A stretch of DNA of 64,000 bases from Glaucostegus cemiculus (taxonomy: Eukaryota). This document shows, one piece after another, positions 1-64,000 of the stretch; within the stretch, counting starts at the first letter, position 1; each line of letters opens with the position of its first letter. The translations under genes and the position numbers were made by a program. The stretch spans positions 5,456,001 through 5,520,000 of the forward strand of contig CDPCPM010000418.1 of the NCBI GenBank assembly GCA_976551045.1. The letters run 5' to 3'. The notes beneath the pieces are model-generated. The model was not told where the DNA came from, did no database searches, and worked only from the letters and a program-made list of their open reading frames with translations.

Positions 1-39
1 TGCAATATGATGGTAAAATTGAGCTTTGGCCTCAAACAT

Positions 40-370
40 TAGAGTCATAGAGTTTTGCAGCATGGAAATGGGCCCTTTTACCCAACTCATTCTTGTCTAT
101 CATACTGCCTACCCATTTGCCTGCTTTTGGCCACTATTCCTCTATCCAGGTCCCTGTCCAACTGTCTTAAATGCTGTAGTTGTACCCATGTCTACCACTT
201 CTTCTGGCAGCTCATTCGCTACAGCTATTACACTCAGTGTAGGGAAAAAATTGCCCATTAGGTCCCCTTTAAATCTTTCCCCTCTCTCCTTAAATCTGTC
301 CCCTGTAGTTTTAGACTCCCCTACCTTAGGGTGAATGGTCACAGTCTTTTTCCCCATCTATATAGGTGTT
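40..370 (-). mobile_element. CR1 LINE 3' fragment
   Basis: Minus frame reads PKVGESKT.G.RFK.RGERFKGDL.GNFF…NELPEEVV, the CR1 ORF2 C-terminus. Confidence 0.8.
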
Positions 371-3300
371 GAATGAGATAAAGATTCTCATAGTTAAGAG
401 CAGTGCGGTTAACATTGCTTGCCACCTTACTGAATCAGAGCCAGCAACATATGGTCAGCTAGTCTTATAATTTTTCTTCCTTTTGACTGTCATTTTATAC
501 TTTTTACTGTACATTTCCAGGAGTAACAGTTCTTACCTGATGAAGATATTTAGCTATGAAGGTTTTGGATATGAAGCAGTATTGTCCTACAGATGTGGAT
601 CATTGATTCACCCAAGGGACCACTCTTTGTGCATGAGTCCAGGCACTGAGCCTCATTAGGCACTATATTGTGGTTGGCATTGCAGTCATGTAACTGTCCA
701 TCCGTGAGCATTTCCTGGCAGCCTACCTTGGATAATGATCAGTAAACCCTGCCTGATGTTTCACCTTTAACAATTAGCCATGGAGCAGAAAGCCTTGCAA
801 AAGCAGAAATGAATGCAAAGGGATGCAAAGTTTAAAAAGAAAAGTTGGAACCTCTGTTTCTGTATACATTGAACTGTATTTTCCAGAGGCATACGCTTCA
901 CTGATCCAATTTCGATTTATCAACAGAGCTGAACAAATTACAGCATGTCACATAGACAATCTGCTGATGTGTTCATTAAGACATGTAATTGGTCTAAACA
1001 TGATAAAATCCTGAATAATTAATCACTACCCCACAGGGATTGTTATGACATACTCCTGGATGTGGTACCAAGAAAGTAGCATGCTCAATTAAAATTATGT
1101 GATCAACGGAATATTACCAAGACTGTAGGAGACATAAAAGACAATGAAATTACATTATCTGTTCATTATCTCATTGTTCATTTAAGGTTACTGTGGAAAA
1201 AAATTGATTGCTCTTTTCACATTCCAACAGTAAATACATTGTAACATGTATCTATTTGTCTATAGAATGCTGAGGTTGTGAAAAGTGCCTTGTAAATGTC
1301 TGTCTTTAACTTTAATCCGTACAGGCAACTTTAGTAATATTTTTGTTCCCTTTCATCACAATGTTCATTGGTCAATCTAGAACTGCAACGTGGCGGGGGT
1401 GGTTTTATTATGTTTTTGTCAGTGTGACAAATTGGTCAACTGCACCCATAGTAGGTGGGGGCTGGGTTTGGCTAACTGGACAAGTATGTAATGAACAGAA
1501 ATTCTGTGCACAAAGAATGAATTCAAATTAAACTCTCAGGTGCCCACAATTTAGCAGTCTGGATAATGGAACTGGATCAACAGTAGTGAGTGCTTTGTTC
1601 GTATTCCACAAGTGCTTTCAGCTGCACTGTGTGTGTTTGACAATGATGGGTCTTTGTGATTGATGTTAATACACGTGGAGTCCATTAGCTCTCAATTGCA
1701 GCACTTCAGTTGTACAAAATTGGTGGAAATGGAATGAAAACAGCCTAAATTGCATCCTCATCCATGGAATGCATGGTTTCTCCTACTCCATGTAACGCAT
1801 TGTCCACACTGTTGCCCCTCTCTGTAATGAACAATCAGTACACTGATCAACATTATGTGGAAATAGTCACATTGATCAGACCTGATTCCTACAATGAAGG
1901 AGCTTTTCCTTACCGTGTAATGGGACTCTGCATTCAGCTGTTCACTTAACTTCCCATGTAATGTATAACTGTTCATACAGATGCCACATATAATACACCA
2001 TTGAGTCACAAATTCTGTGCACAAAGAATTTTTTGCATCCCATCTACTTTTCTGATTCTTTAATTATGAAGATATTATGTCACCCTCAATATATCTGTAA
2101 ACATTGTATGCTCCTTGTCCAGAGAAATATGGACAAGGACATCAACACAAAAAAGAGATAAGTATCTAGAGTGACCACTTCCAGTATGTAACAGTTCTTG
2201 CCACTAAATCCTTTGGCCAGGATCAGAAGCAAACTCGTGACTCTGACATCCAACTTACCCACTGCCCACCTGAACAGGTAACCAAGGACTGAAGTGCAGC
2301 TAGAAATGGAGGAGTAGCCACTTGAAACAATGGCTGCAATATCTCATATTCTTTGTGCTTTCAGGCACACAAGAATAAAAACACCTAAGAGTCTGCAAAA
2401 GGACTTAAGAGGATTTGAGGTGGGTCTGCTCAATGCAAAGATCCCCATGTCAGATCCCCATGTCAGATTCATACTCAGCATCTAATGTGGAGTTCAATGC
2501 AAATACTCCACGGCCTGTCTTTTCTTCAATCCAGATTGTTTTGTGATTCAATGCAGTTAAACGTCACATGAGGCTAACAATGTGGATCTAGACTAACAGA
2601 CCTATAATCACTCAATATCTATCAGTGCTCTCAATCTGTGAACATATTCAGAAGCCAGAATCCCAGCTTGTCATCAAAGTTATAAATTGACTTTCTTTAT
2701 TATTTTATTTGATTTGGGGATATGCAGTATTGACAAGCAGTATTTATTGCCTTTCCTTTGTTGCCATTATGCAAATAGAGTCACATATTGATCAGACCAG
2801 ATCCTCGCATGATGAACCATTTAAACTGTGGAAGAGCCGGAATGGGGGGGATGTTTGACATTTCTTTTTCCTTGAAAGTGGAAAGTCTCTTGAATGAGTT
2901 GCCAGATGTTGTGGTGGTGCTGATGCTTTGCAGCTGCCTACAGGGAATCGGATGGTCCTTGACTAGGACAGAGATCACAGACATCATAATGTGCAGATAA
3001 CCATTGCTTGATGCAATCCCATAGACAAGATTTGATAACTGGAAGAGAATTTCCCCTTGAGCTCAGGGTTTTGATGTTTGTTTTTTGCCATCCCAGTAGA
3101 TTTCTGGGTTCCTAGGGTGAGGGACACATGAAAAAGTGTCCAGCCCTTCAGCTACATGTACACGCTGCTGACTTGGATGGAGCCTCAACTCATACTCTGC
3201 CTGTCAATTTTTTTTTCTTTGTGGTGATTGAGTCAACTTTTTGCAAATTTTGTGGTAATTTTCCCCCCAGACCTGTTGTCTTGTATCCATCTTACTTTTT

Positions 3301-4334
3301 ATGACACAGAAGGAGGCAATTTGACTCATTAGGTCAATGCTAGCTCCCTGCAAAGCAATTCCACCTCCTCTCCCTTATTTCTCTGTAATTTATTCCCTAC
3401 CTTTTGATCCTTTTGGCACTAAGAGGTAACTTGCAGTAACTAGTTAACCTATCAGCCTGCCTTTGGGATATGGAAGGAAGCTGGAGCATCTGGCAGAGAC
3501 CCATGCAGTCACAGGGAGAGCATCCACTCTCTGAGGTCAATATCAAACCTGGGTCCCTGGAACAGTGAGGCAGCAGCACCAACTGCCGCACCATCAAGCT
3601 GCTCTGCTCTACCACAGCTGCTTTGGTTTATCGATTCACATCGTCCTCTCTCTTAACTTGAATTGTATCCTGCAAAATCCATGAAATGTGCTGAGATTCT
3701 GTGATTCCCTGGAAGTGGGGATGTTAACTGGTACTGTTGTTGTCTATTTCCACGTACACACCCACCTTCTACAATGAAGTAACGGCGTAACATTAGGAAA
3801 AGAGCCCACTTGACCCAAGAGAAACCCATCACTGGGAATCCACCTGTACCTCCATTGTGTTTCACTCTTCCATTTGTTTAACACAACACAACGCAATACA
3901 ACCAGTCTGAAGGTTAACTGCTGCTAATGCAGTTGCTTTTCTTCCAGCCAATATTGGATTTTATTTTAAAGTAGTCAAAACAGATTTAAGAGGCTAATCA
4001 GACTTCAGCCCTTCTAGTCTTAGCATAAGTATGCATACTGTATGTGTATATGGTAGTGACAATAAAACTGATTCTGATAAGTGAGGTAGCTATCAGATTC
4101 ACCAGCACTCCAAGGATACAGGAAACCTCTGTCAGCGAAACAGATGAATGCTGAAGTTGAAGGACTATGGCCACTAATTTGTCCCTTGCTCAATCTTTAT
4201 TTGCTGCTGAATGATTGGCACCCAGGCTGGTGGTGATAGAGATAACAGATTTCCACAGCCACACCACCACCTGTGTCACTACCACTCATTCCAGTTTTCA
4301 ATCTTCATAAAAATAGGTCAGGTAAGTATTCACT

Positions 4335-4700
4335 TGGGTCATTCTCTGTTCTCTCCAATCCATCGGGTAGAAGATACAGGAGCCTGAGGGCATGTACCAC
4401 CAGACTTAAGGACAGTTTCTACCCCACTGTGATGAGACTATTGAACGGTTCCCTTATACAATGAAATGGACTATGACCTCACGATCTACCTTGTTGTGAC
4501 CTTGCACCTTATTGCACTGCACTTTCTCTGTAGCTGTAGCACTTTACTCTGTACTGTTATTGTTTTTACTTGTACTACATCAATGCACTCTGTACTAACT
4601 CAATGTAATTGCACTGTGTAATGAATTGACCTGTACGATTGGTATGCAAGACAAGTTTTTCACTGTACCTCGGTACAAGTGACAATAATAAACCAATCAC
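4335..4700 (+). mobile_element. Rex1-like LINE 3' fragment
   Basis: PSGRRYRSLRACTTRLKDSFYPTVMRLLN C-terminus, followed by a 3' UTR ending ttttcactgtacctcggtacaagtgacaataataaacc. Confidence 0.85.
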
Positions 4701-6354
4701 AGGAGGGTCTCTGGTGATAGATGGGAAATAAGTACTTCATATCCAAGGCTGAGTAATGGCTATCAAAGTTAAAGGTGGGGGTAGATGATTCCACAGTTAC
4801 ATGTGCCCTTTCCTGCAGGAATAACTAGGATGTTTTAGTGGGGAAAATGATCCCCAAGTGCAATCAGTCATGTCAACACAGGGAAGGGATAAACACAATT
4901 TGCTTTAGCTGTTCATAGCTTAATACAATGCCAAGTTATATGATCACCCTCTGTGTTATTGTGGGAGCTGCACACTTCTAGGCTGCATGTATCATGTTGA
5001 TAGCGCAGTATTACTACTGTTATCTCACATAATCATCCCTTGGTCCTGCCCCTTGCAGCAGGCGTTTGTGACGTGCTGTGTTTTTTTTAAACCATGTTCA
5101 GTGCAGAATTGGTCTTGGCAGCTGTCTGATCCCTGGAGCAGAGGGAGAAAATAAATATAAAGTCAGCCTTGTGCAGATAGGAAGCAGACTTTATTAAACA
5201 ATTGTTACCATTTTTTTTGAGTGATAGACCTTCTATTTCTATTGGATGCTTTGAGTACATCAGGGAGAGTGAGACACTGAATAGCCAGTGAAGGAATCTG
5301 GAGGAGGTGAGATAAAACATACATCTGGAGCTAGGTTTTAGGAAACTCTCTAACACAAATAGAAGAGGGTTGAGGTAATTCCGGAGGATCGGGCTTAAGT
5401 GATTGAAATATTGGCTCTGACGGTGAAGCAGGGGTGGGAAGCAAGTTCTGACCGATGTATGTAAGGACTGCCTTAAATGTACAACTGGAAGTATTTTCTA
5501 AGTAGGATAGAGCAAATTCATGGATAAATATAAGCTGGAATCAAAATGAGGAAACAATTGAATGGTGTCAGATTCACACAAATATTAGTTTTAAGCAAAT
5601 CTCTGAAATTATAGACAAGAATTTAATTACAAATATTGCTGGATATTCCAGAAACTTTCTGACTGCTTAAAAGTTCTACACCCCTTGGAAAAAAGCCTTG
5701 AAAACCTTTTTGTTTAAACAGTTTTCCTTTGCCTCCTGTACAATGTTTCGCTGCTTATAATTTACCGTTAATAAGACTAATAGGCAATCAGTCTTCTTGT
5801 GTGGGAGGTGCACTATCTGTCTGCAGGAACTTTCAACTCTTCAGGCTACAATTGGCCAGACTTTACCACCTCCCTTTTGAGGATCAACCAAAGTGATGAG
5901 CTCAGGTTGGGTAATTACAAGCATCAATTCACACTTTTCATAAAAATAATAATACTGTAGCTTAGAGAAATGCTATTCAACCAAAGCATTAAACCAGCTT
6001 TATTGAGCAAAATATCTATTTTGTTAAATAGATATTTCAGAAGCAAGACAAATGGATCCAATTCAGATTGAAAGCTATTCATTGTCATCAGTAGTGGAAG
6101 ACAAAATGCCTGTCATCATCTCAGCCGCCAAGCACCTGTCTCCCCACTGCAGCGCACATCTGAATTGGCTGCAACTTGGAGCAAGTATTAGAATGCAGGA
6201 CAGAAGGAGATTACATCATCGTATCCACACTACAAATCTGTTTAGTCCCAACCTTTCAAATCTGCAAGCAGGGCCAGATTTAGTTGAAATTGGAAGATTA
6301 TCAAGCAGCATAACCCTCTGTATTTTAAAGTAATGTGCCATTTTCCCTAATATT

Positions 6355-6600
6355 GGTAATTGGTTTATTTTTGTCACAGGTACTGTGATACAATGAAGAG
6401 TTTTTGTTTGCATGCCATCTAGACAGATAATTCCACACATAAGTACATCAAGGCAGTTCAAAAGGAAAACATTAACAGAATTAAGGATATAGTGTTACAG
6501 TTACAGAGAATGTGCAGTGCAGGTCGACAGTTAAAGTGCTAGGGCCATAATGAGGTAGATTGAGAGTGCAAGAGTTCATCTTTATCGTACAAGAGGTTCT
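6355..6600 (-). mobile_element. Rex1-like 3' UTR fragment
   Basis: Reverse complement of the 22070-22300 type 3' UTR; related short pieces at about 18740-18970 and 24215-24340. Confidence 0.7.
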
Positions 6601-7047
6601 AATGAATAGAACTGAAGCTACATAACACTTATATTCATGATTAAAAATTAAATAAGTAATTATTGTACCATATGCTCATTACTACTAGCTTGCAGAATGT
6701 AGGTGTTGATTTTATGTTAAATAATGTTGCAACACATGAGAACTTGTCCAAATTTGTGGCAACTTAAGTACATTTATTTGATATATAACTTGCAGATGTA
6801 TTATTTAAAGATAACATCTTGGCCAACTCCAGAGCTCTTAAATTTGACAGTTAAAAAGAAGAATGATATTTAATATATTTCTGTTTATTTCTATCCTTTC
6901 TGTTGATTTAAAGAAAAAGATTTTTGTATATATAGTTAAATCTGATTACATCATTGGAAAATATTTTTGAACTGAGTGCAAACTACAACACATATAAAGT
7001 AATTAACCCCACAGTGCCTGTGAACATAACCTACCAAGATGGTGATC

Positions 7048-8343
7048 AGAATCAGAATCAGTTTTATTGTCACAACCATATACATACATAGTATGCATAG
7101 GTGCTCGTCCCAGTAAATAACAACCAACAGAGACACACAGACACACTTAACAGAATAAACATTAAAAAACATTAAACATTAAAACTACAGAAGTTAAAAT
7201 TAAATTAATATGCAGATTAAATTAAAAATGGCCGGTAAATAAATAAATAGTTATTAAAGTGAACGGGCTGGTGGCAGGCATTTAAAGTGCTGGTGCATTT
7301 CTGTGCACCTAGCATCTCTTAGTGTTAACAAGGAAGATGGAGGGATGAGAGAGTTTGCAGTTCTGATGGCTTGCGGAAAGAAGCTATTGTTCAGCCTGGA
7401 CGTTCTTGCCCTGATACATTTAAGCCTCCTCCCCGATGGCAAATTGTAAAGAGGTGATGGGAGGGGTGAGAAGGGTCGGCCATTATGCTTTTGGTCTTCC
7501 TCACACAACAGTCTTTGTATATGTCTGCGAGGGATGGAAGCGAGACACCTATGATCCTCTCCGCAGCCCTAACTATCCTCTGGAGGGACTTCTGCCCAGC
7601 AGCTGAGCAGCTTCCAAACCAAACAGTGATACATTGAGTTAGGATGCTCTCAATGGTCCCTCTATAGAAGGTTTTCATGACGGAGGGATGGGAGTTTGCT
7701 TTCCTCAGTCTCCGCAGGAAGTAGAGGCGTTTCTGAGCTTTCTTTGTGAGAGCCGTAATGTTAGTGGACCAGGTCAGGTCGTCGGTGATGTGCACCCCCA
7801 GGAACTTGGTGCTGCGTACTTGTTCCACAGCAGACCCGTTGATGGTCAGCGGGGCGTGCACACGGTGACCCCTCCTAAAATCCACTATCATCTCCTTGGT
7901 TTTATCCACATTCAAGGAGAGGTTGTTGTCACAGCACCACACGGCTAGTTGTTTCACCTCCTCTCTGTAGTCCGACTCATCGTCATCCGTGACAAGACCC
8001 ACCACTGTCGTGTCATCGGCAAATTTGACAATGCGGTTGGAGCTGGATCTGGCCTCACAGTCGTGAGTCAACAAGGTGAACAGGAGTGGACTGAGCACAC
8101 AACCCTGTGGGGAGCCAGTGCTCAGTGTGATGGTGCTTGAGGTGTTTTCACCAATTCTGACTGACTGCGGCCTGCAAGTGAGAAAATCCAGTATCCAGTT
8201 GCAGAGAGGAGTGTTAATGCCCAGAGCGCTCAACTTCCTGATTAACTGTTGCAAGATGATGGTATTGAAAGCGGAGCTGAAGTTGATGAATAGCAGCCTG
8301 ACGTATGAATCCTTCTTCTCTAAGTGATATAGTGCAGAGTGCA
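7048..8343 (-). mobile_element. 5'-truncated Rex1/Babar-like LINE (RT C-terminal part plus 3' UTR with (GATTCT)n tail)
   Basis: ORF 7391..8392 has [51 protein letters not shown] frameshift near 7442 leads into LPSGRR…SFFPQAIR. AATAAA plus ctgattctgattctg tail; TSD GGTGATC at 7041-7047 and 8344-8350. Confidence 0.92.
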
Positions 8344-8829
8344 GGTGATCTTGATCCCCTGCTGTAGCAGCGAGTTTAAGAAAGCAATGCATTCATCCCA
8401 GGGCTGTGAGATTACCATTCCTATTTTGGAAGCTACAGCAGACATCTCAAAATGTTAGTGAGGTATCACCAACATTATCTCTATAAAATCCTCCAAGTCC
8501 GTTGGTAGGATGAGTGAAGTCACATCATCTTCCTCTCCCTGGACAATATCCTCAGCACCTGGACCCAACCAGAGCCAGTGTGGCAGCCGTCAGACTCCTG
8601 AAGCAGATACTCTATCCTGAGCTCCTTCAAGAGTTAAGAGAAAATACTTAAAGGATGTTTCCAAACCCTCTTTGAAAAGCTCATTGCTTTATGAGAATCC
8701 TTGGTCTATGACTGCTCAAAATGCAGAAGGGTCATCCAGGAAGACCCCGCAGGCACATGCTGACGCCAAGAAAGAATAACCGAAGGAATGCAGTGACTCC
8801 TGTTTGATGCACATACCTGGCCCATCAAA

Positions 8830-9170
8830 CACAGTGGTGCAGTCAGTAGATCTGCTGCCTTGCAGCACCAATAACCCAGGGTCAATCCTAACCACTGTTG
8901 CCATTTGTGTGAACTTTACTGTGGGCTTCCTCCAGGTGCTTTGGTTTCATCCTGCATCTCAAAGCCTAGCAAGTTGGTAAGTTAATTGGTCACTATTATT
9001 TGCACCTATTGTGTAGGTGATAAGTGGAATCCATGCAGAGCTGAGAGGAATGTGTAGAAAAAAATGGAATTGGTATAGGATTAGTGTAAATTGGTGCTTG
9101 ATGGTTGGCATGGACTTGGTGAGCCAAAGGGCTGATTTTGCTGCTCAGTGCTTACATGACTCTATGACTA
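8830..9170 (+). mobile_element. Older V-SINE/HE1-like copy; related copies at about 3300-3600 (-), 24900-25100 (+), 36730-36990 (-), 54690-54970 (-), 63860-64000 (+)
   Basis: tRNA-like head (cagtggtgcagtcagtaga…gctgccttgcagc…ccagggtcaatcc), V-domain gggcttcctccaggtgctttggtttcatcc, CR1-like tail. Confidence 0.7.
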
Positions 9171-10429
9171 CTTGCTCTACATATTTTAGAATCTGTAGAT
9201 TCCACATTAACCTCCTTTTTCTAGAACAGGAATGTAAGAAAGTTATGTCAAGTCCTTGGAATTGCCTGAGAGAGGAGAGACTATTTGAGATGAAATGAAT
9301 GAAAGTCGCACTGATGCCACTTGCTAATAATCAGATGTTTTCTTAACCAGACTAACAAAAGACTTGCATTAATGTTGCACATTTTATTATCTCAGGATTT
9401 CCCTAAGGGCTTTACAATCAATTAACTGCTGTTTGAAGTGTAGTTTCAGTTGTGTTACAGTAAACACAGTGGCCAATTTACACAGTGCAACCTCCCCGAA
9501 ATGGATATGTGATAACAACTGGAAAATCTGATTTAGTGTTGTTGGTTTAAGAATAATTATAGGTCTGAACTGGAATTGTTTTGCTCTTAAAATATGGAGA
9601 ATGATATTTTGGATCAGATCTGAGATCACTTTGGTTTAGTGGCCAGTCCAACTGTACAGACCACCTTCAGTCTTGCAAAGTTACTGCTTCAACTCTGCAA
9701 AAGAAGATATTCAGAAAGGACACAGGTTCAGTCCTGCTTTGAGCAATAATTGTTCTTGGTGTCTCTCTGCTGCAGAAGAGAATTTCCTCTGGTTTCTGTT
9801 CTATCTTAAAAGCCAGTGATCATTGTTGTAAAGTGAGTAGGTGTGGATGTCAAGTGAGCATAGAGGTTTTGTTCCCCCCCATAGGTCTGACAGTCCATCG
9901 ACACCTATTTTTCTGGCATCACACAAAAATAATTGTTCCATTGAAGTAATAGTAGAAGATTGAAGTTGTACTTTAGCAGAGAATTAGTCTACAGGGAGAA
10001 TATTGTTTTAAACATGAAGTGCAGTGTCCATTGTAATGAATATTCCAGTCTCAAAGTCGTGCAAGTGGCAGGTTTGCAATAAACACACAGGAGACTTCAC
10101 TAAAACAGGCTGTGTGCAGATTGAGAATAAGCAGTGAGAGGTTCTGTTTACAGCCTATCCCAGGCTAGCTGCAATGGGCCCTGTGGCTGACTGCCAGAGC
10201 TGAGTTTGGAAACTGTCAAGAGTTTGCAGCTCAAGCGCATCCATCAACAAGGATTAGAGAAACAAGAGCTAGAGGGACTCACTGACACCAGAGTAGAGGC
10301 AGGGGCAGAAGGAAACCATTGGCTCTGGTTGATAAACTGAACTATAGTACAGTGTTGAAGGAAAATGGGAGGAGATATCAAGAATGAAGGGGCGACAGTG
10401 TGAGAAGGTGAGTGATCATTGTCTTTAAG

Positions 10430-10835
10430 ACATACCTATGTATGGTGAGTTCTATTTATGCCTGTGCCTTGGGAGAGTAGAAGGGCTATAACTTTTTTCT
10501 TGGGACGTAGGAAGCTGAAGGATGACCCTACAGAGTTGTATAAAATCACGAAGGGCAGAGATAAGGTGAATGGTCAGTCTTTTTCCCAAGGTAGGGGAGT
10601 CTAAAACTAGTTCTACGAAGTTTTTCAAACAGATGGTGGTGGGTATAGGGAACAAGCTGCCAGAGGAAGTAGTAGAGTCAGGTGCAATTACAACATTTAA
10701 AAGAGATTTAGACAGGTGCCTGGATAGGGAAGGTTAGAGGAATGTGAACTAAATGCAGGGAATTGGGTCTAGATCATGTTGGTAACTTGGTCACCATGGA
10801 TGAGTGGGGCCAAAGGGCCTGTATCCATGTTGTAT
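10430..10835 (+). mobile_element. CR1 LINE 3' fragment
   Basis: ctttttcccaaggtaggggagtctaaaactag…gctgccagaggaagt…gggccaaagggcctgta, a CR1 3'-end pattern. Confidence 0.8.
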
Positions 10836-13199
10836 GCAACTTGCAGTCTCAATATAATATCCCATCCAAAAGCACCTTCTTGGTATTGCATTTAACGTCA
10901 GCCTACATTTATGTACTCTAGTATTGCAAATAAGGCCTTGAACCCCTGATCTTCTAACATAACTGATGTGGTTAGAGTGGAATATATTTAATAAGATTGG
11001 TTAAGGTTACTGAGTGTAGTGTATTTAATGAGCTTAGGTTAGGTCAGTGAGGGTATAGCATAATTAGTGTTTAGGCAGGGTCAGTGAGTATGGAAACCAT
11101 AAAGGAAATATGCATGTGTGGGTGTGCACACGGAGAGCACAACAGGAGAGGTAAACAGATGAAAGGGAGGTTTAAAGAAGTAATATTATAAAGAAATGGA
11201 AAGGATAGAACCAGTAAATAATGGCCAGTCCAGGATTAACAGAACGTGGCTAAGTGCAGCTTGAGCTGATGGATGGAGTGTTGTACTTTCCACTCCATTC
11301 TTGGAACCAGAAGATTCTTTAATGTATTATCAATTGCAGCTCAGTAAGTGATGGACCAGGTCAGTGTTGGGAACTGCAAGAGATGGAAGATCTGTCATTA
11401 AATATTTAAAGATTGTTCAACTCTGATGAATCTCAGTCTGCCTGGCGCTGTAGAGAGAAAAATGCCTTTCTGGCACGTAGCAGAGTGCGTCATAAAACAA
11501 ACAGGGAAAGCACCATCTTCTGCTCGTGGTAAAGCTCGTAATATTTGGGTTCAACAAAATAAATTTGTTGTAAGAACCCTCTCCTTCCAGGTTTCTCCAA
11601 GAAATCAACTTCCTATACAGGGCCGTTGTGTTGAAAGTAGTTTTGTATTGGGATGTCTATATACTGCTCCCAGAAACATCTCTTTCTAAAGATATAAATG
11701 CAAAGATTCCATGGAAATTGAGAAATTGAGTCTGCAGTTCAGTTCTGTGCCAGATCCACTATCATGGTCCCATCAGGAGGGCTTCATATGTGGTTGTCTT
11801 TTATGCTTTGTTTACTTTTTCATATCTCTCCACTGTGTCCCTTCTCAACCCAAAGCAAGAGTTGGGCAACTGCCAGTACTTCTCCATAGGGGTAGCTGTC
11901 TCTTTGAATTGACACTGTCGCTGTGAGAACGTACTAACCATCTTCTTGTACAGACTGTCAGCAGTCACTCCCTGGCAGACTTCAAGATCCTCAGTGCACC
12001 ACTCAGCTGCATTGCTTGCCTCCCATCTGGTCAGAACCCACCTCCTGCCAAACAGTATTGCTATTCAGGGAAGCATCCATGTTTGTTAAATGTGGCATCT
12101 CTCAATTACCACAGGGTGGTGAGAGAGAGTTTGAGGAAATAACACAGCCAATAGTCAGTTGCCCTTGGAACAGCTACATACCCAAAATATGTCTTTTCTA
12201 TATCTGATGTTGAATATCCTGCATGAACTTAGGCATAAGTTCATTAACTCATAAGACATGTTGCCCTGCAGACTCGTCCCGAGCCCTTCAAAGCCTAGAA
12301 TTTCGAATATTCAAACTATAGTAGTAGACTCACTCCTGTTCAGTACTCAACAATGTGTCCATGGCTCAGTACCACCAGGCAAGCACAGTGGTAAATATTT
12401 TAAACTCTAGTATATGAGTTTCTCTCTGTATATATTATATTATATGTACTCCTGTGGCTGTGGACATGTGTGTTTGGGGAATGCGTATCCAAGTGTTGAT
12501 TTCCAGTTATTTAAGTGACCTGATATTAAAATATTTGCTATTTCCAGGATGGTGAGGAGGTCCCTCACTGTGTTAACAGATGGTGAGTACGTCCCACTGA
12601 ATACATAATGGTCACAATGTTATCCTACCCAGTGCACAGAGCAACAGACCCAGCAAATAAATGTGTGACAGAGAGCTTGTGACTGAGGTTTAACATTTGC
12701 CAGTTTTTTAATTAATATCACAGGGTTGCTTTGTGAAAGATTTTTTTTCCTGACAGAATTTCATCCACACTCGTACATATAGTCATCAGTCCTCTTTTCC
12801 TCCTCCCATCTTCTGATCTTCTCTGATCTTGCCATCCAGTACCTCACTCAGCTAATCACTCAGCATTGTGAATCAGTATGTACCAACAGCCTATTCAAAC
12901 ACAGGAGGGTGTCGTAACCACCTGCAATTGTGTTCTCACCTAAGATTCACAGAAATGTTGTCAGAAGCCATTGAATAGTAGAGAACAGTTCTATATAAAT
13001 AGAGACTTTCTTTCTTCCTATCTCTGTACACAATAGCAGCATTTAGCACTGGGCTTCGGATCTGTGATATGTTTTGCCACTTCCTTATCCAGCACTAATT
13101 GCTCAGATTTCAACATACTGAATGTTTGGAGGAGCAACCAACAAATGGGATAAACTGCTAGAAACACTCAGCAAGTCAGGTGGCATTTGCAGAGAATTG

Positions 13200-13642
13200 C
13201 AAACACAGCCCAGCCTATCACACAAACCAGCCTCCCCTCCATGGACTCTGTCTACACTTCTCGCTGCCATGGGAAATCAGCCAGCATAATCGAGGACCCA
13301 TCCCACCCCAGACATTCTCTCTCCTCCTCTCCCATCAGGGAGAAGATATAAAAGCTTGACAACATATACCACCAGGCTCAAGGACAGCATCTATCCCATT
13401 GCTAAAAGACTCTTGAATGGACCCCCTTGCATGATAAAGATGCACTCTTGATCTTTCAATCTATCTTGCTGTGGGCATTGCACCTTATTGTCTACCTGCC
13501 CTACACTTTCTCTGTAACTGTAACACTATATTCTGTATTCTGTTATTGTTTTTCTTTTGTACTACCTCAATGATCTGTCTGGATAACATGCAAATAAAAG
13601 CTTTTCACTGTATCTCGGTACATGTCACAAAAATAAACCGAT
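13200..13642 (+). mobile_element. Rex1-like LINE 3' fragment
   Basis: Same family as 4335-4700 and 21690-22300 (cccatcagggagaagatataaaagc…ttttcactgtatctcggtacatgt). Confidence 0.85.
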
Positions 13643-13717
13643 TGCTGAGCATCTGTGTAAACAGAAACATTTAACATTAAGAAAAATTTTTTTTTAACAT
13701 TTAAAATTTTTTTTTAT

Positions 13718-13950
13718 TTACAGCGTGGTAACAGGCCCTTTTGGCCCAACGAGTCCGCGCCACCCATTTTAAACTCCCAAATTAACCTACCCGTACGTCT
13801 TTCAGAATGTGGGAGGAAACCAGAGCACCCAGAGGAAACCCACACAGACACAGGAGAACGTACAAACTCCTTACAGTTCAGCGACAAGAATCAAACCCTG
13901 ATCGCTGGCGCTGTAACAGCGTTGCGCTAACCGCTACACTATCGTGCCGC
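13718..13950 (-). mobile_element. Full-length tRNA-headed V-SINE (HE1-like) with CR1-type tail
   Basis: Head GGCGGCACGATAGTGTAGCGGTTAG (A box)…GGTTTGATTC (B box); V-domain gtgggtttcctctgggtgctctggtttcctcccaca; tail gggccaaaagggcctgttaccacgctgtaa. Confidence 0.85.
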
Positions 13951-14399
13951 CCTATTGGGTCCCAAACCCTTCATTGGGACGTTCCATACCTGAAATGTTA
14001 ACTGTTTCTCTGCTCACAGATGCTGCCTGACCTTCTGAGTGCTTCCAGCACTTTGCTTTTTATTTCAGATTCCCAGCATCTGCAGTTTTTATGATTTTCA
14101 CCAATGAAGCTAGGTTTATCATTGAGAGACAATCAACAAAACTAGTTCAAATTTTTAAACTAAAATAATTCTTACTCCCTAGGTCACTTGCTGGGCTTTA
14201 TATATACAGGATTGGAGTTGGCTCTGCAAATGTTCAGATATGTTCACTGCCAAGTTTTATATATTTCAAGAAAGCTGCTTTAAATAGATGTCCTTTTAAG
14301 TTCAGAAAAAAATGCATTTCACTTTTCCCAGGAATGTGCTTGGCACAGTCAGTCATGTAAATCCCACTGTGTTTTTAATATATAAAAAATTCTAGTTTC

Positions 14400-14665
14400 T
14401 AGTTCCACTTTGAAGTTTGAGTACAAAAGTACAGGTTGACACTCTTGGTACATTACTGAGGGAGCGTTACACTGTCAGAGTTGCTGCCTTTTGGGTGACA
14501 TTCTAAATTGAGGCTCCATCCAGCACCTCAGGTTAAGGTAGAAGATCACGCTGGAATATGTGAGCAACAGCAGGGGAGCTATCTCCAGTATCTTAATCAA
14601 TATTTGTTCCCCAACCTACATCTGAAAGCAGATTATCTGGTTGTTTTCAAAGCGTTGTTTGTGTC
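14400..14665 (+). mobile_element. Ancient SINE with Deu-domain-like core (SacSINE/AmnSINE-like); related copies at about 60940-61165 (+), 9355-9680 (-), 59830-60190 (-)
   Basis: ggttgacactcttggtacattactgagggagcgttacactgtcagagttgctgccttttgggtgacattctaaattgaggc, recognised from memory of the Deu-SINE core and repeated within the window. Confidence 0.5.
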
Positions 14666-16179
14666 AGCTCGCTATTTATCTATCTACCTATTTATTTATT
14701 TATTTACAGTGTGGTAACAGGCCCTTTCGGCTCTCCGAGTCCATGCCGCCCATTTTAAACCCCCTAATTAACCTACCCGTACGTCTTTCAGACGTCTTTT
14801 TTGTACGTCTTTTGCTATGAGCATATAGTTTCCAAATAGTTAAAGTGCCTAGTTTTGAAAAGTAGTTCTGTGGTCTATGCATAGGCAACCGCCACCATGA
14901 AAGTTGTCCAACCTGCAGTTGTTGCAAAACACAAACTATATCACATATCGGCAATGACTCCATCCATTAGTGGTGGACTACAAGAACTCCTCATGATTAC
15001 AAAAGACTCTAATTTTGTGGCTCGGTTTTAACATCAACTAAAAACACTTCATTAGTTGTAAAGTACCCAAGGATGAACTGAAGCAGTGAAATCTCCACAT
15101 GAATATACTTATTTTTCTTTCCACAGCATTGTAGGAACACAGGTAGGTTCCTAGTTAGCCTTACTGTAAATTGAAGCTGCTGATCACATGATTCAGGAGG
15201 TTCTAATATTTAATGCTGTCTGAGCTCTACTAATCATTTAGCAAATGTTAAAAATTCAGATAGTTGAATGATTCGGGCAAATGGATAGCATTTGCAAATA
15301 CCTCAGTTCTAAATTTCACAAATTAATTTCTAGCACTTTGGCTGCCAAGGGAAGTGCAGTGTATGAAAGAATATTGCACTAATCAGATTTTTATTTTAGT
15401 ACATATTCAAGCGTTGTCCCGCCATCACCAGATTCTTTCTCTCCATCCCAACACAATCCATGTCCCACAGCCAAGTAACCCAAAGCACATCTGCTTTCTC
15501 AGCTAAATCTGCTGTCTCAGCCAAATCTCCTTGTATTCCAGAATCATCCTGAAATGTTGTGATATCCATTGGCTGTTGCAAACTGCCTTCATAAATCCCC
15601 TTTCCCCTGATACTTTCACTCTTATTTGCAACAATGTCTGGAGTTCCTAGATTTCTTTGTCATTAAAATTGAGACTAAGCAACTGCCTTATCCACCTCCT
15701 CAAATCAAAGAGTAAGACAATCCCCTGCCCTGGCTCTGAACTTGCACCTTCTGCTAGTTTCCATTTTATCTTCCCAGCCCCATTCCTTTTCCATGATCAC
15801 CACCTCCTGACCCCACAGCCCTACTCCTCCTAATCTACTAACTATACAACTTCCCTTCTCAGCTCCCATGTCAACTGATGTGTTAATTGTTCTGTTTCAT
15901 CAAGTACTTTCTCCTGCTCCTCAAAACAACCTTTGATCGTTCTCTTTTAGCAAACAACTGTCCCATCTTCAAACTCCCTTTCCTCCAAAATTCTTTGCCT
16001 GCCAAATCCACATCCACCTTTTCTGCAACTCATTGTTTGAAACGCTCCAGTCAGGTTTCTGCCATTGCCACCGTACCAGAGTGGTTCTTTTCATCTGTGA
16101 GCTTATCTGTAGTAAACCACTTCACTCCCCCCCCACCCCCATCCTTCTCAATCAGACCACTGTCTTTAACACGAAGAAG

Positions 16180-16470
16180 ATGAGATAAAATCTTTATTAG
16201 TCACATGTACATCAAAACCCACAGTGAAATACAGCTTTTTGTGTAGTGATTTTGGGGGGTAGCCCGCATGTGTTGCCACACTTCCAGTGCCAGTATGACA
16301 TGCCCATAACTTCCTAACCTGTAGGTCTTTGGAATGTGGGAGGAAACCAGAGCACCCAGAGGAAACCCACACAGACACGGGGAGAACGTACAAACCCCTC
16401 ACAGGCTGGCCAGATTTGAATCCGTGTCTCTGGCGCTGTAAAGCGTTATGCTAAGCACTATGGTACTGTG
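16180..16470 (-). mobile_element. V-SINE with a different (Rex1-like) tail, inserted in an old L2-like fragment (about 15750-16900)
   Basis: Same head and V-domain; 3' part is gcatgtcatactggcactggaagtgtggcaacac…tttcactgtgggttttgatgtacatgtgactaataaaga. Confidence 0.8.
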
Positions 16471-17069
16471 CACACTAACCTCCGGCAATGCATCTTTTCT
16501 ATTATCCATCTCCCTCAGCTGCTCTGCTGCTGAAATCCCCATCCAAGACTTTTGTTATCGTTAGACTCTACAATTCCAACACACTCAGTCTGGGCTTCCA
16601 TTTCTACTCCCCATAAATACAAGGATATCCAAAACTTTCTGTGCCCTTAACCACACTGTTGTTCATCCTTTACCCCTGTGCTCACAGCTCTAGGAAGGTA
16701 ACAGCCTGTAAACATCTGCTTTGTGTTTTCAAATCCCTCCATGGCCTTGTTCCTCCCTATCTCTGTATCCACAGCCACCCTACAATCCTTTGAGGTATCT
16801 GCACTGGTACAATTCTGGCCTCTACCATTATTTCCTCCTCCTCCTTAAGATATACCCCTCTGATCAAAGTTTTTGGTTATGATGCTGGATACAATATTTG
16901 ATCATGGTTCCTGAGTAAAATCTTGGAGTGTTAATGACATTCTAGAAGTATGAGTTGTTGTCAACTGTTAAACACTCACAGCTTCTACTCCCTCCGCTAC
17001 TAGTATGTCGCATCTACAAAATACTCTGCTACAATTCCCCAAGGCTTCTTTAGCAGTGCAGACGACATG

Positions 17070-17910
17070 AAATTAGGAGGTGCTTTTGATGGTTAAGAAG
17101 GTTATTGTAGATTACAGGGGATCTTGATTAGTTAGGGAGGTGGGCTGAGGAGTTTCAATACAGATAAGTTTGGGGTGATGTATTTTGGAAAGTCAAACCA
17201 GTGTAGGACTTGTACTATGAATGGTAGGGTGCTCGGGAGTGTAATGGAACAGGAACCTAGGAGTACAAATGCATAGTTTGCCACAGGTAGACGGGGTGAT
17301 GAGGAAGGCATTGAGCACACTGGCCTTCATCGGTCAGGGTCTTGAGTACAGGACTTAGGAGGTTACTTTGCAGTTGTATAAGTCATTGAAGCTGTACTTG
17401 GAGATCTATGTACAGTTTTGCTCACCCTGTTATAGGACGTGATTAAACTGGAAAGAGTGCAGGAAAGATTTACCAGGATGTTGCCAGGACTGGAGGGCCT
17501 GAGTTATAGGTAGAGGTTGGCCAGGTCTTTACTCCTTGGAACATAGAATGAGGGGTGACCTTACAAAGGTGTTTAAAATTATGAGAGGCATAGATAAGGT
17601 GGATGGTAACGGTCTTTTCCCTGGGGGAGGGGAGTCCAAAACTTTGGAGCATAGGTTTAGGGTGAGGGGGAAAGCTTTAAAAGGGACCTGAGTGGCAACT
17701 TTTTCACACAGAGGGTGGTGAGTAAATGGAGCGAGCTGCCAGAGTTGATGCAGGTACAGTAGTATCATTTAAGAAGCACTTGGATAGTTACGTGGAGGGG
17801 CAGGACTTAGAGGGACATGGCTGAATGCAGGAAATTAGGACTAGCTGGGTGGGCACAGTGGTCAGCATGGACTGGTTGGGCCGAAGAGCCTGTATCCGTG
17901 CTGTATTACT
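17070..17910 (+). mobile_element. Degenerate CR1 LINE 3' fragment
   Basis: Nucleotide similarity to 53580-54445 (ttttcacacagagggtggtg, gggccgaagagcctgtatccgtgctgta). Confidence 0.85.
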
Positions 17911-19339
17911 CACTCTAACAAAGCCTTTCAAACCCACAACCTCTGCCATATGGGAGGAGCACTGCAGGAACCACCAATGACAAGAACCCTTCCAAGCTCC
18001 ACGCCATATTGACTTGCCAGTATATTGTGGTTCCTTCACTGGGATCAAGTCAAAATCCTGGAATTTCCTATTCTGTAATATCCTGGAAGTACCTTCGTAT
18101 GGAATGCTGCGATTCAAGAGACTGAGCTCATTTCAAATTGCTCTGAGAAGGTGGTTGAGCAAAGTGTTGGCCTTCTTAGTGAAACCCACACCTCATGAAT
18201 AAATAAAACACTACAGCCTCATGCAGTTAGTTTCCTAATGACTGGTTGCCCAAGTGGTGAGTCTTCCTGTGTAGACTTAGACTGTTTCTGTTGATGGGTG
18301 TTTTGATGTGGATGCCACGAATTTACCTTAGTATTGTCTTCACTCAATAACCACTTGATATGTGCAACTTTTCCAACAAGAGAATCACCATGCCTTGTCT
18401 AAGTAGGAAGAGTTTGGCTTCAGGGGACTAACTCCTGGTATCTTTCCAAGTTTTCCTGAGCTGGGCAGTATTCCCAGCCCAGTGAGTAGTGAGGTGAAAA
18501 ACTCAAGCCCTCAGCCTAGGTCTGTCCCTAAGAAACATACTGGAACAAGTTGATTAACTTTTTTTTTAACTATTCTGTGCCAGGAGTGCCTAACACTTAG
18601 TCCCCTCAAATAACTGCTGGCGATCAGGAACTCACCATGCAGAGGTATTTGATTCACAGCTATGGCTAACACCTGATGGCTTGTCATCTGTGCTGCTATC
18701 TTGCCAGGGAGGAACAGTAGCTTTAACAAATCAACTCGAGTTTATTGTCTATGCACAAGTACAGTGAGGTACAAGTACAATGAAAAACTTGCTTGTATGC
18801 ATTCAGACAACGTGCAGAACATAAATTATACAAGATAGTGAAGAAACAAAGTGGGCAAAACAAGACATGAATGCATAAGAGCACAATGGGAGATAAGTCC
18901 ATGGTAGTGTTCCGTTGCTGAGGTAGGGTTAGGGTTGTGCAGGTCAGTTCAAAAACCTGATGGTTGAACAGGGTGTTGGCTTCTCCTTTTAAATGCAGCT
19001 CCTTCAGGCAGCCACTGAGCGCAGTCAGTTATTTCTGGAATTCTGACTCAAGTGTTTATTTCAAAGCCAGATCACGTGCCTTGCATTTAATATGTTCTTG
19101 TCTTCATTTTTAAGAGTTTTCTAACATTCAGGCAAATCGATTGAAACCCCATTAAAATCTACAGCAGAATCCTTTCTGAGGCGATGTGTCTCAGATTCTG
19201 ATCCTTCCCGGCACTCTTCAATGAATAAGTCTGGTGGCCAAGAGAACTAAAGGTTGCCTTTTACAGATCACAAATAACCTCAACTGTGCAGATAGATAAC
19301 GGCTGAGAACTTCACCCACTGCTTCACGGGATCCACCAA

Positions 19340-19515
19340 CAGAGCTCCACCCTTTCCACCTCTATCCCAGTGCCTACTCCTACTATACTCCCAGAGGTCC
19401 GGTCTCAGCGTCTACTGCTCCCAAAGGCATGCTTCACTCCATTATGCTCCGCTCCACTCCACTCCACCCTGGAGCTTCAGTTCAGAGTCCACTGCTCCAG
19501 GAGTCCACTCCACCA
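19340..19515. repeat. Degenerate (CTCCA/CCACT)n low-complexity tract
   Basis: gctccactccactccacc, gagtccactgctcc and gagtccactccacc recur. Confidence 0.6.
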
Positions 19516-20079
19516 TTAACACCAGTGTTCTGATTTGCTCCTGCTGCCAAGTTCTTCTGGCTCAGCAACTGGGAACCTGTGATATTGAGGTCATCGAGGA
19601 GCATTGATGCCTCTAATTGACTTCATTGTCACTGTTAGAAAATTAGCTAAGATTCTTGTCCACCTCCTCACCATAACATCTAACAGCGTCTTATGATCTG
19701 ATGACCCTGATATCTGTCCTAAGTTTGGCTTTTACACGGTTGAATCCCTTATTTTGGTTGCATGATTTCTAGACCTCTATATACTTCCACACAGTCATGT
19801 ATCCTGCAGGCTGATGCTTTCCAGGCTCAGTACTCAATCGCTCCAAATCTTGGGAACAACCTGTGGCTTTCCCCTGAATTTCCCCCAGAACCAAATTCTA
19901 CTCCTGTACAAAATTAAAATGGAAATTCTAGGAAAGACTCTACAGCTGAGGGAAGATCTATGGACAGGGAAACAGTTATTATTTCAAGTTGAAGATCTAT
20001 CATCATTTAATGTCATGTTAGCTCAGTTTTTCACTCTCCACAGATGCTGCTTTACCTGCTGGGTGGCTCCAGCTTTCCC

Positions 20080-20346
20080 TTTACAGTGCCAGTGACCTAG
20101 GTTCAATTCCGCCCGCCGTCTGTAAGGAGTTTGTAATTTCTCCCCATGTCTGCATGGGTTGGAATCCGGGTGCTCCGGTTTCCTTCCACATTCCAAAGAC
20201 ATACGGGTTAGGAAGTTGTGGGCATGCTATGTTGGCGCCGGAAGTGTGGCGACATTTGCGGGCTGTCCCCCAGAACACTCTACATTCAGATGCATTTCAC
20301 TGTGTGTTTCGATGTACATGTGACTAATCAACATATCTTTATCTTC
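20080..20346 (+). mobile_element. V-SINE, same subfamily as 16180-16470
   Basis: ttacagtgccagtgacctagggttcaattcc…ggtttccttccacattcc…tttcactgtgtgtttcgatgtacatgtgactaatc. Confidence 0.8.
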
Positions 20347-20999
20347 TGTGGCTCACAGTTCCAGCAATCTCATTCATCTCCCTGTATTTGCATCTCCTTC
20401 AGGCAGACCTGCTGTGATTAACGTGCCTTTGCCACCCCCTCACAGCCAGCACCCACACCACATGTGTCATTCAGTTCCCTTGGTCTCCACCCCAACACAA
20501 ACATTCCTTTTGTTCTGTCCACTCTCCTCCTCCTACAGCTTAAAGCATGCTTGTTTTATCATCTTTCTCGATGCTGACGAAAGGTCATTGACCTGAAATA
20601 CTACTTCTGTTCTGTCCACGGATGCTGCCTGACCTGCTGAGTGTTTCTAGCATTTCCTGTTTTTATTTCAGAGTTGCAGCATCTGCAGTTTTTGTTTGTT
20701 TTTGAGCACCAGATTTTTCACCTTCATGTGAAATTATTTCTGTGCCACGTACTGAGCACTTGGTGAAGCCTCTGTTTTCTTTCCTGTACATAGAATACAT
20801 TACAACTTAGAGCTTTAGCACAAATTTTCATCTGCCATTGTTCCATCCATTTATATATTTCTCATCAATTCATTTCAAACTTCACGAATGGTCTTTACAT
20901 TCACTGCCCTTAATCCACTTGTGTTAACCTTTGCTGATGATGCCATTTGCTTTTTTTCCCCACATGGTGCAGGGGTTTCATTCTTCTTGTTCTTCTCAT

Positions 21000-21660
21000 T
21001 CCACTTCTTTCCACGTGGGGTCAAGGGTAACTTGCTTCCACTCCGTGGGTTCTGAAGTGAATGAAGGATCTGCAGGTAGGACAGGTGCTCGTCGAAGGTA
21101 CAGGTGGATGGTTTGTCTGGAATGTTGTCTCCTGTTTTCACTGTTCATGCACGGCAACTCCTTGCCCCCCCCGAACACTCATTTTCCATTTTGAGCAATC
21201 CAAAGTGAGGGGTGTACATGAGTCGGGAGGGTGTTACATTTATTTCACGGAGGCTTTGAGAACATCCTTAGTGCATTTCCTCTGTCCTCCTGGAAATCTC
21301 TTTCCATGGTGGAGCTCAGAATGCCTGATTTGGGGGGGGGGGGGGGTGACTGGTGTCAGACATGTCGACAATGTGGCCCATCCACTGGGGCTGGTTATGT
21401 GTCATCAGACACCGAGAATATTGGCCTTGGAGAGGAGGCTGATGTTGGCTCACTTACCGAGCCCAGACACTGGTACTTCTCCATGACCGAGGGGTGCTGG
21501 GTTGTGCACATCTCTGAGGCAAGAGTGCTGTGATCGGGGGTGCTCGACAGATCATGAACTTAGGGCTGGGTTTGAGGTCAGCCTTTGAACGCACTTTTTC
21601 TCTGTTGGCCAGGAGCCATGCTGCTGTATTGGAGTTGTCCACACTGGGCATGGAGCAAAA
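21000..21660 (-). mobile_element. Degenerate RTE-clade LINE 3' fragment
   Basis: Minus strand reads W.GHIV.M.D…SELHHGKRFPGGQRK..KDVLKAS, matching the RTE ORF C-terminal motif. Confidence 0.75.
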
Positions 21661-21689
21661 ACAAGGCATGGCAGAGACGAGAGACTTGG

Positions 21690-22300
21690 TGCAGAGTAGG
21701 CAATGTCATAGAAAGCATCCTGTCCAGATACAGCACAGCTCGGTATGGCAACAGCTCCGCCCAAGAATGCAAAAAATTGCAGAGTTGTGAATGTAGCCGA
21801 GTCCATCACTGAAACCTGCCTCCCCTCCACGGACTCGGTCTACTCTCCCTGCTACCTCGGGGAGAGCAGCCAATGTAATCAAAGACCCCTCCCACCCCAA
21901 TCATTCTCTCTTCTTCCCCACCCACCACCACCAGCTCCACCTACCCACCCCCCCCCCCCGCCCTCCCCATTGGTCAGAAGATACAAAAGCTTAAGAACAC
22001 GCAGCGCCAGGCCAAAGGCCAGCTTCTATCCCACCGTTATCCGAGGCTTGAGTGGACCTCTTGTATGATAAAGATGAGCTCTTGATCTCACAATCTACCT
22101 TGTCGTGGCCCTTGCACCTTATTGTCTAACTTCACTGCACTTTCTGTATAGCTGTAACACTCTATTCTGCATTCTGTTATTGTTTTCCTTTTGTATTACC
22201 TTAGTGTACTTGTGTGTGGAATGATCTGTCAGGGTGGCATACGAAACAAAACTTTTCACTGTATCTCAGTTCATGTGACAACAATAAACCAATTACCAGT
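21690..22300 (+). mobile_element. Rex1-like LINE 3' fragment
   Basis: IESILS…WYG-like motif, RRYKSLRTRSAR.KASFYPTVIR, and the same 3' UTR and tail. Confidence 0.85.
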
Positions 22301-22950
22301 TGACGGGGCAGAGGTAAGGGTCTGAACACAAGGAGTAGAGAATGGGTATGGATCAGAGGGACAGGGTGGAGAACATCTCTCTTGTCAAACTCTCTAGAAC
22401 CTTGTATGTTTCAGTGACACTGGAAATAGAATGGGGATAATGTCCTTAAAATAGGTCCTGTGAGGTCTTAGTCATCCGTCAGTGAAGAAGGGAGGAGAAT
22501 TATTGCATCTCAAGTGTCACTGACATGTTGACAGGAAGGACTGCAGGATGACGTGGTGGGAACAATAAACAACAGAAGGAAAAGAATAACTTTGATGCTA
22601 AGATTATATTAACAAAAAATCTACTGGAATTATTTAAATGAATATCAGGAGCAGCATGCAGTCCTAACAATGTTTCAAAGCAAGTTATTGGTGATGAGTA
22701 GTGGGGGTTATGTATGCTGCTTCCGTTATGGATCGCTTTCTGTTCACTAATGGACATTAATGGGCTGCTGGGCTTGTAATTGGCACAAATGGATGGAAAC
22801 TAAGGTAAATAAAAGCACTTGGCAAATCAGCATCTCATACAACAGAACAGGCTTTATGGGGGCTTTGTTGTGCATTCATTTTATTAGTGTTGCTCAAACT
22901 TCTGTAATTAGACAGAATCCGGTAAAAGGAGAACACAGAGGAGAGCAGCA

Positions 22951-23470
22951 GAGTACAGTCAGAATTGGTGACTGCTGGTTCCGCTGTGCACACCGTCAGA
23001 GTACAGTCAGAGTTGGTGACTGCTAGTTCAGCTGTGCACACCGTCAGAGTGCAGTCAGAGTTGGTGACTGCTAGTTCAGCTGTGCACACCGTCAGAGTAC
23101 AGTCAGAGTTGGTGACTGCTAGTTCAGCTGTGCACACCGTCAGAGTACAGTCAGAGTTGGTAACTGCTGGTTCAACTGTGCACACCATCAGAGTACAGTC
23201 AGAGTTGGTGACTGCTAGTTTAGCTGTGCACACTGTCAGAGTATAGTCAGAATTGGTGACTGCTGGTTCAACTGTGCACACCGTCAGAGTACAGTCAGAG
23301 TTGGTGACTGCTGGTTCAACTGTGCACACCGTCAGAGTACAGTCAGAGTTGGTGACTGCTAGTTCAGCTGTGCACACTGTCAGAGTGCAGTCAGAGTTGG
23401 TGACTGCTGGTTCAGCTGTGCACACTGTCAGTCAGAGTTGGTCACTGATGGTTTAACTGTGTTCACACCA
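22951..23470. repeat. Minisatellite, 48-bp unit, about 10.5 copies
   Basis: Unit gagtacagtcagagttggtgactgctrgttcarctgtgcacaccgtca repeats head-to-tail; 16-aa periodicity in ORFs on both strands. Confidence 0.97.
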
Positions 23471-24639
23471 TTAGAACAGGGAGGCCATTGAGCCAAGAGA
23501 TTGCTGTCATCTGACTATTGCTTCCCTCAGGTTACTTATGGAACAGTTCTGTTCATGCCAACTGGCTGTGCAGCTCAGCACCAGGTTAATAACCATATAC
23601 CACCACGACAGGTTTCCATTCATAACCCTGACTGGCAGCAAATGAAAACCAGTTACTAGACTGGACTCAGGGCAGAAGGCAAATGCTGGACCTGGGGAAA
23701 AACTGGATCAGAGCAGAGTTAAGGGGCAGAGTGGGGAGCAGTGTAGATTTACAGTAGAGAGTGGGCAGAGAGCAGAAACTGGTCTTAGAGCAGACCACTA
23801 ACTGGACATGCAGAGAGCAGAAACTGGGTATGGGGCAGAGAGCAGAGGCTGGCATGACAGAGACTAGAGGTTTAACAGGGAGTAGAGAACCATGAACTCC
23901 CTCAAAATGCTCCCCATCCCTCCATCCCTCCCTCCAACACCAAAGGACGCTAAGTGTACAAAAATGCACCAGCACTTTAAGTATCCAATGACTGCTGCAT
24001 CAGTACGTTCATTCTAAGAATGTTTTATTCAAGTCTCTTCTTAATGCAGTTCCAATGTCGTTAATGTCTTTCTGTCTTTGTGTCTCTCATTGTTTTTAAT
24101 GTGACCAGCACCTTGATCTGTGGAGTACGGTATTTCGCTCCCATGCATGCTGAATGTGTATATGGAAGTGACAATAAAACTGATTCTGTGAATGGTATGG
24201 GACAGAGATTGCTTTTGATTTATTATTGTCACATGCACTGAGATACAGTGAAAAGCTTTTATTTTGCATACCATTCAGACAGATCATGCCACACGTAATT
24301 ACATCAAGGAAGTTCAAAGGAAATAGGATACAGATAAAAGACTGAACACAAGGATCAGAGAATTGGTGTAGAGAGCAGAAAGTATCCGAGCTGTTAGTCC
24401 TGCATGGTGTCGGACTTCTTGAGAGTTGTTGGCATTGCACTCATCCAGGTTATAGGTGAGTAGATGCTGCTTGATCGCTCTGACCATAACAGCTTCCATT
24501 ACCTTGATGACTGAAAGTAGACTGACTTGGTCGTAGTTTCGCTGGATTGAATTTGTCCTGCTTGTTTCAACAGTATAGACTCGGGCAATTTTAAACATTG
24601 TCAGGTAGATGCCAATACAGTTATATCTGTGAGAGAAGA

Positions 24640-24900
24640 GGAACAAAGCACTGCAGATGCTGGAATCTAGATGAAAAACACGATGATGCTGGAGGAACTC
24701 AGCAGGTCAAGCAGCATCTGTGGAGAAAAGCAGGCAGTCAATATTTCTGGTCAGGACCCTTCTTCAGGACTGAAGATAGGAAAAGGGGAAGCCTAATATA
24801 TAGGAGGGAAAAGTAGAGCAGTGATAGGTGGACAAAAAAAGGGAGGTGGGGCGGGCACAGCGTGGTGATAGGTAGATGCAGGCACAGTGACACGATAGCA
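24640..24900 (-). mobile_element. Penelope-like pLTR fragment
   Basis: tgcagatgctggaatc…gaactcagcaggtcaagcagcatctgtggag…acccttcttcaggactg; the reverse complement carries CUGAAGA…GAAA. Confidence 0.72.
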
Positions 24901-26361
24901 CAGCTAGTAGAAGTCACTGCCTCACAAGGCCAGAGACTGTTTTCCTCCCACATCCCAAAGGTGTGGTTTGGTGGGTTAATTGGCCATCGTAGTTTTCCCC
25001 GCGTGTGTAGGTGAGTGGTAGAATCTGGGGGAGGTGACGAGAATTTAAAAGCTATAGGATTTGGGTAAATTTGGTGAAAGTCAGGGCCTGTTGTATCTCC
25101 CTATAAACCACATTATGAACAATGGCCATGAAACAATGGCCTGCACACATTAATGAAGAATGGGAAGAATTGTGCCTAATCAGAGAAGGAGGAGGTGAGA
25201 ATTATATTCAGGGTCATAAAGTTTCATCAGTTGTTGTCAGGCAGACTCTGCATGCTGGTTACCAAGTTCAAAATGCTGTTGGCCATTCCTGGACTCATCC
25301 ACATTTCCCACAACAGTGGCCTCAAGAATATTGTGGTGGCTGTACTTTATTCTAAATGCTTATGACATTGCATATTCAGATACAATGGATGCATTATCAT
25401 GATTGCTGTATGAAAATGCTGACACAAATTTAGAAACTAATGATGTAATGGATGTTAGGGGATGACTTCTCTCTACCACAGTAGAAATAGTAAGACAAAC
25501 AGGAGTACACTTTGAGTGGCTGGATTGACTTGAATCCATGTTTGGATGAGAACGTAAATCCTGTGGATCACAAATGTTACAAGCAGTCTACAAATCGGGG
25601 CTGCTTCAAATGGAGTCGTAGAACAATTCTACCTAAAGGATGGGTGGAAGGAAAAAAATCAGAAGAGCCTTTGAGCATTGTTAGCAGGAAGGAGTAGCAA
25701 CTTGTAGCCTTGTAAATTGGCCAAGGACAGACAGGAGTCTGGATGAGCTTGTGGCAGATCTACAATTGTGTACAGACACAGCACCACTTTAGGTGTAGAA
25801 GTCACTCATGGGACCATTCCTGAAAGCCCACATCGAATGCTGTGAGGGAGGTATTGGAAATGACACCTTTGAGGGGTCACACTATGGATGCCACACCAAC
25901 ATCTGCTGGGACTCCAAGGTCAACAGAAGTAAAACTGATACAGTTCAGAAGTTGAAAAGAATTTGAAGACTAGTAGATTGGTTAACAATGTAAATGTTAT
26001 TAACTTAGTTTCCCTCTTTGTATGGAAGTGTATGTGTGACGGTATCATTGTGTGAGAGTGCACTGTCTAAGATGAACATTGAATTCTTAAACCTCTCTTT
26101 TTCCCGTGCAGAACCTGCAAGTTATCAAATTAAGAATTCACAAGAGTCCTTATTTTATAAGCACAAGTTGGAAAACTGAAGCCAGGTGCAGAGAAGTAAG
26201 CAGAGGACTGGGAAAAAATGGGAAAGGCTGATCAATTCTCAAGGGAGGAATGAGTCACAGGGTTGGTCAAACAGCAGTGTTACTCTGGTGCCACCTATCA
26301 GACATTGACTGAACAGCAGTACTGAGCTAAAGAATGGGTGATGTTAAGGAAAAAAACTTTC

Positions 26362-26399
26362 CAATCCTGATGAAAGGTCTCAACCTGAAACGTCGACTG
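26362..26399 (+). ncRNA. Minimal type I hammerhead ribozyme-like motif (Penelope-associated)
   Basis: CAATC-CUGAUGA-A-AGGU(CUCA)ACCU-GAAA-CGUC-GACUG: conserved core boxes, 4-bp helix II, palindromic ACGU in place of helix III, helix I with one mismatch. Confidence 0.6.
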
Positions 26400-26624
26400 T
26401 CACACAGAATACTGACTTGAAAGTACAAATCCATCCTTCATCTTCACTGGGTCTAAATCCTGCAGTTTCTAACTCAACAACACGTTGTGAGTACCTTCAC
26501 CACAAGGGCTGAAATGTTCAAAGGTGATGTCTCGTCATTGTCTTTGTATGGGCTATTAGGGATTAGTAATAAGCACTGATTTACCACAGCCATTAGTGCT
26601 AACGGTGCTTTAACTGTTATGGAC

Positions 26625-26830
26625 TCATCTACCACCTGCCATCCTGTGCTCTCCCCCTCCCCTGACCTTATTCTGGCTTCTGCCCTCTTCCTTTCCAGTC
26701 CAGATGAAGGGTCTCGACCTGAGACGTCGACTGTTTATTTCATTCCATAGATGTTGCCTGGCCCGCTGAGTTCCCCCGGCTTTTTGTCTGTTGCTCCAGA
26801 TCCCAGTGTTCATAGTCTCTTGTGTTTTCA
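26625..26830 (+). mobile_element. Penelope-like pLTR fragment with degenerate hammerhead motif
   Basis: C-rich tract, cagtc-cagatga-agggtctcgacct-gagacgtcgactg, then gatgttgcctggcccgctgagttc…ccagtg. Family copies at about 20330-20705 (+), 24640-24900 (-), 41530-41660 (-), 58310-58460 (-). Confidence 0.72.
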
Positions 26831-28639
26831 TCTTCATTGTCTGGCACCGAGATTCCCCCTCCACACAGCATCAGCTTTAGTATCCCTTCAGGGGGTGGGT
26901 GCTCATTAGAAGCTTCACTGCTTTACCCTTGCTCTTGCAGGATTAGGGGTGACACTGTGCGAGAGGAGACCCACCCCTACCCATACACAAGATTCCATAA
27001 TCCAAATTCCATCAGTCCCTGTTGGTTCAGCAGAGAGATGATTAGGAAACTATTTCTGAATGCCACGTTGAAGACTCAGAGATAAAGGTCACATTGCAGT
27101 AGGACCCCAGTATAGGAGCACATTTCAAAATGCTTTCTTTAAATAACTTGCATACTTTCCACTAAGTAAACACTGAGCATTGTAAAGAGTTCTGGAAAAA
27201 ACCCATATGAGGTGTTACAGCCTGCTCCGTAGAGCAGCAAGTTGCATGTTTACATAAGAAATGTTAATTATAGCCTGTGCCTTTAATGGAGCTTTTGCAG
27301 ACGAAGGCTGAGAGCACAATAGCTGAGAGTGGAATGGTTGATGAATTTGGGGCTGGGGGTGTCATGGCTGACTAAAGGTGGGGGTAGGGTTGGCGAGGGT
27401 GTGGCTGACTAAGGGGGGGGGGCTGGCGGTGTGATGGTTGATAAGTTGGGGGTGAGAACAAAGGAGTAAAGAAAGTTAGGGATGTGCCCGAGCCTGTGGA
27501 ACAGGATGATTCTGAGGTTAAAGCAGCAGAGGAAAGTAAAGACTAGCACGGCACACCAGGAAAGGACAAGGACATGTGCAGAATGATGGAAAAGGTGCAG
27601 CTGAGTAGGCAGTAGAAAACGACGAGATAGGTTCTATCAACAGAGAAAAGCATCCATAAGATCAGAGTGCAGAAGTGATCAATAGTGGAGTGGTTGGGGA
27701 AGGTGCTTAAAGTAAGGATGTAGTGGGACTGGCTATGTGTGGCATGGTACAAGACTACCAGCTCACTGGCACAGCGCAAGAATGGGAGCAGGGGATAAAT
27801 TTCAGGAAAACAATTAATTTAAAGTGTAAACAATAATGCACATTTGATTAATTATGGTCTTTATTCGAGGTTAGGTGTGACTTGTGCAGTGATGTGCCAC
27901 AAATGTAGCCTATGGATTTACGTCGAGTGCCGTGATCTAAACAAGCTGCATCCCAGAACTCTAGCTCTGTTCTGAAGAGATCTATGGAAGGAAATATTTG
28001 CCTTGGAAAAGAATGACTCCACTGACTTCTGGAATGCTGAACCTGTGAGAGAATGAGGGGGTGAGCCCGTGTCCCCTGGAGTATAGAAGTATGAGCGATG
28101 GTGGCATTGAATCATAGAGAATTGTAAAGGGGCATGACGGGGCAGCTGCTGAGAGGATGTTTCTGTTGATTGGGGAGTCTATGGGACTCAGTCTCAAAAA
28201 AAATGAGGCCAGTTCTTTAAGGCAGTGAAAATGTGTAAATCTTTATAATTTGGCACTCCAGTGAGTAGTAGCTACTCATTTACTGACCTTATTCAGCTTT
28301 GGAATGGATAGATTTTTAGCTACTCAGGAAATCCAGCAATTTGGGCTATCAAGAGAAGGTGGAGTTGAGGTGGAGGATAGGTCTTCATCCTATTGGATGG
28401 CAGAGAAAAGACCAATGGCTGGCTCCTGTTCCTATTTCTTATGTCCATACTTGTCCCTGTCTTTCTAGATGCAAAATTGCAGGCAACTGAATCTTCTAGT
28501 GACCTAATTATTGTGATTATTAAGTTATTATGCACTTGAAACAGCAAGTTAAGTTTTGTTCTGTTTTGCATTGTAATTTCAGTCATCAATCAGCATGATC
28601 TGAGTAATTGGGTAAAATTCATTCAAGTTGTTGAAGGGT

Positions 28640-29655
28640 TATATTCTGAGTGGAGATCGGTGACCAGTGGTGTGCCTCAGGGGACTGTACTGGGACCCTT
28701 ACTCTTTGTAATCTTTATAAACGACCTGGATGAGGAAGTGGAGGGGTGGGTTAGTAAGTTTGCACATGACACGAAGGTTGGGGGGTGTTGTGGATAGTTT
28801 GGTGAGCTGTCAGGGGTTACAGAGGGACATACATAGGATGCAGAGTTGGGCTGAGAAGTGGCAGATGCAGTTCAACCCATATAAGTATGAAGTTGTTCAT
28901 TTTGGTAGGTCGAACATGTTGGTGGAATATAGTATTAATGGTAGGACTCTTGGCAGTGTGGAGGATCAGAGGGATCTTGGGGTCCGGATCCATAGGACGC
29001 TTAAGGCGGCTGCACAGGTTGACTCTGTGGTTAAGAAAGCATATGGTGTATTGTCGTTCATCAGTCGCGGGATTGAATTTAGGAGCCGGGAGGTATTGCT
29101 TCAGTCCCTGGTCAGACCCCACTTGGAGTATTGTGCTCAGTTCTGGTCGCCTCACTACAGGAAAGATGTGGAAGCCATAGAGAGGGTGCAGAGCAGGTTT
29201 ACGAGGATGCTGCCTGGAATGCGGAGCATGCCTTATGAAAGCAGGTTGTGGGAACTTGGCCTTTTCTCCTTGGAGAGGAGGAGGATGAGGGGGTCCTGAT
29301 AGAGTTATATAAGATGATGAGAGGTATTGATAGGGTAGATAGTCAGAGGCTTTTCCTCAGGGCTGAAATGGTGGCCACAAGAGGACATAGGTTTAAGGTG
29401 CTGGGGAGTAGATACAGAGGAGATGTCGGGGTTAAGTTTTTTACTCAGAGAGTGGTGAGTGCGTGGAATGGGCTGCCGGAAGCAGTGGTGGAGGCGGATA
29501 CGATAGGGTCTTTCAAGAGACTGTTAGGTACATGGAGCTAGGTAATATAGAGGGCTATGGGAATGCCCAGTAATTTCTAGTGTAGGGACATGTTTGGCAC
29601 AGTTTTGTGGACCAAAGGGCCTGAATTGTGCTGTAGTTTTTCTATGCTCTATGTC
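28640..29655 (+). mobile_element. 5'-truncated CR1 LINE fragment (RT C-terminus and 3' tail), frameshifted
   Basis: SGVPQG.VLGP, WQMQFNP.K..V.HFG, LVRPHLEYC.QFWSP, FFTQRVV..WN.LP in successive frames; homologous to 53450-54450. Confidence 0.92.
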
Positions 29656-30574
29656 TGTTAAGAGGACGTAGGGACTGATGGCTGAAGCCACTCATTCATT
29701 TTTCAATGAACCCAAAATGGATCCAAAGAGCAGATTCGATGGGCCGAATGACTGACTTCTGCTCCTTTCTCTTGTGGTCTTATGTTCTACTGTCTAACTG
29801 AGCAATGTTATCCTGGATTTTATCTCTTTCTTTTCCTGTTCCCCAAGAAAAAATGAGTAAGTTTGTAGGTGATGTCAAGCTGAGAGGGGAAATAAGTCGC
29901 TTTGAAGAAAGGGAAATAGTTCAGAGTGTTCATAGAGAGTTCACAACTGAGAAAAACCAGAATCTTTCCATAAATCATGTTCTGATGTGCCTCGATAGTT
30001 TCCATGCCTCCTTGGGGGATGTTGTGAAGAAGATTTTTGAACACAACAAAATAAAATGCAAAACTTCTTGTTGAGGAAGTGGTTTCTGACCCCATCGTTG
30101 TTTTTGAATGGACTGAGGAAAGTGTTGGGGAAAGAACGATAGAGTAGTCCAGCCGTGTCAGCCGCAGGCTCACAGCACCACCTGTGGGCAGGTAGTGATA
30201 ATGCAGCAAATATCCTGATATTAAAATTTAGAAATTAATCAAAGTTAAGCTTGCTTTTCTAAAATATTCTTTCATGTCATATTAAACCTCCCCTTTGTCT
30301 CCTGAAAACTGTTCCTGGAATTAAGCTCTTTCATACTACTTGCATTCCAGCAACCCCAAGCTCCCATTATTCACATACAGGCCCATTAAGAGTACCACAG
30401 TAGTAATGTGGTACTGTCTCAGTGCTGTCCTTTTGCATTGTTGCAGCAATTAATGGAACGTGCTTTATTATATCTGAAAAACAGCACCTTGCAAGTAGCA
30501 CCAGTATGTTGACAGAGTAGCGATGGGAAGGATACATTACTGATAGACTGCATGGGATCCATTAGTAATTCATG

Positions 30575-30905
30575 AGGCATAGAGTAATACAGCACGGAAG
30601 CAGACCCTTTGGCCCAACTGGTCCATGCTGACCAAGATGCCCATCTAAGCCAGTCCCATTTGCCTGCATTTGGCCCATATCCCCCTAAACCTTTCCTATC
30701 CATGTATTATCCAAATGTCTTTTAATGTTATTATTGTACCTGCCTCAACCACTTCCTCTGTCAGTTTGTTCCAAACATGCCCCACCCTCTGTGTGAAGAA
30801 GTTGCCCCTTTGGTCCCTTTTACATCTTTCCCCTCTCCCCTTAAACCTCTGCCCTCTAGATTTTGGTTCCCTCTCCCCAAGGAAAAGACTGTGCGCATTC
30901 ACCCT
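30575..30905 (-). mobile_element. CR1 LINE 3' fragment
   Basis: RGQRFKGRGER.KRD.RGNFFTQRV..VWN.L.EEVVEAGTI, plus CR1 tail. Confidence 0.85.
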
Positions 30906-31319
30906 TGGTCCAACTTGATATGAATGAGTTATTTCTGCTCAATGATGCTCATTAGTTTTTCCAGATTCTTTCAGTTATTTTTGATGACAGCTTAAAAACA
31001 AGAAAAAAGATGTTTGAGATTGAGGACAAGCTTCTCAGTTACGTCGTGTGGAAATATATTTGGTTTGTTACAGAGGATTTTATTTTAACAGGATTGGAGC
31101 AGGTCACTGTGACAGTGGGGTGGTGGGGGAGATTTCATACTTGAAGTTAGTAGTCAACATTAGTCAGTGTGATGGGTCAGTGAGGCCTGCATATTAGGGG
31201 GCTGGTGGTGGTGTCGGTGATGTGTCAGAGTTCAGGGAGGACAGAGTATGCACAATTGCTCAGAAGACCCTTGGAATTGTTGTCTGCAGGTGACAAACAT
31301 GAGACCAATTTCAGCAGCA

Positions 31320-31548
31320 GATGCCGAAGTTCAAAACAAAAAGTGCAGATGCTGGAAATCTAAAATAAGAACAGAAAATGCTGGAAACACTCAGCAGGTC
31401 AGGCAGTGTCTCTGGAGAGAGAAACAGAATTAGCGTTTCAGGTTGAATACGAAATTCTAACAAAGGGAAGTGTTGCCTCTGTTTCTTTTTCCACAGACAC
31501 AGCCTGATCTGCTGAGTATTTCCAGCATTTTCTGTTTTTATTTTAGAT
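31320..31548. repeat. Inverted pair of Penelope-like pLTR ends (hairpin-forming)
   Basis: tctaaaataagaacagaaaatgctggaaacactcagcaggtcaggcagtgtc is mirrored by gacacagcctgatctgctgagtatttccagcattttctgtttttattttaga. Similar inverted arrangements at about 13650-14100, 19900-20075 and 47350-47470. Confidence 0.8.
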
Positions 31549-31876
31549 GGGCAGATGCCAGGCAGATTGTAGAGATGGAAGTAAGTGACGTAACTGCCCG
31601 GAGTTGTATGGGAACCCAGTGTGCTGTGCGGTTCAGTCTGAAACAGTGCTAGCAGGTGTTGGCATTGGTGACAATGGAACGGAGTTTGTGGCAGAGGCTC
31701 AAGATCATGACTCCAGTCGTGTCCTGGTCCAGTTGGAGAAAATGTTGACTCATTGACATGTTGGACAAGTGGAATCCAAGGCAATGGCACCAGAGAGGTG
31801 GCCAGATAGCTGAGTGTCGTCAGTATTTGTGTGGAACATGTTCTCGGATCAAGCTGCTGAGCAGCTGCAGGGACGG

Positions 31877-31985
31877 GAGGAAGGTGAGAGGAACCTCAGG
31901 GGGAGGAGGAAGGTGAGAGGAACCTTGGGGGGGGGGAGTGGGAGGAGGAAGGTGAGAGGAACCTCGGGGGAGTGGAGGTGAGAGA
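31877..31985. repeat. Purine-rich imperfect tandem repeat (ggaggaaggtgagaggaacct + G run) x3
   Basis: Three visible copies separated by variable G tracts. Confidence 0.85.
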
Positions 31986-32574
31986 AGCAGCTGTTGCTGC
32001 AAATACTTTGGTGATGACTAACTAGGTAAGAGTGAAATCGGGGGAGGTTGTTTCAATTACTGGCATAATAGAAGATAATTGGCTTAATTATGTTGTAGGC
32101 TACAGACATGTTGAGAAGGATAAGGAGATTTTAATTACAGTGAGAGTCACATTGACTGTTATTGTATGGAAATCTGATTGGGGAGAATCACAGGCAGAGA
32201 TTTGGAAGTCAATGCAATCTCAGCACTTTGGCGAGGAAAGGAAGGTTGCAACAAAAAAAATTTGAGTGTGGCCTTTTTGAGGAAGGATGGTATCTAAGAA
32301 GAAAGAGCTCTTTATCATATAGGCTGGCATGAAGGCTTTTTTTTAAAAAAGGACGTTGTGTGATCAAAATTTCCATGTGAATAGGGTCAAGAGAGAACAG
32401 ATTGGGGCCCATGGACAAGATGAGCTTCGAAGGGCATTGGGAAATGGTGCGGAAAATTGACAGAGATCTGGGATCAGGAGTAGAGCCAGTGGGAGTCTGG
32501 GAGTTTGGCTTGAGGGCAGAGAGGAGGGGAAATCAGCAGAGGGTGGCCCCCCGGAGATCTTTTAAAATTTTTTA

Positions 32575-32805
32575 AAATTTACAGCGTTGTAACAGGCCCT
32601 TTCGGCTCTCCGAGTCCACGCTGCCCATTTTAACCCCCCAAATTAACCTACCCGTACGTCTTTTCAGAATGTGGGAGGAAACCGGAGCATCCGGAGGAAA
32701 CCCACGCAGACACAGGAGAACGTACAAACACCATACAGACAGCGACGGGAATCGAACCCCAATTGCTGGCGCTGTAACAGCGTTGCACTAACCGCTACGC
32801 TATCT
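32575..32805 (-). mobile_element. V-SINE (HE1-like), CR1-type tail, young copy
   Basis: Near-identical to 13718-13950, with GGTTCGATTCC B box; a 3'-only copy lies at about 14700-14790. Confidence 0.85.
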
Positions 32806-33339
32806 CTGACCTTCTCACACTTGTTATTGGGGGAGGGGAGGTGGTTAGTCATGGGGGAGAAAGAAGCTGAGATTTACTTCTGTTGAGCAGGATACTCTGG
32901 AATTACTGACATGTTAGCCTTGATGGTACTTTTAAATAAAACTTGGCGGCTTGAGATCTGAAATACAAACAGAAACACTCAGCAGGTCGGGCCGCATCTG
33001 TGGAAAGAGAAACGGGGCTAAACGGTTTGTCAAAGACCCTTCAGCAGAACTGGGAGAGAGAGGAAGGTTGCATGGCGTTAGGAAAAGGTGGATATCAAAG
33101 GGAATATCTCTGGGTTAGTCCTGAGATGTTGTGGGGATTAACTGTTGATGAGGTTATGTGGTTGATTAGAGAGAATAAAATACAGGTAAAAGAACCTAAA
33201 ACTGTGAAGGCAGAGACATGGGGAAAGCCCAGCAGGTCAGACTGTGCTGCTGGAGAGGGAGAAACTGAGCCGATGTTATTGATGCATGACCTACAACAGA
33301 TCGGGCCAGTTCTTAAGTAAGTAGAGAAAGTGAGATACT

Positions 33340-33880
33340 GGAAGTTGGTGAATTCAATTATTGAGTGCAGAAGACTGTAATGTGCCTGGATAGAAGATGG
33401 GGTGCTGTTCCTCCAGCTGGTATGAGTGAGCCTCTGCACTGAGCTTCAGTACAGGAGGCCGTGCACACAGGAGTCAGAGTGTGAATGGAACAGAGAGTTA
33501 AAGTGGCAGGTCGGGGTCATCCCTGCAGACTGAACGCTGCTGTTCCCTAATGAAGTCAAACAGTCTGTGTTTAGTTTAACCAATGCAGAGGAGATCTCAT
33601 TGTGAGCACAGAAGACAGTGCACTGTATTGGAAGAAGTGCAAGTGAATCACTGCCTCACCTGGAAAGAGTGTGTGGGTCTGTGGCTGAAGGGAAAGGAAG
33701 AAGGAAAAGTGGCGGGTATTGTATCTCCTGTGGATGCATGGGAGAGTGCCATGAGAAGGGGAGTGCTTGGCAGAGATGAAAGAGCAAACCAGAGAGTTAT
33801 GGAATAGTGAAAGAAGAAGAGAGAGGAAAGATGTGTGGTGGAGGAATCTTGTTGAAGGTGATAGAACCCAGGTCTCACGC
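33340..33880 (-). mobile_element. Penelope-like element, degenerate GIY-YIG endonuclease region, flanked by pLTR-like pieces (32940-33320, 33890-34055)
   Basis: Minus strand reads PTHSFQVRQ*FTCTSSNTVHCLLCSQ*DLLCIG*TKHRL, a decayed FTCTSSN.VYCI.C..C..LYIGETKRRL motif. Confidence 0.78.
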
Positions 33881-34614
33881 TGTCAGGGAGATTCCCTATG
33901 TTCTACCTACCTCTCCCCCACCTTGGCAATTTAAAACTATCTTCTTTGCTTTCTTGAGCAACAAACAATCTGCTGGAAGAACTCGGCAGGTTGAGCAGCA
34001 TCTGTGGGAGGAAAGGAATTTTTGACATTTCAGGTTAAAACCCTGCATCAGGACTCATGCAGCAATGAACTAGTAGCTTTTTTGCATCTGTTAACAATGC
34101 AAGCACTTACTGCTCGTCTCAAATTGCTCTTGATGAGGTAATGACAAGCCATCTTCTTGAATGGCATTCGATGAAGAAATTCCCACATTGCTGTTGGGCA
34201 GTAAATTGCAGGATTTAGAGTTGGAAACAATAAGGGAATGGCAATATTTTTTATGTTAAGATAATGTGTAACATGGAGGGAGCCAAATCTGCAGGTGCTG
34301 GTATCCCATGCATTTATTTTGCTTGTCTTTCTTGGTGGGAGAGATTGCTGGTTTGGGAGCCATATTTCAAGTAGCATTGGTGAGTAACTGCAATGTGTTT
34401 CGTAAATGGTTCACACTGCATCTGTGATGTGTGGTAGTGCAGGGAGTGAATCTTGGGCGGGTGTTTGAACTACTAATCAAATGCCTGGCTTATCCTAGAT
34501 TGTGTCAAATTTCATGAGTGTTGTTGGACCTGAAATCATTACGGCAAATGGAGATTATTTTAACATACTCCTGACTCCTGGCATTTTGGTGGTAGAAAGG
34601 CTTTGGAAGTCAAG

Positions 34615-34855
34615 GGATGAAAGGGGAAAGGTTTAGGGGGTCTTCTTCACTCAGAGTGGTGGGCGTATGGAATGGGCTGCCATCTGATGTAGTAAATGCG
34701 GGCTCACTTTTGAGCTTTAAGAATAAATTGGATTGGCACATGGATGGGAGAGGTCTGGAGGGTTATGGACGTGCAGGTAAATGGGACTAGCAGAATAAGG
34801 TTTCAGCACAGACTAGAAGATCCCAGTGGCCTGAGTGCTGTAGTGTTCTATGGTC
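34615..34855 (+). mobile_element. CR1 LINE 3' fragment
   Basis: ttcttcactcagagtggtgggcgtatggaatgggctgcca…tgctgtagtgttctatg tail. Confidence 0.75.
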
Positions 34856-34914
34856 ATACAACAGATTACCCAGATTCTGACCTGCACCTAGAGCCACAGC
34901 TTTTATGCACTTAG

Positions 34915-35480
34915 TCATAGAATTTTTGTAGCGCAATTACAGGCCCTTCAGCCCAACTAGACCACGATGACCAAGTTGCCTGAGCTAGTCCCATTTGCCT
35001 GTGTTTGACCAATATACCTCAAAACCTTTCCTACCCATGCACCTGTCCAAATGTCTTTTAAATGCTGTAATTGTACCTGCGTGTACCACTTCCTGGACAG
35101 TGGGCCCACAGGTTGTAGGACTGCGGGGCTGGAGGTGGTCATCGGTGCGGGGTGAGGCTGGGGCTGGGAGATGCAATGTTGAGGTTCTGGGAGACGTGTT
35201 GTACCAGCAGACCAAAGTCCATGCGGCTCCAATGTTTTGATGTTTTTGTCCTGTTGTCTTTTATTGTCTTTAATGTCTTTTGCACATTGGCCTGTGGAGT
35301 ACGATATCTCACCTTCATGTATACTGTGTGTGTGTGTACGTGAAAGTGACAATAAACAGATTCTGATTCTCTGGCAGCTCATTTCATTTATGCCCCACCC
35401 TCTGCATGGAAAAAGTTGCCCCTCAGGTCCCTTTTAAACCTTTCCCCTATCATTTTAAATGTCTAGTTTTGGACTCCTAG
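34915..35480 (-). mobile_element. CR1 3' fragment interrupted at about 35094-35370 by a plus-strand (GATTCT)-tailed element
   Basis: The CR1 motif accacttcct|ctggcagctc is split on either side of the insert. Confidence 0.75.
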
Positions 35481-35828
35481 TGAGTTCCTGGTTTATAGTG
35501 ACCCTGAGGGTCTTGATAGTGGGGGACCCAACAGAAGTAATGCCACTGAATGTTAAGGGGTGGTGAGTAAAATCTGCTGGAGATAGTCCTTGCTTGACCC
35601 TTGTGTTATAGGAACACTGATTACTGCTTATTAGCCCACACCTGAACGTTTTCCTGGTCTAATTGCTGGCTGGTCCATTTTCTGAGGGACTGCGATTGAA
35701 ATTGGTCATCAGTGACCATCCTCACCTCAGACCTTACGACGTCAAAGTTGCTTAAGATGGTGGGCTCTGTGGCACTACCCTGAGGAACTCCTGCATTGAT
35801 CCAAGGACTGGCTTATTTTTGAAGTGCA

Positions 35829-35834
35829 TTTATT
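35829..35834 (-). terminator. Candidate polyadenylation signal for C1QTNF5
   Basis: First canonical AATAAA I found on the minus strand after the stop, about 2.3 kb downstream, with an adjacent ATTAAA; not verifiable without RNA data. Confidence 0.3.
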
Positions 35835-35949
35835 ATTTTAATCAGAAAAGTTGGCAATCAATTTTATAAACATCAATGTAATGACCAGATAATCAGTTTC
35901 TTTTTGTGATTTTTGTTGGCGGGATCAGTATTAACCAGGATGGATGGGG

Positions 35950-36410
35950 AAAAATAAATGTGATAGGCTGGAGATGCGAGGTTGTGGGTAGCAGGGGATG
36001 TAAGGAAATGGTCAGAGATTAGTTTTTTTAAGATACTGGGAGAGGAGGGATCATAAAGATAACATGTTCTGAGGGACATGAATGGTAGGGAGAACAAATC
36101 TAGTGGCGAGAACTCAGAGGGAGAGATCTAAAACAGGAAAAAAAAGAAATGATTTCAGAGGAGAGAGGTGAGGAAAGCCGAGATGGAGACTGAAGGTAGC
36201 AACAATGAGCTATTGCTTTTTGAAGAGGCTGAGGAGAGAAGGGAACTTGGCTTGGAAAAAACTGGGGTCGAGCATTTGAAAGATAATGAGGACTACATAA
36301 GAGATGATCTTGGAGGTGGAAGACAATGATGTAGAGCAGTAAGAGGAAAAGATTAAGTGTGATTAAACTGACATGGTATTGTAATGCAACTGCTGATGTT
36401 AAATCCAACC
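35950..36410 (-). mobile_element. Old L2-clade LINE RT remnant; another at about 41660-42270 (+)
   Basis: Degenerate LDL.SA.D.D motifs (LDLTSAVA; cttgacctgtcagctgcc), GVPQGS-like and RNLGVIFD motifs. Confidence 0.55.
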
Positions 36411-37394
36411 ACTGGGGGGAGCTCCTACATAAAGAAGGCTGGTCTAACAAGCTTTGAGTTTTGTGAAGAATTGCAAGTTTTTGAGTTTGTGTATTTACAA
36501 GTTTCATTAGTTCTTTGTCTATGGCTCCACATTATCACTGTCATTTTCCCCACAGTGTGTTCTGGACTGGTATCAATCTGGAGTGTTGGAGTTTCCCTAT
36601 TTGGTTCCCTTTTTGGAACCTGCGAAGACCTCCTCACATTTGTTCATTCTCATTCCACAACTATTTGTCCCACTCTAACCCTCACCCAGTACTACTTTGA
36701 TTGTGTTTTCATTCCAGCTTTTCCAGTGCTATAGAGACCTCAGAAAAACACACACAGCACAGAAACAGGCTCTTTGGTCCACTGAATCCATGCCGGCTAG
36801 CAAGCACAATGGACACTAATCCTATTACTGATCCCATCCCATCTTATGCCCCCACATTCCCATCAACTCTCCCCAGATTCTGCCACAAATGAATGTGCAC
36901 AGTCCACACAGATGACACCAGAGGTCAGGATTGAATCCTGGTCACTGGAGCTGTGAGGAAGCAGCTCCTCCAGTTGTACTGCCCAAAGAGCAATTTCATG
37001 CCTGGATATTGAACCTGGGCTGTGGCATTGACAACACCCAATCCCAACCTCTAGATTACCAGTGAATATACCTGGTTCCATGTCAGTAAATCATAGAATC
37101 TTAAAGCACTGAAAGAAAATACTGGCCTATCTGCCTGTATTAGGACATTGAAAGAGTATTAGAGAGCTCCTGCAGTTCAACTTTTTCTCTGGAAAATTAT
37201 TTCCTTTCAATGGCTTTTTGGAAGATCTTGCTGCTTGTGATTCTGCCACCATTTCAGGCACTGTTCTCGATCTTGCCAATTCTCTCTGTGGAAACATCGC
37301 TCCTCACTTACCCTTTTTGTTGTTTTAAATCGAAGACTCGGTGCCAGAGAAAAATTCTTCCACTTATCCTCAGTTCCTCCACCTTAGCTACCTC

Positions 37395-37580
37395 TATTGT
37401 CTTTCATAACTTTTTCTCTGTCCTAAGGAGAACAATTCCATCTCCAGTCTCCCTACATAACCGAAGGCCTTTGCCTTTGGTATCATCCTGGTAACTCTCC
37501 TATATACCCTCCACAAGGCCCAGATGTCTTCCCCAAGTGTGGTGCCCAGAGTTATCCACAATGCTCTGAGACCCAAGTAG
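37395..37580 (-). mobile_element. Old CR1 fragment downstream of the C1QTNF5 stop (possibly in the 3' UTR)
   Basis: Minus frame reads EDIWALWRVYRRVTRMIP…YVGRLE.ELFSL, a degenerate KDV.ALERVQRRFTRMIPG. Confidence 0.7.
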
Positions 37581-38146
37581 AAAATTTTAAAAGGTGAAGC
37601 ACGACTTTCTTGCTTGAGAACAAGGGTTAGCAATCTCAGTTACACTGCCTGCTCAGCATATCAATGGGGAGACAGGGTGACCTTATTTTGTTGCCTTTTT
37701 CTGATCTCCTGGTTGTGTCTGAGAGGGCTGAGCTTGTAGGAACAGAAGCGTCTCTCCCTGCATCCCTACCATAACATTACTGATCATGAACCAGACGTGG
37801 ACCCCAGCTTAAGTCCCCCTCTCTGAGGAAACACTAAACATTAGCAAGAACTCCCCACCGCCTTTATCTTTGCCTTGAAATTAAGCTGAACGCTGCTGAG
37901 AATAACATCAGGACCAACACACTGAGACAAAGTAATAATTGGGAATATAAAGAATTTCATTATATAAACAGACTTCAAGTCTGATGTACATTTTGGGGAA
38001 AATGCTAACCCTAAAGCCAAAGACATTATGAAGAGAGATGCAGTAAATCTCTAATGATAATGTATCTAGTGATAGTGTCTTTAAAATTCAGTTTGATGTT
38101 AAGTAGAATCTATGCAAGGTGCAGCAGTGAGCAGAAATGCTGGATA

Positions 38147-38664
38147 TTAAACCAGTAAATGGGCATTTTTCCAGTCAGAATAGAGTAGAAACCCAGTGAA
38201 GGTACTGTCTGTCTTAGTGCTGGAGTAAATCCCATTGTACTCCCCCACTGCCACCTGCACCCACACCTGGTCCTTGGGGTCCAGGTGGATGAGGGCTCCA
38301 CCTGATAGTGAGACGGGCTTTGGCCAGTTGGCGTAGTACTGGAAGAAGGAGGAGACAGTCACATTGTTCTTCATGATGTCAAACTGCAGGCTGGTTCTGA
38401 ACACTGTGGAGTGAACCACAAAGTAGTAGAGGCCTGGAATCTCGCAGGTGAACTTTCCTGTCACCGGGTTGTAGTGGTGCTGATCATTGTGCAGAACCAC
38501 ATCGAACTGCACCGGCTCCTCGGTCAGGGGGAAGATGTGAGTCTTGGAACGTTTTGCACTGAATGCTGAGTTGTAGCTGATCACACTGTCCCCTTTGACT
38601 CCCTTCTCACCAGCTTGCCCCGGCATCCCATTATCACCCTGCTCCCCCTTAGGCCCAGGTAAGC
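38147..38664 (-). CDS. C1QTNF5: C1QTNF5 last coding exon: rest of collagen domain and globular C1q domain
   Basis: Acceptor ttttgtttttcag, phase 1. SAFSAKRS...GKFTC.IPGLYYF...SLQFD...[10 protein letters not shown]...DQVWVQV...KTDSTF.GFL.YSDW is diagnostic of CTRP5. Spliced CDS is 735 nt = 244 aa with 23 Gly-X-Y triplets. Confidence 0.96.
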
Positions 38665-41600
38665 CTGAAAAACAAAATCATGAATTAGATTATTGCAATC
38701 AAACTCTCCCTCTCTCCCCTTCAACATCTATATCCCCGTCAGCACAGCTCCCATTTCCACATTCCACCCCACCCCACCCCACCTCATCCACAGAAGAACA
38801 GAGCAACAGTGTAGGAAAGTTACAACAATGTTCTGTTTAATTCCGAAAGCCCACACCCACCCTACTGAGAATGTTCATTGAGCTCAGCTCACTCCTCATG
38901 ACTTGGGTTAAGGTGCATCGTAGAACCTTACCTCGTACCAGGAGGACGTTTGGTCCATCGTAACTATGCCAGATCTCTGAGAGTACTCTCTCCATTCCTT
39001 ATCTCCATCCTGTGCAACTTTTTCAAAAGATGTTAAGAATGCTTCTAGGATTGTTTTTGATCAGATGTTTTCCTAAATTCTCCCATCATTATATTTTATT
39101 CCATTTAGTTACTGATTTACTCTCTGCTCCAGTGGAGAGTCCAAGTACCTTTTTTTTAAGTCTCTCATCACTGAAAGGCTTCCAGCTCTGATGCCAAGCA
39201 GTGAATCCCCGGTTCCTTTTCCGTGACTTTGACACCTTCTCAATGTGGCCAGCCAACAACCGGTTTATCCTTTGGCCGCTTTATGATGCAGGTGTTGCAC
39301 TGACAATCCTTGGTCACAACTAATAGTTGACACTTACAGGTGTAGCATCACTTCTGCATTCATACTCAGCACCCCACCGGTAACTCTCAGGTCACTTATT
39401 TTAACTATTTCATTTAATCTTCAACATAGTTAGAAAAGCAGCAATGAAATTTACAGTGGAAGTGGGACTAGATTTAGGTGGCTGCATCTTGGTACAATGG
39501 GTGGCAGGTGGAATTGAAGACAAAACAGAGGATTTATGAGTAATTGTAAAAAAAAAAATGAAAATTGTGAATAAGGAGCATTATTGCAACAGCTCTGTTC
39601 ATGAAGGAACAAAAAGATAAATCAGGTAAGTAGAGATTAACTAACCTCAGATCCATTGCTTAAACACTTTCAGTTTGACTGCTGCACCTTCTATTGAGAC
39701 CACGGCAGATTTTGCCTTTATATTATTGCCACTGAGAACACAAGTTGTTGAATACAAAAAAAAATTCCACTGACCAAGTTACAATCATTTGTTTCATTCA
39801 TAATGAGAACATTAAATCCATTGGGTGTACCAAGATTACTTAATACCATGTGAAATACTTAGACTGCTGTCTCTATCCTCAAGTGGATGAATATCAGAGG
39901 ATAAGAAATGGATTAGTTCTACCCTATAACTTAACCAGTGGGTTAGTTGAACTGAACATGCCTGAAACTAAGTCTTTTACCACATTCATCACCTCAAATT
40001 AAGAGCTTAACTTATTTTTAAATGCTTAGTGACTTAATACTGTATACCAGTTAATGGATCACTGGGCTGCACAGAGCAGGAATTGATACGGTTGTGTTCT
40101 TGGCCCCAACTGAATTGATATAATTGTCCTAGTGCTCACAGGCTCGGGGTGTAAGGACTGATTTAGGTGTGTGGTTGTTGGCTATGGCCTGGGATTGTTT
40201 GCAGTGGAAATGCATTTCACAGTCAAATAGTGTAAAGAAGAAACTGCAAGTCAGCAGTTCGGTCAGCATGTTTAACTCAAAGATGCATAAAATAGCGGGT
40301 ATGATACTTGATTAGAAAAGGGGTTGGATGTTATCTGGATCCCTATATTCATTTAAGAGCTCTGTTCTCCTTCAATCCAGTGTTCAAGTGCATTGCCTCT
40401 CCCTTCACTCCACCAGCAGTAATAGTGCATTCAGCTGTCTGGGCCCTAAGCTTTGCAATTCTCCCTAAATCTCTCCACCTTTTTTCCATTTAGATGCCCT
40501 TTAAAACTGCCTCTTTGGCTGAGCTTCTGCTCACCTATTCTAATCTCACTTTAGAGGGCAGTGGTATCAAACCTGGCTTTACAATGCTGCTGTTGTGTGC
40601 CTTGGGACATTTTACATCATTCAGAAAAAATTATATTTGTTGAAGTGTTAACCTGGCTTTACTGGGACTTACTGGCTAGTTGTGCTGTTCCAGAAAACCT
40701 TATTGTTATGCCAAGGACCCCAGTAGCAGTTATTGCCTGGACCCAGAGTGCTCACTGGAGCAGGGCAAAGCTTCTGGAGGCTGCACCAGCAGCAGTCAGA
40801 AGCTTCAACAACAGAGAGGAGAAAACTGTATTTTCTAATGTTTAAAGTCTCTGGCTCAGTAAATCAAAGAAAAGAACAAATCACAGCATCCAAGTAAAAT
40901 GTGTAGCATCATTTGAAAAACGATGGGAATATTTGATCAGAGTAAAAATAAATCAGTCCCAGAGGCCTTTTCCAACTTCCTTTAGAAAGGAAAATAAAAT
41001 TCCGAAGTTACAGTAATCACTCCTGCCAGGCCTCAGACACTTCTGCCTACCCTATTTTAAACTTCCAGCTGAATTTAATTAAGAACAGAAGCAAGCAACC
41101 TAACACTGATCAAAAGTGGGGGGATGGAAATACGGTTTTATTTACAGAAGCAAGCTGTGAACTTGTTTTGTGTGTGGAGATGCAATCTCTGCTAATGTGT
41201 TGTGATACATCAGCAAAATACGTCCATCTCCAGCATGTGACCTCAGAAGACAGCTTTGTAATTACATTGACCAAAATGCAGGAATAGTGTTCAGGAAATG
41301 TCCCACCAGCAGCGGCAGTAATAAACAAATTATTGGAACCAAACAGCCAAGGCAGGAAGTACGTGGCTGGATGTTGCACCTTACTTTGTGGTTGTGCCTT
41401 TATTCTGGGAGGAAAACTTTACAAGGTTAAATCCTTCCGGTCAGGATTCCACTGTACCAAGATGTTCACATCAAAGTCACAAAAGTAGCTTACGAATGTA
41501 ACAAAGGTAAACTGTCCCTCAATTTCTTGAAAATCAAAAGAACTGCTAAATACTGAAAATCTGAAACAAAAACAAAATGCCAGAAATGTGCAGCAGGTCA

Positions 41601-42664
41601 GCAAGTATCTGTGCAAAGAGAAATAGAGTTGACATTTCAGGCCGAAGACCCTTCATCAACATCTTGACCTGTCAGCTGCCCTTAACACAACGGACCACTC
41701 CATTCATCCTCTAATTCCAAACAACTCGTGCCGGTCTGAATGGAACTGCACGTCCTTGATCAATTCTTATTTTCTATCTGCTTTTGCTCAGTTACTTCTG
41801 TATTTCTCATCTATACGCTGCACCTCAGCAACATTGTCTGAAAACACAGCTTGTGTTTCCACACGTATGCTGAAGGGATCTAATCCTTCACTTGTCTCTA
41901 AATTTTCGGATTAGAACTGAATGAGCAGAAATTTCTTACAACTAAATATTGAACTAATGATCTTTGGGCTCTATTGCAATATCAGTCCCTGTCCACAAAA
42001 ACCCATCCCTCTCCTTGGCAACTGTGTGAACATGAACCAGGCTGTCAGAAACCTTGGGGTCATCTTTGATCCAAAGAATATATCCATGTCATTGCTAAAG
42101 TAAACCAAATACCACCTCCCTAGTATCACTTGACATCACCTTATCTTCAGCTCACCACTGCTGAAACATTCTTTAGGCCTGGAGAGTTGACTATTCCCGG
42201 CTGTACCCTCTGTAAACTTATACATCCAAACCTATGCTACCCAAGACCTAGCTAACAAAGTCCTGCCCGTCTGAGTCTCCCCTTGACTTTCATCTGGTGA
42301 GGAACTCTGGTGATGAAGGGCGAAGAACAAAGTTCGACAATTCGAACACAAAACTAACTTCGGCAATCCATTCTATAGATAGTTTAAATTTTGGCTCATT
42401 TCTCTGCTCTTAATCCTGGCATTCACATACAGTATCATCATGTTATCTTATTCAAATGCCCTGGAGGATGAGCACTGGCATGCAGCTCATTCATGGGAAA
42501 CAAGACAACCATGTTGGTCTTCATCCAAAGAAAATTCAACTACTCTGAGCCTTGTTAGCTTAAAATTACTTCCCGATTCCAATTTAGTTATTGCTTGTAA
42601 TATAAAAGTATGATGTGACATTAGCAACCAGGAATGTCACACAATCCTCATTACTGAGGCTTAC

Positions 42665-42881
42665 CTGGTTTCCCTGTTTCACCTTTCTCTCCCGGTGCTC
42701 CAGGCATTCCATCCCTCCCATTTCTCCCATCCCGCCCTGCCATCCCTGGATGCCCATTCCGTCCCGGAGTTCCTGGAATTCCCGGCTGACCAGGACAAAA
42801 TCCAGTAAATACGTTTTCTGCACTGTTGGGTGACGCACATGACAGCAAGCAGAACAAAAGGAACAAGGTAAGAGGAGTCAT
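42665..42881 (-). CDS. C1QTNF5: C1QTNF5 (CTRP5) first coding exon: signal peptide, N-terminal Cys, start of collagen domain; exon begins at 42908
   Basis: [18 protein letters not shown] hydrophobic leader, then [13 protein letters not shown]...[10 protein letters not shown]...GEKGE Gly-X-Y repeats; acceptor ccttttatctctacag at 42909; donor G|GTAAGC. Confidence 0.95.
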
Positions 42882-42929
42882 TCCGAGGCTTGTGAAGAAA
42901 GTCTGGTCCTGTAGAGATAAAAGGAGCTA

Positions 42930-43900
42930 CAGTTAGGCCTTGGCAGGTGTACTGTTCGAACACCAGCTTCAGGAAGGATGTCAACACCCTAGAAAGGTAC
43001 AGTGCAGCTTTAGAGTCATGGAGTTGTACAGAATGAGAAACAGGCCCTTCAGCCCATGACCATGCCAGCCTTTGTGCCATCCACATGAATCTGCCCATCT
43101 GCCTGTCCTAGGTCCATATCCTTCTGTGCTGCGTGTTGTATCTGACTCCATCAACTCCCCTGGTAGCAAGTTCCACATATCAACCACTGTCTTTTCTTTA
43201 AAAAAAACTTTCCCTTCAAATCTCTTTAAAATTTCTTTCTCTCACCTTAACCTATTCCTTCTTGTTTTTACCTAAAATGGGAAAACAATTCTGACTATCC
43301 ACCTTTTCTATGCCCCTTCAGTTTATATACCTCACGTCAGGTCAGTCCTCGGCCTCCTTCACTCCAGTGAAAACAAGCCCAGTCTGTCCAATCTCTCCTC
43401 ATAACCAAAGTCCTCCAATCCAGACCACATCCAGATGAATTTGCTCTGCACTCTCTCCAGCAACCTGCACACAATACCCCGGGTGTGGTCTAACCAGTGT
43501 TTTGTAAAGTTGCAACATTACATCCTAATTTTTATATTCATTGCCTCAACCTACGAAAGCAAGGATGCCATATGGCTTCTACCACCCTGAATGAAGGTAT
43601 AACAGCCTTTCATCGTGCGAGACTGGGATTGTTCTCCTTGTTACACCAAGCAGACTGGGGGAAAATTTAATAGACATTCATGAAGAATTTTTAGAGTAAA
43701 TACAAACAAAAAGATTTCTCTTGCAGGAGGGTCAGTAACAGAGGACACAGTTTTAAGAAACCAGCAAAAGAAGCACAGGGTTGTTGAGGTACAATATTTT
43801 TAGCTGTCAAGTTCTTATGATCTTAAAAGCACTGCCTAAAAAGTTAGTTGAGCAAATTCAATAGTTACATTCAAAAGGAAACTGGATAAATATCTGACAA
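42930..43900. mobile_element. Old plus-strand CR1 remnant interrupted by a minus-strand CR1 3' fragment (about 43012-43590), in C1QTNF5 intron 1
   Basis: gttaggcc…ttcaggaaggatgt…ctagaaagg resembles the LVRP…RKDV.ALER segment and resumes near 43600 (ctgggattgttctcctt). The inner copy has the acaggcccttcagccca tail in reverse. Confidence 0.7.
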
Positions 43901-46617
43901 GAGAAAAGAATTACAATGGGAAAAGGGCCAGGGCAACATTCCGGATGGATAACTCTTTGAACAAGTCTCGTATGACCAAACTGGCAGAACAACCTCCGTG
44001 CTGTGTGATACTGTCTCCTATTTTAGTGTATTTTTGAACATTTGTTCCACAAACATGCATCTTCACTTCCCCAATTTTCCTGAAGAATCGTGGGCTGTCA
44101 GGAAGACAGCATTAGAGTGATCGGTTGTCATGTTGTCAGAGCCATGTGGTATTGGGGGTGATAGAACAATGAAGTGTCTGGATCTTGTGATGGTGGAATG
44201 TCAGTGAGACTACTTGTCACTGAAGGAATGTCATGGTGACAAAATGTGTGTCAAAGTGTCAGGATGATATTGTCAGGGTGACAGCATGTTGGTATAATGG
44301 CATCATCTTCCTGGGGTAAGACGGTGTCAAGATATTGGGGTGTAGCACTAAAGGTCTCTGATGTTGTGTTGGACTGACAGGTTGACTGGATGTTAAGGTA
44401 ACTTGGATTTCTATCCTATTTCTGTCAGGCAGAAGAATAAGATTACAGTATTGCCTGGAAATTCAAATGCACACTTTTTAAAGCATTTTGCAATTGAAAT
44501 TTTATTTTCTTGAGTGAAGCATTCTAACAATGAGCTCTAGGTTATTTTGTGTCAATCAAAATAAGTCAACAGGCTCTTCCTATCATGAGTCACCATTGAG
44601 TACCTGACACTATTTCTGTGCTGGGGATTGCATGAAATGACATCATTCCCTGTGGAGCACTGTTCCTGCAGGAGAACTTGGTCCATGTTTTCCAGGGGCA
44701 CTGTCACTGGGCACTCCAGGGCAATATGATGTTAAAACTGTCATGCCAGACTACAAAGCTTGCAAGGTAAGTAAATTATTTACCCAAGACCCTCCCTTCC
44801 CCACTTGCATTAAAATGACAAGCTCTAACCAATCCCCAGGCAGACCCCCCCCCCCTTACCATCTCCTGGGCTGAAGGCTCCTTCGACCTTAAAGTCACCC
44901 CCAGTGCTACCAGTACCAATCCCCCACATCTGAAGCTGCATCATATTTATTGCACCCCCCATCATCACCCTCCCCACCTCCTCCCCCCCCCCCCCCCAAG
45001 GTGCTGCCAGGCCTCCAGTTCTAATCTTTCCTTCTAATGATGCAAATCCAGTTCCTGTCCCTGCCCTCACTGTCAATCCAGTTGCTCCCCCACCTGCTAC
45101 AATTCTGCCAGTCCCAAACTAGCACCAGCCCTTCTCCCCACCCTCAGTGTGGGAGCCAAGCCCCTGGATGCCACCAGTTCTTGTCCCACCTCATCTCGAC
45201 CAGTGCTGCTGATCCCAATTCACCACCATGATGCTGTTGACTTGAACTGCTCCCCTTCCAGCCCCAGTCTGTCAATCCCACTTTGCCCAACAATCTGACA
45301 ATCTCAGTCACCTTCACCTGCTCACACCTCCACCTCCAAAGTGAATTTCCTGTTCTGATATTCCACCCTCAACAACATTGTCCCAACCTCCAATCCCCTC
45401 CTCCAACCCACAATGATCTGTCCCCTGTCCATTCCCCCTCCCCACCCTCTCTACCCCCTCCATTGTGCCTGTAGCCAATGACTTTGAGCTTAGCCTCAGA
45501 AAAGCAGGATCAAGTGGCACATGTTTGGCTGAGCAAATATGCAATGCCCAGTTGGACCTCCATTACAATGCAAGTTTGTTGTAGTGGGCCAGTGTACAAA
45601 GCAGTCACTAGCACCCTGTATCTGTGCACACTCTGAAGGCCACTTTTGAATTTCTAGAACCATTTTCTTCCACCCTTTGAGAACAGGATGGGTGGGGTGA
45701 GGAGGGGCCAGTTGAGATTCTGAAGAGAGAAAACAAGGATACTGTTAACCCTCATCATGTCGTCTAAGGTACCGTCTGCTTAACTAGTAATGATCTTTGT
45801 TTTATCCCACAGGATACCAACCAGTGAACATTAAAAAAAACAGTTTTGGAATGCAAACAAGCTACTCCCCATTGACCACGGAACCGAACTGGAACCTTAA
45901 CCAGAAGTTGCAGGTTAGGAGCCGTCTATTAAATGAGGTGACTGCAGCTGTTAAACAGGAAAGCTGAAGCCTCTTATTTAATGGACGTTCAGCATCAGCT
46001 CTGAGAGCTTCTCGTTATTTCCCAGTAGTGTTTCTGAAATGTTTTGACAAAAGCAATCTCACTTCTGTTAATATAAGTTTAAATTGGCTACAAAACAAAC
46101 AACAAACATCCAACTGCCAGCAATGAAGTTTTATAAAATCTAGAAACCCTTTTTAATCATCTCTTCATGAACACATGCAACGAGCTGCAATGCACCGAAA
46201 TAGATCATTCTGACAATGTGAACATCATCCCAGTCAACAGTTTCTTTGTCTCAGAAATTTAAAGTAAGCATTAAAATATTCTTCATGGTGCCAGCTCCAA
46301 GTTTTTTAAGACAAACTGTCATTTCACTTAATAGTTAAACTCTTTTCATGCTCTCAACTATTTATTATCCTATACAATAGCCCTATTCGGTGGGAGACCA
46401 TATAAGCAAAAGTTAAAACCCTCCAGACTGCACCCTAACTAACATCTCCACAGAAAATATTTTTAACTCGACACACAGCCAACATCTGGGACACGATCTC
46501 TAACAGCTGGAGCATGTACAGGAAGTGCTCATATTGTTAATAAGATTTAAAGTTCCAATCCTCGGATCCCATGGAAACCAAAAAGAAACCCCTCAAGAAG
46601 TACGTGAAGTAACTCAC

Positions 46618-46800
46618 CATGAACTTGTGCTGTTTTACTTCTGCGAGGAGTGTGAGAGTGATGATAGTTTGTTGATGCCCACAGCCAGTGTCAGTATGGC
46701 TCTCAGCAGTCCCAAAGTCTCCTGATCAGACAGCTCCACCACTCGGCTCAGTTCAAAGGGAATGAGAAAAGTCTCTTGCTCATAGGCTCTGACTCCAGGA
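46618..46800 (-). other. C1QTNF5: Candidate first (mostly untranslated) exon of C1QTNF5; 5' boundary unknown
   Basis: Strong donor ATG|GTGAGT at 46618/46617 in non-repetitive sequence between the MFRP stop and the C1QTNF5 acceptor at 42908, which requires an upstream donor. Confidence 0.5.
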
Positions 46801-48844
46801 AATGGTTGATGCGCTCAGAGGCAGAGCCAGAAACAGCAGGGCAAGAAACAGCAGGTCAAGAAAAGATGGAGGCTGGGAACAGACCGAGTAAAGAGTCTTT
46901 CAGTCTGGAATTGAATGAATAAAGTAAAAAAACTATTCTCACAGGGACAGTTCCTCTTTTCAGATAATTTTTTTTAAAGGATAATGTGTACTAACTAAAA
47001 CAGATAATTGAAACTGTTGTACATATTCTAACCCGCCTGCTCTCTGAGTATTCAGTCCTACTCCAAGAATCGACAACAATATTCCAAGTGAACATTACAT
47101 TCCAACATGGGAGAACTGCTGCATCAACCAAAGTGTTATCCTTTAAATAGTGTTAAACCAGCATCCTGGGCTCACCCAAGACTATGTACGAATGTAAAGA
47201 ATATTATTTGAAAATGCCTTCCTGTCCTGGGGTCAAGATTCCTTGCTTAACCAGCAGCATGAAAAATAGACTAAGAGTCAAACAACTTAATTTGTTGTGC
47301 ATGATGTGTTTCTGAGAAATGTGACGAGACCCTACATAAATGCAAGACAAGCACAGAAAATGCTGGAAACAGCAGGTCAGAGAGCATCTGTGGAAACCCA
47401 GAGTTAAGGTTTCAGATTGAAGAGCTTTCTGGTCTTTGTTTCAGAATTCCATCACCTGTAGTTTCTTGATTTTCATATAACTGTAAGTACTTTCTAAATT
47501 ATTTTATTCTACTTATTTGATAGTACAAGGGATGTCAAGATTCTAAATACAGCCTAAAGTGGAATGGACAGTAACCAAACCCCACTAAAATAAAAATTCA
47601 TTTATATACTTAAATTGAATCAGTTATACAAATTGGTAACATATGTCACACAGCTAAGTTTTACTGAATATTATTTGGTGTTAAAAGTAGTTTTTATCAA
47701 GCTATCTTTCAGTTCACCTTTTTCCACAATTTTCTTCTATTCTCTCCTGATAAAGCTGACTCCTTACATAACTAAAGATAAGTTATTCACTTTTCATTAG
47801 CTGACTCCATACGGGTTTTGCATCAAACCCAGAACCTCCCTGGTCCATATGGTTTGGTGCTGGACTAGGATGTGCATTCATCTGCTGAATTTTGGGGGCA
47901 ATTGATTTCAACGTTCTGAATGACACACGAGAGGTGTTTTTAATTGTAAGGCACCTTTTGGGAGACAATTATGCTGGCTTTGCACCCCATGTAAGTTGAA
48001 ATCATAAAATATATGGGACATCACTTGGCCAAGGAGGTGTGTGTACAGGCTTGATCAGCATTTTGTTTTCTATCAGAACATTTTGGGGATAAAAATGTTC
48101 AAAATAAACAGGTTATACTGGGAAAAACACACAGCACCCAGTCAGATGAGATAATTCCAAACTGATTCCATTTACATCCTTGAGGTATCAATTCACTTCC
48201 CTCCCCGTGATCACCTTCCCACCAATCATATTTACCCACACACCTACAACCATAGATTTTTTTTTCTGTGATCTCCATGGGATCTAAAAATGATGGGAGA
48301 TCACAAAGTAAAGGTCTTTGTAGATGTTAGGATATCACACTCGGGGAGCCCAGCACAAACTGGCATGGGCCACCATGGTAAGCCCCACCTTTGCCTGTGT
48401 TTTAAGAACATATTACAAATTCCATCTTAGAGTCTTCATAACTGCAAAATATGTCCTTGTTTTGGATAATAATTGGCTTTCTGAAAACTCTTCTGCTGTA
48501 GTTTGCACTGCCTTGAAACAAAAATTATTGTTCCAACACAAGTATTCCCAATCTATAGTAACTGTGATAATCCAGCCTCACATCCATCTATCACCAACCT
48601 TAAGGCCACTCAGACAGTCAAGAGTCTTTGTCTTGGCAAAGGTAGAATAAAACTTCACATGAAAGGCACTTTAAAAAATTGCAAAGTTCTTTACTTTAAC
48701 AAAGAGATGTCTAGTTAGCATTTAGTGAAACTTGTTCATGTGGTCTCCCAAACATTGTGTTATTGAGTTGCAGTTAAAACAATTTCTCTTTCTGGAGCCA
48801 AGATGGATGTCGGTATGGATTGGATTGCGGTGTTACATTTTCAT

Positions 48845-49069
48845 CTAAGGTCTCACGCATTCAATGGGGTCATCAGAATCCGGAAAAAGGTCGCAGTTAA
48901 AAGGCCACATTATGCCTAGAGACTCCAGTGAATGCTGGCATTGTTTCTCAGCAGACAGACAGAGAGACTGGCAAGGTGGTACGACACCACCATCCCATGT
49001 GCATTTGGGCACAAAGATGCTGCAAGTCAGCAGGCGAAGATTCTCATAGCAAACCAAGCCCGTCAGGAG
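48845..49069 (-). CDS. MFRP: MFRP last coding exon, Frizzled CRD C-terminal half (LLTGLVCYENLRLLTCSIFVPKC...CDLFPDSDDPIECVRP*)
   Basis: Acceptor cattttaacag; 225 nt, phase 0; TAG stop at 48847-48845. Domain order CUB-LDLa-CRD at the C-terminus and adjacency to C1QTNF5 identify MFRP. Confidence 0.94.
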   Translation of the reverse strand, partial: LLTGLVCYENLRLLTCSIFVPKCTWDGGVVPPCQSLCLSAEKQCQHSLESLGIMWPFNCDLFPDSDDPIECVRP

Positions 49070-50226
49070 CTGTTAAAATGAAAGAATGGGCTGTTAGTGA
49101 TGTGACATCCAAGTTACAAATAGAGCAGATCAGAGTCATCAGTACTGGGATCTTGTCCGACTGGATCTAACACCTAACCATCCAGCAGAAAGCTGACAAG
49201 AGTGGAAAGGAAATGTGAAACCAAGAATCACAAATAAACTGCGTGAAACAGTGATCTAGCAATGTCATTTACTCCACTGAAAGGATTTGGAATAAATATC
49301 TGGTTGGGAGCAGGATCTCACCACCTTAACAAATTCCCAGCAGAGTCACTGGATCTGTGTACCTCAGTAATCTTGCTTCACTGATTGAAATCATTATTCA
49401 TTAGCACCTGAAGTTACAGATCCCTAATTTTCAACTTGATTCTGTAACTTACAAACCAAGATTAACTAATATGTGATTCACCTTAAAACTCGTTCTTAAC
49501 CTGACACACGGCTCTTATCCTGTTTTCCCCAAGTGGTGTGATGCAGCAATACATTTGAACCTCGCACTTCCCCATGCCCATGGAGGGATAATGTTCCCTG
49601 GGAAGAGCAGCAGCACCGAAGGGAATCACTTCAGAGATGTGAAGATAAAAGTGACTTTGATTGCCTTTGGGCATCAAGGAGCATTTGCACTGACTTTCCT
49701 ATGACATTGCATCCATAGCAGGCAAGGTGAATATTTTATCCACATTTTGTATTATTCAAGGTAATAAATCTGATTCTGCAAGCTGGTACAACACTGGAAT
49801 ATTTCATTATGTTCCTAGGCGCTTGTTTGAACAGAATCTCTCCCAACTCACTGCTCACAATGTGATGTTACCTTGGGATATATCCTAACTTATTTCTTCT
49901 CCCTGCAAAAGTGGATCATCCTGGCTTTTCATTTTCCCCAGCAAAGATCTATTACCCTTTAACACTCAGACAATTCTAATGCACAACACATTTTGTTTCT
50001 CTTCAGTGCCATGGGGGCTAAAATTATCAAAATAGCATAGCTGTTCTGCATCAAATTCAAAATCAACTAACTCAATGCACTTCAGAAGTTAAAAAAAGAA
50101 AAAGAGCTGTGCACTTTGACACACTGTAATGGGACAGACTGGAGGACCATTATTTCATATTGAAAATTCTCCTCAGTAGCCACCGTCACATCAGTAGATG
50201 TAGTAGGGATAGCTGTGCTCTCTCAC

Positions 50227-50354
50227 CTTGTAGTCCTTCAGGGTAGAAATAGCACTTCTCTGATCTGGAATTCCAAGCCAGATATTAGGGAATGAAGTTT
50301 CATTATAACTGAGTCCTTGACACATCTCCACCTCAATCTTCTCACAGGCAGTTT
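50227..50354 (-). CDS. MFRP: MFRP exon, Frizzled CRD N-terminal half (ETACEKIEVEMCQGLSYNETSFPNIWLGIPDQRSAISTLKDYK)
   Basis: Acceptor ctcctcttttccag, donor AAG|GTGAGA; 128 nt, phase 1-0; CE.I...MC.GL.YN.T.FPN Frizzled motif, closely resembling MFRP. Confidence 0.94.
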
Positions 50355-51013
50355 CTGGAAAAGAGGAGCAAAATATTCATGGCAGGTTTTGATGTTCTGA
50401 AACAGCTGCATAAATCGTTGTGACCACCTTGCTCCTGGGCATATATACTGCAGAGTATTGCCATCGATGAGAAGATCATCGTGACTGTGGTATTCCATAC
50501 TCCTGTTACTAGGGTATCAGTGGATACTGCAGCTCCAAAGCATCACCATTATGGATAACCCTATCATGCAGACTGATAGAGACAAGAAGAACAGCCAGCT
50601 GGCATGGTTACGAGAGATTTCTTGATATGATGCTGAACCATTCAGATAAATTTCATCTTGGAACTATGGACCAGTTAGGATCTAATGGCAAAGGGAATTT
50701 GACACAAGGGAGGGGAAAACATATCCAAACTTCTAGGTACAAAGAAATAAGTGATAAGGTTCGCCATACAGTTCAAAAATAGAGAACTTAAAAAAAGATA
50801 CTTTATTCAAGTCCTGTAAGAATCATAAGAGCCTGATGAAACTATAAATGCAAGGTTAACCTCTGGTGACCAACATTTCCACTTATCTCTGTGTCCTGGA
50901 GGCACTTATACCTCCAGATTCCAGCATCTGCAGTTGCCTGTGTCTCCATTGAACACAAGTTTACAAACATTTCTCCAGACATTTAGCTTATAAAATACAT
51001 TGATAAATAAAGC

Positions 51014-51288
51014 TAGGCAGAAAGCTGAAGACCAGGACCTCAAGGGTAGTAATCTCTGGATTACTCCCGGTGCCACGTGATAGGGAAGTTAGGAACAGGG
51101 AGAGGAGGCAGTTAAATACGTGGCTGAGAGAGTGGTGCAGGGCAGAGGGATTTAGATTTTTGGATAATTGGGATCTATTCTGGGGAAGGTGGAACCTGTA
51201 CAGAGAGGACGGGTTACACCCCAACCGGTGGGGGGCAAATATCCTGGCAACACGTTATGCTTGGGTGGTTGATGAGTGTTTAAACTAG
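51014..51288 (+). CDS. CR1 ORF1 C-terminal fragment, SGNH/GDSL esterase-like (…RVVISGLLPVPR…LNTWLREWC…GFRFLDNWDLFW…LYREDGLHPN…CLN*)
   Basis: DGLH catalytic block V motif typical of CR1 ORF1 esterase; stop TAG at 51286-51288. Confidence 0.88.
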
Positions 51289-54200
51289 TTGAGATGGGGG
51301 TTGGGAACCAGGAGGGCTGGTCAGAGGATGTAGTGATTTCAGAAAAGGCAGATCTGACAAATGGAGTTGCTTTGAGGAAGGAGAAGCAGTGTACAGGCAG
51401 TAATAGTAAAAAGGTGGATAAACTAAACAGGCAAGGCAAGGGAAACCAACATGGCTTAAAGGAGGAGGTATGCAGGATCACGTCAACGTGTACTGAAGAT
51501 GGAGAGGAGTTGCATCGAGCAGGTGATGAGGCTTTGGGGAGGGAGGGGCAGGATGAGGGCTATAAAAGGGTTAAATTGGATGGGTTAAAGTGTGTTTACT
51601 TTAATGCGAGAAGTGTTAGGAATAAGGGTGATGAATTGAGGGCTTGGATAGGTATGGGGGATTATGATATTGTAGCCATAACTGAGACGTGGCTGTCGTC
51701 AGGGCAGGAGTGGGTATTGAACATTCCTGGTTTTCAGTGTTTTAAAAAGGATAGGGAGGGGGGGAGAAGAGGAGGAGGGGTGGCGATATTGGTCAGGGAT
51801 GATGTTACGGCTGCGGAAAGGGCTGAGTTTGCGGAAGGATCCTCTTTCGAGTCGGTGTGGGTGGAAGTGAGGAATAGGAAAAGTGTGGTTACGCTGCTGG
51901 GAGTATACTATAGGCCCCCAGGTAGCAGTAGGGATATAGAGGAGCAGATTGGCAGGCAGTGCTTGGACAGAAGCAAAGATAATAGGGTTGTAATAATGGG
52001 TGATTTCAACTTCCCGAATATAGACTGGGACATGCTCAGTGCCAGAGGTTTGGATGGGAATGAGTTTGTTAAGTGTGTCCAGGATGGATTTCTAGCGCAG
52101 TATGTTGACAAACCGACTAGAGGGAATGCTGTGTTGGATCTGGTCTTAGGAAATGAACCGGGACAGGTGAGAGATCTACTAGTGGGTGAGCCTCTGGGAG
52201 ACAGTGATCATTCCTCGATAAGCTTTAGAATTGTCATGGACAGGCATAAGTGCAGGGAGCGTAGGAAGATATTCAATTGGGGTAGGGCAGACTATGAGGC
52301 TATAAGGAAAGAGCTTGGGAGTGTAAATTGGGAAGTCCTTTTTGAGGGGATGTGTACTGTAGAGATGTGGACGTTGTTCAGGGATGTTTTACAGGATGTT
52401 GGGGACAGATATGTTCCGGCAAGACGGAGGAAGAATGGAATAGTGAAGGAACCGTGGGTGACAAGAGAGGTAGAAAGACTGGTTAGGAGGAAGAAGGAGG
52501 CTTACGTAAGGTGTAAGTGGCAAGGCTCTGATGTGGCCCGTGAGGAGTATAGTATAGTGAGAAGGGAACTTAAGAAAGAGCTGAGGAGAGCTAGAAGGGG
52601 ACATGAAAAGATGTTGGCTCGTAGGGTTAAGGAAAATCCCAAGGCTTTTTTCTCTTATGTGAAGGGCAGAAGGATGACTAGGGTAAAGGTAGGGCCTATT
52701 AAGGACAAAGGTGGGAGGATGTGCCTGGAGGCGGCAGAGGTAGGGGAGGTACTTAATGAATACTTCTCCTCTGTATTCACCAAGGAGAGGGGCCTTGATG
52801 ATGTGACAGTGAGTGCTGACAAGGGTAATATTCTTGAGTATGTAGCTATAGAGAGGGAGGAGGTGATGAAATTGTTAAGTAGTATCAAGACTGATAAGTC
52901 TCCGGGGCCCGATGGAATATTCCCCAGGCTGCTTCGGGAGGCGAGGGAGGAGATTGTTGATCCGCTGGTGAGGATCTTTGAGTCCTCGTTGTCCACGGGG
53001 ATGGTGCCGGAGGATTGGCGGGTAGCGGATGTTGTTCCCTTGTTTAAGAAGGGCAGTAGAGATAGTCCGGGAAATTACAGACCGGTGAGCCTCACGTCTG
53101 TGGTAGGTAAGCTGTTGGAAAGGATTTTGAGGGACAGGATCTATGAGCACTTGGAGAGTCATGGACTGATTAGGGACAGTCAGCATGGCTTTGTGAAGGG
53201 AAGATCTTGCCTCACGAGCCTGATAGAGTTCTTTGAGGAGGTGACGAGGAAGCTTGATGAGGGCAGGGCAGTGGATGTAGTGTATATGGATTTTAGTAAG
53301 GCGTTCGATAAGGTTCCTCATGGCAGGCTTCTTCAGAAGGTCAGAGGTCGCGGTATCCAGGGGAGGTTGGCTGTGTGGATAAGAAATTGGCTTTCCTGTA
53401 GAAGGCAGAGGGTTATGGTGGAGGGAGTGCCCTCGGATTGGAGGGCTGTGACTAGTGGAGTCCCGCAGGGATCGGTTCTGGGGCCTCTACTCTTTGTTAT
53501 ATTCATAGATGATTTGGATGAAGGAGTGGAGGGATGGGTTGGTAAGTTTGCAGATGACACCAAGATCGGTGGTGTGGTAGATAGTGTGGAGGACTGTAGG
53601 AGCTTACAGGGGGATATTGATAGGATGCAGAAATGGGCTGACAGGTGGCAGATGGAGTTTAATCCGGAGAAGTGTGAGGTGGTGCACTTTGGGAGGACAA
53701 ACTCCAGGACAGAGTATAAGGTAAATGGTAAGGTTCTTGGCAGTGTAGAGGAGCAGAGGGATCTGGGGGTTCATATCCACAGTTCGCTCAAAGTTGCCTC
53801 GCAGGTGGATAGGGCTGTTAAGAAGGCTTATGGGATGTTGGCTTTTATAAATAAAGGGATTGAGTTCAAGAGCAGAGAGGTGATGATGCTGCTTTACAAA
53901 ACTCTAGTTAGGCCGCACTTGGAATATTGTGTTCAGTTTTGGTCGCCGCATTATAGGAAGGATGTGGAGGCGTTGGAGAGGGTGCAGAGGCGTTTTACCA
54001 GGATGATGCCTGGATTGGAGGGTATGGAATATAAAGAGAGGCTTAAGGTGCTAGGGCTCTACTCATTAGAGAGGAGGAGGATGAGAGGGGACTTGATAGA
54101 GGTGTATAAGATATTAAGAGGAATAGATAGAGTTAATAGTCAGCGCCTCTTTCCCAGAGCGCAGATGCTCAAGACGAGAGGGCAAGCCTTTAAGATAATT

Positions 54201-54378
54201 GGTGGAAAGTATAGGGGGAGATGTAAGAGGGAAGTTTTTCACCCAGAGAGTGGTTGGTGCATGGAATGCACTGCCTGGGGTGGTAGTGGAGGCAGATACG
54301 TTGGACAGGTTTAAGAGATTGTTAGATAAGCACATGGAAGAATGTGGAATAGTAGGATATGAGGGTGGAAAGAGTTAG
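51276..54378 (+). CDS. CR1 ORF2: APE endonuclease plus reverse transcriptase; one +1 frameshift in a G run at 54214-54218 near the C-terminus
   Basis: 1012-codon ORF with NARS, ITETW, YRPP, GDFN, LDL, SDH (APE) and KSPGPDG, YRPVSL, QHGF, DFSKAFD, GVPQGSVLGP, FADD (RT). Removing one G restores RGDVRGKFFTQRVV…, ending at TAG 54376-54378. Confidence 0.93.
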
Positions 54379-55160
54379 TTTGGGAGATGTTTGTAGGATG
54401 GCACAGCTTGATGGGCCGAAGGGCCTGTTCTGTGCTGTATTGTTCTATTGTTCTAAAGCAGAGACCACAACTTGAAGGGACATTTAAAATGAATTTGCAG
54501 AAATAGTATTTCAATGAGAGCACAGTCATCCTACAGAACAAATGTGGAAGCAGTTAGTATTGATTAATTCAAGTCCAACTCATACAGGCTTTGTTCAGGA
54601 AATGATATTTTGGGATGAGTAATGAGTGACATGAGCTACATGAGTAATTTGCCTCATAGCAATGTGGTAAATGTAGTACTATGGGAAGAACTAGTGACTT
54701 CGGAACCATGGGTTTCAAATTTCCTGCTTCCTTATGACACCCCATCAATGCCATTCCCTACTTATTCCCTTGTAACCTATTTTCTCTCACATGCCCATTA
54801 TCTCCTCCCACCTATACCAGGGATAATTTACTGTAATCAGCGAAACTCCCTGGAGGATGTGGGAAGGAACCAGGTCGCCCAGGAGAAACCCATGCGGGAA
54901 AAGAAGCAAACTTCATACAGAAAGCTTGGGACATCAGGATCAAAGCTATTGACTGGAGCTGAGGCAGTGCCTCCCTTGTTGTATGCAGATTGATTGAGAT
55001 TGATTTCTACAACAGTTGACTACTCTATCATTGCATTAAACTGCTATCAGGAATATAAATATGAACTCTATGGATCTCAGTATTTTCTTGTCCAGAGATT
55101 ACTACGTTTGTTGGGCAGTTGTGTGTCCTGGCTCAATTTAAAATCCTGGCATGCACATAC

Positions 55161-55295
55161 CATAAGGCAGATGTGTAACATTAGTGCAGTTCCTCTCGTC
55201 ACTCCCGTCTGAGCAGTCACTCCAGCCATCACACACCCACTGCATCGCTTCACACTGCCCATTTATACAGCTGAACTCATGAGGACTGCATGCCA
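55161..55295 (-). CDS. MFRP: MFRP exon, second LDLa repeat ([45 protein letters not shown])
   Basis: Acceptor ttctttctcag, donor G|GTATGT; 135 nt, phase 1-1; canonical WVCDG..DC.DGSDE..C motif. Confidence 0.94.
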
Positions 55296-56501
55296 CTGAG
55301 AAAGAATAACAAGGAAGAACGGTCAGGGTAAGTGGTTTAATGCAGTCTGGCTTCCTGAGAGCCTCCAGGCCGAGTACATGTAACTTAATTTGCTCCAAAT
55401 ATCATACAATTTGAGTCAATAAGAATGTTGGATTCTGAGCCAACCCAAGTAATTAACAAATCACTGACACAGACGCAAGGGATTGATTCAAAGGAAAAGG
55501 GACTCGAGCTATACATTTTGTTTCTCTGTTCCTCCAGCTCCTTGAACTTTGAAGCCACCGTCATGTCATACAATGGTTTTAATGTCACAAGCCATCAACC
55601 ATTTCATTCCTGGTGGAAGCATCCAGATGAAGTCCAGTCCACCCCCTCCATTTCTGAGGACAGACCTATGTTATAAGTATCCACACGTCAAACGTACTTT
55701 ATGACTGAAGAAATCTAGAGCATCTTGAGATGGTGAAGTGCAAGAAAAAAAGGAGCTTAAAATAAAATCTCTTTTTCCCTTTCTCCATTTCTATTTTCCC
55801 TCTTTGACTTTCTTTCCTTTATAAAAAGGTGATGGACAGATGGAGAAGGGGGATTTGTGGAAAACCAAAAGGAAGTCGAAGACAAATAATGACACAACAT
55901 TGCATCTGGAAATTTTAATCTATGTCTCCACCTGAAGAAGTTGCTGTGAAATGGTAAGTTAAGCTAATAGTTCTCACAAAAGGCTTTACTGACCTTGACT
56001 GGTACACATAGCTCACAACTTCATCTATCGAATGAATATTAATATTCACAACAGGAGAGAGTTGCCAGTCTTTGGAATTCACTACCTGAGGGAGCGGTGA
56101 ATACTCAGTTGTTGAGTATATTCTGGGCTCAGAATACTGTATTTTTGGACTCCAAGGGACATGGGATCAGGCAGGAACATAGCTTTGTAGAAATTCAGCC
56201 ATGATCTTACTCAGTGGTGGAGCAGGCTTCAGGGGCTGTGAGGCCCACATCTGCTTCTGCAAGGTATTAAAGGTCATCTCTGAGGGTGACAACAAACACT
56301 TATCATTACACGTCATCAGTGGTGCAGAACACCAGCAGTCCTGAGAGAAACTCAGGCCTGTTTTCTTTCTCAAGCACATTGCAGAGCCAAGGAGGAAAGC
56401 AACATAAATCAAAAATATCAAATAGAATTGATTAATAAATATAATTGCACAAAGCTTCTCTTGACTGCAAGAACAGATGAAGGGGCAGCAGCATTTCTTA
56501 C

Positions 56502-56632
56502 CCTCACTCTTGTTGACAGCCTGGTAGGTGGCAAAGAACCCCACATCTGAGTCTCCCTCATCAGCCACAAAAAGAACCAACATCTCGTGCTGGGGGGACG
56601 TCAGAGTTGGAGGGAGGGAGTCCCCACAGTAT
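56502..56632 (-). CDS. MFRP: MFRP exon, CUB2 end (RYCGDSLPPTLTSPQHEMLVLFVADEGDSDVGFFATYQAVNKSE)
   Basis: Acceptor ttttcttttaaag, donor G|GTAAGA; 131 nt, phase 2-1; YCG...P...F..D....GF.A.Y CUB motif; overlaps ORF 56167..56583. Confidence 0.93.
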
Positions 56633-57146
56633 CTTTAAAAGAAAATGATCGGTTAAACTTGGGGCCTTTTGTTTCCATTTCTTTGCCCGTGTAGTCTTAT
56701 GTAACTGAGAATTCTGAAACAAATAATGTGCCTCTCCACCATCAACAACCACTGTTCTGTACCACCCCCTCCTCCCCTAGCACTCAGAGTAAGTTGGTAT
56801 TAGGAGGCTCTGGGACTACCCATATTTCACATCCTTCTGACCACCTTTCCCCCTTCTTTGACTGTAAGATACTGCTCAGGGAGGACTGAAACAGAATACA
56901 ATTCTAACCCTCCTCCTTCCCCATTTGAGACTGTGGGACAGCTCGTCTGTAAATAATCCATTCCCCATCTGAACACGGAGACTTTCTATCAGTGGTCGAT
57001 TTGTAACCGGATCCCAAAAGGTGCAAGGTGCTTGTCACATTGACTTTCCCATGTTGAAGACAGTTCTCTGCTCTAGTGGTGATAGGTCACTATTATACTG
57101 AATTACACTTCTTAATTCCACCTTGTAGGTAATTTAAACATATTAC

Positions 57147-57295
57147 CTGCCCATCAGTGTGCTGGGACTACTGCTAGCTTGGTCATGTATCTCCACAAAG
57201 TCATATCGACAGTCTGCAGCAGCCTCCAGGCTGAAGTTGTGAAACAACAACTGGATCACATGACCCTGAGGAACTGAGATGTGCCACACACACAT
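57147..57295 (-). CDS. MFRP: MFRP exon, CUB2 middle (MCVWHISVPQGHVIQLLFHNFSLEAAADCRYDFVEIHDQASSSPSTLMG)
   Basis: Acceptor cattgtgtag, donor AG|GTAATA; 149 nt, phase 0-2; CxWxI...FxxFxLE...CxYDxVE CUB motif. Confidence 0.93.
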
Positions 57296-57514
57296 CTACA
57301 CAATGACAGAATACAATTAACAAATTTGATAGCCTTTAGGATTAAACCATTAATTAATGATGCATGGTACATTAAGGCAATTCCTGTCATTGCTTACACT
57401 TAGAAAAGGATGTGCTGGACACTTAGACAGTTCACTATATGAACTGCCAAGGCACTCTGGAACAATATCTTTTTTCTTGAAGTTAGACTGCATATCGTCA
57501 CGTACATTGCTGGC

Positions 57515-59600
57515 ACAGTGGTTAAACTTGAGGACCAGTAATGCAGAGATGCGAGTTCAAATCTCACCACAGACTTTTTATAATTACTGTCTCCATGATG
57601 GTGATCACTGAACTACTGGATTGTTGTAAAAAATCCATCATGCAAGGGCAGGGATTAGTTGTAGAAATAGGATCGACTCTTAACTGCCCTTTGAACTGGC
57701 CTCAGACATTGGTTGTATCGTAACCATCATACTAAAGCAGAATAAGTGTAAACCCACAGCGATCACTTAGCATCAACTGTGGCAATGAATTTGCAGATGG
57801 CAAAGATGTTTCTAGCCCAGTTGTCCTTGCGAAACATTCCTCATGAACATCTGGTCACTGGTCTCCAACCTGGGAGAGCTATCCCACATATTAGTCATAC
57901 TTAGAGAATTGCACCTTACAGGCAATGCACCAAACTCCTCCATCACAGTCCCTTGGTCCCACCAGCAAGGCAAGCCCCTCAGAGTTGCTTACAGGCAGGA
58001 AGGAGCAGCCCTGGGTGTTTCAACGTTCCCTCCAAGTCACGCGAAGTTTCACGGTATCAAAGTCAGACACAGGCAAGGAAACCTCCTCCCGACTGATACC
58101 CAACTGTCTTTCTTCAGCTGATTATTCACTGTACTTCTATGTTGAACATAGCACTAAAAATAGCGCGGACACAGAGTATACTCTGGGTGGGGGACATCAC
58201 TATCCATTACCGAGAGTGGCCCAGTGGCACCACCACTGACACAGTGGCTGAGTCCTGAAGAACTGCTGCCTGACAGCATCAGCTGTGGGTAGTGAATGAA
58301 CACAAGAGATAAACAGAGAATGAGAGACTGCAGACAGTGGGATCTGGAGAAACAAACAAAATACTGGAGGAACTCAGCAGGTCAGGCAGCATCTGTGGGG
58401 GGGAAATGGACAGTTGATTTTTCAGGTTTTGACATTCTAGGTACTTCATATGGACTGAGTTAAACACACCTGAGCTTGTTCTCACCAAGCTTCCTGTGGC
58501 AGATGCATCTGTCCATGGGGAATCTGGTAGGAGTGATCACTGCACAGTCCTTGTGGAGATACTCCAAGACCACCCCTATTTCATGTTACATGGCACTGCC
58601 ACCATGCTAAATGGGATAGGCTCAGAACAGGGCATCCATGAGATGCAGTGGACTAGCAGCAACAGCGCAAATACATCTCAGCACAACCCGCATCCACATG
58701 ATGTGGCAAACTTCTCGCCTATCATAAAAATTGAGCCAAGGGATCAACTCTGGTTCAGTGAGGAAAGCAGGAGGACATTATGGGAGCAGATGCACTAAAA
58801 ATTAGGTAAAGCAGTAGCACAGGACTACATGCATCTTAAAAAGCAAGTACATCGAGCAACAGACAGACTTAAGTTCTGCAGTTCCACCATGTCTTGCAGT
58901 GAATAGTGGTGAACAATCTAACAGCACAGAAGAGGAGGCAGCTCCAAGAACATTCCCATCCTCAAAGATGGTGGGGCCAAGCCTGTGAATTTGAAAGAGA
59001 AGGCAGCAAATGCTTCATCCATCTCCAGCCAGAAGCACCTATCGCTCTTTTTCCAAGCTATTCCAATATAATTACAACTAGAATCTACAGGACATAGTGG
59101 AAAATTGCTTAGGTATATACTGTTCATAAAATTTGATCAGCGAAGTGAGGGCAGACATCAGTGATTTCAAATGACATTTATTCACCAAGAAGTTGCTCCT
59201 CAATGACCAGGTGGGATTTTATCAGGATCCCTCAGCTCCAGACCCCTTTCCAAACTTGGTTCAAAAATGATCCAAAGAATTGAATTCAAGAAATGAAGGG
59301 AGAGCAACTGCCTTTGACATCAAGGAAGCACTTGACTTAGCAGGGCATCAAGGTGCTCTGGGATATCAAGCAAAAACAATACTCCAATGGTTGGAGTAGG
59401 GGATATGGTTCGAATCTCACTACAGCTCCTGGGGAATTCACGTTCACATAATTAAATAAATCTGGAATTGAATGAAAGTTAGTCTGGGCAGCAGTAATCA
59501 TGAAACCACTGGCTTGTTATAAAACATCTGTTTCACTATTGTCCTTCAGGAAAGGACATCTGTATTCTTAACCGTCTGGTCTATATATGACCCTCTGCCA
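57515..59600 (+). mobile_element. Very old CR1/L2-group LINE remnant with associated SINE-like pieces (57515-57720, 59395-59600) and a nested Penelope-like fragment
   Basis: Degenerate APE/RT motifs (ggggacatcactatccat, SDHCTVLVE, gcctttgacatcaaggaagcacttgac = A.DIK.A.D); the two SINE-like pieces resemble each other. Confidence 0.5.
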
Positions 59601-61534
59601 CAGCCCCAGGCCTCTCTTGTCTGTGAGATTCTGGATCTTGCTGCAAATCTCTACTTATTTGGTTACTTTCGCAAAGCCTTGTGCAAGACCAATTCAGTTG
59701 CTCCTGATGTCTTGGGTCTCATGGGCTACTGAATTTCCAAGTGGTGAGCTCCCAATCAGAACCATTGTTGGTGTGCTGCACTACAATGCTTTGATGCACC
59801 TCTGGCAGTAATGAGGACATCATAGGCCCTTGTATTTATATAGCACTTCTACCAACTTCAGGATATCCTAAAGCATTTTACAGCCAATGATGTACTTCTG
59901 AAGTTCTGTTACTGTTGTGAAGGAGGAAATGTGGCAGCCCATTTGTGGACAACAAGATCCTGCAAATACCAATAAGGTCAATTAATGATTTTAATCTAGA
60001 TGTTGATATTGGCATATTACCAACTGAAGCTCCTTCCACCCACCACCTCTCACCCCGCAACCTCAGCTCATGTTCAAATGGAACGAGAAGAACCTTTTAC
60101 GCTCATCTGAGGGAAGAATAGATTTAACCTCTAAACCAAGACAGTCGTTGCCACAATGTAGTGCTGAAGTGCCATCCAGGTTCAGCCTTTGGGTTGAGAT
60201 AGCTCATTTTATTTCCACCAGTGTAATTGGGCTCGGTATCTTTGAGATAAGGAAGCAGTCCATTTCTTCTCTATATTAGTCTATAGCATCTATAGTAGGG
60301 TGAAATGAGGGTTGAATTGACAAGCCTATCATAGTTAAATAGCCTGCCACACTCACATCCCAGGCCCACAAAATGGTTGTTTGATTTTTTTTTGAGAGGA
60401 AAGTTTGCTAGCAGAATCAACGTCTTCAAAAGAGAAGGGGATGGACTCAGATAACGGTTAGATTGAGGAGTAAATGGATAGAAGAGGTTAGACACTTGGG
60501 TATGGAGTATTATTTTTATCTTTCCATTTAGTCATATACCAGAATTGACTAGTAAGAGAAGCACTATCCAACCACACACATACTGAACCAAACTGTATGC
60601 ATTAATCAAACACACATGAACATCTGGAGATTGTTTTAGTAGCACACTCCGTATTATAAATTGTCGTAGTATGCTATAAAGAATTTGCTTCTGTCTAACA
60701 CCTCCTGTCTGTTCCACTGATGTTAAGTTGTCAAAGGCAACTTGTAGTACAGGCCACAATACCCCAGAATCAGTCTGTAACTCCTGGTTATTCTCAGGCT
60801 CTACAATTGGCCATGAGACTTGGAAAAGAGGCTCACCTTTGGTGCACTGACAATCAAACAGCTCGACTACAGTCAGGGTCCCATATAGCTAACAGGGCTG
60901 AACAGGTAATGCTCTTACCTCAATATCAAAAGATTATATTTTCAAGTCCCACTCCTAAAGTAAACATTTAAATCTGGCTGACACTCTCTGTGGAGTACTG
61001 AGGGATCGCTCCAATGTCAGAGGGCTATTTTCAGATTAAATGTAAACTGAATGCCTCTCTGCAACATTAGTTCAGGAAGAGTAGAAGAGTTTTTCCTGTA
61101 ATACTGATAAATATTTATCCCTCAAAAAAAAAGCACAGGATTATTTATCTGGTCGTTACAACAGTGAGATCATAATCCCTTAATGTGCAGCAAAGCACGT
61201 TCAGCAATGGGTGGATAAGGACTCACAGATCTCACTGCACCATTCAGATGGTATTGATAAGCTCAAGACACCAAGAGCACACAGAGCTTGTGTGAGTGGT
61301 GAAAGGAGCACATTAGCTCACAAAATACCCTCCTGCCTGCCAGCTCCTGTCCTGGTGGAAGAGTCTACAGTTCTCACATGGGCCTCAATAGCCACCTCAG
61401 AATCCGGAGTGGAAGCAAGTCATCTTCGATCCCAAGGGACTGCTTAAAGAGGGGGTTGTCGAGCCATGCTGTGATACTTCCAGCTGAAGGATCAGTGAGG
61501 TGGACGTGACCTAACTTATGCCATGGTTACATAC

Positions 61535-61611
61535 CTGCCTGTGTGGATACTGCTCAGGGTGTTTGGGAGTGGCCAGATATCCTTCCAGGGCAGTCAGAAC
61601 CCCTCCGCAAT
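61535..61611 (-). CDS. MFRP: MFRP exon, start of second CUB domain (DCGGVLTALEGYLATPKHPEQYPHRQ)
   Basis: Acceptor tttgtttag, donor CAG|GTATGT; 77 nt, phase 1-0; CGG..L...G...P.HP..YP CUB N-terminal motif. Confidence 0.92.
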
Positions 61612-61732
61612 CTAAACAAAGCAATGGGATACCGGGGATAAGTTATTGGTTGCATAACCTTAGAATCTCTTATCAGGGATTTACATAGTGAGAAATTCTA
61701 TTTATATATAAAATGCACGATAATTATAGATA

Positions 61733-61952
61733 CAGGTCCTCCCCAGTTTACAAATGCCAGACTTACGTGCAGCCTTTACCTACGAACAAGCATTGGAGAG
61801 ACCAGGGGGATGGATTTGTTGGCTGCTGTGGGGCTGCAGGCATCTTCTGCTGGGTGAGAACTCGGTTCACGGCTGAATTTCCGACTTGCAAACTGTTTGG
61901 GTTACGAACAGTTCCCAGAAACGGAACCCTGCCATAACATGGGGAGGACCTG
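61733..61952. mobile_element. MITE of Tc1/mariner-pogo (Tigger-like) type, 220 bp, in an MFRP intron
   Basis: Perfect 13-bp TIRs CAGGTCCTCCCCA (61733-61745) and TGGGGAGGACCTG (61940-61952); TA on the left flank only. Confidence 0.75.
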
Positions 61953-63003
61953 ACTATGAAATTAAAGAAGTTGCTGTTTTCAGGCTTTCAAAGTTTGTCC
62001 TATTTTGTTCCACTGGTGGATTTTTACTTAGTTTGCCCTGGATCAATCTCATATGATAATGAAAATTCTCTTCCTTGTCTAGCACTCCCATTCCCTACCT
62101 TATTATCCTTGTTATCTCCGAATGAAATTGACAGTTCCCAATGTGAGCTACATCCTTAAAAACACACATAAAGGGAATGCGCATCCCCAGCCGCTCCTCG
62201 TCCATTCATTAGGAACAGAATCTGCTAGACATGGGACATGGGGAGAATAAGTGTCTCAATGGGTGTGGCCCTGCATAGGGAACATCGGTGGCAAGTATCC
62301 CTTCCTCCTCCTTGGTAACGTGGAACCTAACCTTGCTCTCTAGGTTCTGCAGAGTCTGAATAAAATATTACTTTATACTATTACAATAGATAATCCTCAC
62401 CCCTTGGACTAACAAAATACAACTACTTAATGAATGTTCATACCCTGAATATACATGGACTCTGGAGAATTATGCACTTAAGGTAACCCTTAGCGTTAAT
62501 TAACAATTATTTTGTACAGTAACACTAAGTACTTGTAACCCTGAATAAACAATAACTGGACAATTATACTGAGTGGCCTTTATCTTGAAGATGCAGTGAC
62601 TCCCAACAGTTATACTAGAAACAAAGTGACATTGCAGTCGTATAATCTGTAATGTCCACTCTCAATAACTCTTACATTGAAGTAACAGTGACTCCATAGT
62701 GTTACAATGTTATCATTAACCCTTACTGAACACACACTACCAGGAAACAGCTCGTACCCCTCAACCAGTGAATCAGTACAGATACAATGAGGAACCCCTA
62801 ACTCTTTGAAAAAATATCTATTTTGCATCATTCACAATACATTCTGTGGCCAACAATCAAGCTGGAACCAACCAATTCTGTTTTGCATGAGGGTCAAAGT
62901 ATTTTCATGGCCTGGAAATTGCCACATTTCTGACACCAAAATTTGGATATCCACCATGCCCTCTGTGGAATTGTATATCGGAGTAGATGCAGGAGCTAGT
63001 TAC

Positions 63004-63126
63004 CGTGATGGTGAGCACAATTCACCTCATCGCTCTTGTCCAAACAATCATAAAAATTATTGCAGTTAAAACTGGCGAAAAGACACCGGCCCCCATCACA
63101 CAGAAACTCATCCCAGGCACAGCTCT
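63004..63126 (-). CDS. MFRP: MFRP exon encoding the first LDL-receptor class A repeat (SCAWDEFLCDGGRCLFASFNCNNFYDCLDKSDEVNCAHHH); upstream exons lie beyond the window
   Basis: Acceptor tttctctttcag and donor G|GTAACT; 123 nt, phase 1-1; six-Cys LDLa pattern with D-x-S-D-E; joins in frame to the next exon. Not in the ORF track; translated by hand. Confidence 0.9.
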
Positions 63127-64000
63127 CTGAAAGAGAAACAGAAAGGTTATATCCTGTTGGCAACTCTCTGTTATCATGCTAGAGCTAATAAAAGCCAGGT
63201 CACTTTATACCAAGTTGCTTAATATTGGAGGTAATAAACACAATCAAAATCTACTCAAGAATGTAACAGAACATACAAAAGTTTCTAGAGGCAATGCCAC
63301 GTTTGATCAGCTTTGCAGAAATTTTCAAATAAGAAATTGAACAGCAAATGAAATAGACATAATCAGGCAGATTTTCCATTGCTCCAAAAATCACTGGCTG
63401 CATGCCCTGTACTACACTGTTTATTTCAGCCTAGTCCTGGCACAGTCTTCCATGGTCAGCCCGGCTCCCAGCACTTCAGAGTGGTTGGGTGAAGCAAGGG
63501 TTCATCATCACTATTGCCTGGGTCACTGGATGCTTCATCAATGCTGAATCAAAGGCATTTTGGATTATAAAAATATTTTCAAATATTAAAAATATTAGGA
63601 AATAGGTTTGTACTTTAATACATTAAAACCACACACACACACACAGTAAATGACAGTTAAAAACACTGAGTAAATCTAATTGAATAAAAACATATTATGG
63701 AAACACTGAGTAATCCCGACCATAAATAAACAGTGATTCAGAACAGATACTATGAGTAATCCCTATCATCCTGGATAAGCATTTATATTGTATCATAGAT
63801 GATACAAACAGTAGCTGGCTGGCTGAAGACTCAATGGACAAACATCCCAGCCTGAAGAGCACAAGGATGGCGCAGCAGCTCTGCAAATATTGCACAGCTC
63901 CAGCAAGCCGTGTTCAATTCTGACTTCTGGTGCTGTCTGTGTGGAGTTTGCTTGTTCACTCTGTGACTACATACATTTTTTCTAGGTACTCCAGTTTCCT

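Follow-up and report, generated by a model that had tools for sequence, protein, structure and literature searches.

A conserved slippery heptamer at the ORF1/ORF2 junction of CR1 LINEs points to probable programmed -1 ribosomal frameshifting

We found that CR1 LINEs of jawed vertebrates carry the slippery heptamer U_UUA_AAC at the very end of ORF1, in the ORF1 register and directly before the stop codon, and that ORF2, which encodes the endonuclease and the reverse transcriptase, lies open in the -1 frame. As judged from these sequences, the slippery signal is family-wide in CR1 and the junction is a real, conserved and probably functional recoding signal. We put the probability at roughly 0.7 that programmed -1 frameshifting (-1 PRF) yields an ORF1p-ORF2p fusion in CR1. 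In full-length members of the lineage, most ribosomes would finish ORF1 at Leu-Asn-stop, and a few, with tRNA-Leu and tRNA-Asn on U_UUA_AAC, would slip one base back and read on via a flexible linker into the endonuclease and the reverse transcriptase. The product would be an ORF1p-linker-endonuclease-reverse transcriptase fusion made at a low fixed ratio, as in gag-pol. The necessary pause would probably come from a G5-N2-G3 motif 10 nt downstream, aided by the adjacent stop codon, and not from a classical pseudoknot. A section of PMC5009743 counts both U_UUA_AAC and G_GGA_AAC with the heptamers on which mammalian ribosomes shift most.

The window is a 64,000-nucleotide stretch of DNA from Glaucostegus cemiculus. 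The element around 51279-51285 in it is an esterase-type CR1 LINE, truncated at its 5' end and about 3.45 kb long. It has the characters of vertebrate CR1: an esterase-type ORF1, an ORF2 with an AP endonuclease and a reverse transcriptase, and a 3' microsatellite tail without poly(A), a kind of tail that marks CR1. The same mark is given in a passage of PMC8535693. The features of the element are listed here.

51008-51013, + strand: probable target-site duplication TAAAGC, 5' copy, and point of 5' truncation; the 6-mer is found again at 54454-54459
51014-51288, + strand: 3' part (about 90 codons) of ORF1, an SGNH/GDSL-like esterase (PF13472, E 1.6e-8), ending Cys-Leu-Asn-stop
51279-51285, + strand: slippery heptamer U_UUA_AAC in the ORF1 register, seen in the sequence and kept in relatives
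51286-51288, + strand: ORF1 stop codon TAG, adjoining the 3' side of the heptamer
51286-51596, + strand: polar linker of about 100 codons, open in the -1 frame (stop counts, shuffles)
51294-51296, + strand: ATG in the ORF2 frame, 5 nt past the ORF1 stop; not conserved in relatives
51296-51305, + strand: G5-N2-G3 motif, candidate stimulator, 10 nt past the heptamer
51600-52220, + strand: AP-endonuclease domain of ORF2 (PF03372, PF14529)
53049-53744, + strand: reverse transcriptase domain of ORF2 (PF00078, E 1.6e-33)
54213-54222, + strand: frame break close to the ORF2 3' end; the homologous C-terminus goes on in another frame to a stop at 54376-54378
54379-54459, + strand: short 3' UTR with a microsatellite-type tail without poly(A) and the 3' copy of the target-site duplication (54454-54459)

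The reverse transcriptase has, by similarity only, named matches from ray, catshark, crane, turtle, anole and alligator, and the closest named relatives of the remaining ORF1 are one stingray protein and one skate protein. A profile built from the ORF1 relatives matches the LINE ORF1 esterase structure 4C1B (E 1.5e-44). The Pfam scan of the element found no protease domain, so a CR1 fusion protein would stay uncut unless the host cleaves it. The window copy itself is a dead, truncated relic, because only about 90 ORF1 codons are left and the ORF2 frame changes near 54213-54222; the signal is preserved in it but unusable by this copy. It lies antisense in an intron of a host gene, between exons with CUB, LDLa and Frizzled domains, which we take to be MFRP or an MFRP-like gene. 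The other CR1 pieces in the window (28600-29645, 17058-17685 and 43338-43580) are 3' fragments that lack the ORF1/ORF2 junction.

The end of ORF1 reads GAG TGT TTA AAC TAG, with the stop TAG at 51286-51288. A preceding sequence-only reading had placed TTTAAAC at 51279-51285, in the X_XXY_YYZ register directly before this stop, and all of its coordinates are confirmed. It had also given the -1 frame a length of some 1000 codons; the frame is indeed open for 1012 codons, from 51276 to 54314, and runs into the endonuclease and the reverse transcriptase, but its last ~30 codons, past the break at 54213-54222, are out of frame. The TGA at 51273-51275, one codon before the heptamer, does open the -1 frame as claimed, but it is incidental: in a frog family the open stretch ahead of the site is at least 27 codons long. 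Under the codon usage of the copy's own ORF2, in which TTA makes up 8.5% of Leu codons and AAC 13% of Asn codons, the probability that the heptamer is spelled by chance (the product of P(T-ending codon), P(TTA|Leu) and P(AAC|Asn)) is only 0.0032, and we therefore consider it more than a chance occurrence. The linker of 102 codons contains no stop in the ORF2 frame versus 7 and 11 stops in the other two frames, and it is open in 3 of 2000 dinucleotide shuffles. Tandem slippage here would, by the established mechanism, give the peptide ...C-L-N|L-V-E-M..., and the transframe product with F-K (...DECLN/FK-LVEMG...) that had been predicted is accordingly replaced.

Three components of a canonical -1 PRF cassette are present: the heptamer is in the register of the upstream ORF, the downstream ORF is in -1 and open from the site, and the heptamer is conserved at the nucleotide level. 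This conservation was read by eye, at 400 nt per cell, from the CR1 consensus table in the supplement of PMC13343379, whose labels we read as organisms and whose consensuses are indel-prone. At this length most full-length consensuses are cut away from the junction, and fuller rows could shift the counts given here. The string tttaaacta occurs at 23 places in this supplement, 17 of them at a CR1-type ORF1 end and 6 elsewhere. The 17 junctions belong to halosaur, alligator (2), bowfin, bullfrog, elephant shark, crocodile (3), stingray, coelacanth, sawfish, catshark (2) and spurdog (3), and an 18th, in a lizard row, has TTTAAAC followed by TGA. Together, the 18 visible junctions span chimaera, sharks, rays, bony fish, coelacanth, frog, lizard and crocodilians. 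The ORF1 stop is TAG in 11 of them, TAA in 6 and TGA in 1, and the preceding seven bases are constant. The comparison of CR1 junctions that had been proposed as a check finds TTTAAAC kept across jawed vertebrates while the stop codon that follows it varies.

As 17 of the 18 junctions had come from the motif search itself, 10 synonymous or first-base variants of the heptamer were also searched, and no CR1 junction was found among the matches listed (37 of 47 places). Three parts of the table, picked because known matches lay in them, were read whole; 5 of their 33 CR1 rows reach the junction and all 5 have the heptamer. An anchor search found it in 8 of 8 rows that reach the stop, a count that is not independent, most anchors being taken from rows already counted. 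The supplement of PMC4316615 gave only ORF2 3'-end matches among those listed (2 of 3 places) and that of PMC8665684 gave no matches. None of 325 stretches from a genome contig scan for CR1 was confirmed, of 37 from a second scan one was a weak match (41%, in a Pseudomonas contig) and was set aside, and a tblastn search of plasmids and phages with an ORF1 found nothing.

The C-termini of ORF1 proteins show a corresponding pattern. We collected 161 relatives, of which 109 were usable (C-terminus 16-42 residues past the last esterase motif) and 52 were dropped as fragments or shifted copies. The usable proteins end in Leu-Asn (61), Gly-Asn (9) or Lys-Asn (1), so that a slippery-compatible dipeptide closes 71 of 109 proteins versus 5% of internal dipeptides; the other 38 have other endings. 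A residue whose codons are unable to end in U (Q, K, E, M or W) precedes Leu-Asn in 1 of 61 proteins versus a background of 15.9%, and the same residues occupy positions -4 to -7 in 19, 16, 8 and 4 of the 61. Gly-Asn is preceded by Gln in 9 of 9 proteins, as G_GGA_AAC needs. In a FastTree phylogeny from which the last four residues were left out, the clade with named vertebrate proteins (ray, frog) has 42 of 47 rows ending in LN and 5 ending otherwise; LN also marks two further clades and GN one more, and neither ending is seen in two clades of 10 and 8 rows that have strong support. Because the relatives are not independent, these counts are a pattern and carry no calibrated p-value, and the p-value of 3e-4 obtained from them overstates.

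The phase of ORF2 can be followed in gene models, which are predictions and biased to open frames. A scan of 306 proteins for x-K-L-x-x-x-G upstream of the endonuclease motif gave 15 matches, 10 of them in proteins that also have ORF1 sequence. These 10 informative models comprise one from stingray (F-K-L, 69 residues upstream of the endonuclease), five from stork (F-K-L, 95 residues) and four from poison frog (V-K-L, 50 residues). The frog peptides match the frog ORF1 tail in the -1 frame: in each of 5 models all 27 codons agree, compared with 2-5 of 26 in slid controls; four of the five frog models reach the endonuclease motif 50 residues on. They force the reading GCG TTA AA(C/T) stop, so the frog site is G_UUA_AA(C/U), and its first base, G, departs from the canonical form. 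A G_UU(A) site is listed for equine arteritis virus in a passage of PMC5009743. The window copy and 9 of the 10 models have Gly at codons 7 and 9 past the site, in agreement with the G motif. The linker of the 10 models has its first Met 23 to 83 residues in, at positions that differ among copies of one family, and on these predicted sequences its open frame is maintained ahead of any AUG. A variable ORF2 phase had been named as evidence against frameshifting; the -1 phase is kept in the ray, stork and frog models.

The candidate stimulator, G5-N2-G3, lies exactly 10 nt past the heptamer in the window copy and, by eye, in 6 of the 18 consensus junctions; in another 6 a similar motif stands closer to the heptamer, and the remaining rows are unclear or cut (3) or without the motif (3). 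Deletions in the consensuses may account for the shorter spacers. The motif occurs once in the CR1 element of the window. The hairpins suggested for this segment (GGTT/AACC or ACCAG/CTGGT) did not hold up, as 5 of 5 folded segments were no better than shuffles (z -1.47 to +0.52). In the window copy, a G4-enabled ViennaRNA fold gave no quadruplex, Rfam gave no match, a simple stem search gave no stimulator structure, and a scan for long-range duplexes inside the truncated copy found no partner that beats controls (26 of 65 did as well). These results do not support a canonical pseudoknot. With a G4Hunter score of 1.64 the motif ranks in the top 1.2% of windows along the element, which is suggestive only. 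According to sections of PMC5009743, the usual spacer for structured stimulators is 5-9 nt versus 10 nt here, conserved linear motifs in protein-stimulated PRF are found at about 11-14 nt, and G-quadruplexes were anticipated but unknown as natural stimulators in 2016.

Coupled termination-reinitiation, as in SART1 or L1, is the main alternative way to reach ORF2. Ribosomes would restart in the -1 frame at the ATG at 51294, at TAATG or at a non-AUG codon, the heptamer and the G-run would serve as a reinitiation signal, and ORF2p would be a separate protein. Reinitiation is what sections of PMC5972666 and PMC3894237 describe for the LINEs studied so far, and it likewise predicts an open linker. 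In the window copy, the AUG 5 nt past the stop would alone be enough for a complete endonuclease, being the sole Met ahead of it (Met at ORF2 residues 7 and 127, endonuclease motif at 108). The sequence-only reading had itself named this ATG as a competitor, and it is in the ORF2 frame at the distance given, but it is not conserved: in six well-spaced consensus rows none has it, the matching codons being CCG, CCG, AGG, TTG, CAG and CAG, with a near-cognate TTG in one crocodile row. In 5 of these 6 rows the AUG within the G motif is in the ORF1 frame and not in the ORF2 frame. A TAATG stop-start overlap with its AUG in the ORF2 frame is found in 3 of 18 junctions (ScyCan 1a, SquAca 17a and 6c), all of them shark; the other 15 have none, and a SART1-type UAAUG is absent in the window copy. 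An L1-type arrangement, a spacer followed by a conserved ORF2 AUG, is not seen either, since the AUG position varies among relatives, as does the first Met of the linker. L1 ORF2 translation can be AUG-independent, so the lack of an AUG is not fatal to reinitiation. However, it gives no reason to expect a heptamer in register, an exchange of ends compatible with U_UUA_AAC for ends compatible with G_GGA_AAC, or a constant -1 phase at junctions whose stop has no overlapping AUG, and we consider it unlikely as the sole route. We favour frameshifting because the register, the conservation at synonymous sites, the exchange of two known shifty heptamers, the fixed phase and the freely varying AUG are predicted by no other account; reinitiation may act in addition to it in lineages with TAATG or with the ATG of the window copy.

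A different function for the motif is less probable again: a need for C-terminal Leu-Asn, or an RNA packaging or protein-binding element, would have kept it, and ORF2 would be translated in some unrelated way, for instance from an IRES in the linker. In many ORF1 relatives the last helix is capped by LN, and a passage of PMC3894237 reports an inter-ORF IRES proposed for non-LTR elements. Yet the 4C1B chain aligns up to residue 169 of 171 and ends before the LN columns, so the esterase fold does not need LN; Leu is swapped with Gly and not with similar residues; the rarely used synonymous choices, TTA and AAC, are conserved too; and the linker is open upstream of any AUG. We hold it very improbable that the two ORFs are joined in the RNA, whether through a splice acceptor lying just ahead of the heptamer or because the polymerase slips in the T/A runs. 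Stork gene models do splice into S-F-K-L at this point, but these are predictions whose donor sides vary, the frog models come in further upstream, ahead of the site, and the runs are of 3 nt versus the 9 nt quoted for transcriptional slippage in a section of PMC5009743. In favour of a chance match in one copy, TTTAAAC has 13 occurrences on the + strand across the window, and TTTAAACTA is found also near the CR1 ORF2 3' end and in two shark 5' UTRs; the position, the register and the conservation across vertebrate classes speak against it, and the conservation data refute it, leaving it a negligible probability. The frameshifting first read from a single copy is supported by the conserved heptamer, the kept -1 phase and the unconserved ATG, and from these we infer the slippage itself.

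No report of frameshifting at the CR1 junction was found in the titles and abstract openings of the open-access literature. The original descriptions of chicken and turtle CR1 may already have proposed a frameshift on the basis of an overlap. Novelty is thus likely, short of established; what would be new is -1 frameshifting in an element class where it has not been shown before, with a non-canonical candidate stimulator. The main text of PMC13343379 contains neither 'frameshift' nor 'overlap', and the junction signal stands unremarked in its consensus table. In the portions covered, a review of LINE ORF2 translation (PMC3894237) names reinitiation, IRES and 2A skipping and does not list an ORF1-ORF2 frameshift, and the frameshifting review PMC5009743 has a single non-LTR passage, on HeT-A and TART.

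If CR1 frameshifts, then for the transposon that is commonest in sharks, reptiles and birds the true ORF2 protein has so far been mis-defined, and there would be a simple mechanism for both the ORF1p:ORF2p ratio and cis-preference. The site would be a natural frameshift signal as old as the jawed vertebrates, and its G-rich stimulator would be unusual. Tentatively, and with the odds against the proposal as a whole, CR1, which among LINEs dominates in most non-mammalian vertebrates, and its sister esterase-ORF1 lineages (those with G_GGA_AAC-compatible ends) could all make their reverse transcriptase as a gag-pol-like fusion by a so far unpublished -1 frameshift, driven by the linear G5-N2-G3 as a protein-binding site or G-quadruplex. 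The fused ORF1p would then anchor the enzyme in its own ribonucleoprotein and so provide cis-preference in a new way.

Among known systems, the canonical CR1 of vertebrates, as presented in parts of PMC13343379, likewise has an esterase ORF1, an endonuclease-reverse transcriptase ORF2, a microsatellite tail and 5' truncation. Drosophila HeT-A is a non-LTR element said to need a frameshift (a passage of PMC5009743); unlike in CR1, the shift is within gag and the element has no reverse transcriptase, hence no ORF1-ORF2 fusion. SART1, with its UAAUG coupling, and L1, with reinitiation, resemble CR1 in having a bicistronic LINE RNA and a low ORF2 output, and TAATG is seen in the three shark consensuses. 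According to sections of PMC5972666, SART1 needs an overlapping AUG and a downstream structure, the latter not found by folding in the window copy, and L1 has a 63-nt inter-ORF spacer. Neither is described with a slippery heptamer, and in CR1 the AUG is not conserved.

The arterivirus signal, in which nsp1-beta and a poly(C)-binding protein act on CCCANCUCC, has its linear motif 11 nt downstream, compared with 10 nt in CR1 (a section of PMC5009743), and we take this as a lead only. The motif is C-rich there and G-rich in CR1, and the arterivirus shift is mainly -2. CR1 differs from retroviral and LTR gag-pol and from coronavirus 1a/1b in being a non-LTR element and in that the search 5-9 nt downstream found neither a pseudoknot nor a stable hairpin, for which reason its junction would work like canonical -1 PRF and is not counted as a member of that class. 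The heptamer and its register are the same as in these systems (U_UUA_AAC in IBV), and the polymerase ORF is likewise in -1, as passages of PMC5009743 describe. CR1 would also resemble them, on the viral side by the same source and on the CR1 side by our own reading, in making a short structural ORF product in excess over a polymerase fusion.

In the main copy, the 5'-truncated esterase-type CR1 LINE of the window, part of the G motif (51299-51305), the candidate stimulator downstream of the TTTAAAC heptamer, is complementary to a 7-nt C-rich stretch in ORF1 (window 51218-51227) that sits ~55 nt 5' of the heptamer. This pairing fell outside the best-ranked duplexes in a long-range duplex scan within the main copy, and the complementarity is not evident in other CR1 families.

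Within the collected set of protein relatives, a Gln-Gly-Asn C-terminus marks a distinct esterase-ORF1 clade (P0182, P0188, P0191, P0193, P0199, P0201, P0205, P0257 and P0277), and rows related to this clade end in FF-x, EN or KN. At the protein level, the Gln-Gly-Asn ends are compatible with G_GGA_AAC. Two other relatives, P0001 and P0013, are CR1 ORF1 and ORF2 proteins recorded as Pseudomonas aeruginosa and Carnobacterium maltaromaticum; their source contigs are 3-4 kb long, and the most likely explanation is contamination of the bacterial assemblies with vertebrate DNA. Two CR1 consensuses from spurdog, SquAca_CR1-18 and SquAca_CR1-3, also contain TTTAAACTA in their 5' UTR (PMC13343379 supplement).

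The window holds other retroelement remains and a minisatellite:

7391-8392, minus strand, RT fragment matching ALKBH8_N
28600-29645, 17058-17685 and 43338-43580, older CR1-like 3' fragments
22949-23431, minisatellite (48-nt period, 10 copies, 93% matches)

We take the RT fragment to be probably a Rex1-type LINE. The CR1-like fragments share 67-71% DNA identity with the main copy over the aligned parts. A repetitive ORF at 22835-23431 is spurious because of the minisatellite.

The main copy lies within an intron of a host gene, one of a pair on the minus strand (window 38147-56634):

56167-56634, minus strand, CUB domain, MFRP-like gene
55138-55401, minus strand, LDLa domain, MFRP-like gene
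48845-49072, minus strand, Frizzled domain, MFRP-like gene
42651-42926, minus strand, collagen domain, C1QTNF5-like gene
38147-38677, minus strand, C1q domain, C1QTNF5-like gene

The MFRP-like CUB/LDLa/Frizzled gene, which hosts the copy, is directly upstream of the C1QTNF5-like collagen/C1q gene. In mammals, MFRP and C1QTNF5 are adjacent and dicistronic.
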